Shown here: one piece after another, positions 1 to 64,000 of the stretch
Layout of the letters: every line of letters starts with the position of its first letter
Position numbering within the stretch: position 1 is the first letter of the stretch
From: Gammaproteobacteria bacterium
GTDB lineage: Bacteria > Pseudomonadota > Gammaproteobacteria > Eutrophobiales > Eutrophobiaceae
Assembly: GCA_965221695.1 (NCBI GenBank)
Contig: OZ244905.1
Coordinates: 3,168,001-3,232,000, forward strand
DNA length: 64,000 bases
Direction of reading: 5' to 3'
The notes under the pieces: generated by a model
Database searches by the model: none
What the model was told of the DNA's origin: nothing
What the model saw: the letters and a program-made list of their open reading frames with translations, nothing else
Program-made: the position numbers and the translations under genes

Positions 1-1103
<1,103 letters not shown>

Positions 1104-1107
<4 letters not shown>

Positions 1108-2063
1108 TTGTCGTCACCGGGGCGGCCGGGTTTATCGGTAGTAACCTGGTGCGTGGCCTGAACGCGTCCGGCCGTTCCGATATCATCGCCGTCGACGACC
1201 TCACCGACGGAACCCGGTTCCGCAACCTGGTCGAGTGCGAAATTCTGGATTACCAGGACAAGGATGAATTCATTGCATCCCTGCCGGCTGGGCTCGAGGG
1301 GGTTGAGGTCGTGTTCCACCAGGGCGCCTGCTCCGATACCCTGGAGCAGAACGGCAAGTACATGCTGGAAAACAACTATGCCTGGTCCCGGCGCCTGCTG
1401 CAGGCCTGCACCGATAACGGCGCCAGCTTGATCTATGCTTCCAGCGCCGCGGTGTACGGCGGTAACCGGCGATTCATCGAAAAACCCCAATATGAGCGCC
1501 CTGCCAACCTGTATGGCTACTCCAAGCTGCTGTTTGACCGCCATGCGCGCCGGGTCATGCAAAGCGCGTCATCACAGGTTGCCGGCCTGAGGTATTTCAA
1601 TGTTTACGGCCCCGGGGAATGGCACAAGGGAAGAATGGCCAGCATGGTCTTGCAGTTGCACCGGCAGTTGCAGAAAGACGGCGCCGCGAAACTGTTCAAG
1701 GGCAGCGGCGGTTATCAGGACGGAGAACAGCGTCGGGATTTCATCCATATCGACGACGTAGTAGCCGTTATCCTGTGGTTCATGCAACACCAGCAGGTGA
1801 GCGGTATTTTCAACGTCGGTACCGGTAAAAGCAGGAGTTTTAACGATATCGCTCGTCTGGTTATCGATTGGCATCGCGGCGGCAAGGTTCAGTACATGGA
1901 TTTCCCCGACGGTTTGGCGGATGCATACCAGAGTTTTACCGAGGCCGATATTTCTGCGTTGCGGCGAGCCGGATACCGCAGGTCTTTCACCGGGTTGGAA
2001 CCGGGCGTGAGAAAATACCTGGAGCAGATGGAAGCGCAGTCCGGGGACAAAATAACGCTATGA
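1104..2063 (+). CDS. hldD: ADP-L-glycero-D-manno-heptose-6-epimerase
   Basis: MIVVTGAAGFIGSN, HQGACSDT, YASSAAVYG, YGYSK, LRYFNVYGP; ATGA overlap with hldE. Confidence 0.95.
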
Positions 2064-2121
2064 GCAGGCAAACGGTATTGTCTTGCTCCGGGCAAACCGG
2101 CGCAATATCCCGGTCAGCCTG

Positions 2122-3414
2122 ATGAGGGTGTTATACAGCCTGGCGCTGTACCTGTGCGCGCCGTTGGCGCTGTTGCATCTGCTGTGGCGCGGGAGCAGGA
2201 ATCGCGCTTATCTCGAACGTATCCCCGAGCGTTTCGGTTGGATTCCGAAACCGACCGGCGCCGGACAGCCTGTGATCTGGGTGCACGCAGTGTCGGTGGG
2301 CGAGGTGCAGGCCGCTAGCCTGTTGGTGAAACGCGTGCTCGGCGCCTATCCCGGTTGCCGGGTCGTGTTGACGACCACCACGCCCACCGGCGCGGCGCGG
2401 GCCAGGGCCTTGTTCGCGGGAACGGTGGAGCGCCGTTACCTGCCTTATGATTTGCCTCATGCCGTGCGCCTGTTCCTGCGCCGAGTCAAGCCGCAGTTGC
2501 TGGTAATCATGGAAACGGAGATCTGGCCAAACCTGCTCTACTATTGCAAACAACGCGGCGTTCCCGCGTTGCTGGTCAATGCCAGGCTGTCTCCCGCGTC
2601 GTACCGGGCTTACCTGAGGTTGCGGCGTTTTTCCGCGGCGGCTGTGCAGATGCTGACCCATATTGCAGCCCGTAGCGCCGCGGATGCGGAACGCTTTCAG
2701 GCGCTGGGCGCAGACCCTGCCCGGGTTACGATCGCGGGCAACCTGAAGTTCGACATTGCGACAGAGGATAACCTTATCGATCGGGCGCTGCCGTTACGGC
2801 AAACGCGCGCGGCCGGCCGTCCAGTCTGGATCGCGGCCAGCACCCACGCGGGTGAGGAGGAGCAGGCGCTGGATGCGTTCGACCGGATCCGGCGCTGCAT
2901 TGACAACTGCCTCTTGATTATCGCGCCGCGCCATCCGGAGCGCTTTGACAAGGTGTATGAACTGTGCCGGCGGCGCGGCCTGCATACAACCCGGCACAGT
3001 GGCGCTAACGGCGCGGCGCCAAAGGCTGCGGATGTGTATCTGCTGGATACCCTGGGAGAGCTTCCCCTGTTCTATGCCTGTGCCGGCGTCGCGTTTGTCG
3101 GCGGCAGTCTGGCGCCCGCGGGCGGGCATAATGTGCTGGAGCCGGCCGCGCTAGGTGTGCCGCTGATCAGTGGGCAACACACCGCCAATTTTGCCGAAAT
3201 TATCGAGCTGTTCCGTGGTGAGGACGCGATCATGATTGTTGCGGATGCCGCGCAACTTGCCGCCGCGGTGATCAACTTGCTACAGGATGAAGACTTAAGA
3301 CGCGCCTACGGCCAACGCGGCCGGCGGCTGGTGCGGCGCTACCAGGGCGCAATCGATACTGTCCTGGAATTGCTGGATAAATATCTCCTTGATCATTCTG
3401 CGGGCAAACACTAA
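2122..3414 (+). CDS. waaA: 3-deoxy-D-manno-octulosonic acid (Kdo) transferase
   Basis: IWVHAVSVGE, ETEIWPN, GNLKFD, AASTHAGEE, APRHPERF, GGHNVLEPA. ATG at 2122 preferred over the TTG at 2083. Confidence 0.93.
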   Translation: MRVLYSLALYLCAPLALLHLLWRGSRNRAYLERIPERFGWIPKPTGAGQPVIWVHAVSVGEVQAASLLVKRVLGAYPGCRVVLTTTTPTGAARARALFAGTVERRYLPYDLPHAVRLFLRRVKPQLLVIMETEIWPNLLYYCKQRGVPALLVNARLSPASYRAYLRLRRFSAAAVQMLTHIAARSAADAERFQALGADPARVTIAGNLKFDIATEDNLIDRALPLRQTRAAGRPVWIAASTHAGEEEQALDAFDRIRRCIDNCLLIIAPRHPERFDKVYELCRRRGLHTTRHSGANGAAPKAADVYLLDTLGELPLFYACAGVAFVGGSLAPAGGHNVLEPAALGVPLISGQHTANFAEIIELFRGEDAIMIVADAAQLAAAVINLLQDEDLRRAYGQRGRRLVRRYQGAIDTVLELLDKYLLDHSAGKH

Positions 3415-3420
3415 TCTGTA

Positions 3421-3504
3421 TAGGAACTATTGGTTAAGCCAGAGCTTACGGTGATACAGGGATGCGTGCTCTGACAAGTCCTGGATGGTCTTGTTCAGAT
3501 ATTC
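3421..3504. repeat. Degenerate, internally deleted copy of the family A hairpin element
   Basis: Matches both ends of the 58748-58906 copy (aggaac..ttaag.cagag...gatacaggg and gcgtgctctgacaagtcc..gatgg.cttgttcaga). Confidence 0.65.
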
Positions 3505-3534
3505 ATATGAATTCATTCAAGACCGGGAGGTTTT

Positions 3535-5850
3535 ATGAACAAACTACGACTGAATAAATACACGATTACCCGCGTGCTCCTGCCGGCCCTGGCAGGTCTG
3601 CTGATATGCTCCGGTAGCGCCCGGGCGCAGATGCTCGAAGAGATCGTGGTCACCGCGCAGAAGCGTTCCGAAGACCTGCAGGACACACCGGTTGCCGTCA
3701 CCGCGTTCACCGGCGAACAACTGCAGCAGGTGGGCGTCGTCGATTCCATCGGGCTGAGTAATGTGGTGCCCAACGTGACTATCGGAACCGAGGATGCCAG
3801 GGACGCAATATTTATCAACATACGCGGCATATCCCAGTCCGAACGCAGGAACGCCTCGGATTCGACCACTGCGTTCTACATGGACGGCGCGCTGGTGCCG
3901 CGCATGTCCGGCATCAACGCCTACTTCTATGATGTTGAGCGTATTGAAGTGCTGCGCGGTCCGCAGGGTACGCTGTACGGGCGCAACAGTACCTCGGGTG
4001 TGGTCAACGTGATCACAAAAAAACCCGACCTGGAAGCGATCGGAGGCGACCTCCAGGTAGGTTATGGCAATTATGATGCGGTTGACGTAAAGGGCGCGCT
4101 GAATGTGCCGTTTTCTGACAGTATCGGCGCCCGCGTGGCGTTCACCTATAATGAACGGGACGGTTACCGGGATAACGGACCGCTGGTTGCCGATGGAGAC
4201 GACTTAGATGATATCGGCGTGCGCGGTCACCTGCTGTGGGATATCGGCGAGTCTACCTCGTTGCTGCTCTCCGCGGATTACTATGAACACCAGGGTGTTG
4301 GCCCGGTAGGGGCACAGGTGGAATGTCCCGACAGCGGCTGTAACATCCCGCTCGCCCCCGATCCTGCCCGCGCCAACCCGCTCAATACGGAAGGCTACCG
4401 CGATAATACGGATACCAATTTCAAGCTCCAACTGGACCACTCATTCCCGTTTGCCGACCTGACCTTCATCGGTTCCTACCGGGATCATGAACGGGATTAC
4501 CTGATGGACACAGACGGCACCGGCGCTTCGGTATTTCTGCCGCCGGCAGGCAGGCTGGTCGCGATCGACACCACTGTCGTGGAGCAGACGGAGTCAGAAT
4601 CTTTCTCAGCCGAGCTGCGGCTGAATTCCAACTCGGACAGCCGCCTGCAATGGATCCTGGGTGGCTTTTACCTGGATGAAGATATCGCCGGTGATTTTCG
4701 TTATCAACCGGTGTTGCCGAACGGTTTGCACCTGAACGTGCAGTTTGTCGACAAGGGTTTCAACGTGGAGTCGTGGGCCGTTTTTGCCAATGCTTCCGTG
4801 GATGTCACCGATCGCTTCACCCTGAACGGCGGTGTGCGTTATACGGAGGATGAGAAGGACAAAGGCGGCGTTAACGACCCCGCCAATCCCACCGCCGGCA
4901 GTTATATGTTAGTCAGTATCCGCGAATTCGGCGCGCCGGTGGCGCCGTTTTTTCCGCGCGCCCAGGTGGCGAATCCCTCCTGGAACGAGGTTACCTGGTC
5001 GTTCGGTTTTGACTGGCATCTGAATGACGACATGCTTGCCTATGTCAAGTACAGCAAGGGGTTCAAGTCGGGCGGTTTCAGCCGCGGCAGCGTGGATCCG
5101 TTGAACCCGAGTGGCGCCCCGAACGTGGCAAACCTGACCGTCTACAACCCGGAACAGGTGCTTGCCAGTGAAGTCGGCCTCAAGAGCACTTTCATGGATG
5201 GCCGCGCCCGGGCGAACCTGAGCGCGTTCTGGTATGACTATTCCGACAAGGAAGAGGCAGTTGTGCGTGTGATCGGCGGTATTCCGACCAATACCGTGAT
5301 CAATGCGGGACAGGCGACCATTTACGGGGCGGAACTGGAGGCGACATTATTGTATGGCGCACACGGCGGGCGCATCGACCTTAACCTCGGCTGGCTGGAC
5401 GCGCAATTCGATGAATTCATCGGCCTCGATGATCCGCTGACGCCCGGCCAGGACAACCTGGATCTCGGCGGCAGCGACTTGGTGAATGCGCCGGACTGGA
5501 ATATCAGCGCCACCTGGGTACCTGCCGAATTGGAAATGCTGAACGGGCGCCTGTATCCTCTGGTCCAGTTTTCATTCAAGTCCAGTTACATTACCCGGCC
5601 CCACAACCAGTCTGTCGACCGGCAGGATTCCTATACCCGCACCAATGCGAGCCTGCACTGGGAATCCGTTAACACAGGCCTGTACCTGGAAGGTTTCGTG
5701 CACAACATCGAGAATAAAGACATCCAGACCTCTTCGTTTTGCCAGCAACAGGTCAACGGCGTCGCGGGAACACCCTTCCCCGGGTTGGGCTGTACTCATA
5801 TGTACCAGCCCCCGCGCACCTACGGGGTGCGGCTGGGATACAGGTTCTGA
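3535..5850 (+). CDS. TonB-dependent outer membrane receptor
   Basis: Signal peptide, TonB box-like EEIVVTAQKR, plug motif ERIEVLRGPQGTLYGRN, C-terminal PRTYGVRLGYRF. Confidence 0.93.
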   Translation: MNKLRLNKYTITRVLLPALAGLLICSGSARAQMLEEIVVTAQKRSEDLQDTPVAVTAFTGEQLQQVGVVDSIGLSNVVPNVTIGTEDARDAIFINIRGISQSERRNASDSTTAFYMDGALVPRMSGINAYFYDVERIEVLRGPQGTLYGRNSTSGVVNVITKKPDLEAIGGDLQVGYGNYDAVDVKGALNVPFSDSIGARVAFTYNERDGYRDNGPLVADGDDLDDIGVRGHLLWDIGESTSLLLSADYYEHQGVGPVGAQVECPDSGCNIPLAPDPARANPLNTEGYRDNTDTNFKLQLDHSFPFADLTFIGSYRDHERDYLMDTDGTGASVFLPPAGRLVAIDTTVVEQTESESFSAELRLNSNSDSRLQWILGGFYLDEDIAGDFRYQPVLPNGLHLNVQFVDKGFNVESWAVFANASVDVTDRFTLNGGVRYTEDEKDKGGVNDPANPTAGSYMLVSIREFGAPVAPFFPRAQVANPSWNEVTWSFGFDWHLNDDMLAYVKYSKGFKSGGFSRGSVDPLNPSGAPNVANLTVYNPEQVLASEVGLKSTFMDGRARANLSAFWYDYSDKEEAVVRVIGGIPTNTVINAGQATIYGAELEATLLYGAHGGRIDLNLGWLDAQFDEFIGLDDPLTPGQDNLDLGGSDLVNAPDWNISATWVPAELEMLNGRLYPLVQFSFKSSYITRPHNQSVDRQDSYTRTNASLHWESVNTGLYLEGFVHNIENKDIQTSSFCQQQVNGVAGTPFPGLGCTHMYQPPRTYGVRLGYRF

Positions 5851-6002
5851 ATCCAGTGGGGTTACGCGATGGTCTGCCACGGAGATATCGCTGATCCGGG
5901 AGATGATGCCTGTCAGCGTATCAATGCCTGCGGCATTGATTTTGCCAGAACGTGCCTGTATCGTAGCAGTTTCAGAGACATTAACCAGAGGTTGCTTAGC
6001 TC

Positions 6003-6386
6003 ATGTTGAAACCCATAATAATAATTCTGGCCCTGGCGGCGCCGTCCTTCGCGGCAGCCGCCGGATTTCCTACAGTTGAAACGGTGAGGCAAGTCGTCAG
6101 TTGCATGGCTGAGCTTGGTGGCCAGACTGATGAGAACCTATTGACTTGCGGGTGCCGGCAGGACGAGATTGAAGCCGGGATGAGTTTTGAGGTTTTCGAG
6201 CAGGCCAGTCTGCAGGAACGTTATAACCGCATGCCGGGCAAACGCGGCGGCCTGTTCCGTGATGATAAAATAAGCAGGGAACAACTCAAGCAGTTAAAAG
6301 ACGTCAGGAAGAAGGCCTTTGCCGCATGTCCCGCAGTCAAGAAGGTGATGCGGGCTGATGAGATGAATAAAGGAACCTCTGAATAA
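6003..6386 (+). CDS. Exported Cys-containing hypothetical protein of a type I recall beside PQQ dehydrogenase loci
   Basis: Signal peptide; FPT...SCM...TCGC pattern; adjacent to the SoxYZ-like gene. The last codons and stop come from a family A repeat. Confidence 0.7.
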   Translation: MLKPIIIILALAAPSFAAAAGFPTVETVRQVVSCMAELGGQTDENLLTCGCRQDEIEAGMSFEVFEQASLQERYNRMPGKRGGLFRDDKISREQLKQLKDVRKKAFAACPAVKKVMRADEMNKGTSE

Positions 6387-6401
6387 GTCCTCAGAGGTCC
6401 C
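6370..6401. repeat. Minimal family A palindrome (GGAACCTCTGA-n-TCAGAGGTCC)
   Basis: aggaacctctgaataagtcctcagaggtccc; overlaps the stop codon of 6003..6386. Confidence 0.75.
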
Positions 6402-6416
6402 AAAAGCAATTCCGGA

Positions 6417-7283
6417 TCAGTTTACCGCAAAATCTGAAGACCAGGCCGCGTTCTTGGTGTCCGTCGCCTCAACAGTCAATATCCCCTTGTCTTTCGGCAC
6501 GAAGAAGAAACGCAGGCTGGGGTCCATACTGATCGCAAAGGTCAGGATTGCCTTCATTACCGGCGCGCCGTTGTAATTCACATTCAGCGTATTGACGAAG
6601 TGCGCGGGAGGATGGAAGTGGGAACCTATCTTCATCGGCTGCAGGCCGGTGATGTTCGGGTGTTTGATCTTCAGTTGCATCAGGTTCGGTTTGCTGTATT
6701 CGACATCGCCGATCATCTTCATCTTCATCATGCCCATGTTGGCAATGGAATCGCCGATGCTCTTGGGCGGCGGCGCGGAGCAGGCGCCTGTTGCCCGGGA
6801 GAAACTCTTGGCCATGTACAGTTCACCGGTATTCAACTCGGCAATGGCGCGCACATAGGTATGATCGTTGATGCGCACACGCATCGCCAGGTCGGCCTTG
6901 CCGCTGGCCGGGGTAAAATCGAAGATCCCTACCAGCGGGACCGGGTTCTTGTCGATGAAAACATGCATGCGCTTGACATACAACTCATCGGTCTGCGGAA
7001 TCCTGGTGTGGATGGTGACCGGGGCGAGCGCCGCATCCTGAGCACGGTATGGCGCCTTGACCTCCAGGATATTCTGCTCGGCGTCTTCGATGATTTCCCG
7101 GTCCTGGAATGTTGGATGGCGCAGGTTCTCCTCCCATGCCTGGTCCGATAACTTTTGTCGCCAGTCATGGGGCATCACGTCCGCAAACAGCGCCGGCGCG
7201 CAAATGAATAATACGGCAACGGATAAAAACGTTTTCATGGTTGTGTTCAACATACGTTCCTCTTTCATTGACGTGGGTAACAT
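6417..7283 (-). CDS. Quinoprotein dehydrogenase-associated fused SoxYZ-like carrier protein
   Basis: APYRAQDAALAPV, FIDKNPVP, RATGACSAPP (SoxY GGC-like arm), SoxZ-like IKHPNITGLQ and ISMDPSLRF. Divergent from xoxF; start may be 7253 or 7238. Confidence 0.85.
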   Translation of the reverse strand: MLPTSMKEERMLNTTMKTFLSVAVLFICAPALFADVMPHDWRQKLSDQAWEENLRHPTFQDREIIEDAEQNILEVKAPYRAQDAALAPVTIHTRIPQTDELYVKRMHVFIDKNPVPLVGIFDFTPASGKADLAMRVRINDHTYVRAIAELNTGELYMAKSFSRATGACSAPPPKSIGDSIANMGMMKMKMIGDVEYSKPNLMQLKIKHPNITGLQPMKIGSHFHPPAHFVNTLNVNYNGAPVMKAILTFAISMDPSLRFFFVPKDKGILTVEATDTKNAAWSSDFAVN

Positions 7284-7674
7284 TGTTCCTGTTCCCGAAA
7301 ATTACACAGCAAAATACGTTTAAACGGACTAACCGCTAAAGTATACTATATCGACAATAGTAATTCCAAATTCCAGAGATTCAGGCGAATTTCAGTGAAA
7401 TATGCTTGACAAGCTCTTAGAATAAGGTGGAATATATGGCTTTAGAGGAAAAGTGCTTGCATAGCACATGAAATTTTCCTAGACTTGATTGTATTGTGAT
7501 GATATTTTCTGTAATATTCACACTAGATAATAAACGTACACAAGATTTAAGTTGAACGCGGGCATATCGCCCCGATAATTTAACTCTCGGCTATCTTTCA
7601 TGATCTCGAGATAGCGGGGAGGTCAATAAAAATCGAGATCAAACATTTGTTAATTAACAAAAGAGGAGGAGGTC

Positions 7675-9678
7675 ATGAGTAAATTTTCCTTCAGTAAATG
7701 GATAATTGTCCCTCTTGCCCTGTTCATGTCTTTGTCAGCTTTCGCCAATGACGGCGTCAGAGAGTTGATGAAAGACCCGAACTACTGGGTATATCCGGGA
7801 GGCAATTATTGGAACTGGCGTTATTCTGAACTTGATCAGATTAACAACAATAACGCCGGTGATTTGGTGGCTGCGTGGACGTTCTCGACAGGACGCCTGC
7901 AAGGCCATGAGGGAGGTCCGTTGGTCCTGCCGCCCAGTGAGACGGGTCTGGCAACCGATCATCTGTATATTCACGCGTCATTCCCGAATGATGTGTTCGC
8001 GATCGATCTTGAGACCCTCGAGATCACCTGGGACTTCGTGCCCCCGCAGGACGCTGATGCAACCGTTCCCAAGATGTGTTGCGATATCGTGAACCGCGGT
8101 CTTGGCTACAGCATGGGCCAGATTTACCTGCAAGCAGCCGACACCACTTTGTATGCCTTGAACCCGATGGACGGCAGCATTATCTGGCAGACAAAGAACG
8201 GCGCCGACATCTCTGACGACCTGGTTGGTCCCAGCGCTGACGGCAGAGGCTATGGTCCGCATAACGGCATGACCAACACCAATGCCCCGCACCCGATCAA
8301 GGACAAAGTCTTTACCGGCTGCTCCGGCGCCGAGTTTGGTGTGCGTTGCTGGATCGCGGCTTTCAATGCCAGCGATGGCAGCCTGGCATGGCGTGCGTTC
8401 AGCATGGGTCCGGATGAAGACATCCTGTTTGACGAAAACACCACGTCCATGGGGCAACCGGTTGGCGCCGATTCTTCCCTGAAGACCTGGTGTGCGTTCG
8501 ATGCCGAAGTTGGCACCGGTCATAGCACCTGGGGTAAAGAAGCCCTGCGCGCTAATTCCGCTGAAGAGCGTCTCTGCAAAGAGACTTCCGACCAGTGGAG
8601 GATCGGCGGCGGTTCCGTATGGGGCTGGTGGCCTGCCGATTTCGATGAGAACCTGATGTACTACGGCAACGGCAATCCCGGCACCTGGAACCCGGTCGTA
8701 CGTCCCGGCGACAACAAGTGGTCCATGACCATCTTCGCCCGCGACATCGACACCGGTGTGGCACGCTGGGTTTACCAGATGACGCCCCATGATGAGTGGG
8801 ACTACGACGGCGTTAACGAGATGATCCTGGCTGACATGACTGTAAAAGGCGAGGAGAACGTGCCGTCCCTGGTTCACTTTGATCGGAACGGTTTTGCTTA
8901 CACCATGAACCGTAAGACCGGCGACCTGCTGGTAGCTGAGAAGTATGACCCGGCCGTTAACTGGGCAACTCATGTTGACATGAAGACGGGTTATCCCCAG
9001 GTCGTTAATGAGTTCAGCACTCACTTCAACGGCCAGGACGTTACCTCCAAGGACGTCTGCCCTGCAGCATTGGGCACCAAGGACCAGCAACCTGCAGCCT
9101 ACTCCCCGCGTACCGGACTGTTCTATGTGCCTACAAACCATGTTTGTATGACCTATGAGCCTGTCAGCTACGACGCAGGCGGTGTGACCTACGAACAGGC
9201 AGCCGGCAGTTGGTATGTGAATGCCAACCTGACGATGTATCCGGCAGGCCAGGTACTGGGTAACGGCACGACCAACATGGGCAATTTCATTGCCTGGGAT
9301 GCCGGCGAAGGCAAGATCGCATGGTCTATTCCCGAGCGTTGGTCGGTCTGGAGCGGCGTATTGACAACCGCCGGTGACGTAGCTTTCTATGGTACGCTTG
9401 AAGGCTATGCAAAAGCGGTTGATGCCAACAGTGGCAAACTGTTGTGGCAGTTCAAGACCCCGTCAGGCATTATCGGCAACTTCCATAGCTGGGCCCACAA
9501 GGGCAAGCAGTACGTTGGTGTGCTTTCCGGAATCGGTGGATGGGCCGGCGCTGTTGTGGCCATCCCGGTTCTGCGTGACATGTCCGGCGATGCGGCCCTC
9601 GGCGCAGTTGGCGGCTATCGCGCCCTGTGGAACTCCACACGTAACAGTGGCGTGTTGATGGTGTTCAGCCTGCCGTAG
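7675..9678 (+). CDS. xoxF: Lanthanide-dependent PQQ methanol dehydrogenase (XoxF type)
   Basis: Signal peptide, vicinal CC (MCCDIVNRG), metal Glu (GAEFGVR), Asn (GNPGTWNP), and HDEWDYDG with the extra Ln-binding Asp (DYD at 8800-8808). Strong RBS GAGGAGG. Confidence 0.92.
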   Translation: MSKFSFSKWIIVPLALFMSLSAFANDGVRELMKDPNYWVYPGGNYWNWRYSELDQINNNNAGDLVAAWTFSTGRLQGHEGGPLVLPPSETGLATDHLYIHASFPNDVFAIDLETLEITWDFVPPQDADATVPKMCCDIVNRGLGYSMGQIYLQAADTTLYALNPMDGSIIWQTKNGADISDDLVGPSADGRGYGPHNGMTNTNAPHPIKDKVFTGCSGAEFGVRCWIAAFNASDGSLAWRAFSMGPDEDILFDENTTSMGQPVGADSSLKTWCAFDAEVGTGHSTWGKEALRANSAEERLCKETSDQWRIGGGSVWGWWPADFDENLMYYGNGNPGTWNPVVRPGDNKWSMTIFARDIDTGVARWVYQMTPHDEWDYDGVNEMILADMTVKGEENVPSLVHFDRNGFAYTMNRKTGDLLVAEKYDPAVNWATHVDMKTGYPQVVNEFSTHFNGQDVTSKDVCPAALGTKDQQPAAYSPRTGLFYVPTNHVCMTYEPVSYDAGGVTYEQAAGSWYVNANLTMYPAGQVLGNGTTNMGNFIAWDAGEGKIAWSIPERWSVWSGVLTTAGDVAFYGTLEGYAKAVDANSGKLLWQFKTPSGIIGNFHSWAHKGKQYVGVLSGIGGWAGAVVAIPVLRDMSGDAALGAVGGYRALWNSTRNSGVLMVFSLP

Positions 9679-9709
9679 ACCGAACAAACTTTTCAAAGTT
9701 TGTGACGAT

Positions 9710-9743
9710 ATCCCCGGTATCATTGGTACCGGGGATTTTTTTT
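9710..9743 (+). terminator. Intrinsic terminator after xoxF
   Basis: ATCCCCGGTA-tcattgg-TACCGGGGAT followed by a T-run. Confidence 0.85.
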
Positions 9744-9840
9744 GAACTTATTGAATGCAAGGCCGGTCATATACTGAAATCTGTGGTGACCGGTTATAGT
9801 TGAAAGTCATTGATTTTGACGGCATATCCCTGTACCGTTG

Positions 9841-9870
9841 CAACCTCTGATTTAATCTGAGGTTCCTTAA
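9841..9870. repeat. Family A terminal palindrome upstream of the cupredoxin gene
   Basis: caacctctgatttaatctgaggttccttaa, preceded by the atccctgta segment of the element. Confidence 0.7.
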
Positions 9871-9901
9871 TAATAATTCAAGATTTAAGAGGATTTGGAA
9901 T

Positions 9902-10369
9902 ATGTATTTGAGAAGTCTTTTTGTTGGTTTATTCCTGCTGGGTTCCATACAGGTATCCGCCCAGCAGATTCATGTGATTAACGCAGAAGCGCGTATCTTC
10001 AACCCGGATGTCATTTATGTACAACCCGGGGATAACGTGAGATTTGTCAACATGACATCCCATGACGCGGTATCGATTAATCAGGTCCCGCTTCCCGACG
10101 GCCAGGTGTTCGAGGGAATGCTACCTGAAGGCACCGAGGGCTGGAAGAGTAGAATGGGTGACGATTTTACGTTGCAACTGGACGTAGAGGGTGTGTATCC
10201 CTATGTGTGCATTCCCCATATCGGCTTCGGAATGGTGGGTGTCATTGTAGTAGGCGAGCCGGTTAACATAGACGCCGCGATGGACGCTGCGAGAGCCAAC
10301 CTTAAGGGTCCCTACCGCCGGCTTATCGGCAAGATCCTCAAGGTGCAACGAGCGGCGAAAAAAGGGTAA
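9902..10369 (+). CDS. Periplasmic type-1 blue copper protein (pseudoazurin/plastocyanin family)
   Basis: Signal peptide; FNPDVIYVQPGDNVRF, upstream His (TSHDAVS), C-x2-H-x4-M loop (YVCIPHIGFGM), pseudoazurin-like C-terminal helices. No CxxCH. Confidence 0.9.
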   Translation: MYLRSLFVGLFLLGSIQVSAQQIHVINAEARIFNPDVIYVQPGDNVRFVNMTSHDAVSINQVPLPDGQVFEGMLPEGTEGWKSRMGDDFTLQLDVEGVYPYVCIPHIGFGMVGVIVVGEPVNIDAAMDAARANLKGPYRRLIGKILKVQRAAKKG

Positions 10370-10374
10370 TAACA

Positions 10375-11241
10375 GTGAAAAAATATCTGCTGGTGTGCTT
10401 GTTGTTGATGCCTGGCGCTTCCGCAATGGCGGTCGATGTCGGAGAAATGACCGTGTTGAAGGTATGCGCCGACCCGTTCATGCTGCCTTTTTCCAATCGC
10501 AAGGAACAGGGTTTTGAGAACAAAATAGCCGAGTTGTTTGCCGAGAAGCTGGGAGTGGACCTGCAGTACGAATTTTTTCCCCAGAGGATTGGCTTCATCC
10601 GCAATACTCTCAGGGCAGAATCCGATTCAGGTTCCGGCTACAAGTGCGACCTGGTGATGAGCGCGCCGGTTAATTTCGAACGGGCTGCTGCGACAAATCC
10701 GTATTATACGTCTTCCTATGCGTTGGTATTGGCAAAGGGGCGGGGCATGGATGATATCACTTCGCCTGAAATGCTGGTCGAAAAGGTTCAAGGCGGTCTG
10801 AAAATAAGGCTCGGCGTCACCGATCGAGGCCAGGACCAGTTCTGGGCGGCCGCGAACAACTTGATGGGGAGTATTGTGCCGTATCAGGGACAACCCGGCG
10901 ACCCCGAAAAGTATCCGGGCAAGACCCTGACCGAAGATATACTTGCCGGGAAAATCGATGCCGCGATTATCTGGGGACCCATCGCAGGCTATTTTGCCCA
11001 AACCATGGAAAGTGGCGAGGATCTTATCCTTCTGCCGTTAACTGATGATCCCACAAATCCCTACCTGAAGTTTACATTTACCGTGGCCATGGCAGTCAGA
11101 CACGGGGAACAGGAATGGCGTGACAAGGTGAACCAACTCATAGCCGAAAACCAGACGGAGATCAACGCCATTATGGAAGATTACGGTGTGCCGTTGTTAC
11201 CGCTGGAGAAAATCGAGATACGGGAAGATGATGATGATTAG
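10375..11241 (+). CDS. xoxJ: XoxJ/MxaJ-family periplasmic binding-like protein
   Basis: LKVCADPFMLPFSN, GFENKIAEL, GFIRNTL, CDLVM, IDAAIIWGPIAGYFA, MAVRHGE, YGVPL. Confidence 0.9.
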   Translation: MKKYLLVCLLLMPGASAMAVDVGEMTVLKVCADPFMLPFSNRKEQGFENKIAELFAEKLGVDLQYEFFPQRIGFIRNTLRAESDSGSGYKCDLVMSAPVNFERAAATNPYYTSSYALVLAKGRGMDDITSPEMLVEKVQGGLKIRLGVTDRGQDQFWAAANNLMGSIVPYQGQPGDPEKYPGKTLTEDILAGKIDAAIIWGPIAGYFAQTMESGEDLILLPLTDDPTNPYLKFTFTVAMAVRHGEQEWRDKVNQLIAENQTEINAIMEDYGVPLLPLEKIEIREDDDD

Positions 11242-11272
11242 CTTCGGCCTCAGGGGACACAGGGCTTGTTTC

Positions 11273-12040
11273 ATGTATAAAGGCTGGCAACTTGCATTTT
11301 ATGCGCTATGCTCTCTGTGGCTGATAGCAGCCGTGCCGGTTGTTGCCGAGGATGACAGTGGGGACGTGGAAGTGAAGGGCGCCACTCTTGGCAGAATGGG
11401 TGACCCCGCTGCAGTAGATCCGAATACCTTTGAGTTTGCCGACGCGGAGGTCAAACTTTGGCTGGATAATCACCTCAGGAACATAGGCAGTCCGGGCCGG
11501 CTCTATTACGACTTCGTCAAGAGCGGGACTTACGAGAAGGGCTTCAGCGATTCCATCTACCTGGATATTCTCAAGCTCAATGAGGATGGCAGCAAGGATG
11601 CGAACCTGGAGTTCTTCACTGCAGAAAGACAGCAGCAACCGCGCCGCGACAACCTGGTCGGCATCACCGGCAACCCGGTGCTGGTCGTATACATGCAGGG
11701 CGACGTGTACGAGATGAACCGGCTGACCAACGGCAGTTGGCGTTATTTCCAGCGGCGTATCAAGTCAGCGTTTGCCGAAGAAGCGAAAGTCGAGCCGGTC
11801 ACCTTTGAATATGACGGTATGGAGATGACCGGCGAAAAAATTTCCATCACCCCGTATATCAACGACCCCAGGCGCAGGCAATTCGCCGAGTTTGCCACCA
11901 AGCTGTACGAGTTCATATTATCCGATCAAGTCCCCGGGAAACTGTACCAGATCAAAACTGTCATTCCGGCAGGCTCACCAGACAGCGAACCGCTGATTGA
12001 AGAGGTGCTGACCCTGCAAAGCGCAGAATTTGCTAACTGA
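11273..12040 (+). CDS. Exported hypothetical protein, probably PQQ-dehydrogenase associated
   Basis: N-terminal hydrophobic signal after ATG 11273; co-oriented after xoxJ; no recognisable catalytic motif. Confidence 0.7.
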   Translation: MYKGWQLAFYALCSLWLIAAVPVVAEDDSGDVEVKGATLGRMGDPAAVDPNTFEFADAEVKLWLDNHLRNIGSPGRLYYDFVKSGTYEKGFSDSIYLDILKLNEDGSKDANLEFFTAERQQQPRRDNLVGITGNPVLVVYMQGDVYEMNRLTNGSWRYFQRRIKSAFAEEAKVEPVTFEYDGMEMTGEKISITPYINDPRRRQFAEFATKLYEFILSDQVPGKLYQIKTVIPAGSPDSEPLIEEVLTLQSAEFAN

Positions 12041-12166
12041 CATTTCATTTACATGGATATACAGGATAGACAGGATGTAAAAAATTCTTCTTTATTCGGC
12101 ACAATAACTCTGCAAGAGTGCGTTGCCAAGGAAGTACTGACCAAGTCAGAGATTACCCTGTATGTA

Positions 12167-12202
12167 TTAGGAAGCACTGAGACTTAATCAGAGCTTCCTT
12201 AA
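12167..12202. repeat. Family A terminal palindrome
   Basis: ttaggaagcactgagacttaatcagagcttccttaa. Confidence 0.7.
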
Positions 12203-12205
12203 TTC

Positions 12206-13027
12206 TCACCTGGCCGTATTGAGCAATACCATGATTTCGCCCTTGCCGTCGTTAGCAAGGTCGCCGGTATAAAGGCGTACTTCCGGGCCGAAATTGCGAA
12301 AGAACCGGTAGCGGCTTCCCATCAGCGACAATTGCTTGAAAAACAGTCGCAGGTATTCCATCTTCAACGCGCCGCAGTCTGTCAGGGTGGCGCCGATCCG
12401 GCTTGGCCGCCTGCCCAGGATGATACTCCCGCGCTTCATCCCGTAGCCGGGCAGCTTGCCGGCTTTGCCCAGGATCAATATCGTGCCGGCAACCATACCG
12501 GAGCCGCTGAAATCGCCCGCATCACCGCCGATCATGATCATGCCGCGCCGCATCCTGTCGCCGATACGGTTTCCGGCATTGCCCCAGACCGTGATCAGAC
12601 CGTCCCGCATCCCGTAAGCGCCGGTGGATGTGCCGGCCCCGATGTAATCGCCGGCGTCACCCTCCACGTCAATCCGGCCCCACTCCATATCACAGCCCAG
12701 CCACTCGCCGCAACTGCCGTTGACTTTGATTGCGCCGCCGCGCATACCGTGGCCGAGATGGCTGCCGCCATGGGCCTTGACGTCGATCTGCCCGCGGGTC
12801 ATCTGCGCGCCTATCCGGGTTACCAGTTCCGTGGTGCGGCGTAACTCGATATGTTCGGGATTTTCCCCGCTGATGGAAAACAGGTCGCCGACCCGGGCGG
12901 GCCGAGCGCCATAGGTGAGTTCGATATCGGCAATATTGTCCGCCGCCGACAGCCGGTCCGGTGTCAGCGCCGACAAGTCCAGCAGCCGCTGAGGTTTTTT
13001 CTTCAGGGTGAAGATCAAGGGTTTCAC
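12206..13027 (-). CDS. fhcC: Formyltransferase/hydrolase complex subunit C
   Basis: GltB/FwdC beta-helix repeats (GxxMxxGxIxVxG), GDRMRRG; last gene of fhcBADC. Confidence 0.9.
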   Translation of the reverse strand: MKPLIFTLKKKPQRLLDLSALTPDRLSAADNIADIELTYGARPARVGDLFSISGENPEHIELRRTTELVTRIGAQMTRGQIDVKAHGGSHLGHGMRGGAIKVNGSCGEWLGCDMEWGRIDVEGDAGDYIGAGTSTGAYGMRDGLITVWGNAGNRIGDRMRRGMIMIGGDAGDFSGSGMVAGTILILGKAGKLPGYGMKRGSIILGRRPSRIGATLTDCGALKMEYLRLFFKQLSLMGSRYRFFRNFGPEVRLYTGDLANDGKGEIMVLLNTAR

Positions 13028-13920
13028 CGTAAAATGTCCCTCAGGTGAAAATGGTAAGGTCCCAATTTGCCGCCGTAATTGCCAGCGCCGACTCGATAGA
13101 TGCCCTTGTCGGGTCCGTTTTCGCAGACCGCTTCGATGCCTGCGCGCATGGCCTCGCTGATCGCGCCTTCGCTGAGGCCATCAATGACGATCTCCAGCAC
13201 GGAACCGATCTCTTCGGTGAGCTCACTGTTTACCCGGCCTTTCAGGGTTGGGCAGAACAACTCGTTGGTCGATGCCGGCAAAAACGAGTACTTGGATCCC
13301 ACCTTGGAGCCGGACCCGACGATGCCGCCGGGGAACGTGGTGACTGCGCCTTCCACTGCTCTGATGGCTTTTACCGCTTTTTCACAAGCATTCAGGCCGT
13401 GGCGGGAGGTTTTGGCCATTACCAGGAAGTTGCCGCCACCAATGGCGGGGACCACGCCGGTGGTCTCTTCACACAGGAATTCGCCATGCATCACCGGGAT
13501 GCGCCAGTAGCGGATGCCGCGCAGTATCTTTGAGATCTGGTAACCGTCGCCGAAATATCTCAGGCTTTTGCCCAGGGGCAACATGGTGTCGCTGTGGGTG
13601 CCGGCAAAACAGGCGCTGGTCGCGGTGGTCATTACCGACTGCCCGACGCGCCGGGTAAGCTGGTCCGCCAACTGGGATTTGGACATCGCAAACATGATGA
13701 TCGCCACACCGGGCCTGCCGTCAGGGGTTTCATCCGGCCTGAGCTCCCGTTCGATGTCCGCCTCGCAACCGCAGGCGATCACGGACGAGGCGAAACCGGT
13801 CAGCGAGTTGGCTGCGATATAGGCATACTTCATCGTCATGGCGGTAATGATCAGCCGCGTTGCCTTCATAGGGAAGGCCTCGGCAAAAGTATCATCAATG
13901 CTTACACCGTTAATATTCAT
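13024..13920 (-). CDS. fhcD: Formylmethanofuran--H4MPT formyltransferase (Fhc subunit D)
   Basis: IDDTFAEAF, GFASSVIACGCEA, TPDGRPG, FGDGYQISK, SGSKVGSKY, AGNYGGKLG. Confidence 0.93.
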   Translation of the reverse strand: MNINGVSIDDTFAEAFPMKATRLIITAMTMKYAYIAANSLTGFASSVIACGCEADIERELRPDETPDGRPGVAIIMFAMSKSQLADQLTRRVGQSVMTTATSACFAGTHSDTMLPLGKSLRYFGDGYQISKILRGIRYWRIPVMHGEFLCEETTGVVPAIGGGNFLVMAKTSRHGLNACEKAVKAIRAVEGAVTTFPGGIVGSGSKVGSKYSFLPASTNELFCPTLKGRVNSELTEEIGSVLEIVIDGLSEGAISEAMRAGIEAVCENGPDKGIYRVGAGNYGGKLGPYHFHLRDILR

Positions 13921-13953
13921 GTTAAGGTATTCTCTGTGACCTCTGTGGCTATG

Positions 13954-15603
13954 TTACTTGCAATCATGTACCAGCAGTGAATGTTGATTACAGGCTTCCA
14001 GCTCGTCTCGGCCGATCTTGAAATTCTCCAGGCTCATGGTCATGTACCTGTCAAAATACTGTTTAAGCGGTTTCTCAATGCCCGCGTCGTAGTCCGGTTC
14101 GACCACGTGAGTGGAGGTGGCCGGGATGGCGCAGACTTTACCGTCCCTGACGCAGAGTTCGCCGCGCTTGAATACGTATTCCGGTCTGCTGAACATGGTC
14201 TCGCGGTTGGCGTCGGGTTGGTACACGGTGATATCCGCGGTGGCGCCGATGCCCAGGTGGCCCAGGTCCCTGAGCCCCAGGCTTCTTGCCGGCGCGGCGC
14301 GGGTGATAATCGCGATCTCGTACAAGGAATATTCCCGGTCGATCGAGGACAGGATGCTGGCATCGGCTGCGTCCTTGTTTATCGTGCCCAGCATGTCGTC
14401 GCGAAAACCCTTGTCCATCAGCAGCCTGACCAGGTGCGGGTAAAAGGTAAACGGCGCGCCGTTAGGGTGGTCGGTGGTCATGAACACGCGCCAGGGATCA
14501 TCGACGAGCAGGAATATTTCGAGGCCGATGCACCACTGCAACGCGTTGACAAAATTCTTGTCCCGGTAACGGAACGGCACAACACCGCAGCCTGCCTCGC
14601 ATTCAATGTCCATGCACATCCATTTTTTCGGATGGGCATGAACATGCCCCTTATGCTGTATCATCGTGTCCGCCGACGCGGTGACCGTCTGGCCGAACAT
14701 GACCTGGCCGACATCTATCGACAAGTTTGCGTTCCTGTTCACTGCCTCCGCTACCTGCGCGGCCGCGGACGAGAATTTTCTGTCGCCCTCCTGCCCGTAG
14801 CTGTGGAATTGCACGTGGGTCAGGTGCACCGGTCTGCCCTCGGCCGCAGCAATGGTATCGAGTGTTGTCCGGAAATTGCCGGGCACGCCCAGGTTGCAGG
14901 CATGCACATGCAGGGGATGGGGTACGCCGGTAGCATCCAGCGCATCCAGCAATGCGGACAGAATCGCCCGCGGCGTCAGTCCGTAATGTTTGTTGGATTC
15001 ATCCAGGTCCAGTTTTCTCTGGTTGAACTTGAACGCGCTGATCCCACCCGGATTGACCACCTTGACTCCCATCGCCCGGGTTGCCTGTATGGTCCAGGCC
15101 ACGTAATCGTTAACAAGCTGCCGGTCCTTATTGCGTTCAAGCAGGCGCAACAGGAAGTCATCATTACCCAGCAGAACATAGGCGCCCGTGTCCAGCATGG
15201 GCGTATCGGCCATTTCCAGGTGCGAGTGACGGGCGTTCATCGGCATCATCGCCGGTTCGAAACAAGAGGTATAACCCATTTCGGCATAGCGGTAGCCGGT
15301 GACGAAACTGCTTGGGGCGATAGCGCCAGATCCCGAACGCAACAGCTTGTCCGATGCGGTGATATTATTGCTGTGGTCATCCGCCAGCAACATCCTGGCG
15401 ATGTTGACCTTGCCGCCGCCGATATGGGTGTGGATATCGATACCGCCCGGCATGACGATGCGTCCGTCCAGGTCCACCACGCGGTCGATCCTGCTTGCGC
15501 GCGCCGGATCGGCGAGCCTGCCGTCCTTGATATACAAGTCCATGATGCTGCCGTCTATCCCGTTTGTCGGGTCGTAGACCTTGCCGCCTTCGAGCTTGAT
15601 CAT
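13954..15603 (-). CDS. fhcA: Formyltransferase/hydrolase complex subunit A (amidohydrolase)
   Basis: Start MIKLEGGKVYDP at 15603 (ATGA overlap with fhcB stop); PGGIDIHTHI, KVVNPGG, HVHACNLG, TTDHPNG. Confidence 0.93.
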   Translation of the reverse strand: MIKLEGGKVYDPTNGIDGSIMDLYIKDGRLADPARASRIDRVVDLDGRIVMPGGIDIHTHIGGGKVNIARMLLADDHSNNITASDKLLRSGSGAIAPSSFVTGYRYAEMGYTSCFEPAMMPMNARHSHLEMADTPMLDTGAYVLLGNDDFLLRLLERNKDRQLVNDYVAWTIQATRAMGVKVVNPGGISAFKFNQRKLDLDESNKHYGLTPRAILSALLDALDATGVPHPLHVHACNLGVPGNFRTTLDTIAAAEGRPVHLTHVQFHSYGQEGDRKFSSAAAQVAEAVNRNANLSIDVGQVMFGQTVTASADTMIQHKGHVHAHPKKWMCMDIECEAGCGVVPFRYRDKNFVNALQWCIGLEIFLLVDDPWRVFMTTDHPNGAPFTFYPHLVRLLMDKGFRDDMLGTINKDAADASILSSIDREYSLYEIAIITRAAPARSLGLRDLGHLGIGATADITVYQPDANRETMFSRPEYVFKRGELCVRDGKVCAIPATSTHVVEPDYDAGIEKPLKQYFDRYMTMSLENFKIGRDELEACNQHSLLVHDCK

Positions 15604-16835
15604 CCGGGTTGGTCCGTGAGTTGTGAGATGATGCGGTTGATGATCCCGGCGGCGCTCTGCGAACCGGAATCTCTGAGCTTTTTCAGGGGCAGGCTGATGA
15701 CTCCGTCCGTCCGGAACAGCGTGCCGGCATGATCGATGCCCGGGATGCCTGTCGGAATGAAAACGTCGGCGCTGTTCGCGCCGGCACGAAACGGGGATAG
15801 AATCACGGTTGGGACGCCCAGGGATGGAGGCGCTTCCTCGGTAAACCCCGATATCCACAACAAGCTGTCTATGTCCGCCGTGTGTGCGCCGGCGCCGGAC
15901 GGACGTCCATCGTTGAAATTCAGCGCCGCCGGGAAGCCGGTCTGCCAGGTGGCGACGCTGTGCCAGGCTGCGCCGCCATTGCTGCCGCCCAAGGATAAAC
16001 CGGCAAATCGTTGTTTTGCGTTCAGGTCGCGCAACAAGTCCTGCGCCGAACCGATGACCAGGTCGGCCTGGTCCGCCGGGAGGGCTGCCGCGTTCCATAC
16101 CAGTACGCCGTATTGTGCGTCTCTGACCAGGTCGGCAACCTGTTCCAACTTACGCGCTTTTGGTGCGGATATAGGACTGCAATCCGGCAGTTGCCGGCCG
16201 GTCAGTCGGGCGCGCAGCAGCGCCAGGTTTTCGGCAACCTCATCGTTGCGGCCGGAAATGATGAGGCGCTCATGGCCGTCGCAGCCAGCCAGTTCAGTCC
16301 GCCCCGGCCGGCCCAGGTAGGCCAGTTTTCTGCCGGCCGCAGCAAACAGCGAATGGGGTGTGTTGATGAAGCGCTCGATGAACCGGGGATAAGCGCCGGT
16401 CACGTTATTACCGATAAAGATAATCGTGTCCGCCCGATTTTTTACTTCGGCGAGAGTGGTCGTGATCCCGCCCCGGGACTGCAGCGCTTTCAGGTTACGC
16501 CAGGCATGACCTTCAGTGGAATGGCGTAGCGCGGCATCTGTCTTTTCGGCCAGTTGCAATGCTGCGCGCAAGCCGTTAACGTCTGTGCCAAGACCCGCAA
16601 TCAGCGGTTTATGGGACTTATGCAGGAGTTTTGCCGCGGCGCTGATGGCCCGTTCCACGGTCGCCGGCGCGCCTTTTATGGCCGCTTCAGGCATCGGCAG
16701 CGGGGCGGAAAAGCCCTGCTTGGCAAGTCGGCACGCATTCGCGGAGACCCTGAGTTGCCGCCTCTTTGTGCGCAGCGTCAGGTCATCGCATAACAGGCTG
16801 CAAAACGGGCAGGTTACATTTACTGCTGCTTGCAT
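15600..16835 (-). CDS. fhcB: Formyltransferase/hydrolase complex subunit B (degenerate FwdB homologue)
   Basis: CPFCSLLCDD..C, TLAEVKNRAD, WQTGFP, GIDHAGTLFRTDG; lacks the SVCHGP metal-ligand and RGHxNV motifs. Confidence 0.9.
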   Translation of the reverse strand: MQAAVNVTCPFCSLLCDDLTLRTKRRQLRVSANACRLAKQGFSAPLPMPEAAIKGAPATVERAISAAAKLLHKSHKPLIAGLGTDVNGLRAALQLAEKTDAALRHSTEGHAWRNLKALQSRGGITTTLAEVKNRADTIIFIGNNVTGAYPRFIERFINTPHSLFAAAGRKLAYLGRPGRTELAGCDGHERLIISGRNDEVAENLALLRARLTGRQLPDCSPISAPKARKLEQVADLVRDAQYGVLVWNAAALPADQADLVIGSAQDLLRDLNAKQRFAGLSLGGSNGGAAWHSVATWQTGFPAALNFNDGRPSGAGAHTADIDSLLWISGFTEEAPPSLGVPTVILSPFRAGANSADVFIPTGIPGIDHAGTLFRTDGVISLPLKKLRDSGSQSAAGIINRIISQLTDQPG

Positions 16836-18199
16836 CAATCCAGCAAGGCCAACATTTCGCTGACACGGGTGTACTTCTCCCTGGGTTTGCCCGCGGATTC
16901 GCCTCGGGCAATCTCGGTATCATCGATTTTTTTCCAGTCTGTAAAGCTGATGTGGCGGATATTGCGCCGGTCGAGAAGTTCGTAGCAGGCTTCAGCGCCG
17001 CGCCGCTGTTTACCGTCGTCCAGCCGGTCCAGGTCTTGCAGCAGCATCCCTACTGTTTCCACGCTGTCTGCCTTGTTGGTGCCGATGATGCCGGTGGGGC
17101 CGCGCTTGATCCACCCGGCGGTGTACAATCCCGGTTCCACCGTTCCGTCCCTGGTGATCCTGCCTTGATCATTGGAGAAAACCCCGCGGGATTCGTCGAA
17201 CGGCACGCCGGGCATGGGCACGCCGTGGTAGCCGATACTGCGAAAGACAATGCCGGTATCCAAGGTAAATGTTTCTCCGCTACCTCTTGCCGATTGCCGA
17301 AACGCCTCTCCCGATAAGCTGTTTTTTTCTATCAGCAAGCGTTCCACCTTGCCATCGCCGAGTATTTCTCTGGGGCTCTTCAGGAAAGTGAAAATACAGC
17401 GCCTGTCCTTGGCTGTCTCCCGGTCGGCAAATCCGCAGAACAGGTCATAGATTTTTTTGTTGCCGGTATTTCCCAGTTCAGCTTCGCTTTCCGGGTTCAG
17501 CGCCAGTTCGCCCGCGTCTATCACCGGGTCACAGGTGTCCAGGACACCGAATTCCTTCAGCTCCTTGGACGTGAACTTGGCTTGCGCCGGCCCGCGGCGG
17601 CCAATGACGTAGATATTTTTTACCTTGCTCTCGGCCAGCGCTTCCAGTGCATGTGCAGCGATATCCGTATGCTTCAATTCATCAACGGTCTTGGCCAGGA
17701 TCCGGCTCACGTCGGCGGCCACGTTGCCCTGGCCGATTATGACGGCGGTTTCATGGGACAGGTCAAACTGCCTGTCGCGATAATCGGGATGGCCGTTATA
17801 CCAGCCGACAAATTCCGTTGCCGTGTAACTGCCCTGCAGGTCTTCACCGGGGATGCCCAGGCGTCGGTCGGTTTCAGCCCCGCAGGTAAGAATCACCGCG
17901 TGGTGGGCGGCGCGCAATTCGTCAATGCTGATGTCCTTGCCCGCAGTCACGTTTCCGAGATAGTTGAATTGTTCCGCCTCGGCAAGCCTGGCGTAGACCT
18001 TGATAGCCTGTTTCAGTTTCGGGTGATCGGGCGCAACGCCGCTTCTTACCAGGCCATATGGTACAGGCAAGCGTTCGAACATGTTGATGCGGACCTGGAT
18101 ATCGGCTTTGATCAGCGCGTCAACCGCGTAAAATCCACTGGGGCCGCTACCGACGATAGCGACTGTCAGCGGATTGTCTGGTGTTCCTAATCGAGTCAT
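16835..18199 (-). CDS. Ferredoxin--NADP+ reductase, adrenodoxin-reductase/FprA type
   Basis: AIVGSGPSGFYA, PYGLVRSGVAPDH, FVGWYNGHP, IGQGNVAADV, GRRGPAQAKFT, GWIKRGPTGIIGTN. Stop overlaps the fhcB start (TGATG). Confidence 0.92.
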   Translation of the reverse strand: MTRLGTPDNPLTVAIVGSGPSGFYAVDALIKADIQVRINMFERLPVPYGLVRSGVAPDHPKLKQAIKVYARLAEAEQFNYLGNVTAGKDISIDELRAAHHAVILTCGAETDRRLGIPGEDLQGSYTATEFVGWYNGHPDYRDRQFDLSHETAVIIGQGNVAADVSRILAKTVDELKHTDIAAHALEALAESKVKNIYVIGRRGPAQAKFTSKELKEFGVLDTCDPVIDAGELALNPESEAELGNTGNKKIYDLFCGFADRETAKDRRCIFTFLKSPREILGDGKVERLLIEKNSLSGEAFRQSARGSGETFTLDTGIVFRSIGYHGVPMPGVPFDESRGVFSNDQGRITRDGTVEPGLYTAGWIKRGPTGIIGTNKADSVETVGMLLQDLDRLDDGKQRRGAEACYELLDRRNIRHISFTDWKKIDDTEIARGESAGKPREKYTRVSEMLALLD

Positions 18200-18320
18200 G
18201 ATGCACCCAGTTGGTAAAAAAAGAGAAATATATCCCGAACGCCCGACGCCGCGCAGTCCGGGGCCGTTCGAAGATGAACCGAGGAGAACCTATTGCAATT
18301 CACAGGTTCCCTGATGTAAT

Positions 18321-18478
18321 TTAACGAAGCTCTGACAAGTCCATCCTGGACTTGTCAGAGCACGCAAAACAAAAATGCGATTTTTGTTTTGCCCTCAAAT
18401 TCAATGACTTATCGTCATCGAATTTGGCGATACATCCCTGTATCGCAGGAACCTCTGACTTAATCAGAGGTTCTTTAA
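18321..18478. mobile_element. Full-length family A miniature inverted-repeat element (five hairpins)
   Basis: TTAA at both ends; terminal (G)GAAGCTCTGA / TCAGAGGTTC; near-identical in reverse orientation to 58748-58906. Confidence 0.85.
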
Positions 18479-18496
18479 TTTCAGGCTGGTATTTAT

Positions 18497-18802
18497 TCAA
18501 AAGCCCAGGGCAGCTTTCCTTTCGTCCGCGCCGGGCAACGGGTCCATGGTATCGGTGATGACCGGCAATACCTTGGAACGTTCTGCATTGATTTCTATCC
18601 ACTCATGCTTGTCTTCCGGCAGGTCATCTTCTTCGTAGATGGCCTCGACCGGGCATTCCGGGAGGCATGCGCTGCAGTCGATGCAGACCTCCGGATCGAT
18701 GTACAGCATCTGATCATCGTAATGGAAGCATTCCACCGGGCAGACCGCGACGCAGTCGGTATAACGGCAGTCTTTACAGTTGTCGGTAACGATTGTTGTC
18801 AT
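18497..18802 (-). CDS. fdxA: 7Fe-type ([3Fe-4S][4Fe-4S]) ferredoxin
   Basis: CKDCRYTDCVAVCPVECF...IDPEVCIDCSACLPECPVEAIY, matching the Azotobacter FdI pattern; RBS AGGAGA. Confidence 0.92.
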   Translation of the reverse strand: MTTIVTDNCKDCRYTDCVAVCPVECFHYDDQMLYIDPEVCIDCSACLPECPVEAIYEEDDLPEDKHEWIEINAERSKVLPVITDTMDPLPGADERKAALGF

Positions 18803-18816
18803 GATTATCTCCTGTT

Positions 18817-18930
18817 TAGCCCGGATTTCTTACCAGACTGCTTAATATTGAAGGAAACCTGCTTTTCTGCTTATCGTCAATGAGGTAAATCTTATTAGCA
18901 TGTCGCCGCTACACACTGCGCACGATGCGC
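18817..18930. repeat. Left-end remnant of a family B element
   Basis: TA-GCCCGGATTTCTTACC followed by gtcaatgag...tacacactgcgc..gatgcgc, as in the left end of 27232-27620. Confidence 0.65.
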
Positions 18931-18951
18931 TGTTGCGCGATATTACCCGTT

Positions 18952-19761
18952 TTATCCTGCATATAATAGTATTTCTCCCCGGTTCATCTCAACACTGTCG
19001 CCGCAATAGCGTTTGTACGAACCCTGCAGGTATTCTTCGGCGCTTGCGAATACCCGGGACAGGCGCAACAGGTACAGCGTCATGTAGCCCGGCCGGTAAG
19101 TGCATGAATAGCTGAACGTGGGCAGTAACGGCGCATCTTTCATACTGATGATGGAACCCCGTTTCATCCCTGCGCCGGTGCGGATGCCGAGTTCCCCGAA
19201 TACGAAAATACTGCCGGAGAGCATGTTGACGCCGGTGAAGTCGCCGCTGTTGCCGGCGACGGCGATTAGCCCGTTACGCATTGCGTTGCCGGTCTCGTTG
19301 CGAACATTGCCGTGAATGATGATTTCCCCGCCGGTCATTCCCATGCTTGCGCCCCGGTAAGCGCTGCCGACCAGGTGACCGGCATTGCCGCGGATTTCAA
19401 TTCTTCCTCCGGACATCTCCGGCCCGACCCAGTCGGCGGCATTGCCGTCGATGAGGATTTCGCCGCCGCTCATGGCAGCGCCCAGGTGTTCGCCGACATC
19501 GCCTTCGACCCGGATCGTCCCCTGTGACATGCCGGCGCCGATGAATTTCGCCCGCTCCAGGTGATCACCTTGCAGTTCAATGGTTCCGTCATAGCTGCCG
19601 GCAACATTGAAAAAATCGCCGATTACCCGGCGTTCGCTGCCGTGCATCACCACCAGTTTCTCCACGCCCGCCGCATCCTGGCCGATAAGCCGGGCAGGAG
19701 TGATGTTGTCTGCCTCTATGGGCACATCCGGCGCGGCAACCTGTTTCAGTATTAAGGGCAT
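18952..19761 (-). CDS. fwdC: Formylmethanofuran dehydrogenase subunit C (second set)
   Basis: PIEADNITP, beta-helix GxxMxGG repeats, GSAYRG, GAGMKRGS. Confidence 0.88.
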   Translation of the reverse strand: MPLILKQVAAPDVPIEADNITPARLIGQDAAGVEKLVVMHGSERRVIGDFFNVAGSYDGTIELQGDHLERAKFIGAGMSQGTIRVEGDVGEHLGAAMSGGEILIDGNAADWVGPEMSGGRIEIRGNAGHLVGSAYRGASMGMTGGEIIIHGNVRNETGNAMRNGLIAVAGNSGDFTGVNMLSGSIFVFGELGIRTGAGMKRGSIISMKDAPLLPTFSYSCTYRPGYMTLYLLRLSRVFASAEEYLQGSYKRYCGDSVEMNRGEILLYAG

Positions 19762-19842
19762 GTCAGAAATCCGTACGAGGCACTAAGTAACTTCTGATTA
19801 ACTCAGCGGTTACTACGATACAAGGATGTTTCCCTGATTTCA

Positions 19843-20730
19843 TCATTTCAGGTCAAGGTCATGCAGGTTGATCCTGTATTGTCCGAGATTGCCGCCGTAA
19901 TTTCCCGCGGAGACCTGCCTGATGCCGGGTTTTGCCGCGGCCCGTATCCCTGCGGCCATGGCCAGTCTGACTGCATTCTCGGTGAGGCCGTCGATCACGA
20001 TTTCCAGCGCGCAATTGACATCCGCCGGCAGGCTGCTGCCGGTCACGGCCTTCAACGTCGGACAGTAGGCGTCGTTGGTGGATGCGGGCAGGGTCTTGTA
20101 GCGTGATCCCACCTTGCTGCCGCTGCGCACGACGCCATTGGGAAACGGCAGGATGATATCGCTGATGGTCCCCATCGCCCGGGTTGCGGCGCCGGCCGCG
20201 GCCAGGGTTTTCTTCTCGTTCGTGCCCAGTATGATGATATTGCCGCCGCCCACCGATTTCTGCACGGCGAACGATTCTTCCACGGTGAATTCACCGTCCA
20301 TGACCGGGATGCGCCAGAAACGCCGCTCCCCCAGCTTCTTGCTGCCCTGGAAGCCGTCGCCGAAATAACGCAGTTGGGAACCGACCTGGACCGTTTCGCC
20401 GGCATCAAGGCCATTGAAACAGGCCGTTGTCGGGCAGGTCATCACGCATTGGCCGATGCGCTCCACCAGGCGTTTCCCTACCGATGCCTTGTCCATCGCG
20501 AATAACAGGATGCTGGCGCCGGGACGGCGGTCCGGCGTCTCATCCGCGGACAGAAATCGTTCAATGCCGGCCTCGCACTTGCAGCCGATCACCGATGTCG
20601 CAAAGCCGGTCATCGATCGCGCCGCAGCCTCGCTCCATTGCCGGGTGGCTGCGGTGACGATCACCCGCGCCCCCCACATGCTGAATGCCTCGGCAAAGGT
20701 ATCGACGATTTCCGTGGATTTTATCTTCAT
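19843..20730 (-). CDS. ftr: Formylmethanofuran--H4MPT formyltransferase (second copy)
   Basis: IVDTFAEAF, GFATSVIGCKCEAGIE, RIGQCVMTCPTTAC, RSGSKVGS, SAGNYGGNLG. Confidence 0.92.
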   Translation of the reverse strand: MKIKSTEIVDTFAEAFSMWGARVIVTAATRQWSEAAARSMTGFATSVIGCKCEAGIERFLSADETPDRRPGASILLFAMDKASVGKRLVERIGQCVMTCPTTACFNGLDAGETVQVGSQLRYFGDGFQGSKKLGERRFWRIPVMDGEFTVEESFAVQKSVGGGNIIILGTNEKKTLAAAGAATRAMGTISDIILPFPNGVVRSGSKVGSRYKTLPASTNDAYCPTLKAVTGSSLPADVNCALEIVIDGLTENAVRLAMAAGIRAAAKPGIRQVSAGNYGGNLGQYRINLHDLDLK

Positions 20731-22364
20731 ACCGTGGCGACCACTTCGTGATCATGCAGGTAGCTGTCATCGACTGCATAATTGGGGAACTCAATGGAGT
20801 AATAGTTCTCGAAGAACGGTCTTACCGTGGTGATGATGGATTCATCATAGCCAGGTTCGGTGTGCAGGAACTTCCCGTAAAAATCCCGGCAAAATTCATG
20901 GTTATCGATGATCTGGACGCCGGATTTGATCACGTAGCGGGGCGCGTTGAACATCGCTTCCTTGTCGGCCATCTCATCATAGATAGTGATGTCCGCATCG
21001 GCGCCCGGACCCAGGTGGCCCTTGTTGGTCAGGTTCAGGGCGCGCGCCGGACCGGCGCGGGTGATAATCGCTATCTCATTGAGCGTGTATTCACGGTCCA
21101 GCTCATTCAGTATCGTGCCGTTAATGGCCTTCTGGTTCACGCGCTTGATCTCTTCCTTGCGAAATTCCCTGTCCATCAGCAAGCGGATCAGCTTCGGGTA
21201 GCTCAGGAAGGAACCGCCGTTCGGGTGATCCGTGGACAGGACGATGCGCCAGGGGTCTTTTGACAGCAGGAACAGCTCCAGGCCGATGGCCCATTGCAGC
21301 GCATGGACGTAAATATGTTCCTGGTAGCTGAAGGGCATGATGCCGCAGCCGCTTTCACACTCCGTATCGGCGTTTACCCATTTTCCTTTCTTGAAGCCCC
21401 TGAGCATGTAGGCCAGTGGCGCGTCCGCGGTCATGATCGTCGCCTTGCCGAACATGACCTGGCCGACATCACAGGAGATATTCGGATGGTCATTGATGTA
21501 TTCGGCAATTTCCCTGGATGCCGATTTGGGATTCTTACCGAGTTCGCCCGCGTAGCTGTGAAACTGTATGTGGGCCAGGTGCGCGCGCCGGTCACCGGCG
21601 GTTTTCATCGTCTCCAGGGTTGTCTTGTAGTTGCCGCTGTGTCCCAGGTTGTTGCAGTGTATGTGCGGCGGATGGGGCAGGCCCAGCTCATTGACCGTTT
21701 CGACAAACGCATCGATCACCTGTCGCGGGGACACTTCGATGACATCGCTTTCCTCATCTATGTCCTTGACGTTGGAATTCTTCTTGCCTTTCCAGGGCTC
21801 GTCTCCGCCGGGGTTGACCAGCTTGGTCGTATAAGCCTTGGTTGCGTTGACCCACCAGGCAACGGCATGGCGAAATTCCTCTTTGCGCCCTTCCTTGATT
21901 AGCTGCTGCAGGAAGATATTATTGCCCAGCAGCACGTAAAAACCTTTGTCGATGACCGGTGTATCATGCAGTTCCTCGATGGTATGCCTGGCGCCGATAG
22001 GGGTGACGGCCGCCTCCATCGCGGTGGTGTAACCCAGGGTCGCATAGCGGTACCCGGTGGCAAACGTGGAAGGGACGGTGCCGCCCGCGCCCGAGCGGGT
22101 GTGTTCCGTTCCGGGATGCGGGTCGCGGCGGTGATCTTCGGGTTGCAGCTTCCTGGCCAGGTTTACCTTGGGGCCGGCGATGTGGCAGTGGATGTCCACG
22201 CCGCCGGGCATGACGACCATGCCGCTTACGTCAATTTTTCTGGGTGTGGAGGAGGGTGTTTCCACCATGCGTCCCTGTTCCAGGTAGAGGTCTCTTATTT
22301 CCCCGTCAATACCGTTTGCCGGGTCATACACCTTGCCCCCCGCAAGTAGAATGCAATCCGTCAT
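20727..22364 (-). CDS. fwdA: Formylmethanofuran dehydrogenase subunit A (second set)
   Basis: PGGVDIHCHIAGPKVN, KLVNPGG, HIHCNNLG, HIQFHSY, LSTDHPNGG. Confidence 0.92.
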   Translation of the reverse strand: MTDCILLAGGKVYDPANGIDGEIRDLYLEQGRMVETPSSTPRKIDVSGMVVMPGGVDIHCHIAGPKVNLARKLQPEDHRRDPHPGTEHTRSGAGGTVPSTFATGYRYATLGYTTAMEAAVTPIGARHTIEELHDTPVIDKGFYVLLGNNIFLQQLIKEGRKEEFRHAVAWWVNATKAYTTKLVNPGGDEPWKGKKNSNVKDIDEESDVIEVSPRQVIDAFVETVNELGLPHPPHIHCNNLGHSGNYKTTLETMKTAGDRRAHLAHIQFHSYAGELGKNPKSASREIAEYINDHPNISCDVGQVMFGKATIMTADAPLAYMLRGFKKGKWVNADTECESGCGIMPFSYQEHIYVHALQWAIGLELFLLSKDPWRIVLSTDHPNGGSFLSYPKLIRLLMDREFRKEEIKRVNQKAINGTILNELDREYTLNEIAIITRAGPARALNLTNKGHLGPGADADITIYDEMADKEAMFNAPRYVIKSGVQIIDNHEFCRDFYGKFLHTEPGYDESIITTVRPFFENYYSIEFPNYAVDDSYLHDHEVVATV

Positions 22365-22403
22365 TATTATCTGCCTTCCATCAACTATTTCAGCCTGCGC
22401 CGG

Positions 22404-23768
22404 TTACTGCATCGGCGCGGCAGCGCGCGCAACGCCACTTGCCCCGCCGGCCTGGCCGCGGGCCAGAACCAACTCGCGCACGCGTTTTCTGATCGCGGTC
22501 AGTATTTCCTCATCGGTGGGAAAAGGTGAATCGAAGGCCTTGCGCAACGTGATCGGCACATCGTCCATCCGGTATACGGTGCCGGCAGTATTGATGCCGT
22601 AGGTGCTGGTCCGGAATGCCACGTGCGCCAGCTTGCTGGTGTGGGTTGCCTTGGTATCCAGGCATATGACCGGGATCTTTGCCAGGTGGTCGATAGCCGC
22701 CTGGGGGAAATTGGATGCAGGGTCCGTGGCGATGATCAGCGCGGCATCAACATCCCGCTTCGACAGCAAGTCCACGGTGGTGAATTCTCCCGGGTTGAAA
22801 CGGGGGAAGCCGCGGCTGAAGTTGACACCGAACGGATAGCCGGTCTGCCAGGACATCACGTTGTCGGCCCCGGTGACGTTGCCGTGGCCACGTACCGGCT
22901 TGGCGACGAAATGGGTGTATTCATTCAGGTCCGTGGCCAGCGCAAGCAGCGCGCCCGAATTGAAATGCCGGCCCCGGGTCATGGTCAGGCCCATGCCGAA
23001 AAACAATACGCCGTAACGGCAGTTTTTCATTCGGTCCACCAGCTCCTCCATGGTTTCCAGGCTGACACCGGTCTGTTCTTCTATATCCGGGTCTATCTTG
23101 CGGTTCTTCACCAGCGCCCGCAACGCCCACAGCACTTCAAAGTCTTTTCCCGGCTTTACCTGGATAAACTGGCTGGCCGCCGGCGCGCTGGGAGTCCTGC
23201 GCACATCCACCAGGACCACGTGGCGATCTTTTTTGCCCCTTGGGGTGAACATCCCCTTGGCGGTGACCGCATAGCGGCCGAAGTGGCGCGGGTGCGACTC
23301 GGCAGGATTGCCGCCCCAGTAAATGACCAGGTCGGCGCGGTTCTTCACTTCACCTAAAGTCATCGTGCTTTCGCCGACTCCCTGGAGCGCGATGCCGGAC
23401 GGACCATGGCAGACCGAAGTCGTGGTGTCGATGTTTCCCCTGATGGTATCGGTAATGGCGACAGCCTGGCGCTGCGCCTCGCAGGTCGTGTCGCTGAGAC
23501 CGTAGGTAATCGGGAACCTGGCATTGACCAGGGTCCTGGCCGCTTCTTCCACTGCCTCTTCCACGGCGACAGGCCGGTTATCTATCATCGCGGCCGGCGC
23601 GTCTTCTTCGATATAGTGTTCGGCAAACCAGGCCCGGCCCAGGACGCAGGCATTTTTTGCCTTGGTAATCCGTTTTTCATCCATATCCACGGTCAGTATC
23701 ATGTCGTCACAGACACAGCCGCAGAATGTGCAAGTGGCATTTTCTACAACTTTTACGTTTTCACTCAT
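22404..23768 (-). CDS. fwdB: Mo/W-bisPGD formylmethanofuran dehydrogenase subunit B, catalytic motifs intact
   Basis: CTFCGCVCDD..NAC [4Fe-4S] motif, TTSVCHGPS (metal-ligand Cys + His), TLGEVKNRAD, NPAESHPRH, RGHGNVTG, YRMDDVP. Confidence 0.92.
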   Translation of the reverse strand: MSENVKVVENATCTFCGCVCDDMILTVDMDEKRITKAKNACVLGRAWFAEHYIEEDAPAAMIDNRPVAVEEAVEEAARTLVNARFPITYGLSDTTCEAQRQAVAITDTIRGNIDTTTSVCHGPSGIALQGVGESTMTLGEVKNRADLVIYWGGNPAESHPRHFGRYAVTAKGMFTPRGKKDRHVVLVDVRRTPSAPAASQFIQVKPGKDFEVLWALRALVKNRKIDPDIEEQTGVSLETMEELVDRMKNCRYGVLFFGMGLTMTRGRHFNSGALLALATDLNEYTHFVAKPVRGHGNVTGADNVMSWQTGYPFGVNFSRGFPRFNPGEFTTVDLLSKRDVDAALIIATDPASNFPQAAIDHLAKIPVICLDTKATHTSKLAHVAFRTSTYGINTAGTVYRMDDVPITLRKAFDSPFPTDEEILTAIRKRVRELVLARGQAGGASGVARAAAPMQ

Positions 23769-23858
23769 GATTGCTCCTCATGGGGTCAGACCGGCCCGGA
23801 TAGCGCTTTGGCCTACGCAAAATCAAGGTTAAGAAACCTCTGTCGATTATTAAGCATT

Positions 23859-24203
23859 CTAACTGATTTTTTCCACCTGGACAGAAATATGTTTGGACAG
23901 CGGCATGCCACTGCCAGCGGTGTCACTTTCCATCAGGCGGCTGGATGTGGGGCCGTAGGCAATGAAAATCATGCCTTCAGGCAGGTCGCCGGCTTTTTTT
24001 GAGACGCAGGTAACAACAACTTCTCCCACATGGTTTTTCAGCCGCAGTTTATCGCCATTGCTGAAACCGAGGCGAGCCATCTCGTCCGCATTGATTTCAA
24101 CGGTAGAAGTAACCTCCCGGTACTCGTCACCCAGTTTTCCCTTGTTTAGGGAGGTCCCCTGTTTACTGGACCGCCCGGGTATCAATAACATGGTTTCCGG
24201 CAT
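23859..24203 (-). CDS. fwdD: Formylmethanofuran dehydrogenase subunit D (molybdopterin dinucleotide-binding domain)
   Basis: PGRSSKQG, GMIFIAYGP, TAGSGMP..K; first gene of the fwd operon. Confidence 0.88.
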   Translation of the reverse strand: MPETMLLIPGRSSKQGTSLNKGKLGDEYREVTSTVEINADEMARLGFSNGDKLRLKNHVGEVVVTCVSKKAGDLPEGMIFIAYGPTSSRLMESDTAGSGMPLSKHISVQVEKIS

Positions 24204-24545
24204 ATTCAGCTCCGCAAAAGCGCTATGAGAATCGGTAAAGAAGCCTCCGACCAGATCAGAGGCGATGGAAACAACGTGGGATATATGCCGGCGCCATAAT
24301 CCACAACGGTTTCATATCTATAACATTTTTCCCGGGAATCGTCAAATGATTCCCCCGCGCTTGATTCCCCCGCGCTTCTTGGGAAATAAGTAGTTCCCGA
24401 CGCTGTCCATGTGCGTGATGCATGAGGGACACGCACCCCCGAGGAAATAACTGACCGATTTATGGCACTTGCCCCACATAGGTAGTGTCGGGATTCAACC
24501 TTCTGCAATTTTCCTCTGAGGAGATATTCGGGTTAGAATATTTCC

Positions 24546-25544
24546 GTGCTTATGAGGACGATACGAAATGATCATGCCGCTGCTGAAACGGTGAGGGTTG
24601 CTGCGCCGGCGCGGCTGCACCTGGGTTTCCTGGACCTGAACGGCGGCGACGAACGGCGTTTTGGCAGTATCGGTGTCGGTATTACCGGTTTTTCCACCGT
24701 GATCAGCGTCAGCCATAGCGAGCGGTTGGATATCAACGGCGCGCAGGATGAATATATCGCTGCCATTGCGCAAACCGTTCTGGATTGCTTTCACATCACG
24801 TCCGGTGTCAGGATACAGGTTGAAGAACACATTCCCAGGCACCAGGGCCTGGGCTCAGGCACACAGATGGCATTGGCGCTGGGCGCCGCGATAACCCGCC
24901 TGTATGGCATTGATGCCGGTGTTGACGACATCGCGCTGGCAACGGGCAGGGGCAGACGCTCCGGGGTCGGACTGGGTGTGTTCAGACACGGTGGTTTCAT
25001 CCTTGACAGCGGCAGGTCTGAAGGCCGTAGTTTACCGACGGTGGTTTTTCGCCATGCCATACCGGAACCATGGCGGTTTGTCCTGGTTATGGATACCCGG
25101 GACCAGGGGGTCAGTGGAACGGATGAAGTCGACGCGTTCAAATCACTGCCGGATATGGACCCCGGAGTTTGTGCGCAGATTTGTCAGCAGGTGTTGATGC
25201 AGATGTTGCCGGCCATCATTGAACAGGATTGCCGCCGCTTCGGCGCGGCCGCCAGCAGTATTCAGGCCAGTATCGGTGACTATTTCAGCAGCGTGCAGGG
25301 CGGGGCGTATGCCAATGAAAATGTCAGACAGGCGCTGGAACTGTTGCTGGAGCGTGATGCGGCCGGCGCTGGCCAGACCTCCTGGGGGCCGACCGGTTTT
25401 GCCGTGTTCCCGGATGAACAATCAGCGCGCCGGGCAGTGAATGATCTCGCGGCGCAGGATAACGGGTTAAGCTTCGTGCTTGCCGCGGCGGAGAATAACC
25501 CGGCACAGGTCCGCAAATCGCGACAAACAAGCGGGCTGACATAA
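24546..25544 (+). CDS. mptG: Beta-ribofuranosylaminobenzene 5'-phosphate synthase (H4MPT biosynthesis, GHMP family)
   Basis: APARLHLGFLDL, IPRHQGLGSGTQ, GRGRRSGVG, GQTSWGPTGFA; exact start uncertain. Confidence 0.9.
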   Translation: MLMRTIRNDHAAAETVRVAAPARLHLGFLDLNGGDERRFGSIGVGITGFSTVISVSHSERLDINGAQDEYIAAIAQTVLDCFHITSGVRIQVEEHIPRHQGLGSGTQMALALGAAITRLYGIDAGVDDIALATGRGRRSGVGLGVFRHGGFILDSGRSEGRSLPTVVFRHAIPEPWRFVLVMDTRDQGVSGTDEVDAFKSLPDMDPGVCAQICQQVLMQMLPAIIEQDCRRFGAAASSIQASIGDYFSSVQGGAYANENVRQALELLLERDAAGAGQTSWGPTGFAVFPDEQSARRAVNDLAAQDNGLSFVLAAAENNPAQVRKSRQTSGLT

Positions 25545-25624
25545 CAGCCGGGTATTGCTCTGATTGAAGCGACCTTTCCAGCGCGGCAAGTAATACAATC
25601 GGGCGGATTACGATTTTGTTTACC

Positions 25625-25715
25625 TGGCGGAGAGAGAGGGATTCGAACCCTCGATACGCTATTAACGTATACACACTTTCCAGGCGTGCGCCTTAAGCCA
25701 CTCGGCCATCTCTCC
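25625..25715 (-). tRNA. tRNA-Ser (anticodon GGA)
   Basis: Reverse complement GGAGAGATGGCCGAGTGG...CT-GGA-AA...long variable arm...GGTTCGAATCCC...TCTCCGCCA with encoded CCA. Confidence 0.96.
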
Positions 25716-25780
25716 TGATACGTTCTTTTTCCCACGCGCCGGCAACCTTCCTGACACCGGCTGCCCGGTTACTGGCGGCA

Positions 25781-25985
25781 CATCTCTGTACCGTTGGAAC
25801 CTCTGCGACTTAATCAGAGGCTCCTTATATTATTTTACCCTGATTCAGCAGAATAATCCCATCTCCTCGAATCCTGCATTAGCTACGCCGAATAAGGCCC
25901 ACTTAAGGAAGCTCTGACAAGTCCAAGATGGACTTGTCAGAGCGCGCAAAACAAAAATGCAATTTTTGTTTGCTCACAAATGACT
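25781..25985. repeat. Two partial family A copies upstream of tRNA-Ser (25781-25827 and 25903-25985)
   Basis: ggaacctctgcgacttaatcagaggctcc and ttaaggaagctctgacaagtcc..ggacttgtcagagc..acaaaaatgcaatttttgt. Confidence 0.75.
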
Positions 25986-26092
25986 GAAAGCATTTGTTGA
26001 AAAACAGCCTGGCTTCTATACTCTGAACTCATCACAGAGCATGCATAGTGAGAATGTAACATCCCGTTTGTGTTAAACTCGGCTGATTACAA

Positions 26093-26404
26093 TTGAGCGC
26101 CTACGTAAAAATCAATCAATGGGTAAAGCGCGTGCCGGAAGGCAAGGTAGCTACTTACGGTCAAATTGCCAGATTGGCCGGCACATCTGCCAGACAAGTG
26201 GGCTACGCGATGGCCGCGATGCCTGCCGCTACCGAAGTGCCGTGGCACAGGATCATTAACAGCCAGGGGCGCATCAGTTTGCGTGCCGGTGAGGGGCATG
26301 CGCTGCAGCGGATTCTATTGGAGGCCGAAGGTGTTGAATTCTCAATCGATGCCAAAATTGACTTAGCGACCCATCACTGTGACGACGCTGAATTATTGCG
26401 ATGA
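26093..26404 (+). CDS. Alkyltransferase-like (ATL/YbaZ) DNA-damage binding protein
   Basis: VPEGKVATYGQIA, ARQVG, VPWHRII (Trp in place of the catalytic Cys of MGMT), LLEAEGV. Confidence 0.85.
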   Translation: MSAYVKINQWVKRVPEGKVATYGQIARLAGTSARQVGYAMAAMPAATEVPWHRIINSQGRISLRAGEGHALQRILLEAEGVEFSIDAKIDLATHHCDDAELLR

Positions 26405-27201
26405 AAAGACGATTATTTCCGTTGTGCTTCCTGGCCCTGTGCAGCCTGGCCGCAGTCGGCCAGACATCAACCGATAACGGAATTTATCTGAGTGTTGGCG
26501 TGGCCCCGATGTTTTCCGAAGACACCTTGTTTGTCGATGGCGGAAGACCTGACTCCGACCTGCCGCAGCTCTATGGCAGAGCGGATATTTATACGGACAG
26601 CCGCATCAATACGGGTATGATGGCGCATGCCGGCGCGGGCTACCGATTCAACTCGCAGTTACGCGCGCAGGTGGAATTCAACATGAGCCATGGCTTAAGT
26701 CTGTATGGCAATACGAATTACCTGCACGCCGGCGAATCCCAGCCAGCAAGCGCGGAGTTGGACCTGCGCCAATTTTTGCTTTCCGGGTTTTATGATTTCC
26801 CGTCTTTACAACACGCTTCCGGTCTGCGCGTGCGACCTTACCTTGGCGCCGGCATAGGCGTCAGCGACTATGACCTCAAAAATTTTGTACAAACATTCCC
26901 GGCCCTGCAGCAGGGCGCTGACGGCGGTATCGCGCTGACTCGTCTTCCCGATGGTGACGGGCAGGAATTTGTCTATATGCTTTCTGCCGGTATAGTGGTC
27001 CCGTTAACGCCGCGCGCAGAACTTGACCTGGGTTATCGCTATACGGATATGGGAGAAATAAAAACCGATGTTGGCGCCATTACTATCGAACGCTACAGAC
27101 AGGATGGTAGCCGCCGCCCGGACTTTTCAGTCAGCATAGACGAGACGTTGGCCGAGTTGAAAACCCACGCAGTACTGGTCTCATTCAGACTCCAATTCTA
27201 A
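26401..27201 (+). CDS. Outer membrane beta-barrel protein (opacity/OmpA-like)
   Basis: Signal peptide, GAGYRFN..LR, PYLGAGIG, LDLGYRYTDMG, C-terminal Phe. Confidence 0.8.
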   Translation: MKRRLFPLCFLALCSLAAVGQTSTDNGIYLSVGVAPMFSEDTLFVDGGRPDSDLPQLYGRADIYTDSRINTGMMAHAGAGYRFNSQLRAQVEFNMSHGLSLYGNTNYLHAGESQPASAELDLRQFLLSGFYDFPSLQHASGLRVRPYLGAGIGVSDYDLKNFVQTFPALQQGADGGIALTRLPDGDGQEFVYMLSAGIVVPLTPRAELDLGYRYTDMGEIKTDVGAITIERYRQDGSRRPDFSVSIDETLAELKTHAVLVSFRLQF

Positions 27202-27229
27202 GGAACCTCTGACTTAATCAGAGGTTCCC
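27199..27229. repeat. Minimal family A palindrome at the stop codon of the beta-barrel gene
   Basis: taaggaacctctgacttaatcagaggttccc. Confidence 0.8.
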
Positions 27230-27231
27230 TA

Positions 27232-27620
27232 ACCCGAATATCTCACCAATTCGCTTGTTAGCATCAGATAGATGTTTGCTGTCAATGAGTTATGGTAATC
27301 TGTCGAGTATGTTGCCATTACACACTGCGCTTGATGCGCCCTCACTGGTCTTTTTTGCGTTAGCGGGCACATGTTCATTGCACACATCCCTGTGTGCAAC
27401 CCTGCGGGCGGCCTTCGCCGTGCAAATCGGCTGTCCTGCCGATTTGTCCCTCAACCAGAAGAACCACTATGCTTTCGGTCACGAGCGCCCGCGTACTGAC
27501 ACACAAATCCGCCTGGAGCGGATTTGGACATCCGAAGGATGCCCGAAGGGGGTGCCCCACGGATGGGGCGCATCAAAAAATCCTCAGCGATCATCGCATC
27601 AATTGGTGAGATATTCGGGC
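27232..27620. mobile_element. Family B non-autonomous element, 389 bp, 20-bp terminal inverted repeats, TA flanks
   Basis: ACCCGAATATCTCACCAATT ... AATTGGTGAGATATTCGGGC (19/20 match); no transposase inside; related ends at 18819, 24521 and 59290. Confidence 0.8.
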
Positions 27621-27901
27621 TAAATGGTCAAGCCAGGAGAAGCCGCCATCAAGCGATGAAACCAATCGCTTTCAAACCAGCTTACTGATATACTGCGGTC
27701 ATGACACCAGTAACTTATAAGACTTTCGCGACCGGAATTGCGCTGGCTGCAGGGCCTTCCGCGTTGTAATCCGACGCAGCCCGCCACTTCCAACCGCCAA
27801 GACCAGGCAGCCTGACAGCGCCCGTTCCACATCAAACCCGGGATAGAATTAACTAGAGGTTTCTTAACGCTATGAATACGAATTTTGCGACTGCGAGGGA
27901 C

Positions 27902-28897
27902 ATGAACAGTCAGGAAACTGAAAACAGCAACTTGAGCATCAACAACCTGATCGCTCCCAAGGTGAATCATCTGGTCGACTTTGCGCACGGCCTGGGTTTG
28001 AGCGCCAGCCGCACGTCAAACGGAAGTTTGCTGATAGACGCGGGCATCAGCAGTCACGGCAGCATCGAGGCCGGCAGGCAGATTGCCGAAATCTGTCTGG
28101 GAGGGCTGGCCACGGCCAGGTTGCGGGCCGCGCGGGACTACCAAAACTGGCCCTGGCATGTGGACGTCCATACCAGCCACCCTGTGATCGCCTGCCTGGC
28201 CAGCCAGTATGCGGGCTGGAGCCTGTCACATGGCGAGGGCAAGGGCACCTTCAGCGCGCTCGGTTCCGGCCCGGCCAGGGCCTTGGGCAGCAAGGAACCG
28301 TTGTTAGATGAAATCGGATACCGCGACAAGGCGGACACCACTTGCATCGTGCTGGAGGTCGACAAGTTACCGCCGATTGAGATTTCCGACAAAATTGCCG
28401 AACGCTGCCAGGTTGCGCCGGAAAACCTCACATTGATTCTTACGCCTACTTCCAGCCTGGCGGGAGCGGTGCAGGTCGTTGCCCGAGTATTTGAATCCGC
28501 GCTGCACAAGGCCCATACATTGCGTTTTCCGCTGACTGAAATTGTAGACGGCATGGGCACCGTGCCCTTATGTCCTCCGTCACCCGATTTTCTGACAGCC
28601 ATGAGCCGTACCAATGACGCGATTCTATTTGGCGGCCATGTTCACTTGTTTGTCAGTTCCGGCGATGAAGACGCGCAAGGGCTGGCACACCAGTTACCGA
28701 GCAATACATCTGAAGATTACGGCAGGCCGTTCGCCGAGGTGTTCAAAAATTCCGGTTTTGATTTCTACAAACTCGATCCCATGTTGTTCAGCCCGGCCCG
28801 GGTGACCGTGAGTTCGCTTAAGACAGGACGTTCTTTCCAGGCGGGGGATATCAACCTGCAGGCCCTGAACGAGTCATTCACCGGGATATTCAGCTAA
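27902..28897 (+). CDS. mch: Methenyltetrahydromethanopterin cyclohydrolase
   Basis: LIDAG, ACLASQYAGW, LGSGPARAL, TPTSSLAGAVQVVAR, HKAH, RTNDAILFGG, FYKLDPMLFSPA. ATG 27902 follows GAGGGA; alternative start 27872. Confidence 0.93.
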   Translation: MNSQETENSNLSINNLIAPKVNHLVDFAHGLGLSASRTSNGSLLIDAGISSHGSIEAGRQIAEICLGGLATARLRAARDYQNWPWHVDVHTSHPVIACLASQYAGWSLSHGEGKGTFSALGSGPARALGSKEPLLDEIGYRDKADTTCIVLEVDKLPPIEISDKIAERCQVAPENLTLILTPTSSLAGAVQVVARVFESALHKAHTLRFPLTEIVDGMGTVPLCPPSPDFLTAMSRTNDAILFGGHVHLFVSSGDEDAQGLAHQLPSNTSEDYGRPFAEVFKNSGFDFYKLDPMLFSPARVTVSSLKTGRSFQAGDINLQALNESFTGIFS

Positions 28898-28912
28898 TCC
28901 GCCAATCCGGGT

Positions 28913-29755
28913 TTGCCTTCCATCGCGAGTCTGGCGCAGCAGGTATACGATTGTTTCATTTGTGATATTGACGCGCTGAAGCCGGGAAACGTAGGTCGCC
29001 ACGGCGCCGGTCATGGCATGGAGTGTGCGGATTTTATCAGGAGCGCACAAGCCGTTACGCCCATTCTTTGTGACCGGCGTCTCGATATCGGCAAAAAAAT
29101 CCTGTCCAGCGTCAAAGCCACCATGGCCGAGGTACAGTGCAATACCAACCTGGGTATGGTTTTGCTGATTGCGCCCATAATCCAGGTGTTTCAGCAACAT
29201 GGCCCGCAGGCATACTTTCGGCACACTGTCACATCGACCCTGAAGTCTCTCGGGCGGCAGGAAGCGCAGGACATATTCGCTGCCATTCGCTTGGCAAACC
29301 CCGGCGGTCTTGGCAAAGTGGACAAATATGACGTAAACTCTCCACTGGACATCGATATTTATTCAGCTATGGAGGCCGCGCAGGATCGGGATTTGGTTGC
29401 TCGACAATACGTGAACGGATACCGGGAAGTGACAAATATCGGAGTAAAATGCCTGCGAGACCATCATGATCGCTGGAATAGTGTTGAATGGGCGGTTGTT
29501 GCCTGTTATCTTATGTACATGGCGAGTTTTCCGGATTCGCATATCCGTAGAAAATATGGAATTGAAACCGCGCATCAGGTGAGGAAGAGAACAAAACCTG
29601 TGCTCGAGCAGTTTATGAGCTATGATAATCCGGAAGATGCAAGAAAAACATTGATGCATTTTGACAGGGAACTCAAGGCGTCGGGGCTAAATCCAGGCGC
29701 GTGCGCTGATCTTACCGTAGCCAGCTTGTTATTGTTCCGGCTTGGCATAGACTGA
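28913..29755 (+). CDS. CitG-like (orf7) protein of H4MPT/methanofuran gene clusters
   Basis: [49 protein letters not shown]; start uncertain. Confidence 0.85.
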
Positions 29756-29870
29756 GTTACGGGTTGTAACTGTTGGTGTGGGGAGTAGTGATAGACCTTA
29801 CGGAGGTATCATGTTTAAAATATTTGACAAACTTTGTAGCATTTTTAAATCAGAAGAAGGAGGTAATGAA

Positions 29871-30383
29871 ATGGCTGTTATAGATAAAGTACTCGTTGGT
29901 GAAGCATTGGTGGGGGATGGCAATGAGGTCGCCCATATCGACCTGATTATGGGCCCTCGGGGCAGCGCTGCGGAAACCGCGGCATGCAATGCCCTTACCA
30001 ATAACAAAGACGGTTTTACATCCCTGCTGGCGGTAGTCTCGCCGAATCTCGCATGTAAACCGACTACCGTCATGTTCAATAAGGTGACTATTAAAGGCGC
30101 ACAGCAGGCTGTACAGATGTTTGGCCCGGCCCAGCGCGCAGTGTCCATGGCGGTGATGGATTGTGTTGAAGACGGCACTATCCCTGCTGACGAAGCTGAT
30201 GATATTTTCATCTGCGTCGGCGTGTTTATCCACTGGCTGGCTGAGGATGACGGGAAAATCCAGGACTACAACTATGAAGCCACCAAGATGTCGATTAAAC
30301 GCGCTGTTGCACGCGAACCCAAGGCTTCCGAGGTGTTGAGTAAGCGCGGCGATGCGGATCATCCGTTCCAGGCTCACTCATAA
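29871..30383 (+). CDS. fae: Formaldehyde-activating enzyme
   Basis: [43 protein letters not shown]; RBS AAGGAGGT. Confidence 0.96.
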
Positions 30384-30400
30384 GCGAGTCCGACCCCAAC

Positions 30401-30430
30401 AAAGACCCCGGCCTGTGCCGGGGTTTTTTT
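30401..30430 (+). terminator. Intrinsic terminator after fae
   Basis: ACCCCGGC-ctgt-GCCGGGGT followed by a T-run. Confidence 0.85.
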
Positions 30431-30507
30431 GTTGATGCCAGTGAGACAAAGGGTCGCCCTCCGTTTTCACGAGGGCGGGCTCTGCGGGCGACAAAATAGT
30501 TGACTGG

Positions 30508-30557
30508 ACTCTCGCTTTTCAGCCTACCCCTGTATGGCGTTGAGCAGGGGCGGGAGT
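30508..30557. repeat. 50-bp dispersed hairpin repeat, copy 1
   Basis: actctcgct...ccctgt.tgg.gttgagcagg.gcgggagt; second copy at 50201-50250. Confidence 0.65.
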
Positions 30558-30599
30558 GATGAACGCTGGCGGGCAATATCAGATTGAGAGGTAAGAGCG

Positions 30600-31292
30600 C
30601 TAAAATTCAGCCAGATGTTCTGACGTGATCGTTTTATTGTGCAACGCCGAGGCGATCAGCGCGCCTTGGATGCCCTGCTTGGCGAGCTCGCGCAGATCCT
30701 CCACGTTGCGCACGCCACCGGCTGCGTAGATCCGTTTGCCGGGCAGGCTGTCCGCCAGCACGCGGATGTGTTCCAGGTCAGGGCCGGCATGGCTGCCTAC
30801 CTGATCCAGGTTCATGACGATAATACGCTGCGGCAACCGGGAAGGCTGCGCAAGCAAATTCGGATTGCCGAGCAGGCTTCCGTGACGGTAATCCAGCGAC
30901 AGGATGCAATCTGATTTACGCATATAATAGTCCAGTTGTTCGATGGAAATACCTGTTTCCGAACCCAATACGTTGCTCACACGAGTCCGGAAAGCGGAGC
31001 AGTTGTCATTGATGAACGGTTTAGCGCCCGAATCAATCCACAGGCTGATGTCAGTATAAGCGTTCAGCAGGTGGGCAATGAGCGCATGGTTATTGCCGTT
31101 TTCCTCAATGGCGTTGAGATCGGCGAGATAAAATGCCCTGAAAGGGAATACACGCAGATAAGCGCGAATCACGGCCAGGAGTTCCGATTGCGGACACAGC
31201 GGAGAGGTCAGAGGCTTGTAGGTTTGCCTTTTTCCCAGTCTGGCCGCTACCACCAGACCGTCTTTTAAATCTATGACGGGGAGGATATGCAT
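30600..31292 (-). CDS. HisA/HisF-like TIM barrel protein (orf17 of C1 clusters)
   Basis: MHILPVIDLKDGLVV, FYLADLNAI, LWIDSG, VLGSE, YAAGGVR, ALIASALH. Confidence 0.85.
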   Translation of the reverse strand: MHILPVIDLKDGLVVAARLGKRQTYKPLTSPLCPQSELLAVIRAYLRVFPFRAFYLADLNAIEENGNNHALIAHLLNAYTDISLWIDSGAKPFINDNCSAFRTRVSNVLGSETGISIEQLDYYMRKSDCILSLDYRHGSLLGNPNLLAQPSRLPQRIIVMNLDQVGSHAGPDLEHIRVLADSLPGKRIYAAGGVRNVEDLRELAKQGIQGALIASALHNKTITSEHLAEF

Positions 31293-32348
31293 ACAGAAAA
31301 TTATACAGGTTGGGATATCGGTGGCGCGCATTTGAAAATTGCGTGGCTCGACAAAAACGGCGCGCTAGGTGGTCTTGGCCAATATGCGACACCCTTATGG
31401 GAAGGAATTCATACGCTGTCGCATCCGCTCGGCCTGGCATTCGACTCCCTGCCCGCCGGGAAGCGAGTTCATGCCCTCACCATGACCGGCGAGCTGGCTG
31501 ACTGCTTTAGTACGCGCAGTGAGGGGGTAATGGCGTTGGTGAATTATCTGTCAGCCCGGCTCGGCCCGGAAGAACCGGTCTACGTGTATGCCGGCAACAA
31601 AGGCCTTGTGGCGCCGCATCAGGCTCATACCTTGCGCGCTGAAATTGCTTCAGCCAACTGGCATGCGACAGCCGCTTATGCCGCACAGTGTCTGGGTTCA
31701 GGCTGCCTGATTGACCTGGGCACCACCACGACCGATATCATTCCTTTTCATGAACATCGGGTTTGCTACCGCGGTTATACTGACCAAGAGCGATTGCGCA
31801 CCGGGGAACTGGTTTATTCTGGCATAACGAGAACGCCTGTGATGGCGCTGGTCGACCGGCTGCCCTATAGGAACGTATGGCAAGCCATCGCCGCTGAGTA
31901 TTTTGCCGGTATGGCCGATGTGTATCGTATCACCGGGGACCTGGATGAACGTTTCGATTTAATGCCTGCTGCTGACGGAAACGCAAAAACCCTCTACCAT
32001 AGCATTAAACGTTTGGCGAGGATGCTAGGCGCCGAGTTCAATGAAGGCGACGATGAGACGCCTTGGCTGGAAGTGGCGCGCCACATAGCGGCAAAACAAT
32101 TTGAAAGAATCGATCAGGCATTCATCAGGGTAATGGACACGCTGGAAGACACTGTTGCAAACAATATTGTAGCTGCCGGCGCCGGACGCTTTATTATCGA
32201 GAAAATTGCGCGCAAACATGCTTGTGAAGTCACTAGTTTTGAGGATTTGTTACCGATACCCGACCAGAAACTGCGCGCCGCCAATAATTGTTCTACCGCC
32301 ATCGCGGTTGCAGGATTAGCTCGGCAATATGTCAATGCGTCTGATTGA
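31287..32348 (+). CDS. Hydantoinase/oxoprolinase-like H4MPT-linked protein (orf9, MfnF-like)
   Basis: GWDIGGAHLK, TMTGELADCF, IASANWHA, IDLGTTTTDIIP, ELVYSGITRTP, RLARMLG. Confidence 0.88.
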   Translation: MHTENYTGWDIGGAHLKIAWLDKNGALGGLGQYATPLWEGIHTLSHPLGLAFDSLPAGKRVHALTMTGELADCFSTRSEGVMALVNYLSARLGPEEPVYVYAGNKGLVAPHQAHTLRAEIASANWHATAAYAAQCLGSGCLIDLGTTTTDIIPFHEHRVCYRGYTDQERLRTGELVYSGITRTPVMALVDRLPYRNVWQAIAAEYFAGMADVYRITGDLDERFDLMPAADGNAKTLYHSIKRLARMLGAEFNEGDDETPWLEVARHIAAKQFERIDQAFIRVMDTLEDTVANNIVAAGAGRFIIEKIARKHACEVTSFEDLLPIPDQKLRAANNCSTAIAVAGLARQYVNASD

Positions 32349-33687
32349 ACTCGATTACACCCGGGACTCTGCCGCGCTGTTTTGCCATATCGCGCATGAG
32401 CCTTGGAGTATTTTTCTGGACAGCGGCTATCCGTTGATAGACAGTGGTCGCTACGATATCATGAGCGCTCGTCCGTACCGGACTCTTCTCACCCACGGCG
32501 AAGAAACCCGGATAGCCGGTGGCGCGGCTGTACAGTATTCAAAAGACGACCCGTTTGCCCTGGTCAAGCGCGAACTGGGCGATCATCGTATCAACTTCTC
32601 TGGCCTCCCCTTTTCCGGTGGCGCGCTGGGGTATTTCTCCTATGACCTGGGACGCCGCATAGAACAATTGCCGACTCTGTGTGTGGATGACATCAACATG
32701 CCTGATATGGCTATCGGCCTGTATGACTGGGCGGTCGTCGTCGACCATCACCGAAGAAGCGCCTGGCTGATGGCTGCGGACGGTTCCCAAATAGGCGAAA
32801 CCGGTTGGAAAGCTTTGCAGAAGCTGTTCAGCAAGAGCAATACTCGGGAAACGTCTGCTTATTCGGCGCTATCGAACCTGCTCACTCATACCAATAAGGA
32901 GCAGTATCGGGAAGCCTTTGACCGGATCAAGCGCTATATCCGTGAGGGCGATTGTTATCAGGTAAACCTGGCCCAGCGTTTCAGTGTTGCTGTTTCAGGG
33001 GACCCATGGAGCGTATATCGGCGTTTGAGAAAATTCAACCCGGCTCCTTTTTCCTGCTTTTTTCGACTGGAGGATGCCAGTATACTGAGTTCCTCGCCGG
33101 AGCGGTTTCTTTCCGTCTCCAATGACCTGGTGGAAACCAAACCTATTAAGGGCACCATAAGACGCTCAGTTTATGCCTATGAAGACACAGCCCTGGCGGC
33201 GCAACTGCTCGAAAGTGAAAAAGACCGGGCAGAAAACCTGATGATCGTCGACCTACTGCGGAATGATATCGGCAAGAATTGTGAAACAGGCAGCGTTATG
33301 GTTCCGAGTTTGTTTGCGCTGGAAAGCTTTGCCAGCGTCCATCACCTGGTCAGCACCGTGACTGGCAGGCTTGCCCAGGGCCGGCACGCGTTGGATCTGC
33401 TACGCGGCGCGTTTCCCGGCGGCTCCATCACCGGCGCGCCGAAACTGCGCGCCATGCAGATCATCGAAGAACTGGAGAAATACCGCCGCGGTGTTTATTG
33501 TGGCGCCATCGGTTATATCGGCTTCGACGGCAATATGGACAGTAGCATTGCGATACGCACCCTGACGCACAAAGATGACAGGACTTATTTCTGGGCAGGC
33601 GGAGGGATTGTGGCGGATTCCAGCGCTGACTCCGAATATACGGAGTGTTATACCAAAGCGGAAGCCATCATGCGGCTATTCAGGTAG
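32329..33687 (+). CDS. pabB: Aminodeoxychorismate synthase component I
   Basis: PFSGGALGYFSYDLG, GDCYQVNLAQ, SSSPERF, KPIKGT, AENLMIVDLLRND, FPGGSITGAPK. Confidence 0.93.
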   Translation: MSMRLIELDYTRDSAALFCHIAHEPWSIFLDSGYPLIDSGRYDIMSARPYRTLLTHGEETRIAGGAAVQYSKDDPFALVKRELGDHRINFSGLPFSGGALGYFSYDLGRRIEQLPTLCVDDINMPDMAIGLYDWAVVVDHHRRSAWLMAADGSQIGETGWKALQKLFSKSNTRETSAYSALSNLLTHTNKEQYREAFDRIKRYIREGDCYQVNLAQRFSVAVSGDPWSVYRRLRKFNPAPFSCFFRLEDASILSSSPERFLSVSNDLVETKPIKGTIRRSVYAYEDTALAAQLLESEKDRAENLMIVDLLRNDIGKNCETGSVMVPSLFALESFASVHHLVSTVTGRLAQGRHALDLLRGAFPGGSITGAPKLRAMQIIEELEKYRRGVYCGAIGYIGFDGNMDSSIAIRTLTHKDDRTYFWAGGGIVADSSADSEYTECYTKAEAIMRLFR

Positions 33688-33708
33688 TCTGGATGTAACG
33701 GTCTTGAT

Positions 33709-34347
33709 ATGTGGATAGTCAAGGTGGGCGGCAGTCTGGAAACGGCTTCCGGACTGCGGCCGCTACTGACGCTGCTGGCCGATTATGGCCATACAGGAGT
33801 CATCATCGTACCCGGCGGCGGGCGCTTCGCCGAGCGGGTGCGCGCCGAACAACGCATTACAGGTATGGATGATACCGCCGCGCATGGCTTGGCGATCCGG
33901 GCCATGGAACAATACGCCGCGGTATTGTGCGCGCTGGAGCCGCGGCTGTATCCCATTGCCAACGTCAGCGAAATAACCGGCGCAAGAAGGGCATCCACGG
34001 TCCCGGTTTGGCTGCCCGCTGACTTGCTTGCCGGTGAACCCGGCGTACCCGCGAACTGGCAGGTGACCTCGGACAGCCTGGCCCTGTGGTTTGCCGGAAA
34101 GGTAAATGCCGAAGCGTTAATCCTGATCAAGTCAGTATCGAATAAGACAAACAACGCAAAAGAACTTGCCGCGTCCGGATACCTGGATGACTATTTTCCG
34201 GAGATGATGAAAAAAACAGCCCTTGGGATGATCGCCTGCATCAGTATCGAAAATCAGCAAATCCTGCGGCAAGCGCTGGCCTCCCGCACAATACCGCCTG
34301 AATTACGGATAGTCGCGCAGGTTAAATCAAGAAGGCCTGGCGCCTGA
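33709..34347 (+). CDS. Amino-acid-kinase family protein (orf21, MfnE-like)
   Basis: IVKVGGSL, VPGGGRFA, AHxxAIRAMEQY, WQVTSDSLALW. Confidence 0.85.
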   Translation: MWIVKVGGSLETASGLRPLLTLLADYGHTGVIIVPGGGRFAERVRAEQRITGMDDTAAHGLAIRAMEQYAAVLCALEPRLYPIANVSEITGARRASTVPVWLPADLLAGEPGVPANWQVTSDSLALWFAGKVNAEALILIKSVSNKTNNAKELAASGYLDDYFPEMMKKTALGMIACISIENQQILRQALASRTIPPELRIVAQVKSRRPGA

Positions 34348-34427
34348 AGGAGGTTAGAGGCGCCAGGCAAAGCGCCGAGCTCCTGCTGGGCTTCCCGCTG
34401 AAATCGTTTTTTACCGGTCGAGCAGCA

Positions 34428-35645
34428 TCAGTCCCAGTTCAATACGCCACCGGTCTGGTATTCGGTTACGCGTGTTTCAAAAAAGTTCTTTTCTTTGTTC
34501 AGGTCCATGAGTTCACTCATCCAGGGAAAAGGGTTGCCGGCTCCGGGATACTGTTCGTTCAAACCGATCTGGGCGCAACGCCGGTTGGCGATGAACTTAA
34601 GATAATCTTCAAACATCCTGGCATTGAGGCCCAGCACACCTCTCGGCATAGTGTCGCAGGCATAACGGATCTCCAGTTCCACTGACTCGCGCAACATGGC
34701 GATAATTTCCTGTTGAAACTCCGCGGTCCATAAATGGGGGTTTTCAATTTTTATCTGATTGATCACGTCGATGCCGAAGTTCATGTGCATGGATTCATCC
34801 CGCAGGATGTATTGAAACTGCTCGGCGCAGCCCGTCATCTTGTTGCGCCGGCCCATGGACAGGACTTGTACGAAACCCACGTAGAAAAAGATGCCTTCGA
34901 ATACAATATAAAACGCAATCAGGTCCCGCAACAGGCGTTGGTCAGCCTTAGGCGTGCCGGTATGGAAGGTCGGGTCGCCAAGGCTTTGGGTGAAACGCAT
35001 AGCCCATGCGGCCTTGTCGTGTATGGAAGGTATCTCGCGATACATGTTGAATACCTCGGCCTGATCCAAGCCTAGCGACTCAACACAGTACTGGTAGGCA
35101 TGGGTATGCAAAGCCTCTTCAAAAGCCTGCCGCAGCAGGTATTGGCGGCACTCGGGATTGGTAATATGCCGATACACCGCCAACACCAGGTTGTTGGCCA
35201 CCAGTGAATCTGCGGACGCGAAGAACCCCAGGTTGCGTTTTATGATGATCCGTTCATCCTCGCTGAGACCATCAGGGTTTTTCCACAACGCAATGTCTGC
35301 GTTCATGTTGATTTCCTGGGGCATCCAGTGATTGGCGCAGGCGTCCAGGTATTTCTGCCAGGCCCAGGTATATTTGAACGGCACCAGTTGATTCAGATCG
35401 GCGCGGCAGTTGATCATCTGCTTGTCGTCGACACTGATCCTGCCAGCGCCGAATTCGACTTCCTCCAGGCCGGTGGCGCCGCCCGTGTCAGGGCCTTGTC
35501 CGGATGTGAACAACAGGTCCGGGTCCGACGGCACAGGGTCGTTAGTTGCTTCCGGTCCTGGCGCCGCGACCGCATGGGGTGGCGGGTTGTTCTCCCCTTT
35601 CACTTGTTTGATATTTGCAATAGGATCATCCCAACTGGTCAACAT
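34428..35645 (-). CDS. nrdB: Class Ia ribonucleotide reductase beta subunit
   Basis: [17 protein letters not shown] (radical Tyr), [21 protein letters not shown]; RBS AAGGTGA before ATG 35645. Confidence 0.95.
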
Positions 35646-35771
35646 AGTATTCACCTTATCAGAGAACAGAAGAAGGAGGGCAGAAGACAGAAAATGGAAC
35701 TGGACAGGTAACCGGGCTCATATTCATAGACCGTATGATACTGTTCTCCGTCCTTTGCGCTCTGTTTCGTG

Positions 35772-38717
35772 TCACTGGCATGACTCACAGTCCACCTCGT
35801 TTAACGAACAGACCTTGGCTTCCGGTTGTTCGGAATTTTTGCGTTCAACCGCGGCAAGCCTGTTTTCCCGACCACCGCTCAAGGTGGATTTTTCCACGTG
35901 GGTCGCGCCCAGGCTGCGCAGGTAATAGGTTGTCTTAAGACCTCTTACCCAGGCCAGCTTGTACAGGTTGTCCATTTTCTTGCCGTCCGGCGCGGACATG
36001 TACAAATTCAAAGACTGCGCTTGATCGATCCATTTCTGCCGGCGTGACGCGCATTCCACCAGCCAGCGCGGATCCACCTCGAAGGCAGTCGAGTAAAGCA
36101 GTTTCAAATCATCCGGAATGCGGTCGATCTGCTGCACGCTACCGTCGAAATATTTCAGGTCGCTGACCATGACCTCATCCCAGATCCCCCGCGCCTTAAG
36201 GTCATTCACCATATACGGGTTGACCACGGTAAACTCGCCGGACAGGTTTGATTTGACAAACAGGTTCTGGTAAGTCGGTTCGATGGACTGGCTGACGCCG
36301 CAAATGTTGGAAATTGTCGCAGTCGGAGCAATGGCCATGCAATTGGAATTACGCATGCCCGTCTTTTTTACGCGTTTACGTAATGTGGCCCAATCGAGTC
36401 TGCTGGTTTTGTCCATCTCCAGATACCCGTCCCGACTTTTATCCAGCGCGTCGATGGAATCGATTGGCAGAACGCCCTTGCTCCAGAGTGAGCCCTTGAA
36501 ACTGGTATATGCGCCGCGTTCCTCAGCCAGGTCGGTCGACGCCTTGATGGCATAATAGCTGACCATCTCCATACTGGAATCGGCAAATTCAACCGCTTCC
36601 TCGGACGCATACGCCAGACGCAGTTTATACAGCGCATCCTGGAACCCCATAAGACCTAAGCCCACCGGACGATGTTTCAGGTTGGAACGGCGAGCCTGCG
36701 GCACGCTGTAATAGTTATAGTCGATGACGTTGTCCAGCATGCGCATGGCGGTGTTGATGGTCTGTTCCAGCTTGGCCTGGTCCACGCCGTCTTCGGTTAC
36801 GTGTTGGGCCAGGTTCACGGAACCGAGGTTGCAGACAGCTATTTCGTCGTCCGACGTGTTCAATGTGATCTCGGTGCACAGGTTGGAAGAATGCACCACG
36901 CCGATATGCTGTTGCGGTGAGCGCAGGTTACACGGGTCTTTGAACGTGAGCCACGGGTGGCCGGTCTCATACAGCATTGAGAGCATCTTACGCCACAGGT
37001 CCTGCGCCTTTAGGGTTTTGTGCAGCTTCAGTTGGCCCTGAGTCGCCATTTGCTCGTATTCCTGGTAGCGCTGGGCAAACTCATCTCCACACAAGTCATG
37101 CAGATCCGGTGTGTCATCCGGAGAGAACAGAGTCCAGTTTCCGCCCTCGCAGACGCGCTGCATGAACAGGTCCGGGATCCAGTTGGCGGTATTCATGTCG
37201 TGGGTGCGACGCCGGTCATCGCCGGTATTTTTGCGCAACTCCAGGAATTCCTCGATATCCAGATGCCAGCTTTCCAGGTAGCCGCACATGGCGCCTTTAC
37301 GTTTTCCTCCCTGGTTAACAGCTACCGCGGTATCATTGGCAACCTTGAGGAACGGGACCACCCCCTGGGACTTTCCGTTGGTCCCTTTGATGTGCGCGCC
37401 CATGGAGCGCACCCGGCTCCAGTCATTGCCCAGTCCGCCGGCGAATTTGGATAACAGGGCATCGTCCCTGATCGCGCTGAAGATACCGTCGAGGTTGTCG
37501 GGCACCGTAGTCAGGTAACAACTGGAAAGTTGTGGCCGGCATGTTCCCGAATTAAACAGGGTAGGCGTGGAACTCATGAAATCGAAGGAGGACAACAGTT
37601 CGTAGAACTCGATCGTCCTGCTTTCCCGGTCCAACTCGTTAATGGCCAGGCCCATCGCCACGCGCATGAAGAAAGCCTGCGGCAGTTCGATACGGACATG
37701 CTCATCGGTATGGATGAAATAGCGGTCGTACAGAGTCTGCAGGCCCAAGTAGGTGAACAGGTGGTCCCGTTCAGGCTTCAGCGCCTTGCCCAGACGGTCC
37801 AGGTCGTACTTCACCAGTTCATGGCCCAACAGGTCCAGGGACGCGGCGGTCTCAATATACTTGCGGAAATACAGCGGGTAGCGCTCGGCCATCTGTGTCT
37901 GGGTTGCTTCCGTGGCGCCCTGGTTGATATAACTCAGGGCTTCCTTGCGCAAGCCGTCCAGCAACAGGCGGGCGGCCACGTAGGTGTAATTCGGCTCTTT
38001 TTCGATCAGCGCCCGGGCGCTCATGACCAGCGCATGGTTGACATCGGATTCATTGACCCCTTCGAACAGGTTGCGCTGCGCATCGTCAATTATGAGACTA
38101 CCGTCAACCTGTTCCAGACCGTTGCATGCCTCGTTGACGACGGCAAACACGCGCTCCATATCCAGTTTTTTCAACGCGCCGTCTGCGGTTTTTACATTGA
38201 TGCCACCGCTTGTGTCGTCCTGCTCGAGCTGCGCGTCGCCGGCTGTTTCAACACGGTCCCGAGCCCGTTGCTCCCGATAGATTACGTACGCGCGCGCCAC
38301 CTTCTGTTCCCCGGCGCGCATCAATGCCAGTTCGACCTGATCCTGGATATCCTCAATGTGTACAGTGCCGCCACTGGGCAGACGGCGCGTCACGCCCCTG
38401 GCCACCTGCTCGGTGAGCTCCTTCACTTTTTCATGGACGCGCGTAGACGCTGCAGCGGCGCCACCTTCCACCTCCAGGAAAGCCTTGGTGATGGCAACGC
38501 TGATTTTGGATGCGTTAAAAGCCGTGACCTTGCCGTTACGGCGGATGACGTTATATTCTCCGGGTTGGTAGGCAGTCAATTCGCCGGTATATTCCGGATC
38601 CGGCTGCCCGCCGTTCTGTTTGGCAGGTTCTTTGCCGGTATGAATCCCGTCGGCGTTTACGTCAATCACGGACTCTGCCAGGACAGATTTTTCGCTTTGC
38701 ATAGGGCCTATCCGCAT
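35772..38717 (-). CDS. nrdA: Class Ia ribonucleotide reductase alpha subunit with two N-terminal ATP-cones
   Basis: VIRRNG cone and second KTADG cone, TPTLFNSG, QLSSCY, SNLCTEI, APTATIS, KTTYYLR, C-terminal CESCQ. Confidence 0.96.
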   Translation of the reverse strand: MRIGPMQSEKSVLAESVIDVNADGIHTGKEPAKQNGGQPDPEYTGELTAYQPGEYNVIRRNGKVTAFNASKISVAITKAFLEVEGGAAAASTRVHEKVKELTEQVARGVTRRLPSGGTVHIEDIQDQVELALMRAGEQKVARAYVIYREQRARDRVETAGDAQLEQDDTSGGINVKTADGALKKLDMERVFAVVNEACNGLEQVDGSLIIDDAQRNLFEGVNESDVNHALVMSARALIEKEPNYTYVAARLLLDGLRKEALSYINQGATEATQTQMAERYPLYFRKYIETAASLDLLGHELVKYDLDRLGKALKPERDHLFTYLGLQTLYDRYFIHTDEHVRIELPQAFFMRVAMGLAINELDRESRTIEFYELLSSFDFMSSTPTLFNSGTCRPQLSSCYLTTVPDNLDGIFSAIRDDALLSKFAGGLGNDWSRVRSMGAHIKGTNGKSQGVVPFLKVANDTAVAVNQGGKRKGAMCGYLESWHLDIEEFLELRKNTGDDRRRTHDMNTANWIPDLFMQRVCEGGNWTLFSPDDTPDLHDLCGDEFAQRYQEYEQMATQGQLKLHKTLKAQDLWRKMLSMLYETGHPWLTFKDPCNLRSPQQHIGVVHSSNLCTEITLNTSDDEIAVCNLGSVNLAQHVTEDGVDQAKLEQTINTAMRMLDNVIDYNYYSVPQARRSNLKHRPVGLGLMGFQDALYKLRLAYASEEAVEFADSSMEMVSYYAIKASTDLAEERGAYTSFKGSLWSKGVLPIDSIDALDKSRDGYLEMDKTSRLDWATLRKRVKKTGMRNSNCMAIAPTATISNICGVSQSIEPTYQNLFVKSNLSGEFTVVNPYMVNDLKARGIWDEVMVSDLKYFDGSVQQIDRIPDDLKLLYSTAFEVDPRWLVECASRRQKWIDQAQSLNLYMSAPDGKKMDNLYKLAWVRGLKTTYYLRSLGATHVEKSTLSGGRENRLAAVERKNSEQPEAKVCSLNEVDCESCQ

Positions 38718-38804
38718 AAATTATTGGTATTGAATGCCGCTTGCGGGACTGGTCAGGAACCCGGAAGCGGGGTGAAGTCTGTTACGCGAAACTTAAGTAT
38801 TACA

Positions 38805-38852
38805 CTACTATATTCTGTGGTCAAGTAATTTTTTCACAACAATATCTGGTGG
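38805..38852. promoter_or_regulatory. Tandem NrdR boxes upstream of nrdA
   Basis: CTACTATATTCTGTGG (38805-38820) and CAACAATATCTGGTGG (38837-38852), 32 bp apart, resembling acaCwAtATaTwGtg. Confidence 0.75.
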
Positions 38853-38881
38853 GTTTTGCTGTGGTTTAGCATTGGGTAACT

Positions 38882-38890
38882 TGTGGATAA
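38882..38890 (-). promoter_or_regulatory. DnaA box upstream of nrdA
   Basis: TGTGGATAA is the reverse complement of TTATCCACA. Confidence 0.6.
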
Positions 38891-38970
38891 GCTGCGGAAA
38901 AAAATGGGTCGGAATATCTTGTTAAATAGCTCTATAATATCCGTTCTTCAACAATTTACAGGGAGACAAA

Positions 38971-41070
38971 ATGGGCTTACGCATCGGTGTAGACGTGGGC
39001 GGCACCTTCACGGATTTTCTGGTCGTGGATGCGGCTGGCAATACCGATATCCATAAGACCTCGACGACGCCTGAGGATCCGTCTGTGGGCTTTTTCCGCG
39101 GTCTGCAAAAGGCAGCGCAACAGCGCGGACTGTCGCTGAACGAATTCCTGCGGCAGGTGGAAACCATCGTTCATGGCACTACCATTACCACCAACGCCAC
39201 CCTGACCGGCGATGGCGCGAACGCCGGTTTTATCACGACAAAAGGTTTTCGCGATGTGCTCAATATGCGTCGTGGCCTGAAAGAGCGCCAGTTTGAAAAA
39301 TATGCCCCGCCGCCGGCCCTGATACCACGCCGCCACATTCAACCGGTTGAAGAACGCATTAACGTCCTGGGTGAAGCGCTAATATCCCTGAATGAGGAAG
39401 ATGTCCGGCGCGCGGCCCGCTATTTCCGGGAGCAAGACATCGAAGCCGTCGCCGTGTCGTTCCTCTGGTCGTTCCGCAATCCTGCCCATGAGTTGAGGGT
39501 AAGGGAAATACTGGAACAGGAACTGCCCGGCATCTACGTGTCGCTGTCCACAGAAGTCCTGCCGCAGATCCGTTTGTACGAGAGAAACAGCGCCACCGCG
39601 TTGAATGCTTATGTGGGCCCGGTATTGACCCGTTATATTTCCAGGTTGCTGGCCCGGCTCGAAACCGGGAACTTTGCCGGCAACTTGTTGATCATGCAAT
39701 CCAACGGCGGGGTCATGTCGCCCCAGGTGGCGCAGCGCTACGCTTCCAACACCTTATTATCCGGGCCGGCCGGCGCGCCCATGGCCGGCGTGTTCTACGG
39801 CAGCACGCAAGGTTTCAAAAATGTCATTACCATCGACATGGGCGGCACTTCGTTCGATGTGGCCCTGGTAAAAAATGCCGAACCGGCAGTGACTACGGAA
39901 GGAACCATCGGCGAACACCGCATCGCCTCGCCCATCCTGGATATCCATACCATTGGCGCCGGCGGCGGCTCCATCGCTTGGATCGACTCGGGCGGACTGC
40001 TTGCCGTCGGCCCGAAGAGCGCCGGCGCCGCTCCGGGACCGGCCTGTTACGGCCGCGGCGGCGTCCTGCCGACGGTCACCGATGCGCAGTATGTGCTGGG
40101 TTACCTGGACCCGACATATTTTGCCGCCGGCGAATTGCAGCTCGACGCCGAAGCGGCGCGCGCCGCCATAGATCAACATATTGCGCAACCGTTATCCATG
40201 GACCTGGTTGCGGCGGCGGACGGCATTTACCAACTGGTCAATAACAATATGGCGGCGGCTCTGGGCGTTGTGTCCGTGCAGCGGGGTTACGATCCCAGGG
40301 AGTTTGTGCTGGTGGTTGCCGGTGGAGCCGGGCCCATCCATGCCGCGGCTATCGCCAAGGAGCTGGATATCCCGTTGATACTCATCCCCAGGGAATCGTC
40401 AGTGTTCTGCGCGGCCGGCATGTTGATCGCCGACCTCAAGCACGATTACGTCCGCACCTATGCCACCGATATCGATCAGGTCGATACAGAACAGGTCGCG
40501 GCCTTGTATGCAGAGATGGCGGCAACTGCCAGGAACACGCTGAAATCGGAGGCCGTTGCTGATGAATTGGTGGAGATAAACTATTCGGCAGACCTGCGCT
40601 ATATCGGCCAGTTCAATGAAGTCGAAGTGATGTTACCGAATGCCGGGGAATTATCTGAGCAGGTTCTGAAGCAGCTCTGTGACGCGTTCCATTTGAAACA
40701 CGACAGCTTGTACGGTTATTCGATGTCTGACGCGGAAGTGGAATTGATCAACCTGCGTATCAGCGCGCGCGGCAAGACCACAAAACCGGCCCAGGAACGT
40801 CATGAACCACGTGGCGCAGACGCCGAGCACGCGTTGTTGGGCGCAAGAAAAGCCTGGTTTGGCGGCGGGTTTGTCGATACCCCGGTCTATGACGGACTGG
40901 CCCTGACAAGCGGCAACCAGATCACTGGACCGGCCATAGTGGCGCAGCCTACCACTACGATTGTAACGCCGCCGGGTTTCAAATTGTGCTGTGATGACTA
41001 TAATAATTATCTTCTTTATCCAGAAGATAAAGACTTGGCCCAATTAATCAGCACATTACGCAACAGGTGA
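38971..41070 (+). CDS. Hydantoinase A / oxoprolinase family ATP-binding subunit
   Basis: RIGVDVGGTFTD, HGTTITTNA, LSGPAG, DMGGTSFDV, IGAGGGSIA, PGPACYGRGG, PTVTDA. Confidence 0.93.
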   Translation: MGLRIGVDVGGTFTDFLVVDAAGNTDIHKTSTTPEDPSVGFFRGLQKAAQQRGLSLNEFLRQVETIVHGTTITTNATLTGDGANAGFITTKGFRDVLNMRRGLKERQFEKYAPPPALIPRRHIQPVEERINVLGEALISLNEEDVRRAARYFREQDIEAVAVSFLWSFRNPAHELRVREILEQELPGIYVSLSTEVLPQIRLYERNSATALNAYVGPVLTRYISRLLARLETGNFAGNLLIMQSNGGVMSPQVAQRYASNTLLSGPAGAPMAGVFYGSTQGFKNVITIDMGGTSFDVALVKNAEPAVTTEGTIGEHRIASPILDIHTIGAGGGSIAWIDSGGLLAVGPKSAGAAPGPACYGRGGVLPTVTDAQYVLGYLDPTYFAAGELQLDAEAARAAIDQHIAQPLSMDLVAAADGIYQLVNNNMAAALGVVSVQRGYDPREFVLVVAGGAGPIHAAAIAKELDIPLILIPRESSVFCAAGMLIADLKHDYVRTYATDIDQVDTEQVAALYAEMAATARNTLKSEAVADELVEINYSADLRYIGQFNEVEVMLPNAGELSEQVLKQLCDAFHLKHDSLYGYSMSDAEVELINLRISARGKTTKPAQERHEPRGADAEHALLGARKAWFGGGFVDTPVYDGLALTSGNQITGPAIVAQPTTTIVTPPGFKLCCDDYNNYLLYPEDKDLAQLISTLRNR

Positions 41071-41074
41071 TGCT

Positions 41075-42823
41075 ATGAATACCGAAGCAGAAGCCAGGAC
41101 TATCGATCCGATCAGGGTTTCCGTCATCGGCAACCGTCTTGACGCAATCAGCAAGGAAATCGGCCAGACTATGTTGCGCACCTCGCGCTCGCCGATTTTT
41201 TCCGAAGCGCGCGATTTCGTCACGGCCGTCTTCGACAAACGGCTGCGGCTGGTCGCCCAGACTGCGTATATTCCGGTTTTGATGGGCGCGCTGCCGTTCG
41301 CCATCAGGAGTATTGCGGAGACCTTTGCCGGCGACATAAACGAAGGCGATGTGTTCATCCTGAACGATCCGTATCACGGCAATAATCATCCGCCGGACAT
41401 TAATATAGCCAAACCTGTTTTCTTTAACGGCGAGATCGAATTCTGGTCCATCTGCAAGGGTCATCATGCCGATGTCGGCGGCGGCGGCGTGGCTGGTTAT
41501 AACCCGGCAGCAAAGAGCGTCTGGGAGGAATGCATCCGCATCCCGCCGGCGAAGCTGTATGACGCGGGCAAACCGAACAAGGCGTTGTGGGATACGATCC
41601 TGCTCAACGTGCGCTTGCCGTTCCTGGTGGAAGGCGATTTGCATTGCGAGGTGGGCGCGGTCACCAAGGGCGAACGCAGTCTGCTGGCATTACTGGAAAA
41701 ATACGGCGTCGAACAGGTCAACCTGGCCATCGATCAGATCTTCGATGCCGCGGAGAAACAGATGCGTTCGGCCATCGCTACGCTGCCCAACGGCGATTAC
41801 GCCGCGGAACGTTATATTGACCATGACGGCATTAACAAGGATCGCATGATCGCGGTCAGGCTGACTATCAGGGTGGCGGACGAAGACATCACCTTCGATT
41901 TCAGCGGGTCTGACGCACAGGCTGCCGGTTACGTGAACAGTTCTGTGCCGAATACCTTGTCGTCAGCCTACCTTGCCTTGTTTATGTCCATCGGGTCCGA
42001 TCTGAGATTCAACGAAGGCGCTTTGCGCGCCCTGCATGTGGTGGCGCCTGAGGGCACGGTCGTTAACCCCATGGAACCCGCCCCCGTGACCGGTTGCACC
42101 ATCAATACCGCGCAGACCATTATCGAAGCTGCCTGGTTGGCTCTGTCACAGGCAGCGCCTGATAGAGTTGACGCAGCCTGGGCGCGTTGGTGCGCGCCCG
42201 CCTCCATGGGCATGAACCCGCGTACCGGCCGCTTGTTCGGCGACATCCATTTCATGTGTAAGGGTGGCGGTGGAGCCTCCCGGGGACTGGACGGTTGGGA
42301 TCATATCGGCACCGTTGTTTGCGCCGGCGGGGTGCGGGCGCCGGATCCGGAACTGCACGAACTGGTCAATCCGTACACGGTGTTGCAGTACGAATACTGG
42401 CCGGACAGCGCCGGCGCCGGGGAGTGGCGCGGCGGTATGGGCACAATCTACCGCTGGCGCGCCGAGGCCGACCATATCGCGCTGGCCAATTTCGGTGGCG
42501 GCAACCGGGAGGCAACTGCGCCGTTTGGTCTCGCCGGCGGTAAGGCTGCGCCGCCGCACCAGCTCTATTTGAAGAAGGGCGACGCAAGCATAGAAGTGGA
42601 TGCGGAAAGTTTTTATGACTACAGCTCCGGCGATATATTCGAGATCTATCAGAGTGGGGGAGGCGGATTTGGCGACCCGTTCAAGCGTTCTATTGAGAAA
42701 GTCAAAGACGATGTGGCGAACGGGCTGGTTTCCGCGCGCCAGGCTCGGGAGCAGTATGGCGTGGCCATCGACCCCGAATCTTTAGCCGTGGATGAGGCGC
42801 AAACGCAAGCGCTGAGGAGCTGA
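41075..42823 (+). CDS. Hydantoinase B / oxoprolinase family metal-binding subunit
   Basis: RTSRSPIFSEARDF, NDPYHGNNHPPD, KGHHADVGG, GAGEWRGG, GGGGFGDP. Confidence 0.93.
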   Translation: MNTEAEARTIDPIRVSVIGNRLDAISKEIGQTMLRTSRSPIFSEARDFVTAVFDKRLRLVAQTAYIPVLMGALPFAIRSIAETFAGDINEGDVFILNDPYHGNNHPPDINIAKPVFFNGEIEFWSICKGHHADVGGGGVAGYNPAAKSVWEECIRIPPAKLYDAGKPNKALWDTILLNVRLPFLVEGDLHCEVGAVTKGERSLLALLEKYGVEQVNLAIDQIFDAAEKQMRSAIATLPNGDYAAERYIDHDGINKDRMIAVRLTIRVADEDITFDFSGSDAQAAGYVNSSVPNTLSSAYLALFMSIGSDLRFNEGALRALHVVAPEGTVVNPMEPAPVTGCTINTAQTIIEAAWLALSQAAPDRVDAAWARWCAPASMGMNPRTGRLFGDIHFMCKGGGGASRGLDGWDHIGTVVCAGGVRAPDPELHELVNPYTVLQYEYWPDSAGAGEWRGGMGTIYRWRAEADHIALANFGGGNREATAPFGLAGGKAAPPHQLYLKKGDASIEVDAESFYDYSSGDIFEIYQSGGGGFGDPFKRSIEKVKDDVANGLVSARQAREQYGVAIDPESLAVDEAQTQALRS

Positions 42824-42830
42824 GACCAGT

Positions 42831-44471
42831 ATGGAAAAAGCCGAACAAATCCGGGAGTCTGTGAGCGACAGCCCGGACCAGGTGTTTGAGACAGCTTCCG
42901 GTCTTCCCATTGAGGAATTATACGGTCCTGAGCAGGTCGATGAGCAATATTGGGCGAGCGCTGTGGGCGAGCCCGGCGCGTACCCGTTTACCCGCGGGCC
43001 CTACCCGAACATGTATCGCGGCCGTATCTGGACCAGGCGCTTTCAGGTTGGTTTCGGGTCGCCCCAGGAGAGCAACGAGCGAATTAAATTCCTTCACAAA
43101 CACGGGGCTAACGGCTTTGTCATAACGATTGATTTGCCCACTTCCTATGGATTCGACTCGGATGACCCGATTGCCGAAGGTGAGGTAGGAGTAACCGGCC
43201 TGGCGCTGAGCACGCTGGAAGACATGCGCGCGCTGTATGACGGCTTCGGTCCGGATACAGTCTCATACGCGTTGTCGATCCGTCCGCCGGTGTCCTCGGT
43301 TTCCTTGGCTATGCTGGCCTGTGTCGCCGAAGAGAAAGGCATCCCGCTGTCCCGGGTCATAGGGACGCAACAGAATGATCCGTTCTACCAGATGAGCGGC
43401 GGACCGTTACAGACCACGACCCGGTTTTTCCCCATCCAGGGCACCTTGCGTTTGTGTATCGATAACATTCAATTCATGACCGAGCACATGCCGCGCCTGA
43501 ACTGGATGGTCACCAACGGCTACAACCTGCGGGAGACCGGTGTGAATGCCATTGAGGATGGCGCGTTCACACTCGGTCATGCCTTCGACATCTTTCGCCT
43601 GGCAAAGGAGCGCGGCCTCGATATCAACCGCTTTCCGCAACGGGCTTCGTTTTTTCTGTCCTGTTCCATCGATTTTTTTGAAGAGATTGCGAAGTTCCGC
43701 GCTATGCGCCGGCTCTATGCCAAAACCATGCAGGAAGAATTCGGTGCGACTGACCCGACCAGCCAGCGCATGCGCTTTTCCGTGCAATCCGCCGGCAACA
43801 CGCTTACCACACAACAGCCTGAAGTGAATATCGTACGCGCCGGCATAGAAGCTATGGCTGCCGTGTTCGGCGGCGCCCAGTCTATCCATTTGTGTTCCTA
43901 TGATGAGGGACATGGATTGCCCACTGAAGAATCCTCTCGCATTGCGTTACGCACGCAGCAGGTGATTGCCTATGAATCCGGCGTCACGAAGACCGTGGAT
44001 CCGCTGGGTGGCTCCTGGTTCGTGGAGCATCTGACCGATAGCATCGAGCGTGAGATAAGCAGTAAACTGCTGGAAATCAAAGAGCAGGGCGGAATGGCCA
44101 AAGCAATACAGGACGGTTGGCTGGAGGAACAAATCAATGCCGCTCGTTATCGCAATCAGCGCGACCTGGATTCAGGGCGCAAGACGCTGGTCGGCGTGAA
44201 TCGGTACACCATTCCCAAGCAGGAGGAAAGAAAGATTCAGACGCATAAGATCAAGGCCGATGAATGGGGGGAGCGCCGCAGTCAATACCTGTCGGCGTTT
44301 CGGCGCAATAGGGACCAGCAGCAATGGAGCGACGCTCTGAGCCAGATTGAACGAGCTTGGCGAGCGGAAGAGAACATGGTGCCGGCTATCATGAACGCGC
44401 TGCGTCTGAACGCCACCATGGGCGAGATCCACGAGGCGATGCGCAACGCCCAGAACTGGTCGTTTCGATGA
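42831..44471 (+). CDS. AdoCbl-dependent acyl-CoA mutase, substrate-binding (large) subunit, non-canonical specificity residues
   Basis: PGAYPFTRGPYPNMY, DLPTSYGFDSD, GEVG, FFEEIAKFRA.RR, GGAQSIH, DPLGGSWFVE. Confidence 0.9.
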   Translation: MEKAEQIRESVSDSPDQVFETASGLPIEELYGPEQVDEQYWASAVGEPGAYPFTRGPYPNMYRGRIWTRRFQVGFGSPQESNERIKFLHKHGANGFVITIDLPTSYGFDSDDPIAEGEVGVTGLALSTLEDMRALYDGFGPDTVSYALSIRPPVSSVSLAMLACVAEEKGIPLSRVIGTQQNDPFYQMSGGPLQTTTRFFPIQGTLRLCIDNIQFMTEHMPRLNWMVTNGYNLRETGVNAIEDGAFTLGHAFDIFRLAKERGLDINRFPQRASFFLSCSIDFFEEIAKFRAMRRLYAKTMQEEFGATDPTSQRMRFSVQSAGNTLTTQQPEVNIVRAGIEAMAAVFGGAQSIHLCSYDEGHGLPTEESSRIALRTQQVIAYESGVTKTVDPLGGSWFVEHLTDSIEREISSKLLEIKEQGGMAKAIQDGWLEEQINAARYRNQRDLDSGRKTLVGVNRYTIPKQEERKIQTHKIKADEWGERRSQYLSAFRRNRDQQQWSDALSQIERAWRAEENMVPAIMNALRLNATMGEIHEAMRNAQNWSFR

Positions 44472-44499
44472 GCCTCCGGGATTATTGGAGGAACGTACA

Positions 44500-44898
44500 A
44501 TGACTGGGAGAAATAGAGTTTTACTGGCCAAAATGGGGCTGGACTGCCATGACACCGGCATCATTACTGTCGCCCAGCAGCTTCGGGAAGGCGGTTTTGA
44601 GGTGATTTATCTGGGTTTGCACAATGACGCGGACCAGGTGGTCAAGGCAGCGTTAGAGGAAGATGCAGACCTGATCGGCGTTAGTTTTCTGTCCGGTCAG
44701 CATCTTACACAGGTGCGCAAACTGCTGCGCAGCCTGCGCGCCAGTGAACTGGAGATACCGGTAGTGTGTGGCGGTGTGATTCCCGATGACGATGCCGAAC
44801 AACTGCTGAGCATGGGTGTCAGCGAGGTGATCAGACCCGGCGCCCTGACCGAAGATGTGCTTACCGTTGTCAGGCGGGCCCTGGCGCGCCAAACGTAA
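44500..44898 (+). CDS. Cobalamin-binding small subunit of the mutase
   Basis: AKMGLDCHDTG (DxHxxG), GFEVIYLG, IGVSFLSG, GGVIP; RBS GGAGG. Confidence 0.92.
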   Translation: MTGRNRVLLAKMGLDCHDTGIITVAQQLREGGFEVIYLGLHNDADQVVKAALEEDADLIGVSFLSGQHLTQVRKLLRSLRASELEIPVVCGGVIPDDDAEQLLSMGVSEVIRPGALTEDVLTVVRRALARQT

Positions 44899-46446
44899 AT
44901 GATGACCCTGGATGAGATTGTCCGGCGCAATAGCTTGCGTTATCCGGGCCAGCCGGCCCTGGTCTGCGACGGTATCTGTCGTTCCTGGGTTGAATTAGAC
45001 CAGCGTGTAAACAAGGTCGGCAACGCGCTGCTGCAGTCCGGACTGCGCGCTGGCGAGCGCGTGGCGATATTGCTTGGCAATTGCAGCGAATACTTTGAGA
45101 TTTATTTCGCCTGCGCGCGCGCAGGCCTGATCGCGGTCCCCGTGAATTATCGCTTGACGGGTTCCGAACTGGATCAGATTATCGACCATGCGCAGCCGTC
45201 GCTGTTGATTACGGACGCTGAATATGCCGGCCAGGCGCGGACAATACACAACTTGCCGGCGCGTCGCTGGCGCTTGTCCGACGGGGCCGCGCGGGACGAT
45301 CAGGACCAGGGGTTTCAGGATTACCATTCAATAGTGGACGCGGCGGACTCAAAGCCGGTCAGCGCCGTTCCCAATGACACTTTTGCAATATTTTACACCA
45401 GCGGCACTACCGGGCCGCCCAAGGGCGCCATGGTTTCCCATCGGAACCTGGAAATGAACGGTTATAACCAGGCCATCGCCGACCGCTCCACCTCCGGTGA
45501 TGTCAACCTGGTAGCGACGCCGATCTACCACATGGGCGCGGTGTTCATGGCTGTGACTTACATGATGCTCGGCTGCGCCCAGCAGATCCTGAAGAAGTTC
45601 GACCCCGGCGCCTGGCTGGCATTGCTGGAACAAAGTCGCGCCAGTGTCGCGCTGTTGGTGCCGACCATGATCAATGCCGTACTGAATGCGCCCGACCTGC
45701 GCCGCTACAATTTGTCCTCGTTGCGCCTGATATTTTACGGTGGCGGTCCCATGCCGCCAGCCGTGCTGGAACGGGCTATGCGCGAGCTTGGCTGCGGGTT
45801 CACCCAAGGTTATGGTTTGACCGAAACACTGGAAGCGACCTTCCTGGTTAGCGCCGATCATGTGCTGGACGGGAGCGCCGCGCAGGCCCGGCGTCTGGCC
45901 TCGGCAGGACGTGAAGCGGTAGGCGCTGAAATCCGCATCGTGGATGAAGCCGGCGCCGATCTGGGAGTTGGCGAGGTCGGTGAAATCCTGATTCGCAGTG
46001 AGTCAGTCATTGCCGGATACTGGAACAACCCGGAGGAAACCGCAACCGCAATCAGGGACGGATGGTTCCATAGTGGCGATCTGGGATACCTGGATGAAAA
46101 CCGCTACCTGTTTGTCGTCGACAGAAAAAAAGACATGGTGATCAGTGGCGGCATGAATATCTATTGCAAGGAAATCGAAAGCGCGCTATACCGGCATCCT
46201 GCGACGCTGGAAGCGGCCGTGATCGGCCTGCCTGATGAGAACTGGGGAGAGATTGTCACGGCTGTTATTGTTATCAAGCCTGGGCAGCGGGCGAGCGCTG
46301 AGGAATTACTTGAGCTGTGCAAGGCGTCGCTTGCCGGTTACAAAACGCCCAAAAAAGTCTTTTTTCGGGACGAATTGCCGAAAAATCCGAGCGGAAAAAT
46401 CCTGAAACGGATATTACGTCAGCAACTGGCAGACAGTGATGGATGA
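44899..46446 (+). CDS. Acyl-CoA synthetase (AMP-forming)
   Basis: YTSGTTGPPKG, QGYGLTE, GWFHSGDLG, DRKKDMVISGG, LPKNPSGK. Confidence 0.92.
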   Translation: MMTLDEIVRRNSLRYPGQPALVCDGICRSWVELDQRVNKVGNALLQSGLRAGERVAILLGNCSEYFEIYFACARAGLIAVPVNYRLTGSELDQIIDHAQPSLLITDAEYAGQARTIHNLPARRWRLSDGAARDDQDQGFQDYHSIVDAADSKPVSAVPNDTFAIFYTSGTTGPPKGAMVSHRNLEMNGYNQAIADRSTSGDVNLVATPIYHMGAVFMAVTYMMLGCAQQILKKFDPGAWLALLEQSRASVALLVPTMINAVLNAPDLRRYNLSSLRLIFYGGGPMPPAVLERAMRELGCGFTQGYGLTETLEATFLVSADHVLDGSAAQARRLASAGREAVGAEIRIVDEAGADLGVGEVGEILIRSESVIAGYWNNPEETATAIRDGWFHSGDLGYLDENRYLFVVDRKKDMVISGGMNIYCKEIESALYRHPATLEAAVIGLPDENWGEIVTAVIVIKPGQRASAEELLELCKASLAGYKTPKKVFFRDELPKNPSGKILKRILRQQLADSDG

Positions 46447-47398
46447 CCAGTTTGTCGCCAGGTTGCTGAACCGGGACCGGCTGACGCTTGCCCGGTCCAT
46501 ATCGATGGTGGAATCCGGGGATAACGCGGCGCGCCGGATGCTTGACCTCGTCCATCCTCATACAGGCCAGGCCTATCGGGTAGGTGTGACCGGTCCTCCA
46601 GGCGCCGGCAAATCCACCCTGACCGGAGAGCTCACCAAGGTTCTGCGCCAGGGCGGCCACAGTGTCGCAATTATTGCAGTGGACCCCAGCAGCCCGTTCA
46701 CATCCGGCGCCTTGCTTGGCGATCGGGTGCGCATGGCGGACCTGGACAACGATGATAACGTATTCATCCGCAGTATGGCCACTCGCGGCGCGGGGGGAGG
46801 CATGAGCGCCAATTGCGCCGATGTGGCCGACATATTTGATGCGGCAGGGTTTGCTTATATATTCATTGAAAGCGCTGGCGTGGGCCAAACTGAACTGGAT
46901 GTGCGTCACCTGGTGGACACGACTGTTGTGATGCTGGCGCCGGAGGCGGGCGATCAGGTCCAGGCGGCCAAGGCCGGCCTGATGGAAATCGCGGATATTT
47001 TCGTAATGAACAAATGCGACCGGCCCGGCAGCGCCGCGGCCTTGCAAGCATTGCAGTTTGCGCTGAGCTTCAAAAACCGCGACAGCCGGGCTTGGCAGAC
47101 TCGTGTCATTGAAACCATCGCCAGCGAGTCCAAGGGCATGGACGCGCTCTTTGAAGAGATCCTGCGCCATAGATCTTTCCTGCAAACCAGCGCCCGGCAC
47201 AGCGAACTGTTGCAAATGCGGGCGGAAATGAGGTTGGAAAGAAGTATCCGGGACGCGATCGAGCAGCGGGTGTGGTCAAGCGATAACAGCCAGCGGCTGG
47301 CGCGCGCGCTGCCACTGATCAGGGATGGCAGGTTATCCCAGGATGAAGTGGTTACTGATATCTGTTCAAATATCAAAACGCCGGTTCTCGATCGATGA
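46436..47398 (+). CDS. meaB: MeaB/ArgK G-protein chaperone of B12 mutases
   Basis: GVTGPPGAGKST, VDPSSP..GALLGDRVRM, FIRSMATRG, ESAGVGQ, KAGLMEIAD, NKCD. Confidence 0.92.
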   Translation: MMDDQFVARLLNRDRLTLARSISMVESGDNAARRMLDLVHPHTGQAYRVGVTGPPGAGKSTLTGELTKVLRQGGHSVAIIAVDPSSPFTSGALLGDRVRMADLDNDDNVFIRSMATRGAGGGMSANCADVADIFDAAGFAYIFIESAGVGQTELDVRHLVDTTVVMLAPEAGDQVQAAKAGLMEIADIFVMNKCDRPGSAAALQALQFALSFKNRDSRAWQTRVIETIASESKGMDALFEEILRHRSFLQTSARHSELLQMRAEMRLERSIRDAIEQRVWSSDNSQRLARALPLIRDGRLSQDEVVTDICSNIKTPVLDR

Positions 47399-49125
47399 GC
47401 GGCAGTTATCGCGCGCCGCTGGAAGATTCGCTGTTTATCCTGGAGCGCGTCATCCGTTGGGAAAGATTGTTCGAGTTGCCGGCCTACCGGCACGCCGACC
47501 ATGATCTGGCCAGGGTGGCGCTGGAGGAGGGCGCAAAATTCTGTGAGCGGATAGTGGGTCCTATTAATGCGGTCGGCGATGAACAAGGCAGTGTGTTGCA
47601 GGATGGCAGGGTGAGAACGCCCGACGGTTTCAAGGAAGCCTACCAGTCATTCATTACAGCAGGCTGGCCCGGTTTGGACCTGCCGGCAGAGTATGGCGGC
47701 CAGCAATTGCCGTTGACCGCGCAGGTCGCGTTTGCGGAAATGCTCAACGGCGCCTGCCTGGCATTCGCGATGTTGCCGCTGATGCTGCGAGCCGGCACCC
47801 GGTTATTGATTGACCACGCCGATGAGAAATTGAAACAACTGGTCGTTCCCCGGCTGGTCAGCGGCGACTGGGGCGCGACCATTTGCATCACAGAAGCTCA
47901 GGCGGGTTCCGATGTCGGGCGCATCAAAACCCTGGCCAGGCCGCAGGCAGACGGCAGTTACCGGCTCACCGGCGGCAAGCTATTTATCACCTATGGAGAA
48001 CAGGATTTTACCGAGCAGATAATCCACCTGGTCCTGGCCAGGACTCCGGACGCGCCGTCCGGAAGCAGGGGGATTAGCCTGTTTCTGGTCCCCCGGTTAT
48101 TGTTTGACTCCGGGCAGTCCAACGGTGTGCGCGCGTCGCGGCTGGAGCGGAAAATGGGATTGAAGGCTTCGCCGACCTGCGCGCTAAGCCTGGATGACGC
48201 CATCGGTTACCGCATCGGCGAGGAGTTCAGAGGTTTGAACGCGATGTTTACCATGGTCAACCTGATGCGCCTGGAGGTATCCATACAGGGGCCGGCGATC
48301 GGCGCCGCGGCTACCGCCAAAGCGCTTGACTATGCGCGGGAACGGCGCCAGGGCGGCGCGCCGGACGCCAAGGCGACGCGCATCATTGAACATGCGGATG
48401 TGCGGCGCATGTTATTGATCATGCATTGCCGGAACATGGCGATGCGCGCCCTCGTGTTTGAAGCCGCGAGCAATCTTGACATCGCCCATAACGGGATGGA
48501 TGAAGACGAACGGCGTCAAGCTCTGCAACTGGCAGAATACCTGTTGCCGGTATGCAAAGCCTGCGCTTCCGAAGCAGGCTTCGAGGTAGCCAGCCTGGCC
48601 GTACAGGTTTTCGGCGGACACGGGTATATCACCGAATCCGGGGTGGAACAGTATGTGCGCGATGTGCGGGTAGCCGCCATCTATGAGGGCGCCAACGGCA
48701 TCCAGGCGCTGGACCTGGTGTCGCGCAAACTGTTACGCGACCAGGGCGCGAGGTTTCAGATACTGGCCGACAGCATTACGGCCACACTGGATCAGATTGG
48801 CGAAAGCGCGCCGCTCGAACAGATACACCAGGCGACACAAACCGGGCTGGCGGTACTGGAACGAGCCACGCAACATATTCTGCAACGGGCCGAGGCGGGA
48901 GCGCGGCGTGAGATTGAGTTTGTTGCCAAGGACTACTGCTTGCTGACAGGGTTGGTTGCCGGCGCCTGGATGTGGTTGCGGATTGCGCAGGCCGACGCTG
49001 TTGCTGACCGGGATGAGCTGTTCAATCATGTTGGCTGCGCCCGATTCTATGCCGAGTACCTGATGCCGGAGGCGCACACCCTGGCGCATCGGATCGCCAC
49101 AGACTTTACCGGGGCAGAAGCATAA
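47395..49125 (+). CDS. Acyl-CoA dehydrogenase (long, DmdC-like subfamily)
   Basis: ITEAQAGSDVG, GGKLFITYG, KMGLKASPTC, QVFGGHGY, IYEGANGIQALDL. Confidence 0.92.
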   Translation: MSGSYRAPLEDSLFILERVIRWERLFELPAYRHADHDLARVALEEGAKFCERIVGPINAVGDEQGSVLQDGRVRTPDGFKEAYQSFITAGWPGLDLPAEYGGQQLPLTAQVAFAEMLNGACLAFAMLPLMLRAGTRLLIDHADEKLKQLVVPRLVSGDWGATICITEAQAGSDVGRIKTLARPQADGSYRLTGGKLFITYGEQDFTEQIIHLVLARTPDAPSGSRGISLFLVPRLLFDSGQSNGVRASRLERKMGLKASPTCALSLDDAIGYRIGEEFRGLNAMFTMVNLMRLEVSIQGPAIGAAATAKALDYARERRQGGAPDAKATRIIEHADVRRMLLIMHCRNMAMRALVFEAASNLDIAHNGMDEDERRQALQLAEYLLPVCKACASEAGFEVASLAVQVFGGHGYITESGVEQYVRDVRVAAIYEGANGIQALDLVSRKLLRDQGARFQILADSITATLDQIGESAPLEQIHQATQTGLAVLERATQHILQRAEAGARREIEFVAKDYCLLTGLVAGAWMWLRIAQADAVADRDELFNHVGCARFYAEYLMPEAHTLAHRIATDFTGAEA

Positions 49126-49130
49126 CCCCC

Positions 49131-49256
49131 TCAGGTCAGTTTCAATATCGCGACCACCAAGCCAGCCACGCCCAGACCAATACCGAACATTCACTTTACC
49201 AGCCTGGTTTCCATATTTGCCAGATCAGGTTTGGTTGCGACTTGTTCGGTTTCTTG
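49131..49256 (-). pseudogene. Remnant of a small DUF1640-like coiled-coil/TM protein
   Basis: Reads QETEQVATKPDLANMETRLVK*MFGIGLGVAGLVVAILKLT*; the internal TGA (49191-49193) lies where the family has Trp; no start codon. Confidence 0.5.
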
Positions 49257-50147
49257 TCAATCTCGGCTGAATACAAACTTGTCCTTTTCCCGTCTTACCG
49301 GCGGTTTGATCTGCGGGCGGCCTTTTTGCAGTTTGCCCAAGGCGTAGCCCTGTACCTTGGAAGCGCCGGTAATGATGGTGAATTTCATCAGCCAGCCGCT
49401 GGCCGTGGCCAGCATGCAGGCCAGCAAAGCCAGGGGTTGCAGCAGCGCCGGCTGGACCGCTACCGTGGCCAACAGCAATAGAGGCAGGGCGTGACCCAGA
49501 ATGATATGGGGCCTGTTTACCCCATCAAGAACTTTCAAAACAGCCGGGGGGGCTTGATTGGTGGCCAGTCTTTGCCGGTAATGATTCCAGCACAACAGGC
49601 GCCAAGCCAGCAATCCCATCAGCAGGTACAGTAGCCACAACTGCGCCGCGCCGGAAAATATCAGCAGGATGGACAGGATGGCAGCGCCTTCCGTCAGCCC
49701 GGCGCTCATGATCAGCGGCGCCACAGCGGCTTCCCGCCAGGCCGGAATGCCCTTGCTGGCCCTGAGGATTCTGCCCTGGCAATAGAGGAACAGGAAGCCC
49801 AGCAGACCGGCGGCGGCAAGCAGGGCGGGCGATTTCAGCAACACCCCGAGTAAGGTTGTTGCAAACAGCAGGATCGCCACGGAGGCCTCCCGGGTCATCC
49901 ACGAGGTTTGAGGATGGAAAAATACATGCAGGAAACGCCACGGCCGGCCAATCTCCAGCCATACCAGGAATAATCCCAGCCCGACGAACGCCAGCGCCGC
50001 CAGGCCGACAACCGCTCCCGGTGTCTCTGGCCAGTAAGCGATGGAAACCATCAGGATCAGGGCCCCGCCGCTGCCGCCAAACATGAAATTGCCCGCCGCG
50101 CGCCAGTCCCACTGCGTCTGCAATATATTGCCGAAAGTGTTTTGCAT
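49257..50147 (-). CDS. padD: DmsC-like membrane anchor, PadD-like
   Basis: QTQWDWRAAGNFMFGGSG, WLEIGRPWR, SWMTREA, ASKGIPAWR; multiple TM helices. Confidence 0.75.
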   Translation of the reverse strand: MQNTFGNILQTQWDWRAAGNFMFGGSGGALILMVSIAYWPETPGAVVGLAALAFVGLGLFLVWLEIGRPWRFLHVFFHPQTSWMTREASVAILLFATTLLGVLLKSPALLAAAGLLGFLFLYCQGRILRASKGIPAWREAAVAPLIMSAGLTEGAAILSILLIFSGAAQLWLLYLLMGLLAWRLLCWNHYRQRLATNQAPPAVLKVLDGVNRPHIILGHALPLLLLATVAVQPALLQPLALLACMLATASGWLMKFTIITGASKVQGYALGKLQKGRPQIKPPVRREKDKFVFSRD

Positions 50148-50200
50148 GGTTTACTTGAATCTCATATTAAGTGCGCTCGCAGCGCCGGTTATCCCACTGA

Positions 50201-50250
50201 ACTCCCGCTTCCCAGCCTGCCCCTGTCTGGTGTTGAGCAGGAGCGGGAGT
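50201..50250. repeat. 50-bp dispersed hairpin repeat, copy 2
   Basis: actcccgct...gagcgggagt, colinear with 30508-30557. Confidence 0.65.
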
Positions 50251-50260
50251 GGTATGTGCC

Positions 50261-50298
50261 TTAAGGAACCTCTGAGGATTAACTCAGAGTATTCTTAG
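50261..50298. repeat. Minimal family A palindrome between padC and padD
   Basis: ttaaggaacctctgaggattaactcagagtattcttag. Confidence 0.7.
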
Positions 50299-50302
50299 AC
50301 AC

Positions 50303-51004
50303 TTAATCCTGTCCATTCTGTACATCAATGTTAATCGCCTCTGTCTGCCGTCTCCTGTCCTCCGCATCCCACAGGTAATAAAAGCCCGGTTCCGTGCCAA
50401 GCTCGGCATGCATCTGGAACCAGGTGTTCTCCGCCAGCAGTTCTGATACATTGCTGTTTTCATCTTCTATGTCGCCGAAGCTCAGCGCATCGGCAATGCA
50501 AGAGTTGACACAGCCCGGGGTCGCTTCAGGATCAATACCGGGAGTGAGCCCCTGCTCGACGCCGGCATCCACCCGGTCCGAGCAAAAAGTGCATTTCTGC
50601 GCCACGCCCAGGGTACGCTCATCGAAACGTTTAGCTTCGGTTTCGGTGGGGATGTCGCCGTAGGCGAATTCGGGCCGGTCCACCTTGTAGCGCGCCTGGT
50701 AAGGGCAGGCCACGGTGCAGTAGCTGCAACCGATACACAAGTCGTAATCGATCGTGACGATGCCGTCTTCCCGCTGCGCCGTGGCAGTGCTGGGGCAGAC
50801 ATGCATGCAGGGCGGGTCTGCGCAGTGCTGGCAGCCCACCGGCATGAACAGGCGTTGCACATCGGGAAACTCGCCCCATTCGACATCCAGCACCTTGCGC
50901 CATTGCACGCCCGGCGGGGTTGCGTTGGTGTGTTTGCACGCCGCGGTGCAGGTCTGGCAGCCGACACAACGGTTGAGGTCGGCAATCATTACATATCGGG
51001 TCAT
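50303..51004 (-). CDS. padC: Four-cluster Fe-S subunit (DmsB family), PadC-like
   Basis: CVGCQTCTAAC, CQHCADPPCMHVCP, CIGCSYCTVACP, KCTFC...C...C. Confidence 0.8.
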   Translation of the reverse strand: MTRYVMIADLNRCVGCQTCTAACKHTNATPPGVQWRKVLDVEWGEFPDVQRLFMPVGCQHCADPPCMHVCPSTATAQREDGIVTIDYDLCIGCSYCTVACPYQARYKVDRPEFAYGDIPTETEAKRFDERTLGVAQKCTFCSDRVDAGVEQGLTPGIDPEATPGCVNSCIADALSFGDIEDENSNVSELLAENTWFQMHAELGTEPGFYYLWDAEDRRRQTEAINIDVQNGQD

Positions 51005-51069
51005 GGTGGTTGTCGCTTTGGTTTTCAGTTACCTGGGTCGGGAGCCTGTAGCTCGAGGTTTGCCGGCGA

Positions 51070-53832
51070 TCATTCCCTGATGTCCCGCACATCCGAGCCG
51101 ATGCGGGTGACATATACTTTGGTTCCGTCTATGCTGGAACCGCCGCCGTCCAGTGAATCCATATTCATCGGCACCAGCGCGTTCAACCCGGGACGTTTCA
51201 TTTCCTTGGCAAACGGCATCTTCCATTGGCCGAACTGGGCAATCATCACCACCACATCGGGGCGCACCCCCTGGCGCAGGCGCGCATAACCGCGGGTGGA
51301 GTTCACCGGCGAGGTGACTTCGATCAGGTCGCCGTCCTCGATACCCAGCTCTTGCGCCTTGCCGGCGTTCATGATAATTCCGTCATGGCCATACACGTTG
51401 TCCGCTACTTCCTTCATCAGTTGTATGCCCACATTGGCTCCCCAGGCGTACTGCATGCTGCGGCCGGTCAACAGCCAGAATGGATAGTCTTCGGCCTTGA
51501 CATTACAACTGCGCTCGATGATTTCATCCCATAAGCGGTTCAGGTCCTTGAATTCTGGTAAAGGCTCGTATTCTTCCAGTTGTTTATCCCACCAGTGTAC
51601 GCCGGTCTCGTGCAGACGATTGGCCAGTTGTTTCCCCATCCGGTAATAACGTTCCTGGTAAGGCAGTTCAAAGCGTAGCTCCAGATCTTCCAGCTTGTGG
51701 TACAGGTACCAGTTCAGACGGGAGTAAGGCCGAGTCTTGAAACCGTTTTTTCTGAACCAGTCCAGGTCCAGGATCTCTTTGCCACCGGTCAGGTCGTGGC
51801 TCGCCGCCTTGCTGACCGCGTTCCAGATATCGTCTTGTGTGTGTTCCTTATCCGGCGCCAGAGAGAAATCGTACTCGTCGGTCTGCAGCGGAATACCGCA
51901 GACGCCGGCGTTAATGGCGCCGTTATACGCCTCCAGCAAACCGGTGCGTTTGGCCAGTTCGTTGGCGATCCAACTGAAATCCTTGGCCTCGTGCATCGGC
52001 TCGATCACCGCCTGGCGCAAGGCCCAGCCTTCAGATTCCCAATGATTCTCAAAATAATGCCCGCCGCCAATTCGGTGCAACTGGTCGCTTTCCAGGTCGG
52101 TGGCTTCCGGCATGATGACATCCGCATAGTGATTGCTCTCATCCTGGGTGTAGGCAAACGCGGCGATGAACGGGAATTCAGCCATCACATCGCCCATCTT
52201 GTCGGTCTCTGAATGTGAGATGGCCGGGTTGCATTTGTAGATGAACCAGACATCCGGCGGGTTCGGTTTGGGCCAGCTCTCCGCGGCCCGTCCCTGTAAT
52301 CTCAGCCAGGCCAAGGTGGTAGAGCCGAACAATTGCGCTCCCAGCTTATCGCCGCCCATTGGCGTGAGGCTGTTGTGGGCATGACGGGTGAACGGGTTGG
52401 CATCCCAGCCTTGTTTGTCGGTGGGAGTGAAAGTATGTGTCATAAAACCGTCTTCGCCCGCTTCCACGGTCAACGACCGCTCCCAGTCGGTGTCGCCGGC
52501 CACGTGCGTGGTGCTGCCCAGCATGCCGCCGGGAACCTCCAGCGCGCCCACCAGAACCTGCATCATGGTATGCGCCCAGACGCATTCATACGCGCCCCAA
52601 CCGTTGTTGACGGATTTGCCCAGCACGGTAGCCACTGGACGATATGGCAGTTCGCGCCCGTCCACTACCTCGGTTTCGCCGATATGGGCGTGGGCCAGGA
52701 ATTCATTGGTAACGCGGCGAATGGTTTCAGCGGGAACTTCGGAGATCTCTGCCGCCCATTCCGGCGTTTTATCGGCCAGCATCTGCCTGGTTTTTTCCAG
52801 TCCGGTATCCGCCTGAACGCTGTCGTAATGCCAGGTTTCCTCGTCCGCGCCGATTTCGATTACGCCGGTCACGGTGAATGTTCCTACCAGGGCCGGGTCT
52901 GTATCGGCCTGGTCATAAGCAGCGGCCTGGTTTGTCTTGTTGTCCCACAACAAGGGTTTCTTTGTCTTTGGATCGCGCAGATAAAACCCGTTGGGACCGA
53001 CCAGGTAGGGCGAAGCCGTCCGATTTTTCAGGAATGGCATGTCCAGCCTATCTATAGGGGTCTCATGCAACATCACATGCAGCATCGCATATAACACCGC
53101 ATTGTCGGTCTTGGTCTTGATCGGTATCCATTCCGTGGCATTCGCGCCGGTTACCGACAGATGGGGCTCGAACTGTATGCGTTTCATGCCGCGCTTGCGC
53201 GCATCTGCGTGGCGGCGCACGCCGGTCACCCCGCCGGAGGCGTCGATGTTCATGCCGAATGAAATGATATATTCGCAACGGGGCGTATCCGGCAGGATGG
53301 TAAATGCCCGGTGCCAGAGTTCGCCGAACATATGTTCGGTGTGATAACACTTGACCGTGCCGCCGGCGCCGAGGCTCTGGTCGAATGGACCCCAGGCAAA
53401 CAACAGCGCGGGGAAACTGCCCATATACTTGAACGGCGTGGCCGCGCCGCCGGTAGTAAAAGCCAGACGCGGGTTGCCATTTTCATCCATTACGCCTTTG
53501 GCCCTGGTCGCGTTCATCTTCTCAGCGACAATATCCAGCGCCTCATCCCAACTGATCTCCACCCAGCCCGGGTCCTCATGCCGGCCCTTTTTCGGGTTGG
53601 TGCGTTTCATCGGCTTCCTGATACGATGCGGGTTGTACAGCTTCTGTACCAGCCCGAAGGGTTTCACGCAAACCTTGCCATCCGCAGGATGCTCACCTTT
53701 CAGGTCAAAATTCGGTTCTATTTTCGTGGCAACACCGTCAACGGTCTCCACGGTGAGCAGGTCGGGGCCGTTCACGCACTGGTAACAATACGTGGAAACC
53801 CGTTTCACATCGGGTTCAACTTTGGCGTGCAT
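51070..53832 (-). CDS. padB: Mo-bisPGD oxidoreductase large subunit, phenylacetyl-CoA:acceptor oxidoreductase (PadB)-like
   Basis: TYCYQCVNGPDLL, GKVCVK, PMKRTNPKKGR..DPG, ISWDEAL, KCYHTEH, C-terminal molybdopterin-binding domain; no Tat signal. Confidence 0.78.
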   Translation of the reverse strand: MHAKVEPDVKRVSTYCYQCVNGPDLLTVETVDGVATKIEPNFDLKGEHPADGKVCVKPFGLVQKLYNPHRIRKPMKRTNPKKGRHEDPGWVEISWDEALDIVAEKMNATRAKGVMDENGNPRLAFTTGGAATPFKYMGSFPALLFAWGPFDQSLGAGGTVKCYHTEHMFGELWHRAFTILPDTPRCEYIISFGMNIDASGGVTGVRRHADARKRGMKRIQFEPHLSVTGANATEWIPIKTKTDNAVLYAMLHVMLHETPIDRLDMPFLKNRTASPYLVGPNGFYLRDPKTKKPLLWDNKTNQAAAYDQADTDPALVGTFTVTGVIEIGADEETWHYDSVQADTGLEKTRQMLADKTPEWAAEISEVPAETIRRVTNEFLAHAHIGETEVVDGRELPYRPVATVLGKSVNNGWGAYECVWAHTMMQVLVGALEVPGGMLGSTTHVAGDTDWERSLTVEAGEDGFMTHTFTPTDKQGWDANPFTRHAHNSLTPMGGDKLGAQLFGSTTLAWLRLQGRAAESWPKPNPPDVWFIYKCNPAISHSETDKMGDVMAEFPFIAAFAYTQDESNHYADVIMPEATDLESDQLHRIGGGHYFENHWESEGWALRQAVIEPMHEAKDFSWIANELAKRTGLLEAYNGAINAGVCGIPLQTDEYDFSLAPDKEHTQDDIWNAVSKAASHDLTGGKEILDLDWFRKNGFKTRPYSRLNWYLYHKLEDLELRFELPYQERYYRMGKQLANRLHETGVHWWDKQLEEYEPLPEFKDLNRLWDEIIERSCNVKAEDYPFWLLTGRSMQYAWGANVGIQLMKEVADNVYGHDGIIMNAGKAQELGIEDGDLIEVTSPVNSTRGYARLRQGVRPDVVVMIAQFGQWKMPFAKEMKRPGLNALVPMNMDSLDGGGSSIDGTKVYVTRIGSDVRDIRE

Positions 53833-53882
53833 GCTTCATTCCCCCTTCTGTATTCACATGGATGTACAGGATAAACAGGATG

Positions 53883-53916
53883 TTAAGGAACCTCTGATTA
53901 AGTCTCATAGTTTCCT
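53883..53916. repeat. Family A terminal palindrome upstream of padB
   Basis: ttaaggaacctctgattaagtctcatagtttcct. Confidence 0.7.
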
Positions 53917-54049
53917 GAAACACAAAATTCTGATATTTATTGCGAATTATTGAATCCTGTTGAATAAGATTATAGACCATCGACAGTTACACATCGACCT
54001 ACCCGAAATTATACAGACAAATTATCCTGTATATCCATGTATATACCAT

Positions 54050-54457
54050 TCAGGCATCGACCACCGCGGTGGCGGTAATCTCGATCAGGAACTCCGGTAG
54101 GGCCAGAGCCTGGATGCCCAGCAAGGTGTTCGCCGGCAGACGCTCCGGGTCAAAATAACGGCTCATGGCTGCGCTGATGGCAGGTATTTTGTCGCTATTG
54201 TAGTCCACCACATAGATATCCAGGCGCACGACATCGCGCATGCTGGCGCCTGCCGCGGCCAGGGCTGATTGTATGTTTTCCAGGGCCTGGACGGTCTGTT
54301 GCTCCAGGTCGTTGCCGCCGACAATGTTCATGTCCTTGTCCCAGGCAGTCTGCCCTGCGCAGTGGATGATCTTTGTGCCGGTGGAGACGACGACCTGGGA
54401 AAAACCGTATTGCCCGGAAGGCCACAGGTTTTCAGGTTGGATATGCTGATTTGCCAT
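54050..54457 (-). CDS. RidA/YjgF family protein
   Basis: FSQVV, IHCAGQ, ALENI..AL..AGAS..DVV, PANTL, LIEITATA. Confidence 0.88.
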   Translation of the reverse strand: MANQHIQPENLWPSGQYGFSQVVVSTGTKIIHCAGQTAWDKDMNIVGGNDLEQQTVQALENIQSALAAAGASMRDVVRLDIYVVDYNSDKIPAISAAMSRYFDPERLPANTLLGIQALALPEFLIEITATAVVDA

Positions 54458-54629
54458 GGTTCACCTGTTCAGTTGTGAGAGCGCTACATTGTTGTAAAAA
54501 AAGTTGCTGTCAGATAATGCTTGTAGTATATTTCCATTGTGTACATAGCAATTTCGCATTGTATAACGCATAAGATTTAAATCACAACGGCAAGTATAGA
54601 ATTTCTGATCAATTTAGAAGGGGAACATC

Positions 54630-57122
54630 ATGATTCGTATTGCAGTTACTTGTTCAGCCAGAGCGCTGAAACTTTCCTTGGTTGCATTTCTGCTCAGTCC
54701 TGTTGTGCCGGCGCTGGCGCAGAGCAGCATGCTGGAAGAAGTGATCGTTACCGCACAGAAGCGCGAAGAGTCAATCCAGGATATCGGTATCGCCATTACC
54801 GCGTTTTCCGGCGAACAACTGGATGCGCTGGGGCTGACTGATAGCACCGCCATTGCTGAGTTTACGCCAGGCATGCACATATCCGGCAATAATGCCGGTT
54901 ATACCCAGCAGGTTACCATCCGCGGCGCCACCCAGAACGATTTCAATGATCTCGCTGAGGCCCCTAATGCGGTGTATGTCGACGAAGCCTACCAGGCAGC
55001 CGGCCAGGCGCAGCTATTCTCCCAGTTCGACATGCAGCGCGTGGAAATACTGAAAGGCCCGCAGGGCACCTTGTTCGGTCGCAACGCTACCGGCGGCCTG
55101 GTGCATTACGTCACCAATAAACCGACAGATGAGTTTGAAGGTTATGGCGATATTCAATACGGCCGTTATGACACCATGCGTTTTGAAGGCGCGGTCAGCG
55201 GCCCGTTGGCGGAAGGCGTCAAGGCTCGTGTCTCCGGCTTCTATCGCAGCCATGATCCGATCATGAAGAACATCTTCCAGCCCAATGAAGTTGCCCAGGG
55301 CGGCTATACTCCATGGGTCGGTAATACCGACCTGAACGGTTCCATGGATGGCCAGGATGACCTTTGGTCTGAGGATTCCTATTCTATCCGAGGCCAGTTG
55401 CTGCTGGAGCCCAGCGATACCGTTGAAATTGAGCTTAAAGGCCAGTACGCCAAGCGGCAGACTTCATCCGGTCCTTACCAGAATGTCGCAACCATCAGTG
55501 TGGTGGATGATCAGGCCCGTGTGGTCAACACGCTGTTTTCCAATGCGCGGACCAATCCGAATTCCTGTGAGCAATTGATCGGATCACCGGACGGCACAGC
55601 GACAACCATGTGTGTTCCGGGTGGTTCGGCGCTGGATCTGGATTTTGATGACTTGAGACCGGCGCCGGATACCGACTTTTTTGGCTACAAGGATCCGGAT
55701 GGAACTGAAGGGCTAACCACTTCCACCGACCATGCCTTGGACGACCATGATACCTATGAGACCTGGAGTGTAACCGGCAAGTTCAGTATTGACTTTGACT
55801 TCGCCACCCTGGTGGCGGTACTCAATTATTCGGACCAATACAAGATAACTTCTCTGGATGTAGACGCCGGTCCTGGCCCGCAGTTCGATGTGACTGCGGA
55901 TTCAATCATTGACTGGTACACCCAGGAAATACGGCTGGAAGGCGAAGCGGATAAATATCGCTGGATTGTCGGCACCTATTACCTGACCATCGACGGCGAA
56001 TTCTCCCAAAATCTGTCCGATACCATTGGCGGAATCAATACATTTGCCAGCCTTTTCGGCGGTTTTGAAGGGAATGTTGAGGCTTTCGGCCAGTTCTGGG
56101 ACACCTCGTTCGATGCGTTCCTCGAGACCAAGTCGTTCTCTCTGTTTGGTCAGGTTGATTATGACCTCACCGAGCAGTTGATGTTCTCTCTGGGCGCGCG
56201 CGGCATTTGGGAGAAGAAGGATTACGAGTTCAACAGTAACTTCTTCATCAATACCCGGGACGCGACTGTCCAAGGCCTGAGAAGCGGCGATACGCCGCTG
56301 GGAGCGACACCGTTCCCCTATCACGAAGAAGAGACAGATGATTTTCTCTGGTCCGGCAGGGTCGGGCTGCAATACGCCCATAACGACGACCTGATGGTGT
56401 ATGGCACATTCAACCGCGGCGTCAAAGCGGGCAACTGTAATTCACCTTTGCTGACGTTCCTGACCCCGGAACAGTATTGCTACGATGAAGAAATATTGCT
56501 GGCTTATGAAGCAGGTTTCAAATCCACTCTGTTTAACGGCAAGGCCCGGGTAAACGGCGCCATTTACTATTATGACTATTCCGATTACCAGGTCTTTCAG
56601 TTCATTGGCACCTCCGGCGCGGTATTCAACGTGGACGCGGAATACTACGGCGGCGAGGTGGAAATATTCGCCAACCCCATCGACAATCTGGACCTGATAT
56701 TCGGCATTGCCTACATTGACCCGACAGTAAAAGACGTAAATGTTGCTCCGGATTTGCCGCGTGACGTCGAGCCATCATTCACTCCGGAGGTACAGTTCAG
56801 CGCCTTGGGCCGCTACACCTGGCCTTTGACCGGGGTAGGGGGCAACCTGGCCTTGCAGGTGGATGGCAATTATGCTTCGTCTGCCTTCCACAATATCAAC
56901 AATTTTGATACGCACTATATGAAAAGCTACTGGCGCGGCAACGCCAGTCTGTCCTGGTACAGCGCTGACGAACGTTGGGAGGTGACCGGGTTTGTCGATA
57001 ATTTTTCCGATACCCGCAACCAGAACATCGGTTTTGAACTGGCCGCCATCTGTGGTTGTGATGAGCAATCCTTCGGCTGGCCGCGCACTTACGGCGTAAA
57101 GCTGAGATATAATTATTTCTGA
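54630..57122 (+). CDS. TonB-dependent outer membrane receptor
   Basis: Signal peptide, EEVIVTAQKRE, RVEILKGPQGTLFGRN, C-terminal PRTYGVKLRYNYF. Confidence 0.93.
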   Translation: MIRIAVTCSARALKLSLVAFLLSPVVPALAQSSMLEEVIVTAQKREESIQDIGIAITAFSGEQLDALGLTDSTAIAEFTPGMHISGNNAGYTQQVTIRGATQNDFNDLAEAPNAVYVDEAYQAAGQAQLFSQFDMQRVEILKGPQGTLFGRNATGGLVHYVTNKPTDEFEGYGDIQYGRYDTMRFEGAVSGPLAEGVKARVSGFYRSHDPIMKNIFQPNEVAQGGYTPWVGNTDLNGSMDGQDDLWSEDSYSIRGQLLLEPSDTVEIELKGQYAKRQTSSGPYQNVATISVVDDQARVVNTLFSNARTNPNSCEQLIGSPDGTATTMCVPGGSALDLDFDDLRPAPDTDFFGYKDPDGTEGLTTSTDHALDDHDTYETWSVTGKFSIDFDFATLVAVLNYSDQYKITSLDVDAGPGPQFDVTADSIIDWYTQEIRLEGEADKYRWIVGTYYLTIDGEFSQNLSDTIGGINTFASLFGGFEGNVEAFGQFWDTSFDAFLETKSFSLFGQVDYDLTEQLMFSLGARGIWEKKDYEFNSNFFINTRDATVQGLRSGDTPLGATPFPYHEEETDDFLWSGRVGLQYAHNDDLMVYGTFNRGVKAGNCNSPLLTFLTPEQYCYDEEILLAYEAGFKSTLFNGKARVNGAIYYYDYSDYQVFQFIGTSGAVFNVDAEYYGGEVEIFANPIDNLDLIFGIAYIDPTVKDVNVAPDLPRDVEPSFTPEVQFSALGRYTWPLTGVGGNLALQVDGNYASSAFHNINNFDTHYMKSYWRGNASLSWYSADERWEVTGFVDNFSDTRNQNIGFELAAICGCDEQSFGWPRTYGVKLRYNYF

Positions 57123-57148
57123 GCGAGTCTCGCTACCAGAGATATTGT

Positions 57149-57177
57149 AAAAACCGGGGCAAAGCCCCGGTTTTTTT
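57149..57177. terminator. Bidirectional intrinsic terminator between the TonB receptor and metZ
   Basis: AAAAACCGGGGC-aaa-GCCCCGGTTTTTTT. Confidence 0.85.
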
Positions 57178-57309
57178 GTATTTATTCCTAAGTCATCAAT
57201 AAGAGACAACGATGAATCACAGATCGGTATACAGTAATGACGTCCTGATTTTGGACGAAGAAGAAAAAGCGTTGATAACGGAAAGATTGTTCTCAAGTAG
57301 CGGAACAGT

Positions 57310-58506
57310 TCATGCCAATGCTTTTGTTAATGCCTCTTGCAAGTCGTTCTTCAGGTCTGCTGTGTCCTCATGACCTATCGATAAGCGGATCAAGCCCGGT
57401 TCGATGCCCGACTCGCTTTTCTCCTTGTCCGTTAACCGGTTGTGAGTCGTGGTCGCGGGATGAGTGATCGTGCTTTTGCTGTCGCCCAGGTTGGCGGTAA
57501 TGGAGAACAGTTCGGTGTTGTCGATGAGCCGCCAGGCCATTTCTTTTCCTCCCTCGACGACAAAGCTGACGATTCCGCCGAAGCCCTGTTGCTGGCGCTG
57601 CGCCAGTTCGTGCTGCGGGTGATCAGCCAGGCCCGGATAGTAGACCTTTTGGATTCCCGGGCGACCCGTTAACCACTCGGCAACCTGCGCAGCGTTGCGG
57701 CTGTGGGCCTGCATGCGTAGTCCCAAGGTTTCCAGTCCTTTCAGGAACACCCAGGCATTGAACGGACTCATGCTCGGACCGCCGTACTTGAGGATATGGT
57801 ACACATCCTCTCCCAGCAGATCTTCGTTACCCAGCACTGCGCCGCCGACGCAGCGTCCCTGACCGTCCAGGTACTTGGTGGCGGAATGAATGACGATATC
57901 AGCGCCAAGCTCGAACGGCCGCTGCAATGCCGGTGTGCAGAAGCAGTTGTCCACCACCAGCAGGCAGCCGTGGCGCCGGGCGATGCCGGCCAGGCGCTGA
58001 ATATCCGCTATTTCAGTCAAGGGATTGGAGGGTGTCTCGAGATACAACAAGCGCGTGCTGGCGGTAATCGCCTGCTCCCAGGCGGCGTAATCGCTGAGAG
58101 ACACATAGCTGGTTGCGATACCGAACTTGCTCAATACCTTGTTGAACAGGTTCACCGTAGTGCCGAACACACTCAGTGAGGATACGATATGGTCGCCGGC
58201 CTTCAGCAAGCCCAGGCTGGTAGTCAGTATGGCGCCCATGCCGGATGACGTCGCAATGCACCGTTCCGCGCCCTCCAGGGCCGCCAGCCGTTCTTCGAAG
58301 ATGCGCACCGTGGAATTGGTGAACCTGGAGTAGATATTGCCCGGTTCTTCCTCGGCGAACCTGGCCGCGGCCTGGGCTGCGTCCTTAAAGACGTAGCTGG
58401 ATGTCAGGAACAACGGTTCGCTGTGTTCGCCTTCTGCGGTTGGTTGCCGTCCTGCGCGCACCGCCAGGGTGTTTACACCATATCGATGAGGATCGATTTT
58501 AGCCAT
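57310..58506 (-). CDS. metZ: O-succinylhomoserine sulfhydrylase
   Basis: EHSEPLFLTSSY, IYSRFTN, ETPSNP, VDNCFCTP, HSATKYLDGQGR, TANLGDSKSTITHPATTTH; RBS AAGGAGA before ATG 58506; SAM riboswitch upstream. Confidence 0.93.
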   Translation of the reverse strand: MAKIDPHRYGVNTLAVRAGRQPTAEGEHSEPLFLTSSYVFKDAAQAAARFAEEEPGNIYSRFTNSTVRIFEERLAALEGAERCIATSSGMGAILTTSLGLLKAGDHIVSSLSVFGTTVNLFNKVLSKFGIATSYVSLSDYAAWEQAITASTRLLYLETPSNPLTEIADIQRLAGIARRHGCLLVVDNCFCTPALQRPFELGADIVIHSATKYLDGQGRCVGGAVLGNEDLLGEDVYHILKYGGPSMSPFNAWVFLKGLETLGLRMQAHSRNAAQVAEWLTGRPGIQKVYYPGLADHPQHELAQRQQQGFGGIVSFVVEGGKEMAWRLIDNTELFSITANLGDSKSTITHPATTTHNRLTDKEKSESGIEPGLIRLSIGHEDTADLKNDLQEALTKALA

Positions 58507-58644
58507 GTTATCTCCTTGACCCCTATCTGTTTCCGGCACAAACCACCGGAACAGAACGGGCCAGACAGTTCAATCAGCAATGCCTGAAAAGAGTCCACCT
58601 GTAGAGAGTACATGGCTGAGTACGGGATTCACTGCCGGGGGCAC

Positions 58645-58682
58645 AAAAAAACCCGCATTCAGCTTGATTGCTAAAGCAGGTT
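58645..58682 (-). terminator. Riboswitch-associated intrinsic terminator in the metZ leader
   Basis: Minus strand AACCTGC-TTTAGC-aatcaa-GCTGAA-T-GCGGGTT-TTTTT. Confidence 0.7.
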
Positions 58683-58685
58683 GGT

Positions 58686-58738
58686 TCTCTTTAGCCGTAT
58701 TTATAATGCGCCCGCAAGCTGAATCTCAAATCGGCGCA
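58686..58738 (-). ncRNA. SAM-II riboswitch aptamer
   Basis: Minus strand TGCGCCGATTTGAGATTCAGCTTGCGGGCGCATTATAAATACGGCTAAAGAGA matches the SAM-II pattern (GCGC.GATTT...GCGC..A-rich loop..GCTAAA) and lies upstream of a Met biosynthesis gene. Confidence 0.85.
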
Positions 58739-58747
58739 CAACTCGTA

Positions 58748-58906
58748 TTAAGGAAACTCTGATTAAGTCAGAGTTTCCTGCGATACAGGGAAGTATCGCC
58801 ACAATCAATGACGATAAGTCATTGATTGTGTGAGCACGACAAAAATCGCATTTTTGTTGTGCGTGCTCTGACAAGTCCGGGATGGACTTGTTCAGAGCTT
58901 CCTTAA
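58748..58906. mobile_element. Full-length family A miniature inverted-repeat element
   Basis: TTAA-GGAAACTCTGA ... TCAGAGCTTCC-TTAA; five internal hairpins; inverse copy of 18321-18478. Confidence 0.85.
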
Positions 58907-58934
58907 CTATAATTCAATTACTGGTTAGTGTCAA
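58906..58934 (-). promoter_or_regulatory. Sigma70-type promoter for the riboswitch-metZ transcript
   Basis: Minus strand TTGACA (58934-58929)-17 nt-TATAGT (58911-58906). Confidence 0.75.
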
Positions 58935-59110
58935 ATTTTCTGTGTAAACCGGAAGTCTGGGCAAAAGGAGTCATCTTTCGGGAAATACAATATGAAGTGT
59001 CCCTTCGGGACCGGTATCTGACTGGACTCCCATTTTCATGGGAGTGGTACGGGGGAATGTCCTGACCTGTACCAATAATATTATGCTTGTGTTGCCATGA
59101 TTATGCGGGT

Positions 59111-59270
59111 TTAACCGGAAGCATCTCGATTGGTAATGAGATAATCGCGATATTGCTCCCGCAAGTGCAATTTGCTGACTTTTCCAGTTGCCGTATGGGG
59201 CAGTTGTGCAACGAAAACAACGGCGTCAGGCTTCCACCAGCTTGCCGTCGAACCAGGCCCGCAGCTCCTC
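59111..59270 (-). pseudogene. C-terminal fragment of an acyl-CoA ligase (AlkK/DmdB-like), frameshifted
   Basis: EELRAWFDGK / WWKPDAVVFVAQLPHTATGKVSKLHLREQYRDYL...*; abuts a family B right end. Confidence 0.7.
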
Positions 59271-59307
59271 AGCGATCATCACATCAATCGGTGAGATATT
59301 CGGGCTA
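59266..59307. repeat. Right end of a family B element
   Basis: tcctcagcgatcatcacatcaatcggtgagatattcgggcta, nearly identical to 27581-27622. Confidence 0.8.
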
Positions 59308-59355
59308 ACCCGTGTGGAAGCTTTCGAAGGTAAAATAATCCTGTTCATAGGCATT

Positions 59356-60507
59356 TTACAAGTCCGTCAACAGGCGCTTGGCTGATACTGCTCGTATTTT
59401 CTCGTTCAGTGGGTATGATTCCTCGCCTGCATGTATCACGATCAACTCCGTGAGTTCGAGGTCTTTTACAGCATGGCGCATTGAAGCAGTGACTGCCGGC
59501 GCCGAGGATAGCTTAATCTCGATGCCCAGTCTCTCCTTTGCTGATGGAATGAACAGGTCGAGCTCAGCGCCAGTGTGGGTTCGCCAATAATAAAATTCCC
59601 GGCCGACTCCACTCAGATGTTCCATAACCAACTCCAACAACAGCCCCTCCCAGGTACTGCCTCTTGCAGGATGTGTATCCAGGGTATCGGTATCACTGAT
59701 ACCGAGCAGGGAATGTACTAATCCTGAATCCCTGATATAAATTTTTGGCGCCTTGACCTGGCGCTTTTTCAGGTTTGCAAACCACGGGACCAGTTGCTTG
59801 ACGACCAGCGCGTCAGTAAGAATGTCAAGGTAACGGCGTACCGTCGTATCGGCGACGCCGAAAGAACGCGCAAATTCTGATGAATTCCAGACCTGGCCAT
59901 GTCGGTGAGCCAGCATCGCCCAGAAACGTCGCAGGGTTGTTCCCGATGTTTGCACACCCAGTTGGGCCAGGTCGCGTTCAATGAAAGTCCGGGTAAAGCT
60001 CTCCAACCATTCAAAGCAGTCACGGTTCGACCTGGACAGGTAGGCGCTCGGAAAACCGCCTCGGAGCCAGCGTCGATCAAGCCGGTTATTTCCCACTTCA
60101 TTCAGTCCCAGACCGCCCAGCTCGTAGTAGTTGATGCGACCGGCAAGGGACTCGGAGGACTGTCTCAACAGGTTCGGCGAGGCGCTGCCCAGAACCAGGA
60201 AACGCGCCGGTCTGGGCCTGCGGTCTGATAGCGCTCTAAGTAATGGAAACAGGTCGGGCTGGCGCTGTATTTCATCGATGATCACCAACCCCTTCAGGTT
60301 TTGCAGCGCGAGTTTTGGATCTCCTCCAAACCGGGAGAGAACTGCGGGGTCTTCCAGGTCAAAGTGGTGTGATTGTCGATTGTAGCGTTCGGCCACCTGC
60401 TTTGCCAGGGTAGTCTTACCGACCTGCCGCGGCCCCAGGATAGCGACGACCTCGAAGTTACGAAGACGCCTGATAATTTCATTGCTATGCCTGGACCGAA
60501 CAATCAT
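59356..60507 (-). CDS. AAA_14 ATPase with C-terminal DUF4143 domain
   Basis: ILGPRQVGKTT, IIDEIQ, LVLGSAS, ESLAGR, GGFP, KIYIRDSG, YYWRT..GAELDL, IEIK. Confidence 0.9.
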   Translation of the reverse strand: MIVRSRHSNEIIRRLRNFEVVAILGPRQVGKTTLAKQVAERYNRQSHHFDLEDPAVLSRFGGDPKLALQNLKGLVIIDEIQRQPDLFPLLRALSDRRPRPARFLVLGSASPNLLRQSSESLAGRINYYELGGLGLNEVGNNRLDRRWLRGGFPSAYLSRSNRDCFEWLESFTRTFIERDLAQLGVQTSGTTLRRFWAMLAHRHGQVWNSSEFARSFGVADTTVRRYLDILTDALVVKQLVPWFANLKKRQVKAPKIYIRDSGLVHSLLGISDTDTLDTHPARGSTWEGLLLELVMEHLSGVGREFYYWRTHTGAELDLFIPSAKERLGIEIKLSSAPAVTASMRHAVKDLELTELIVIHAGEESYPLNEKIRAVSAKRLLTDL

Positions 60508-60750
60508 ATTCTCAAGATTACCATGAAAATTCGGTAATGACCACAGATATTTCAGTGTTGCTGTAATCCGATACTATGAATTTTTTTTAGCGGCAGGGCG
60601 GTAATAACATCAGGTCGAGTGCGGCGGCTCGGAGAGATTCTTGGCTACAGCAGACGGCAGGTCCGTTCGTTCGATATATTGTTGCATATCGTTCTTTAAA
60701 AATAAGATATACAACAATAATTTCTTGGCATTCATATTCTGTCAGTAATC

Positions 60751-60792
60751 GCAGGCGTTCCGCCTGCCTGCGGGTGGGACGCCCACGCCCCC
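60751..60792. repeat. REP-like short palindromes
   Basis: GCAGGCG-ttc-CGCCTGC followed by GCGGGTGGGACGCCCACGC. Confidence 0.45.
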
Positions 60793-60930
60793 AGGGGTTC
60801 AGTCTGCAGGTCGTAGGCGTCAGGGGGAAGGAGGCAACATCAACACCGCATCCGTTCCTGCGTTTGAAGGCCGTCGCTACTGGCGACTTTCAATGAACGC
60901 GGCGTGATAGATGCAATTTAATATGACGGC

Positions 60931-63414
60931 TCAGAACTGTTTGCGCAGGGTTACGCCGTAGGTGCGGGTCTCGCGCAGGTAGCTAGCCAGTTTGCCGGTT
61001 TGCAACGGCACGTCGAACACGGCGGCGTGCCTATCCTTATCCAGCAAGTTGCGCGCCCAGAAGGAGATATCCAGGTCAAAGGCATCCAGCGTCAGGCCGG
61101 CGCGGACATTGAGCAGACCGAAGCCATCCTGTAGCTTGATCGGGTCGGCATTGCCGTCTGTCACGGTATTACTGCGGTGGCTGTAGTCCGCATGGACATA
61201 GCCAGTCAGGCTGTCGTTGAATGAGTGCGACAGGGTCGCGGACAGCAGCACGGTATGCTTCGGGTCACCGGCCAGGCGGTCACCGCTGCGATCGCAAAAA
61301 TTGTCCCCGGGGTTACGCTGGCCCGGGTCCGGCGTGCCGGTCAGGAACGGCGTGGCCACCCAGCAGTTAGCCATCTCGAATTCGTCGTACTCGGCATCGT
61401 TATAGATATAGGCCCCACTCAAACTCAGGCCATCGAGCGGTGTCCAGTACACCTCCAGTTCCCCGCCCTTGGCCTCCAGTTTGCCTGCGTTGCGCAGGTT
61501 AAAGCCGGTACCGGTGAAGGAATTGCTCTGGAAATCGTCAATGGTTGTGTAATGCAGCGCCAGGTTCACGCGCAGGTTGTGCTCGGGGACTACCAGCTTC
61601 ATGCCGAGCTCGACTGCGTCTGACTTCTCGGCGCCGAACACCTGGTTGAACCCCACGGGGATGCGGTCGGTATTGGCGCCGCCGGATTTGAAACCGGTGG
61701 CATAACCGGCGTATAGCAGCAGGTCATTGTTCGGGGTCCAGATCATCCTGGCGTTCCAGGTAATCTGGTCGTCCTTGAGGGTTTCATCCACATCGGGACG
61801 CGGCGATATAGCTGGCGTCAGGTAAAACCCCCAACCCGGGCGCGCGAGTTGCGCCAGCAATACCGGGTTCAGCGGCGCCAGGCCCTGGCTCGCCAGGAAC
61901 AGGTTCGTGCCTATGGCCGTGAAATCCGGCGGTGGACCAAAGGTGTCCTGATAAAAAGACCCGTTCAGTCGTTTTTTTTCATCGGAGTAACGCAGTCCGG
62001 CAGATACGCTCCACTGTTCATGCAACTGCACATCGAACTGGCCAAACAACGCCCAGGCCTCGTGGTCCTGCAGCATGACATTCAGCGCCCTGCCGCCGGG
62101 CAGCACGGCCGGGCCTGGCGGCGGGATGCGCCCGCCGGTCAACGCGGAGATCAGGCTGACCCCATTAATTAACGCGCGGAGGTCCGGGTCTCCGTTTGTG
62201 ACGAATGCCTCGAAAGCCGATCCCGGTGTAGTGGTTGTCCAGTTGTTGAGGTTCTGGTTGAAATAATACGTCCCGACCAGGTAGTCAATCCGGCCCCGGC
62301 TCCCCGACAGGCGTAACTCCTGTGAAAACATCTCCGACTCTCCGCGGTTGTAGCGCGTGATAATGTCTGCCGCATTGAAATCCACATCCGAATCGTCCGT
62401 CGTGTTGAACGTGCGATAGGCGCTGATCGCAGTAAGCGTGTCCGTGGCGCTGAGATTCCAGTTAAGCTCCGCCGACACGCCGCTGTCATCGTTCCGGGAG
62501 GCCGGCAACTGGTTCATGTGCACCACATAGTCGGTGAATTGATCTTCGCTTAGCAGTGGCACGCCCAGATTCGCCAGTAGGGCATCGGAACCCGGTCGGC
62601 CGTCAAACGAGAAATAATTGTTACGGAACGTGGCCGCAGCGCAGCATATTTCGTCGATCTCAGCATAGTCCAGGATCACGCGCAGGGACAAGTCTTCAGT
62701 AGGCGTGTACAGCAATTGCGCCCGCCCCCCGTAACGATCCCGGTCATTGAGCAGGTTACCGCCCTCACCCAGCGCGTCGACAAACCCGTCTCGGCTGGTC
62801 AGAAATGCCGTCATCCGCATCGCCAGTACATCCTCCACCAGGGTTCCTCCGAACGCGCCGTTGGCGCTGAACAGGTCCAGGTTACCATAGCTCAGTTCCA
62901 GGTAGCCGTCTGTCTCATGGGATGGCGCCACCGTGTTCAGCAGTACTGCGCCCGCGGATGAGTTGCGCCCGAACAGAGTTCCTTGGGGGCCGCGCAACAC
63001 CTCTACCCGCTCGACATCCGCCAGTTCGTTGATCAGCGAACTCTGGCGCGGCCGGTAAACGCCATCTACGTAGAGGCCGACCGAGGGCTCGAGGCCGAAG
63101 TTCTGGGAACTGGTGCCAATACCGCGTATGTTGAAGTTTGCGGTGGTGGCGCTCTGGCTCTGTCCGACACGAAGCGCCGGCGCGCTGTGCTGAAGGTCGT
63201 ATATGTCGGTGATTCCGTATTCGACCAGTTGCTCGCCGGACAGTGCAGTGACCGCGACCGGGATGTCCTGGATATTCTGCTCTCGCTTTTGCGCGGTAAC
63301 GATGATCTCTTCAAGGAGTTCCTCGATCTGCGCAAACGTCGCAAGCGGTAAAAATAATGAGAAAACGGCAATACATGCCGGCAGCCACGCTTGAATACTG
63401 GTTCTGAATAACAT
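60931..63414 (-). CDS. TonB-dependent outer membrane receptor
   Basis: Signal peptide, EEIIVTAQKRE, ERVEVLRGPQGTLFGRN, C-terminal RTYGVTLRKQF. Confidence 0.93.
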   Translation of the reverse strand: MLFRTSIQAWLPACIAVFSLFLPLATFAQIEELLEEIIVTAQKREQNIQDIPVAVTALSGEQLVEYGITDIYDLQHSAPALRVGQSQSATTANFNIRGIGTSSQNFGLEPSVGLYVDGVYRPRQSSLINELADVERVEVLRGPQGTLFGRNSSAGAVLLNTVAPSHETDGYLELSYGNLDLFSANGAFGGTLVEDVLAMRMTAFLTSRDGFVDALGEGGNLLNDRDRYGGRAQLLYTPTEDLSLRVILDYAEIDEICCAAATFRNNYFSFDGRPGSDALLANLGVPLLSEDQFTDYVVHMNQLPASRNDDSGVSAELNWNLSATDTLTAISAYRTFNTTDDSDVDFNAADIITRYNRGESEMFSQELRLSGSRGRIDYLVGTYYFNQNLNNWTTTTPGSAFEAFVTNGDPDLRALINGVSLISALTGGRIPPPGPAVLPGGRALNVMLQDHEAWALFGQFDVQLHEQWSVSAGLRYSDEKKRLNGSFYQDTFGPPPDFTAIGTNLFLASQGLAPLNPVLLAQLARPGWGFYLTPAISPRPDVDETLKDDQITWNARMIWTPNNDLLLYAGYATGFKSGGANTDRIPVGFNQVFGAEKSDAVELGMKLVVPEHNLRVNLALHYTTIDDFQSNSFTGTGFNLRNAGKLEAKGGELEVYWTPLDGLSLSGAYIYNDAEYDEFEMANCWVATPFLTGTPDPGQRNPGDNFCDRSGDRLAGDPKHTVLLSATLSHSFNDSLTGYVHADYSHRSNTVTDGNADPIKLQDGFGLLNVRAGLTLDAFDLDISFWARNLLDKDRHAAVFDVPLQTGKLASYLRETRTYGVTLRKQF

Positions 63415-63823
63415 GATACCCCCTGATATAATTTCAATGCCTCAAAATAACGCTTGCAATCAGTTGAAATTGTATCCTAATATTAAGATACTACCAAAAA
63501 ACCGAATTCATGGGGGGAGGGGAGACAACCCAGCGATGCTCGCTAAGATCGGTCAGACGGATTGGATCAAAGTTAAGCGGCCTTTGACAGGCACATATTT
63601 TACTGGGGCCTCAAGGGATAAATATCTGACCTTTATATTTTGCGGGAATTGCTGGAAATAACTAACCTCAATAACAACCTGTATCGGGAAATCTGTCGTG
63701 TAATTTACGGAGACCGGATATGGCTCTCCCCTGCGGCATGGGTCACATGCCACCACAATGCAGAGACCTGATCATGAAGTTTCGGTAGATTACATTCAGT
63801 TTCACACTCAGTGGGAACATAAA

Positions 63824-64000
63824 ATGCAGCAGCAGACAAACGACTCTAAAGATAGTACTGTCCGGCCCGAATGGTTTGGCTACGCGCAGTTGGGCCTGAT
63901 ACTCCTTGTGATTGCAATTGCCTTGTACTTTGCCCGGGCGCCGGGTCGTGTCCAGCTTGACATGGCGCCTGCCCAGGTTGTGGGCGAAACCAAACCGGCC
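63824..64000 (+). CDS. N-terminal part of a membrane-anchored protein (possibly an RND periplasmic adaptor), runs off the window
   Basis: MQQQTND...GYAQLGLILLVIAIALYFARAP...; frame open to the window end; function is a guess. Confidence 0.5.
   Translation, partial: MQQQTNDSKDSTVRPEWFGYAQLGLILLVIAIALYFARAPGRVQLDMAPAQVVGETKPA

Follow-up and report, generated by a model that had tools for sequence, protein, structure and literature searches.

The analysed window, a stretch of 64,000 nucleotides, carries the gene of a blue copper protein between xoxF and xoxJ. This is the slot that normally holds the gene of a haem acceptor, so that methanol electrons are probably passed to copper first in these cells. 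We infer that a pseudoazurin-type cupredoxin has probably replaced XoxG as the direct electron acceptor of XoxF. At the sequence level, this reading is based on an intact lanthanide-type PQQ site, an intact type-1 copper site, the xoxG-slot position and the lack of a recognisable XoxG. The first-pass annotation had already proposed that the cupredoxin stands in for XoxG. Comparative support for this was found in the occupied slot, the near-exclusion of XoxG, the co-movement with xoxJ and an exchange of domains, while the docking part of the proposal did not hold.

The bacteria with this arrangement are uncultured and mostly marine; they form a widespread branch, and the lineage appears to be the family UBA4486. 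UBA4486 xoxF transcripts exceeded those of Methylophilaceae xoxF in Guaymas Basin plumes (PMC12120059). Given this high transcription, a dependence of the first step on copper would matter for the trace metals required in marine methanol oxidation, which would then be lanthanide plus copper instead of lanthanide plus iron. The PQQ alcohol dehydrogenases of methylotrophs are said to have a cytochrome cL-type acceptor as their partner in every case (PMC7391723). No description of a xoxF-cupredoxin-xoxJ order was found in the literature searched, mostly by titles and abstracts, so that an earlier mention is possible, and the word 'azurin' was absent from the main texts searched. If true, this enzyme would be, as far as literature searches could show, the first of the haem-less type I PQQ alcohol dehydrogenases to have a cupredoxin as partner, and the copper-dependent step would offer a natural test of acceptor-lanthanide matching. 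The locus names a specific small candidate acceptor, easily expressed and with a visible colour change, so that the question of the XoxF acceptor can be reduced to a one-cuvette assay.

Organization of the xox cluster and its gene products

Three open reading frames on the forward strand form the core of the cluster, in the order given by the first-pass annotation: xoxF (7675-9678, 667 aa), the gene of the pseudoazurin-like type-1 copper protein in the xoxG slot (9902-10369, 155 aa) and xoxJ, encoding a periplasmic binding protein (10375-11241, 288 aa; 241 bits against TIGR03871, cut-off 212). The GTG start of xoxJ lies 5 bp past the cupredoxin stop, as had been reported. A strong intrinsic terminator, absent from that annotation, is located between xoxF and the cupredoxin gene as a terminator-like hairpin with a T-tract (9710-9736, forward strand). 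Such an element was found 3' of xoxF at 63 of 66 cupredoxin loci versus 4 of 10 xoxG loci.

Downstream of xoxJ an unnamed conserved secreted protein is encoded on the forward strand (11273-12040). The longest form of this ORF begins at 11186, the ATG at 11273 being the probable start, and its ESM Atlas matches were clusters of hypothetical proteins only, with a recognition value under the reliable level. A gene for a quinoprotein dehydrogenase-associated SoxYZ-like carrier (6417-7283, reverse strand; TIGR04557 above cut-off) is divergent from xoxF and kept in the cluster. The same is true for a small unnamed secreted protein (6003-6386, forward strand), which has relatives of 26-32% identity in the canonical xox clusters L211 and L214. 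The TonB-dependent receptor 5' of the cluster (3535-5850, forward strand), which precedes it in many genomes of the genus, is a candidate for metal uptake. The neighbouring fhcBADC-like operon for H4MPT formaldehyde oxidation (12206-16838, reverse strand) marks a C1-oxidation island, and both PqqE and the H4MPT pathway are encoded in the genome. No CxxCH-containing ORF of at least 60 aa was found in the window or between genome positions 3,136,558 and 3,248,856, in agreement with the earlier remark that no c-type cytochrome gene lies in or around the cluster.

XoxF scored 588 bits against TIGR03075 (cut-off 480). Its best solved relatives were the XoxF entries 6DAM (709 bits) and 6OC5 (677 bits), compared with at most 476 bits for MxaF-type large-subunit PDB entries and 244 for the PedH type. 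The protein carries the vicinal Cys135-Cys136, Glu220 and the lanthanide D-x-D as D376-Y-D378, which reads D-Y-A in three MxaF-like outgroup proteins. Judged by its sequence, the product of 7675-9678 is a lanthanide-type PQQ methanol dehydrogenase, nearer to XoxF than to MxaF or ExaF/PedH. Its subclade is marked by a YEPVS loop and by an insertion of 8 residues close to positions 86-95, and its Cys273/Cys301 loop is family-specific. When the arrangement was mapped onto the XoxF tree, as the first-pass annotation had suggested, every cupredoxin-slot XoxF fell into a single clade (FastTree support 1.0; SH-aLRT 94). This is a long-branched subclade nested among proteobacterial plasmid XoxFs, and the two indels that mark it are missing from all XoxFs with a cytochrome neighbour. 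The protein would be placed in a distinct XoxF5-like subclade, a label based on a tree that took in no labelled XoxF1-4 references; the UBA4486 xoxF has been termed xoxF5 (bioRxiv 10.1101/2025.06.11.659106).

The cupredoxin is the sole PF00127 match in the genome (above cut-off), with a signal peptide of approximately residues 1-20 as judged by eye. Its type-1 copper ligands are H54 and C103-x2-H106-x4-M111, and the complete ligand set is retained in 50 of 51 aligned cupredoxin sequences. The predicted model (pLDDT 89) has the pseudoazurin fold, in which C-terminal helices 123-133 and 136-154 follow a plastocyanin-like barrel. Foldseek comparison with pseudoazurins gave TM scores of 0.63/0.79, and the top 27 matches were all pseudoazurins. 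By the fold class of its model the protein is a pseudoazurin, without passing the cut-off of the pseudoazurin equivalog TIGR02375 (81 bits; cut-off 109.85).

A basic C-terminal helix of the cupredoxin and acidic insertions in XoxF had been taken as signs of a re-engineered docking interface. The helix is present (136-154) and the insertions are real, but their acidity is slight, with a net charge of -2 across residues 172-198 and of -1 across 268-310. Among relatives the insertion charge varies from -3 to +6, and the insertions are missing in several cupredoxin-linked XoxFs. On average, these XoxFs are no more acidic than the cytochrome-linked ones (mean charge -10, n=28, versus -15, n=17), and the mature cupredoxin is near neutral with a net charge of -2. 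The electrostatic docking idea was dropped on these charges. Prediction of a complex between XoxF 24-667 and cupredoxin 21-155 gave a score of 0.00 and no answer both times it was run, and counts neither way.

Distribution of the arrangement within and outside the order

The order-wide survey covered 126 genomes, with xoxF in 92, the cupredoxin in 104 and both in 90. The synteny proved to be conserved, with the cupredoxin gene immediately downstream of xoxF in 79 of the 92 xoxF-bearing genomes, although such genome counts overstate the statistical weight, since kin are not independent. In none of these 92 genomes does an XoxG-like gene lie within 10 kb of xoxF. Among the 79 genomes with a slot cupredoxin, 47 lack an XoxG-like match anywhere and 32 keep an unlinked, orphan XoxG-like cytochrome. 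In the xoxF-negative genera (g21, g30, g31, g34 and g37), the cupredoxin was found in none of 14 genomes. A genome scan yielded 68 cupredoxin loci, of which 54 precede xoxJ, one follows xoxF at a contig end and 13 lie elsewhere; chance adjacency of cupredoxin and xox genes was rejected on this basis. A metagenome scan with the G038 cupredoxin gave only two loci, both unrelated.

Outside the order, 19 genomes from 9 families with a subclade XoxF were compared with 16 genomes from 12 families with a canonical XoxF. The cupredoxin was present in 18/19 of the former and 2/16 of the latter, where the matches were weaker and away from the xox genes, while an XoxG-like gene was found in 4/19 and 15/16, respectively, the four subclade cases being unlinked. 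The cupredoxin gene lies directly before xoxJ in 14 of the 19 subclade genomes, in 7 of them away from xoxF. In Azoarcus KH32C the order is xoxF-cytochrome c-xoxJ-orf, and the orf is homologous to the 11273-12040 protein (28% identity). This shared downstream orf indicates that the cupredoxin slot is homologous to the xoxG slot. Some clade members (G023, G057, G088, G311, G316 and G464) have an empty slot, xoxF being followed by xoxJ, and for G088 and G311 neither a cupredoxin nor an XoxG-like match was found.

When clusters break, the cupredoxin remains with xoxJ and the unnamed ORF and not with xoxF, and these three genes share a transcription tier downstream of the terminator. This would fit a helper role with XoxJ in activation, maturation or metal handling, without net electron transfer. 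We consider such a role the least probable of the explanations weighed here, as the full type-1 copper ligand set is retained across nearly all sequences and the cupredoxin can be exchanged for a cytochrome c domain. The exchange was observed at a second, peptidase-anchored locus. In 84 examples of it, a lipoprotein tether bears a cupredoxin in 18 and an XoxG-like cytochrome in another 18; both a cupredoxin and a cytochrome are present in one, and the other 47 have neither. The two versions have tether motif and flanks in common, and the swap occurs within the genera g48 and g49. An exchange on a shared tether points to a redox job.

In a broader form, the proposal would be that the whole XoxF subclade, found across at least 10 gammaproteobacterial families, among them one with high transcription in the deep sea, has exchanged haem for copper as its direct physiological acceptor. 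The two surface indels would then be an adaptation, and pseudoazurin-like and XoxG-like domains would be interchangeable in the xox operon and on the lipoprotein tether. We regard the chances for and against this broader form as evenly balanced.

Search for XoxG and the proposed route of electrons from XoxF

The genome is closed and 96.85% complete. No XoxG/MxaG/PedF orthologue was found in it or in the 22 other genomes of the genus. The profiles TIGR03872, TIGR03874 and TIGR04494 gave no match above cut-off, and searches with four reference XoxGs, 20 family proteins and 23 haem proteins matched only CcoP, c4 and fused haem domains. The search proposed by the first-pass annotation was therefore negative for the XoxG1/MxaG and XoxG3 groups. 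XoxG comprises four unrelated groups, and XoxG4 is stated to lack homology to the other three (PMC5723320). As the XoxG profiles were made from XoxG3-like references, an acceptor of the XoxG2 or XoxG4 type is excluded only through the listing of all CxxCH proteins. In this listing, the small mono-haem cytochromes each adjoin their own enzyme, while c4, c5 and c' have no assigned partner; c4 and c5 may act as XoxF acceptors.

The cupredoxin could instead be a second-tier carrier, with XoxF reducing a cytochrome encoded elsewhere and the pseudoazurin only relaying these electrons onward to the oxidases, a task that falls to cytochrome cH or azurin in classical methylotrophs. The first cytochrome would be the orphan XoxG-like protein in relatives, and c4, c5 or an unrecognised XoxG2/XoxG4-type protein in this genome. 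In its favour, 51 of the 126 order genomes carry an orphan XoxG-like gene, the petABC operon of G028 begins with the gene of a related cupredoxin, which fits a general shuttle, and the terminator uncouples the cupredoxin from xoxF. A precedent is the unlinked XoxG4 of Methylomonas, which is directly reduced by XoxF (PMC5874918). However, no XoxG-like gene was found in any of the 23 genus genomes or in 15 of the 19 clade genomes outside the order. The cupredoxin also takes the exact xoxG position and moves with xoxJ, whereas the second carrier of canonical clusters (c2-like) is encoded upstream of xoxF, outside the xoxG slot. We judge this explanation unlikely, though better placed than the other alternatives.

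As the sole soluble cupredoxin found in the genome, the protein probably serves other periplasmic partners too, among which TTQ amine dehydrogenases, the NirS-like protein and the peroxidase can be named. If these were its only partners, with the protein as an amicyanin equivalent for the TTQ enzymes or as a donor to NirS and peroxidase, its position in the xox cluster would reflect C1 co-regulation alone. This genome encodes four TTQ light chains along with a NirS-like protein and a di-haem peroxidase, TTQ genes are present in 21 of the 22 other genus genomes, and the pseudoazurin of Paracoccus is a known electron donor to nitrite, NO and N2O reductases (PMC12848317). These enzymes are too patchy within the order (TTQ 42/126, NirS-like 27/126, versus 104/126 for the cupredoxin), and in G068 TTQ genes occur without any match to the cupredoxin. 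Such a role would also leave XoxF without any acceptor in the genus, and it appears highly improbable. Denitrification as a general explanation was rejected, given the scarcity of NirS-like genes and the failure to find nirK in the genome.

Under the preferred reading, with copper as the first acceptor, lanthanide-PQQ XoxF would oxidise methanol to formaldehyde, which would enter the neighbouring H4MPT pathway. PQQH2 would be reoxidised by Cu(II)-pseudoazurin in two one-electron steps, with XoxJ acting as a helper, as in canonical systems. Reduced pseudoazurin would then donate to the aa3 or cbb3 oxidase, directly or via c4/c5 or the oxidases' own haem-c domains. Where relatives retain the orphan XoxG-like cytochrome, either carrier may be able to take the place of the other. 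This genome still encodes bc1, cbb3, an aa3-type subunit II with haem c, c4, c5 and numerous further cytochromes of the c type. For this reason, the module described in the first-pass annotation as haem-free and iron-sparing could be so for the first transfer step only and not for the whole chain.

Comparison with known systems

The canonical xoxF5-xoxG-xoxJ cluster of Methylorubrum extorquens AM1, in which XoxF function needs xoxG and xoxJ (PMC7391723), likewise combines a lanthanide-type PQQ XoxF and XoxJ with a small one-electron carrier gene between them. The SoxYZ-like carrier and the two unnamed secreted proteins are also shared with canonical loci, represented here by Azoarcus KH32C and the Mameliella, Sinorhizobium and Roseomonas plasmid loci. 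In contrast, the carrier here is a type-1 copper protein and not haem c, no XoxG was found in the genome, and diagnostic indels set the subclade of this XoxF apart. Gammaproteobacterial methanotrophs with XoxF5 and an unlinked XoxG4 also have an XoxF5-like enzyme without an adjoining cytochrome, and the acceptor of their XoxF5 is debated (PMC6277846). Those bacteria have nothing in the slot, and their XoxF reduces a cytochrome encoded at a distance, whereas the slot is filled by the cupredoxin here. The xoxF-xoxJ loci of likely methanotroph type in the sample analysed fall outside the cupredoxin clade.

Pseudoazurins of Sinorhizobium (3TU6), Paracoccus (1ADW), Achromobacter (1BQK) and Methylobacterium (1PMY) share the two C-terminal helices and the His/Cys-x2-His-x4-Met ligands. 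The cupredoxin described here differs by its structural identity of only 22-32%, its longer C-terminal helix and its ties to xoxJ instead of denitrification genes. TTQ amine dehydrogenases pass electrons to amicyanin or azurin, and type II quinohaemoprotein alcohol dehydrogenases to azurin, so that in these systems, too, a periplasmic quinoprotein reduces a blue copper protein. They do so through TTQ or an internal haem c, respectively, whereas in the present case the direct reductant of copper would be a type I PQQ enzyme that lacks haem.

Gene content of the locus and the search for XoxG

The three genes described by the first-pass annotation could all be located: xoxF (7675-9678, + strand), which passes TIGR03075 and carries the lanthanide D-x-D motif; a gene for a 155-aa cupredoxin (9902-10369, +) with a PF00127 match and a TIGR02375 pseudoazurin score below cut-off; and xoxJ (10375-11241, +), which passes TIGR03871 and starts 5 bp after the cupredoxin gene. 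Pseudoazurins are the closest solved sequences and structures to the cupredoxin (model pLDDT 89), and its four Cu ligands are kept in 50 of 51 aligned relatives. An intrinsic terminator sits between xoxF and the cupredoxin gene. A similar hairpin was found at 63 of 66 cupredoxin loci and likewise at 4 of 10 xoxG loci, so that the cupredoxin gene and the two genes after it, xoxJ and the next orf, are probably expressed as a tier below xoxF.

The cluster is part of a C1 island, which also holds fhc, fae and mch as well as genes for H4MPT synthesis, and PqqE is encoded in the genome. The fhc operon (12206-16838; B subunit below cut-off) adjoins a second formylmethanofuran dehydrogenase-like operon (18952-24203, -), in which C, Ftr, A and B score over cut-off and a FwdD-like gene is also present; the two operons are separated by a ferredoxin and a reductase-like gene. 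The product of the second operon may be a Mo/W enzyme and not the usual hydrolase complex. Two unnamed secreted proteins (11273-12040, + and 6003-6386, +), for which no Pfam or NCBIfam family was found, are kept in xox clusters of the cupredoxin type and of the xoxG type alike.

The genome (one contig, 3.54 Mb, 96.85% complete) has a single xoxF. The genome-wide search for xoxG or mxaG proposed earlier recognised none by profiles and reference queries. TIGR03874 gave zero matches; it detects all four reference XoxGs (63-266 bits), and the test is therefore sensitive for that XoxG group. The matches of TIGR03872 and TIGR04494, none of which reached cut-off, were confined to CcoP and the haem domains in two quinohaemoprotein dehydrogenases, and no orthologue was found with four reference XoxGs, 20 family XoxG-like proteins and 23 further haem proteins. 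This negative covers XoxG1/MxaG and XoxG3, the groups that the queries represent; XoxG2- and XoxG4-type proteins were sought through the list of CxxCH ORFs. The four XoxG groups are described as unrelated (PMC5874918 and PMC5723320). The genome has 82 ORFs with CxxCH, mostly spurious frames. Once the plausible ones had been classified, each small mono-haem protein was seen to adjoin an enzyme of its own (two FAD oxidases, a TTQ dehydrogenase, two Mo enzymes, a flavoprotein); cytochromes c4, c5 and c' were left without such a partner.

Conservation of the arrangement and the XoxF clade

The order consists of one family with 126 genomes, of which 92 encode xoxF, 104 the cupredoxin and 90 both. 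In the suggested synteny survey, the cupredoxin gene came after xoxF at a distance of no more than 1.3 kb in 79 of the 92. The 13 exceptions comprise eight genomes with xoxF at a contig end (some only probable, from a partial xoxF match), three with an empty slot and xoxF-xoxJ directly adjacent (G023, G057, G088), one with xoxF alone (G050), and G005, where a 2.2-kb insertion separates xoxF from the cupredoxin gene (L099, 4813-6989). In G052 and G130 (L137/L152; L167) the cupredoxin is split across frames, by either assembly error or pseudogene formation. No XoxG-like gene lies within 10 kb of xoxF in any of the 92 genomes. The place held by the cupredoxin gene is homologous to that of xoxG: on an Azoarcus KH32C plasmid, xoxF-cytochrome c-xoxJ has homologues of the window's two unnamed orfs after it.

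The XoxG-like profile matched 51 of the 126 genomes and none of the 23 in the window's genus. Among the 79 genomes with a slot cupredoxin, 47 are without a match and 32 have an unlinked copy. These orphan proteins share 27-44% identity with reference XoxGs and weigh most against an exclusive role of the cupredoxin; that it is a second-tier carrier behind an orphan or unrecognised cytochrome is rather unlikely.

Several further loci were noted. A close relative (L095) has a XoxF 92% identical to that of the window; its accession prefix, JAAXHV01, serves as a genus name within family UBA4486 in PMC13200403, from which we infer that the lineage belongs to this family. G088 (L197) and G311 (L241), both 95% complete, have a clade XoxF and xoxJ with neither carrier profile matched; in L241 another class I cytochrome c, on the opposite strand, comes after the unnamed orf. 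L141, a 2-kb contig, carries three pseudoazurin-like genes in tandem, and in one of them Gln is aligned in the place of the axial Met. The closed 1.5-Mb genome G028 (L077:7479-15783) gave no XoxG-like match and has a XoxF that falls outside the clade; a related cupredoxin heads its petABC operon, facing xoxF-xoxJ 6 kb off, possibly an independent recruitment.

Beyond the order, an even sample of 400 class genomes gave a XoxF-like match in 41 (including G164, used nowhere else), and 40 of 56 listed loci were taken for comparison. Trees of 76 and 55 XoxFs were built with family members thinned and three MxaF-like proteins as outgroup. With the arrangement mapped on the XoxF tree, as had been proposed, all cupredoxin-slot XoxFs form one clade (FastTree support 1.0; SH-aLRT 94 in a fast IQ-TREE run). 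Two features mark every clade member, an 8-residue insertion that follows GPLV and a YEPVS loop, and neither occurs in any cytochrome-neighbour XoxF; the second loop presumably lines the active-site funnel in MxaF.

Both carrier profiles were searched in 38 genomes picked by XoxF score, not by carrier; G517 and G338, with partial xoxF, were put in the clade by genus and score. In 19 clade genomes from nine other families, cupredoxin was found in 18 and XoxG-like protein in 4, against 2 and 15 in 16 genomes with canonical or more distant XoxF; two family f5 genomes outside the clade gave 2 and 1, and G088 gave neither. These counts are given without a P value because related genomes are not independent. 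In 14 of the 19 clade genomes the cupredoxin gene lies immediately before xoxJ; xoxF stands ahead of the pair in 7 of these and at another place in the other 7. The cupredoxin gene lies apart from xox genes in G409, G251, G316 and G464 and is missing from G311. This pairing could fit a non-redox helper of XoxJ, a role that the conserved Cu ligands make very improbable.

Tethered carriers and other partners

In relatives, a second locus lies divergent from a peptidase gene, which we take to be M20-like from its motif, usually followed by the same 176-aa gene. Its product is a lipoprotein that has an acidic linker, in many cases a shared tether motif (V-x-Y-Q-E-E-I-Y-x-N-W-P-Y), and a C-terminal redox domain, either this cupredoxin or a XoxG-like cytochrome c (L312-L331, L347-L350; for example G135:C11:35000-39000 versus G113:C23:87500-91800). 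Of 84 such loci, 18 have the cupredoxin, 18 the XoxG-like cytochrome, one a cupredoxin together with a cytochrome, and 47 neither. Among 40 loci inspected, the two forms were seen side by side in genus g48 and again in g49, and they intermingle on the peptidase tree. The two domains can therefore fill the same role in these cells. This independent exchange supports replacement of XoxG by the cupredoxin; it also shows that either domain can serve at a later step as a membrane-tethered carrier. A peptidase-linked tether locus is absent from the window's genome. A tiny lipoprotein ending in the tether motif often precedes the tethered carrier gene, and the tethered cupredoxin form is also present in family f192 (L380, L382).

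That the cupredoxin is a co-regulated carrier for other enzymes is likewise very improbable. The cupredoxin is the only PF00127 protein in the window's genome, where PF13473 gave zero matches and nirK was not found; four TTQ light chains, a NirS-like protein and a di-haem peroxidase are encoded. TTQ genes (42 of 126 genomes) and NirS-like genes (27 of 126; 2 of 23 in the window's genus) are far patchier in the order than the cupredoxin and therefore do not explain it, while they may share it. The light chains (G000:C1, 347396, 890907, 2436706 and 2989643) each lie beside a heavy-chain-like gene and none beside an amicyanin or azurin gene; after one of them comes a mono-haem cytochrome c. The NirS-like cytochrome cd1 (L311:5433-7511; G000:C1:645432-647510) has an extra N-terminal haem c domain and adjoins a Crp/Fnr-type regulator, named by eye. 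No other PF02239 match reaches E<=1e-80, and a close nirN/nirF copy was accordingly not found.

Docking and the proposed electron path

Docking through acidic XoxF insertions, as first suggested, found no support: segments 172-198 and 268-310 have net charges of -2 and -1, differ among relatives in both charge and length, and are missing from several cupredoxin-linked XoxFs, which on average are not more acidic (mean -10, n=28, versus -15 with cytochrome, n=17; -32 in the window's genus). The basic C-terminal helix of the cupredoxin did stand, with R139, R140 and K144 invariant in the family alignment, but the mature protein is near neutral overall. Two cysteines close a family-specific insertion at XoxF residues 273-301 (window 8491-8577), which is probably a disulfide loop, and many relatives also have a C-P-x-C loop near residue 527.

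The reading we favour, with reasonable though not strong confidence, is that the cupredoxin accepts electrons directly from PQQH2 bound in XoxF and would hand them to the oxidases. Redox potentials typical of pseudoazurins would be compatible with this path. Any sparing of iron, as first suggested, would be confined to the first transfer, because the chain after the cupredoxin stays haem-rich. No description of the xoxF-cupredoxin-xoxJ arrangement was found in the literature searched. Compared with the XoxF-XoxG-XoxJ module, that of the window has a cupredoxin in place of XoxG but would work alike.
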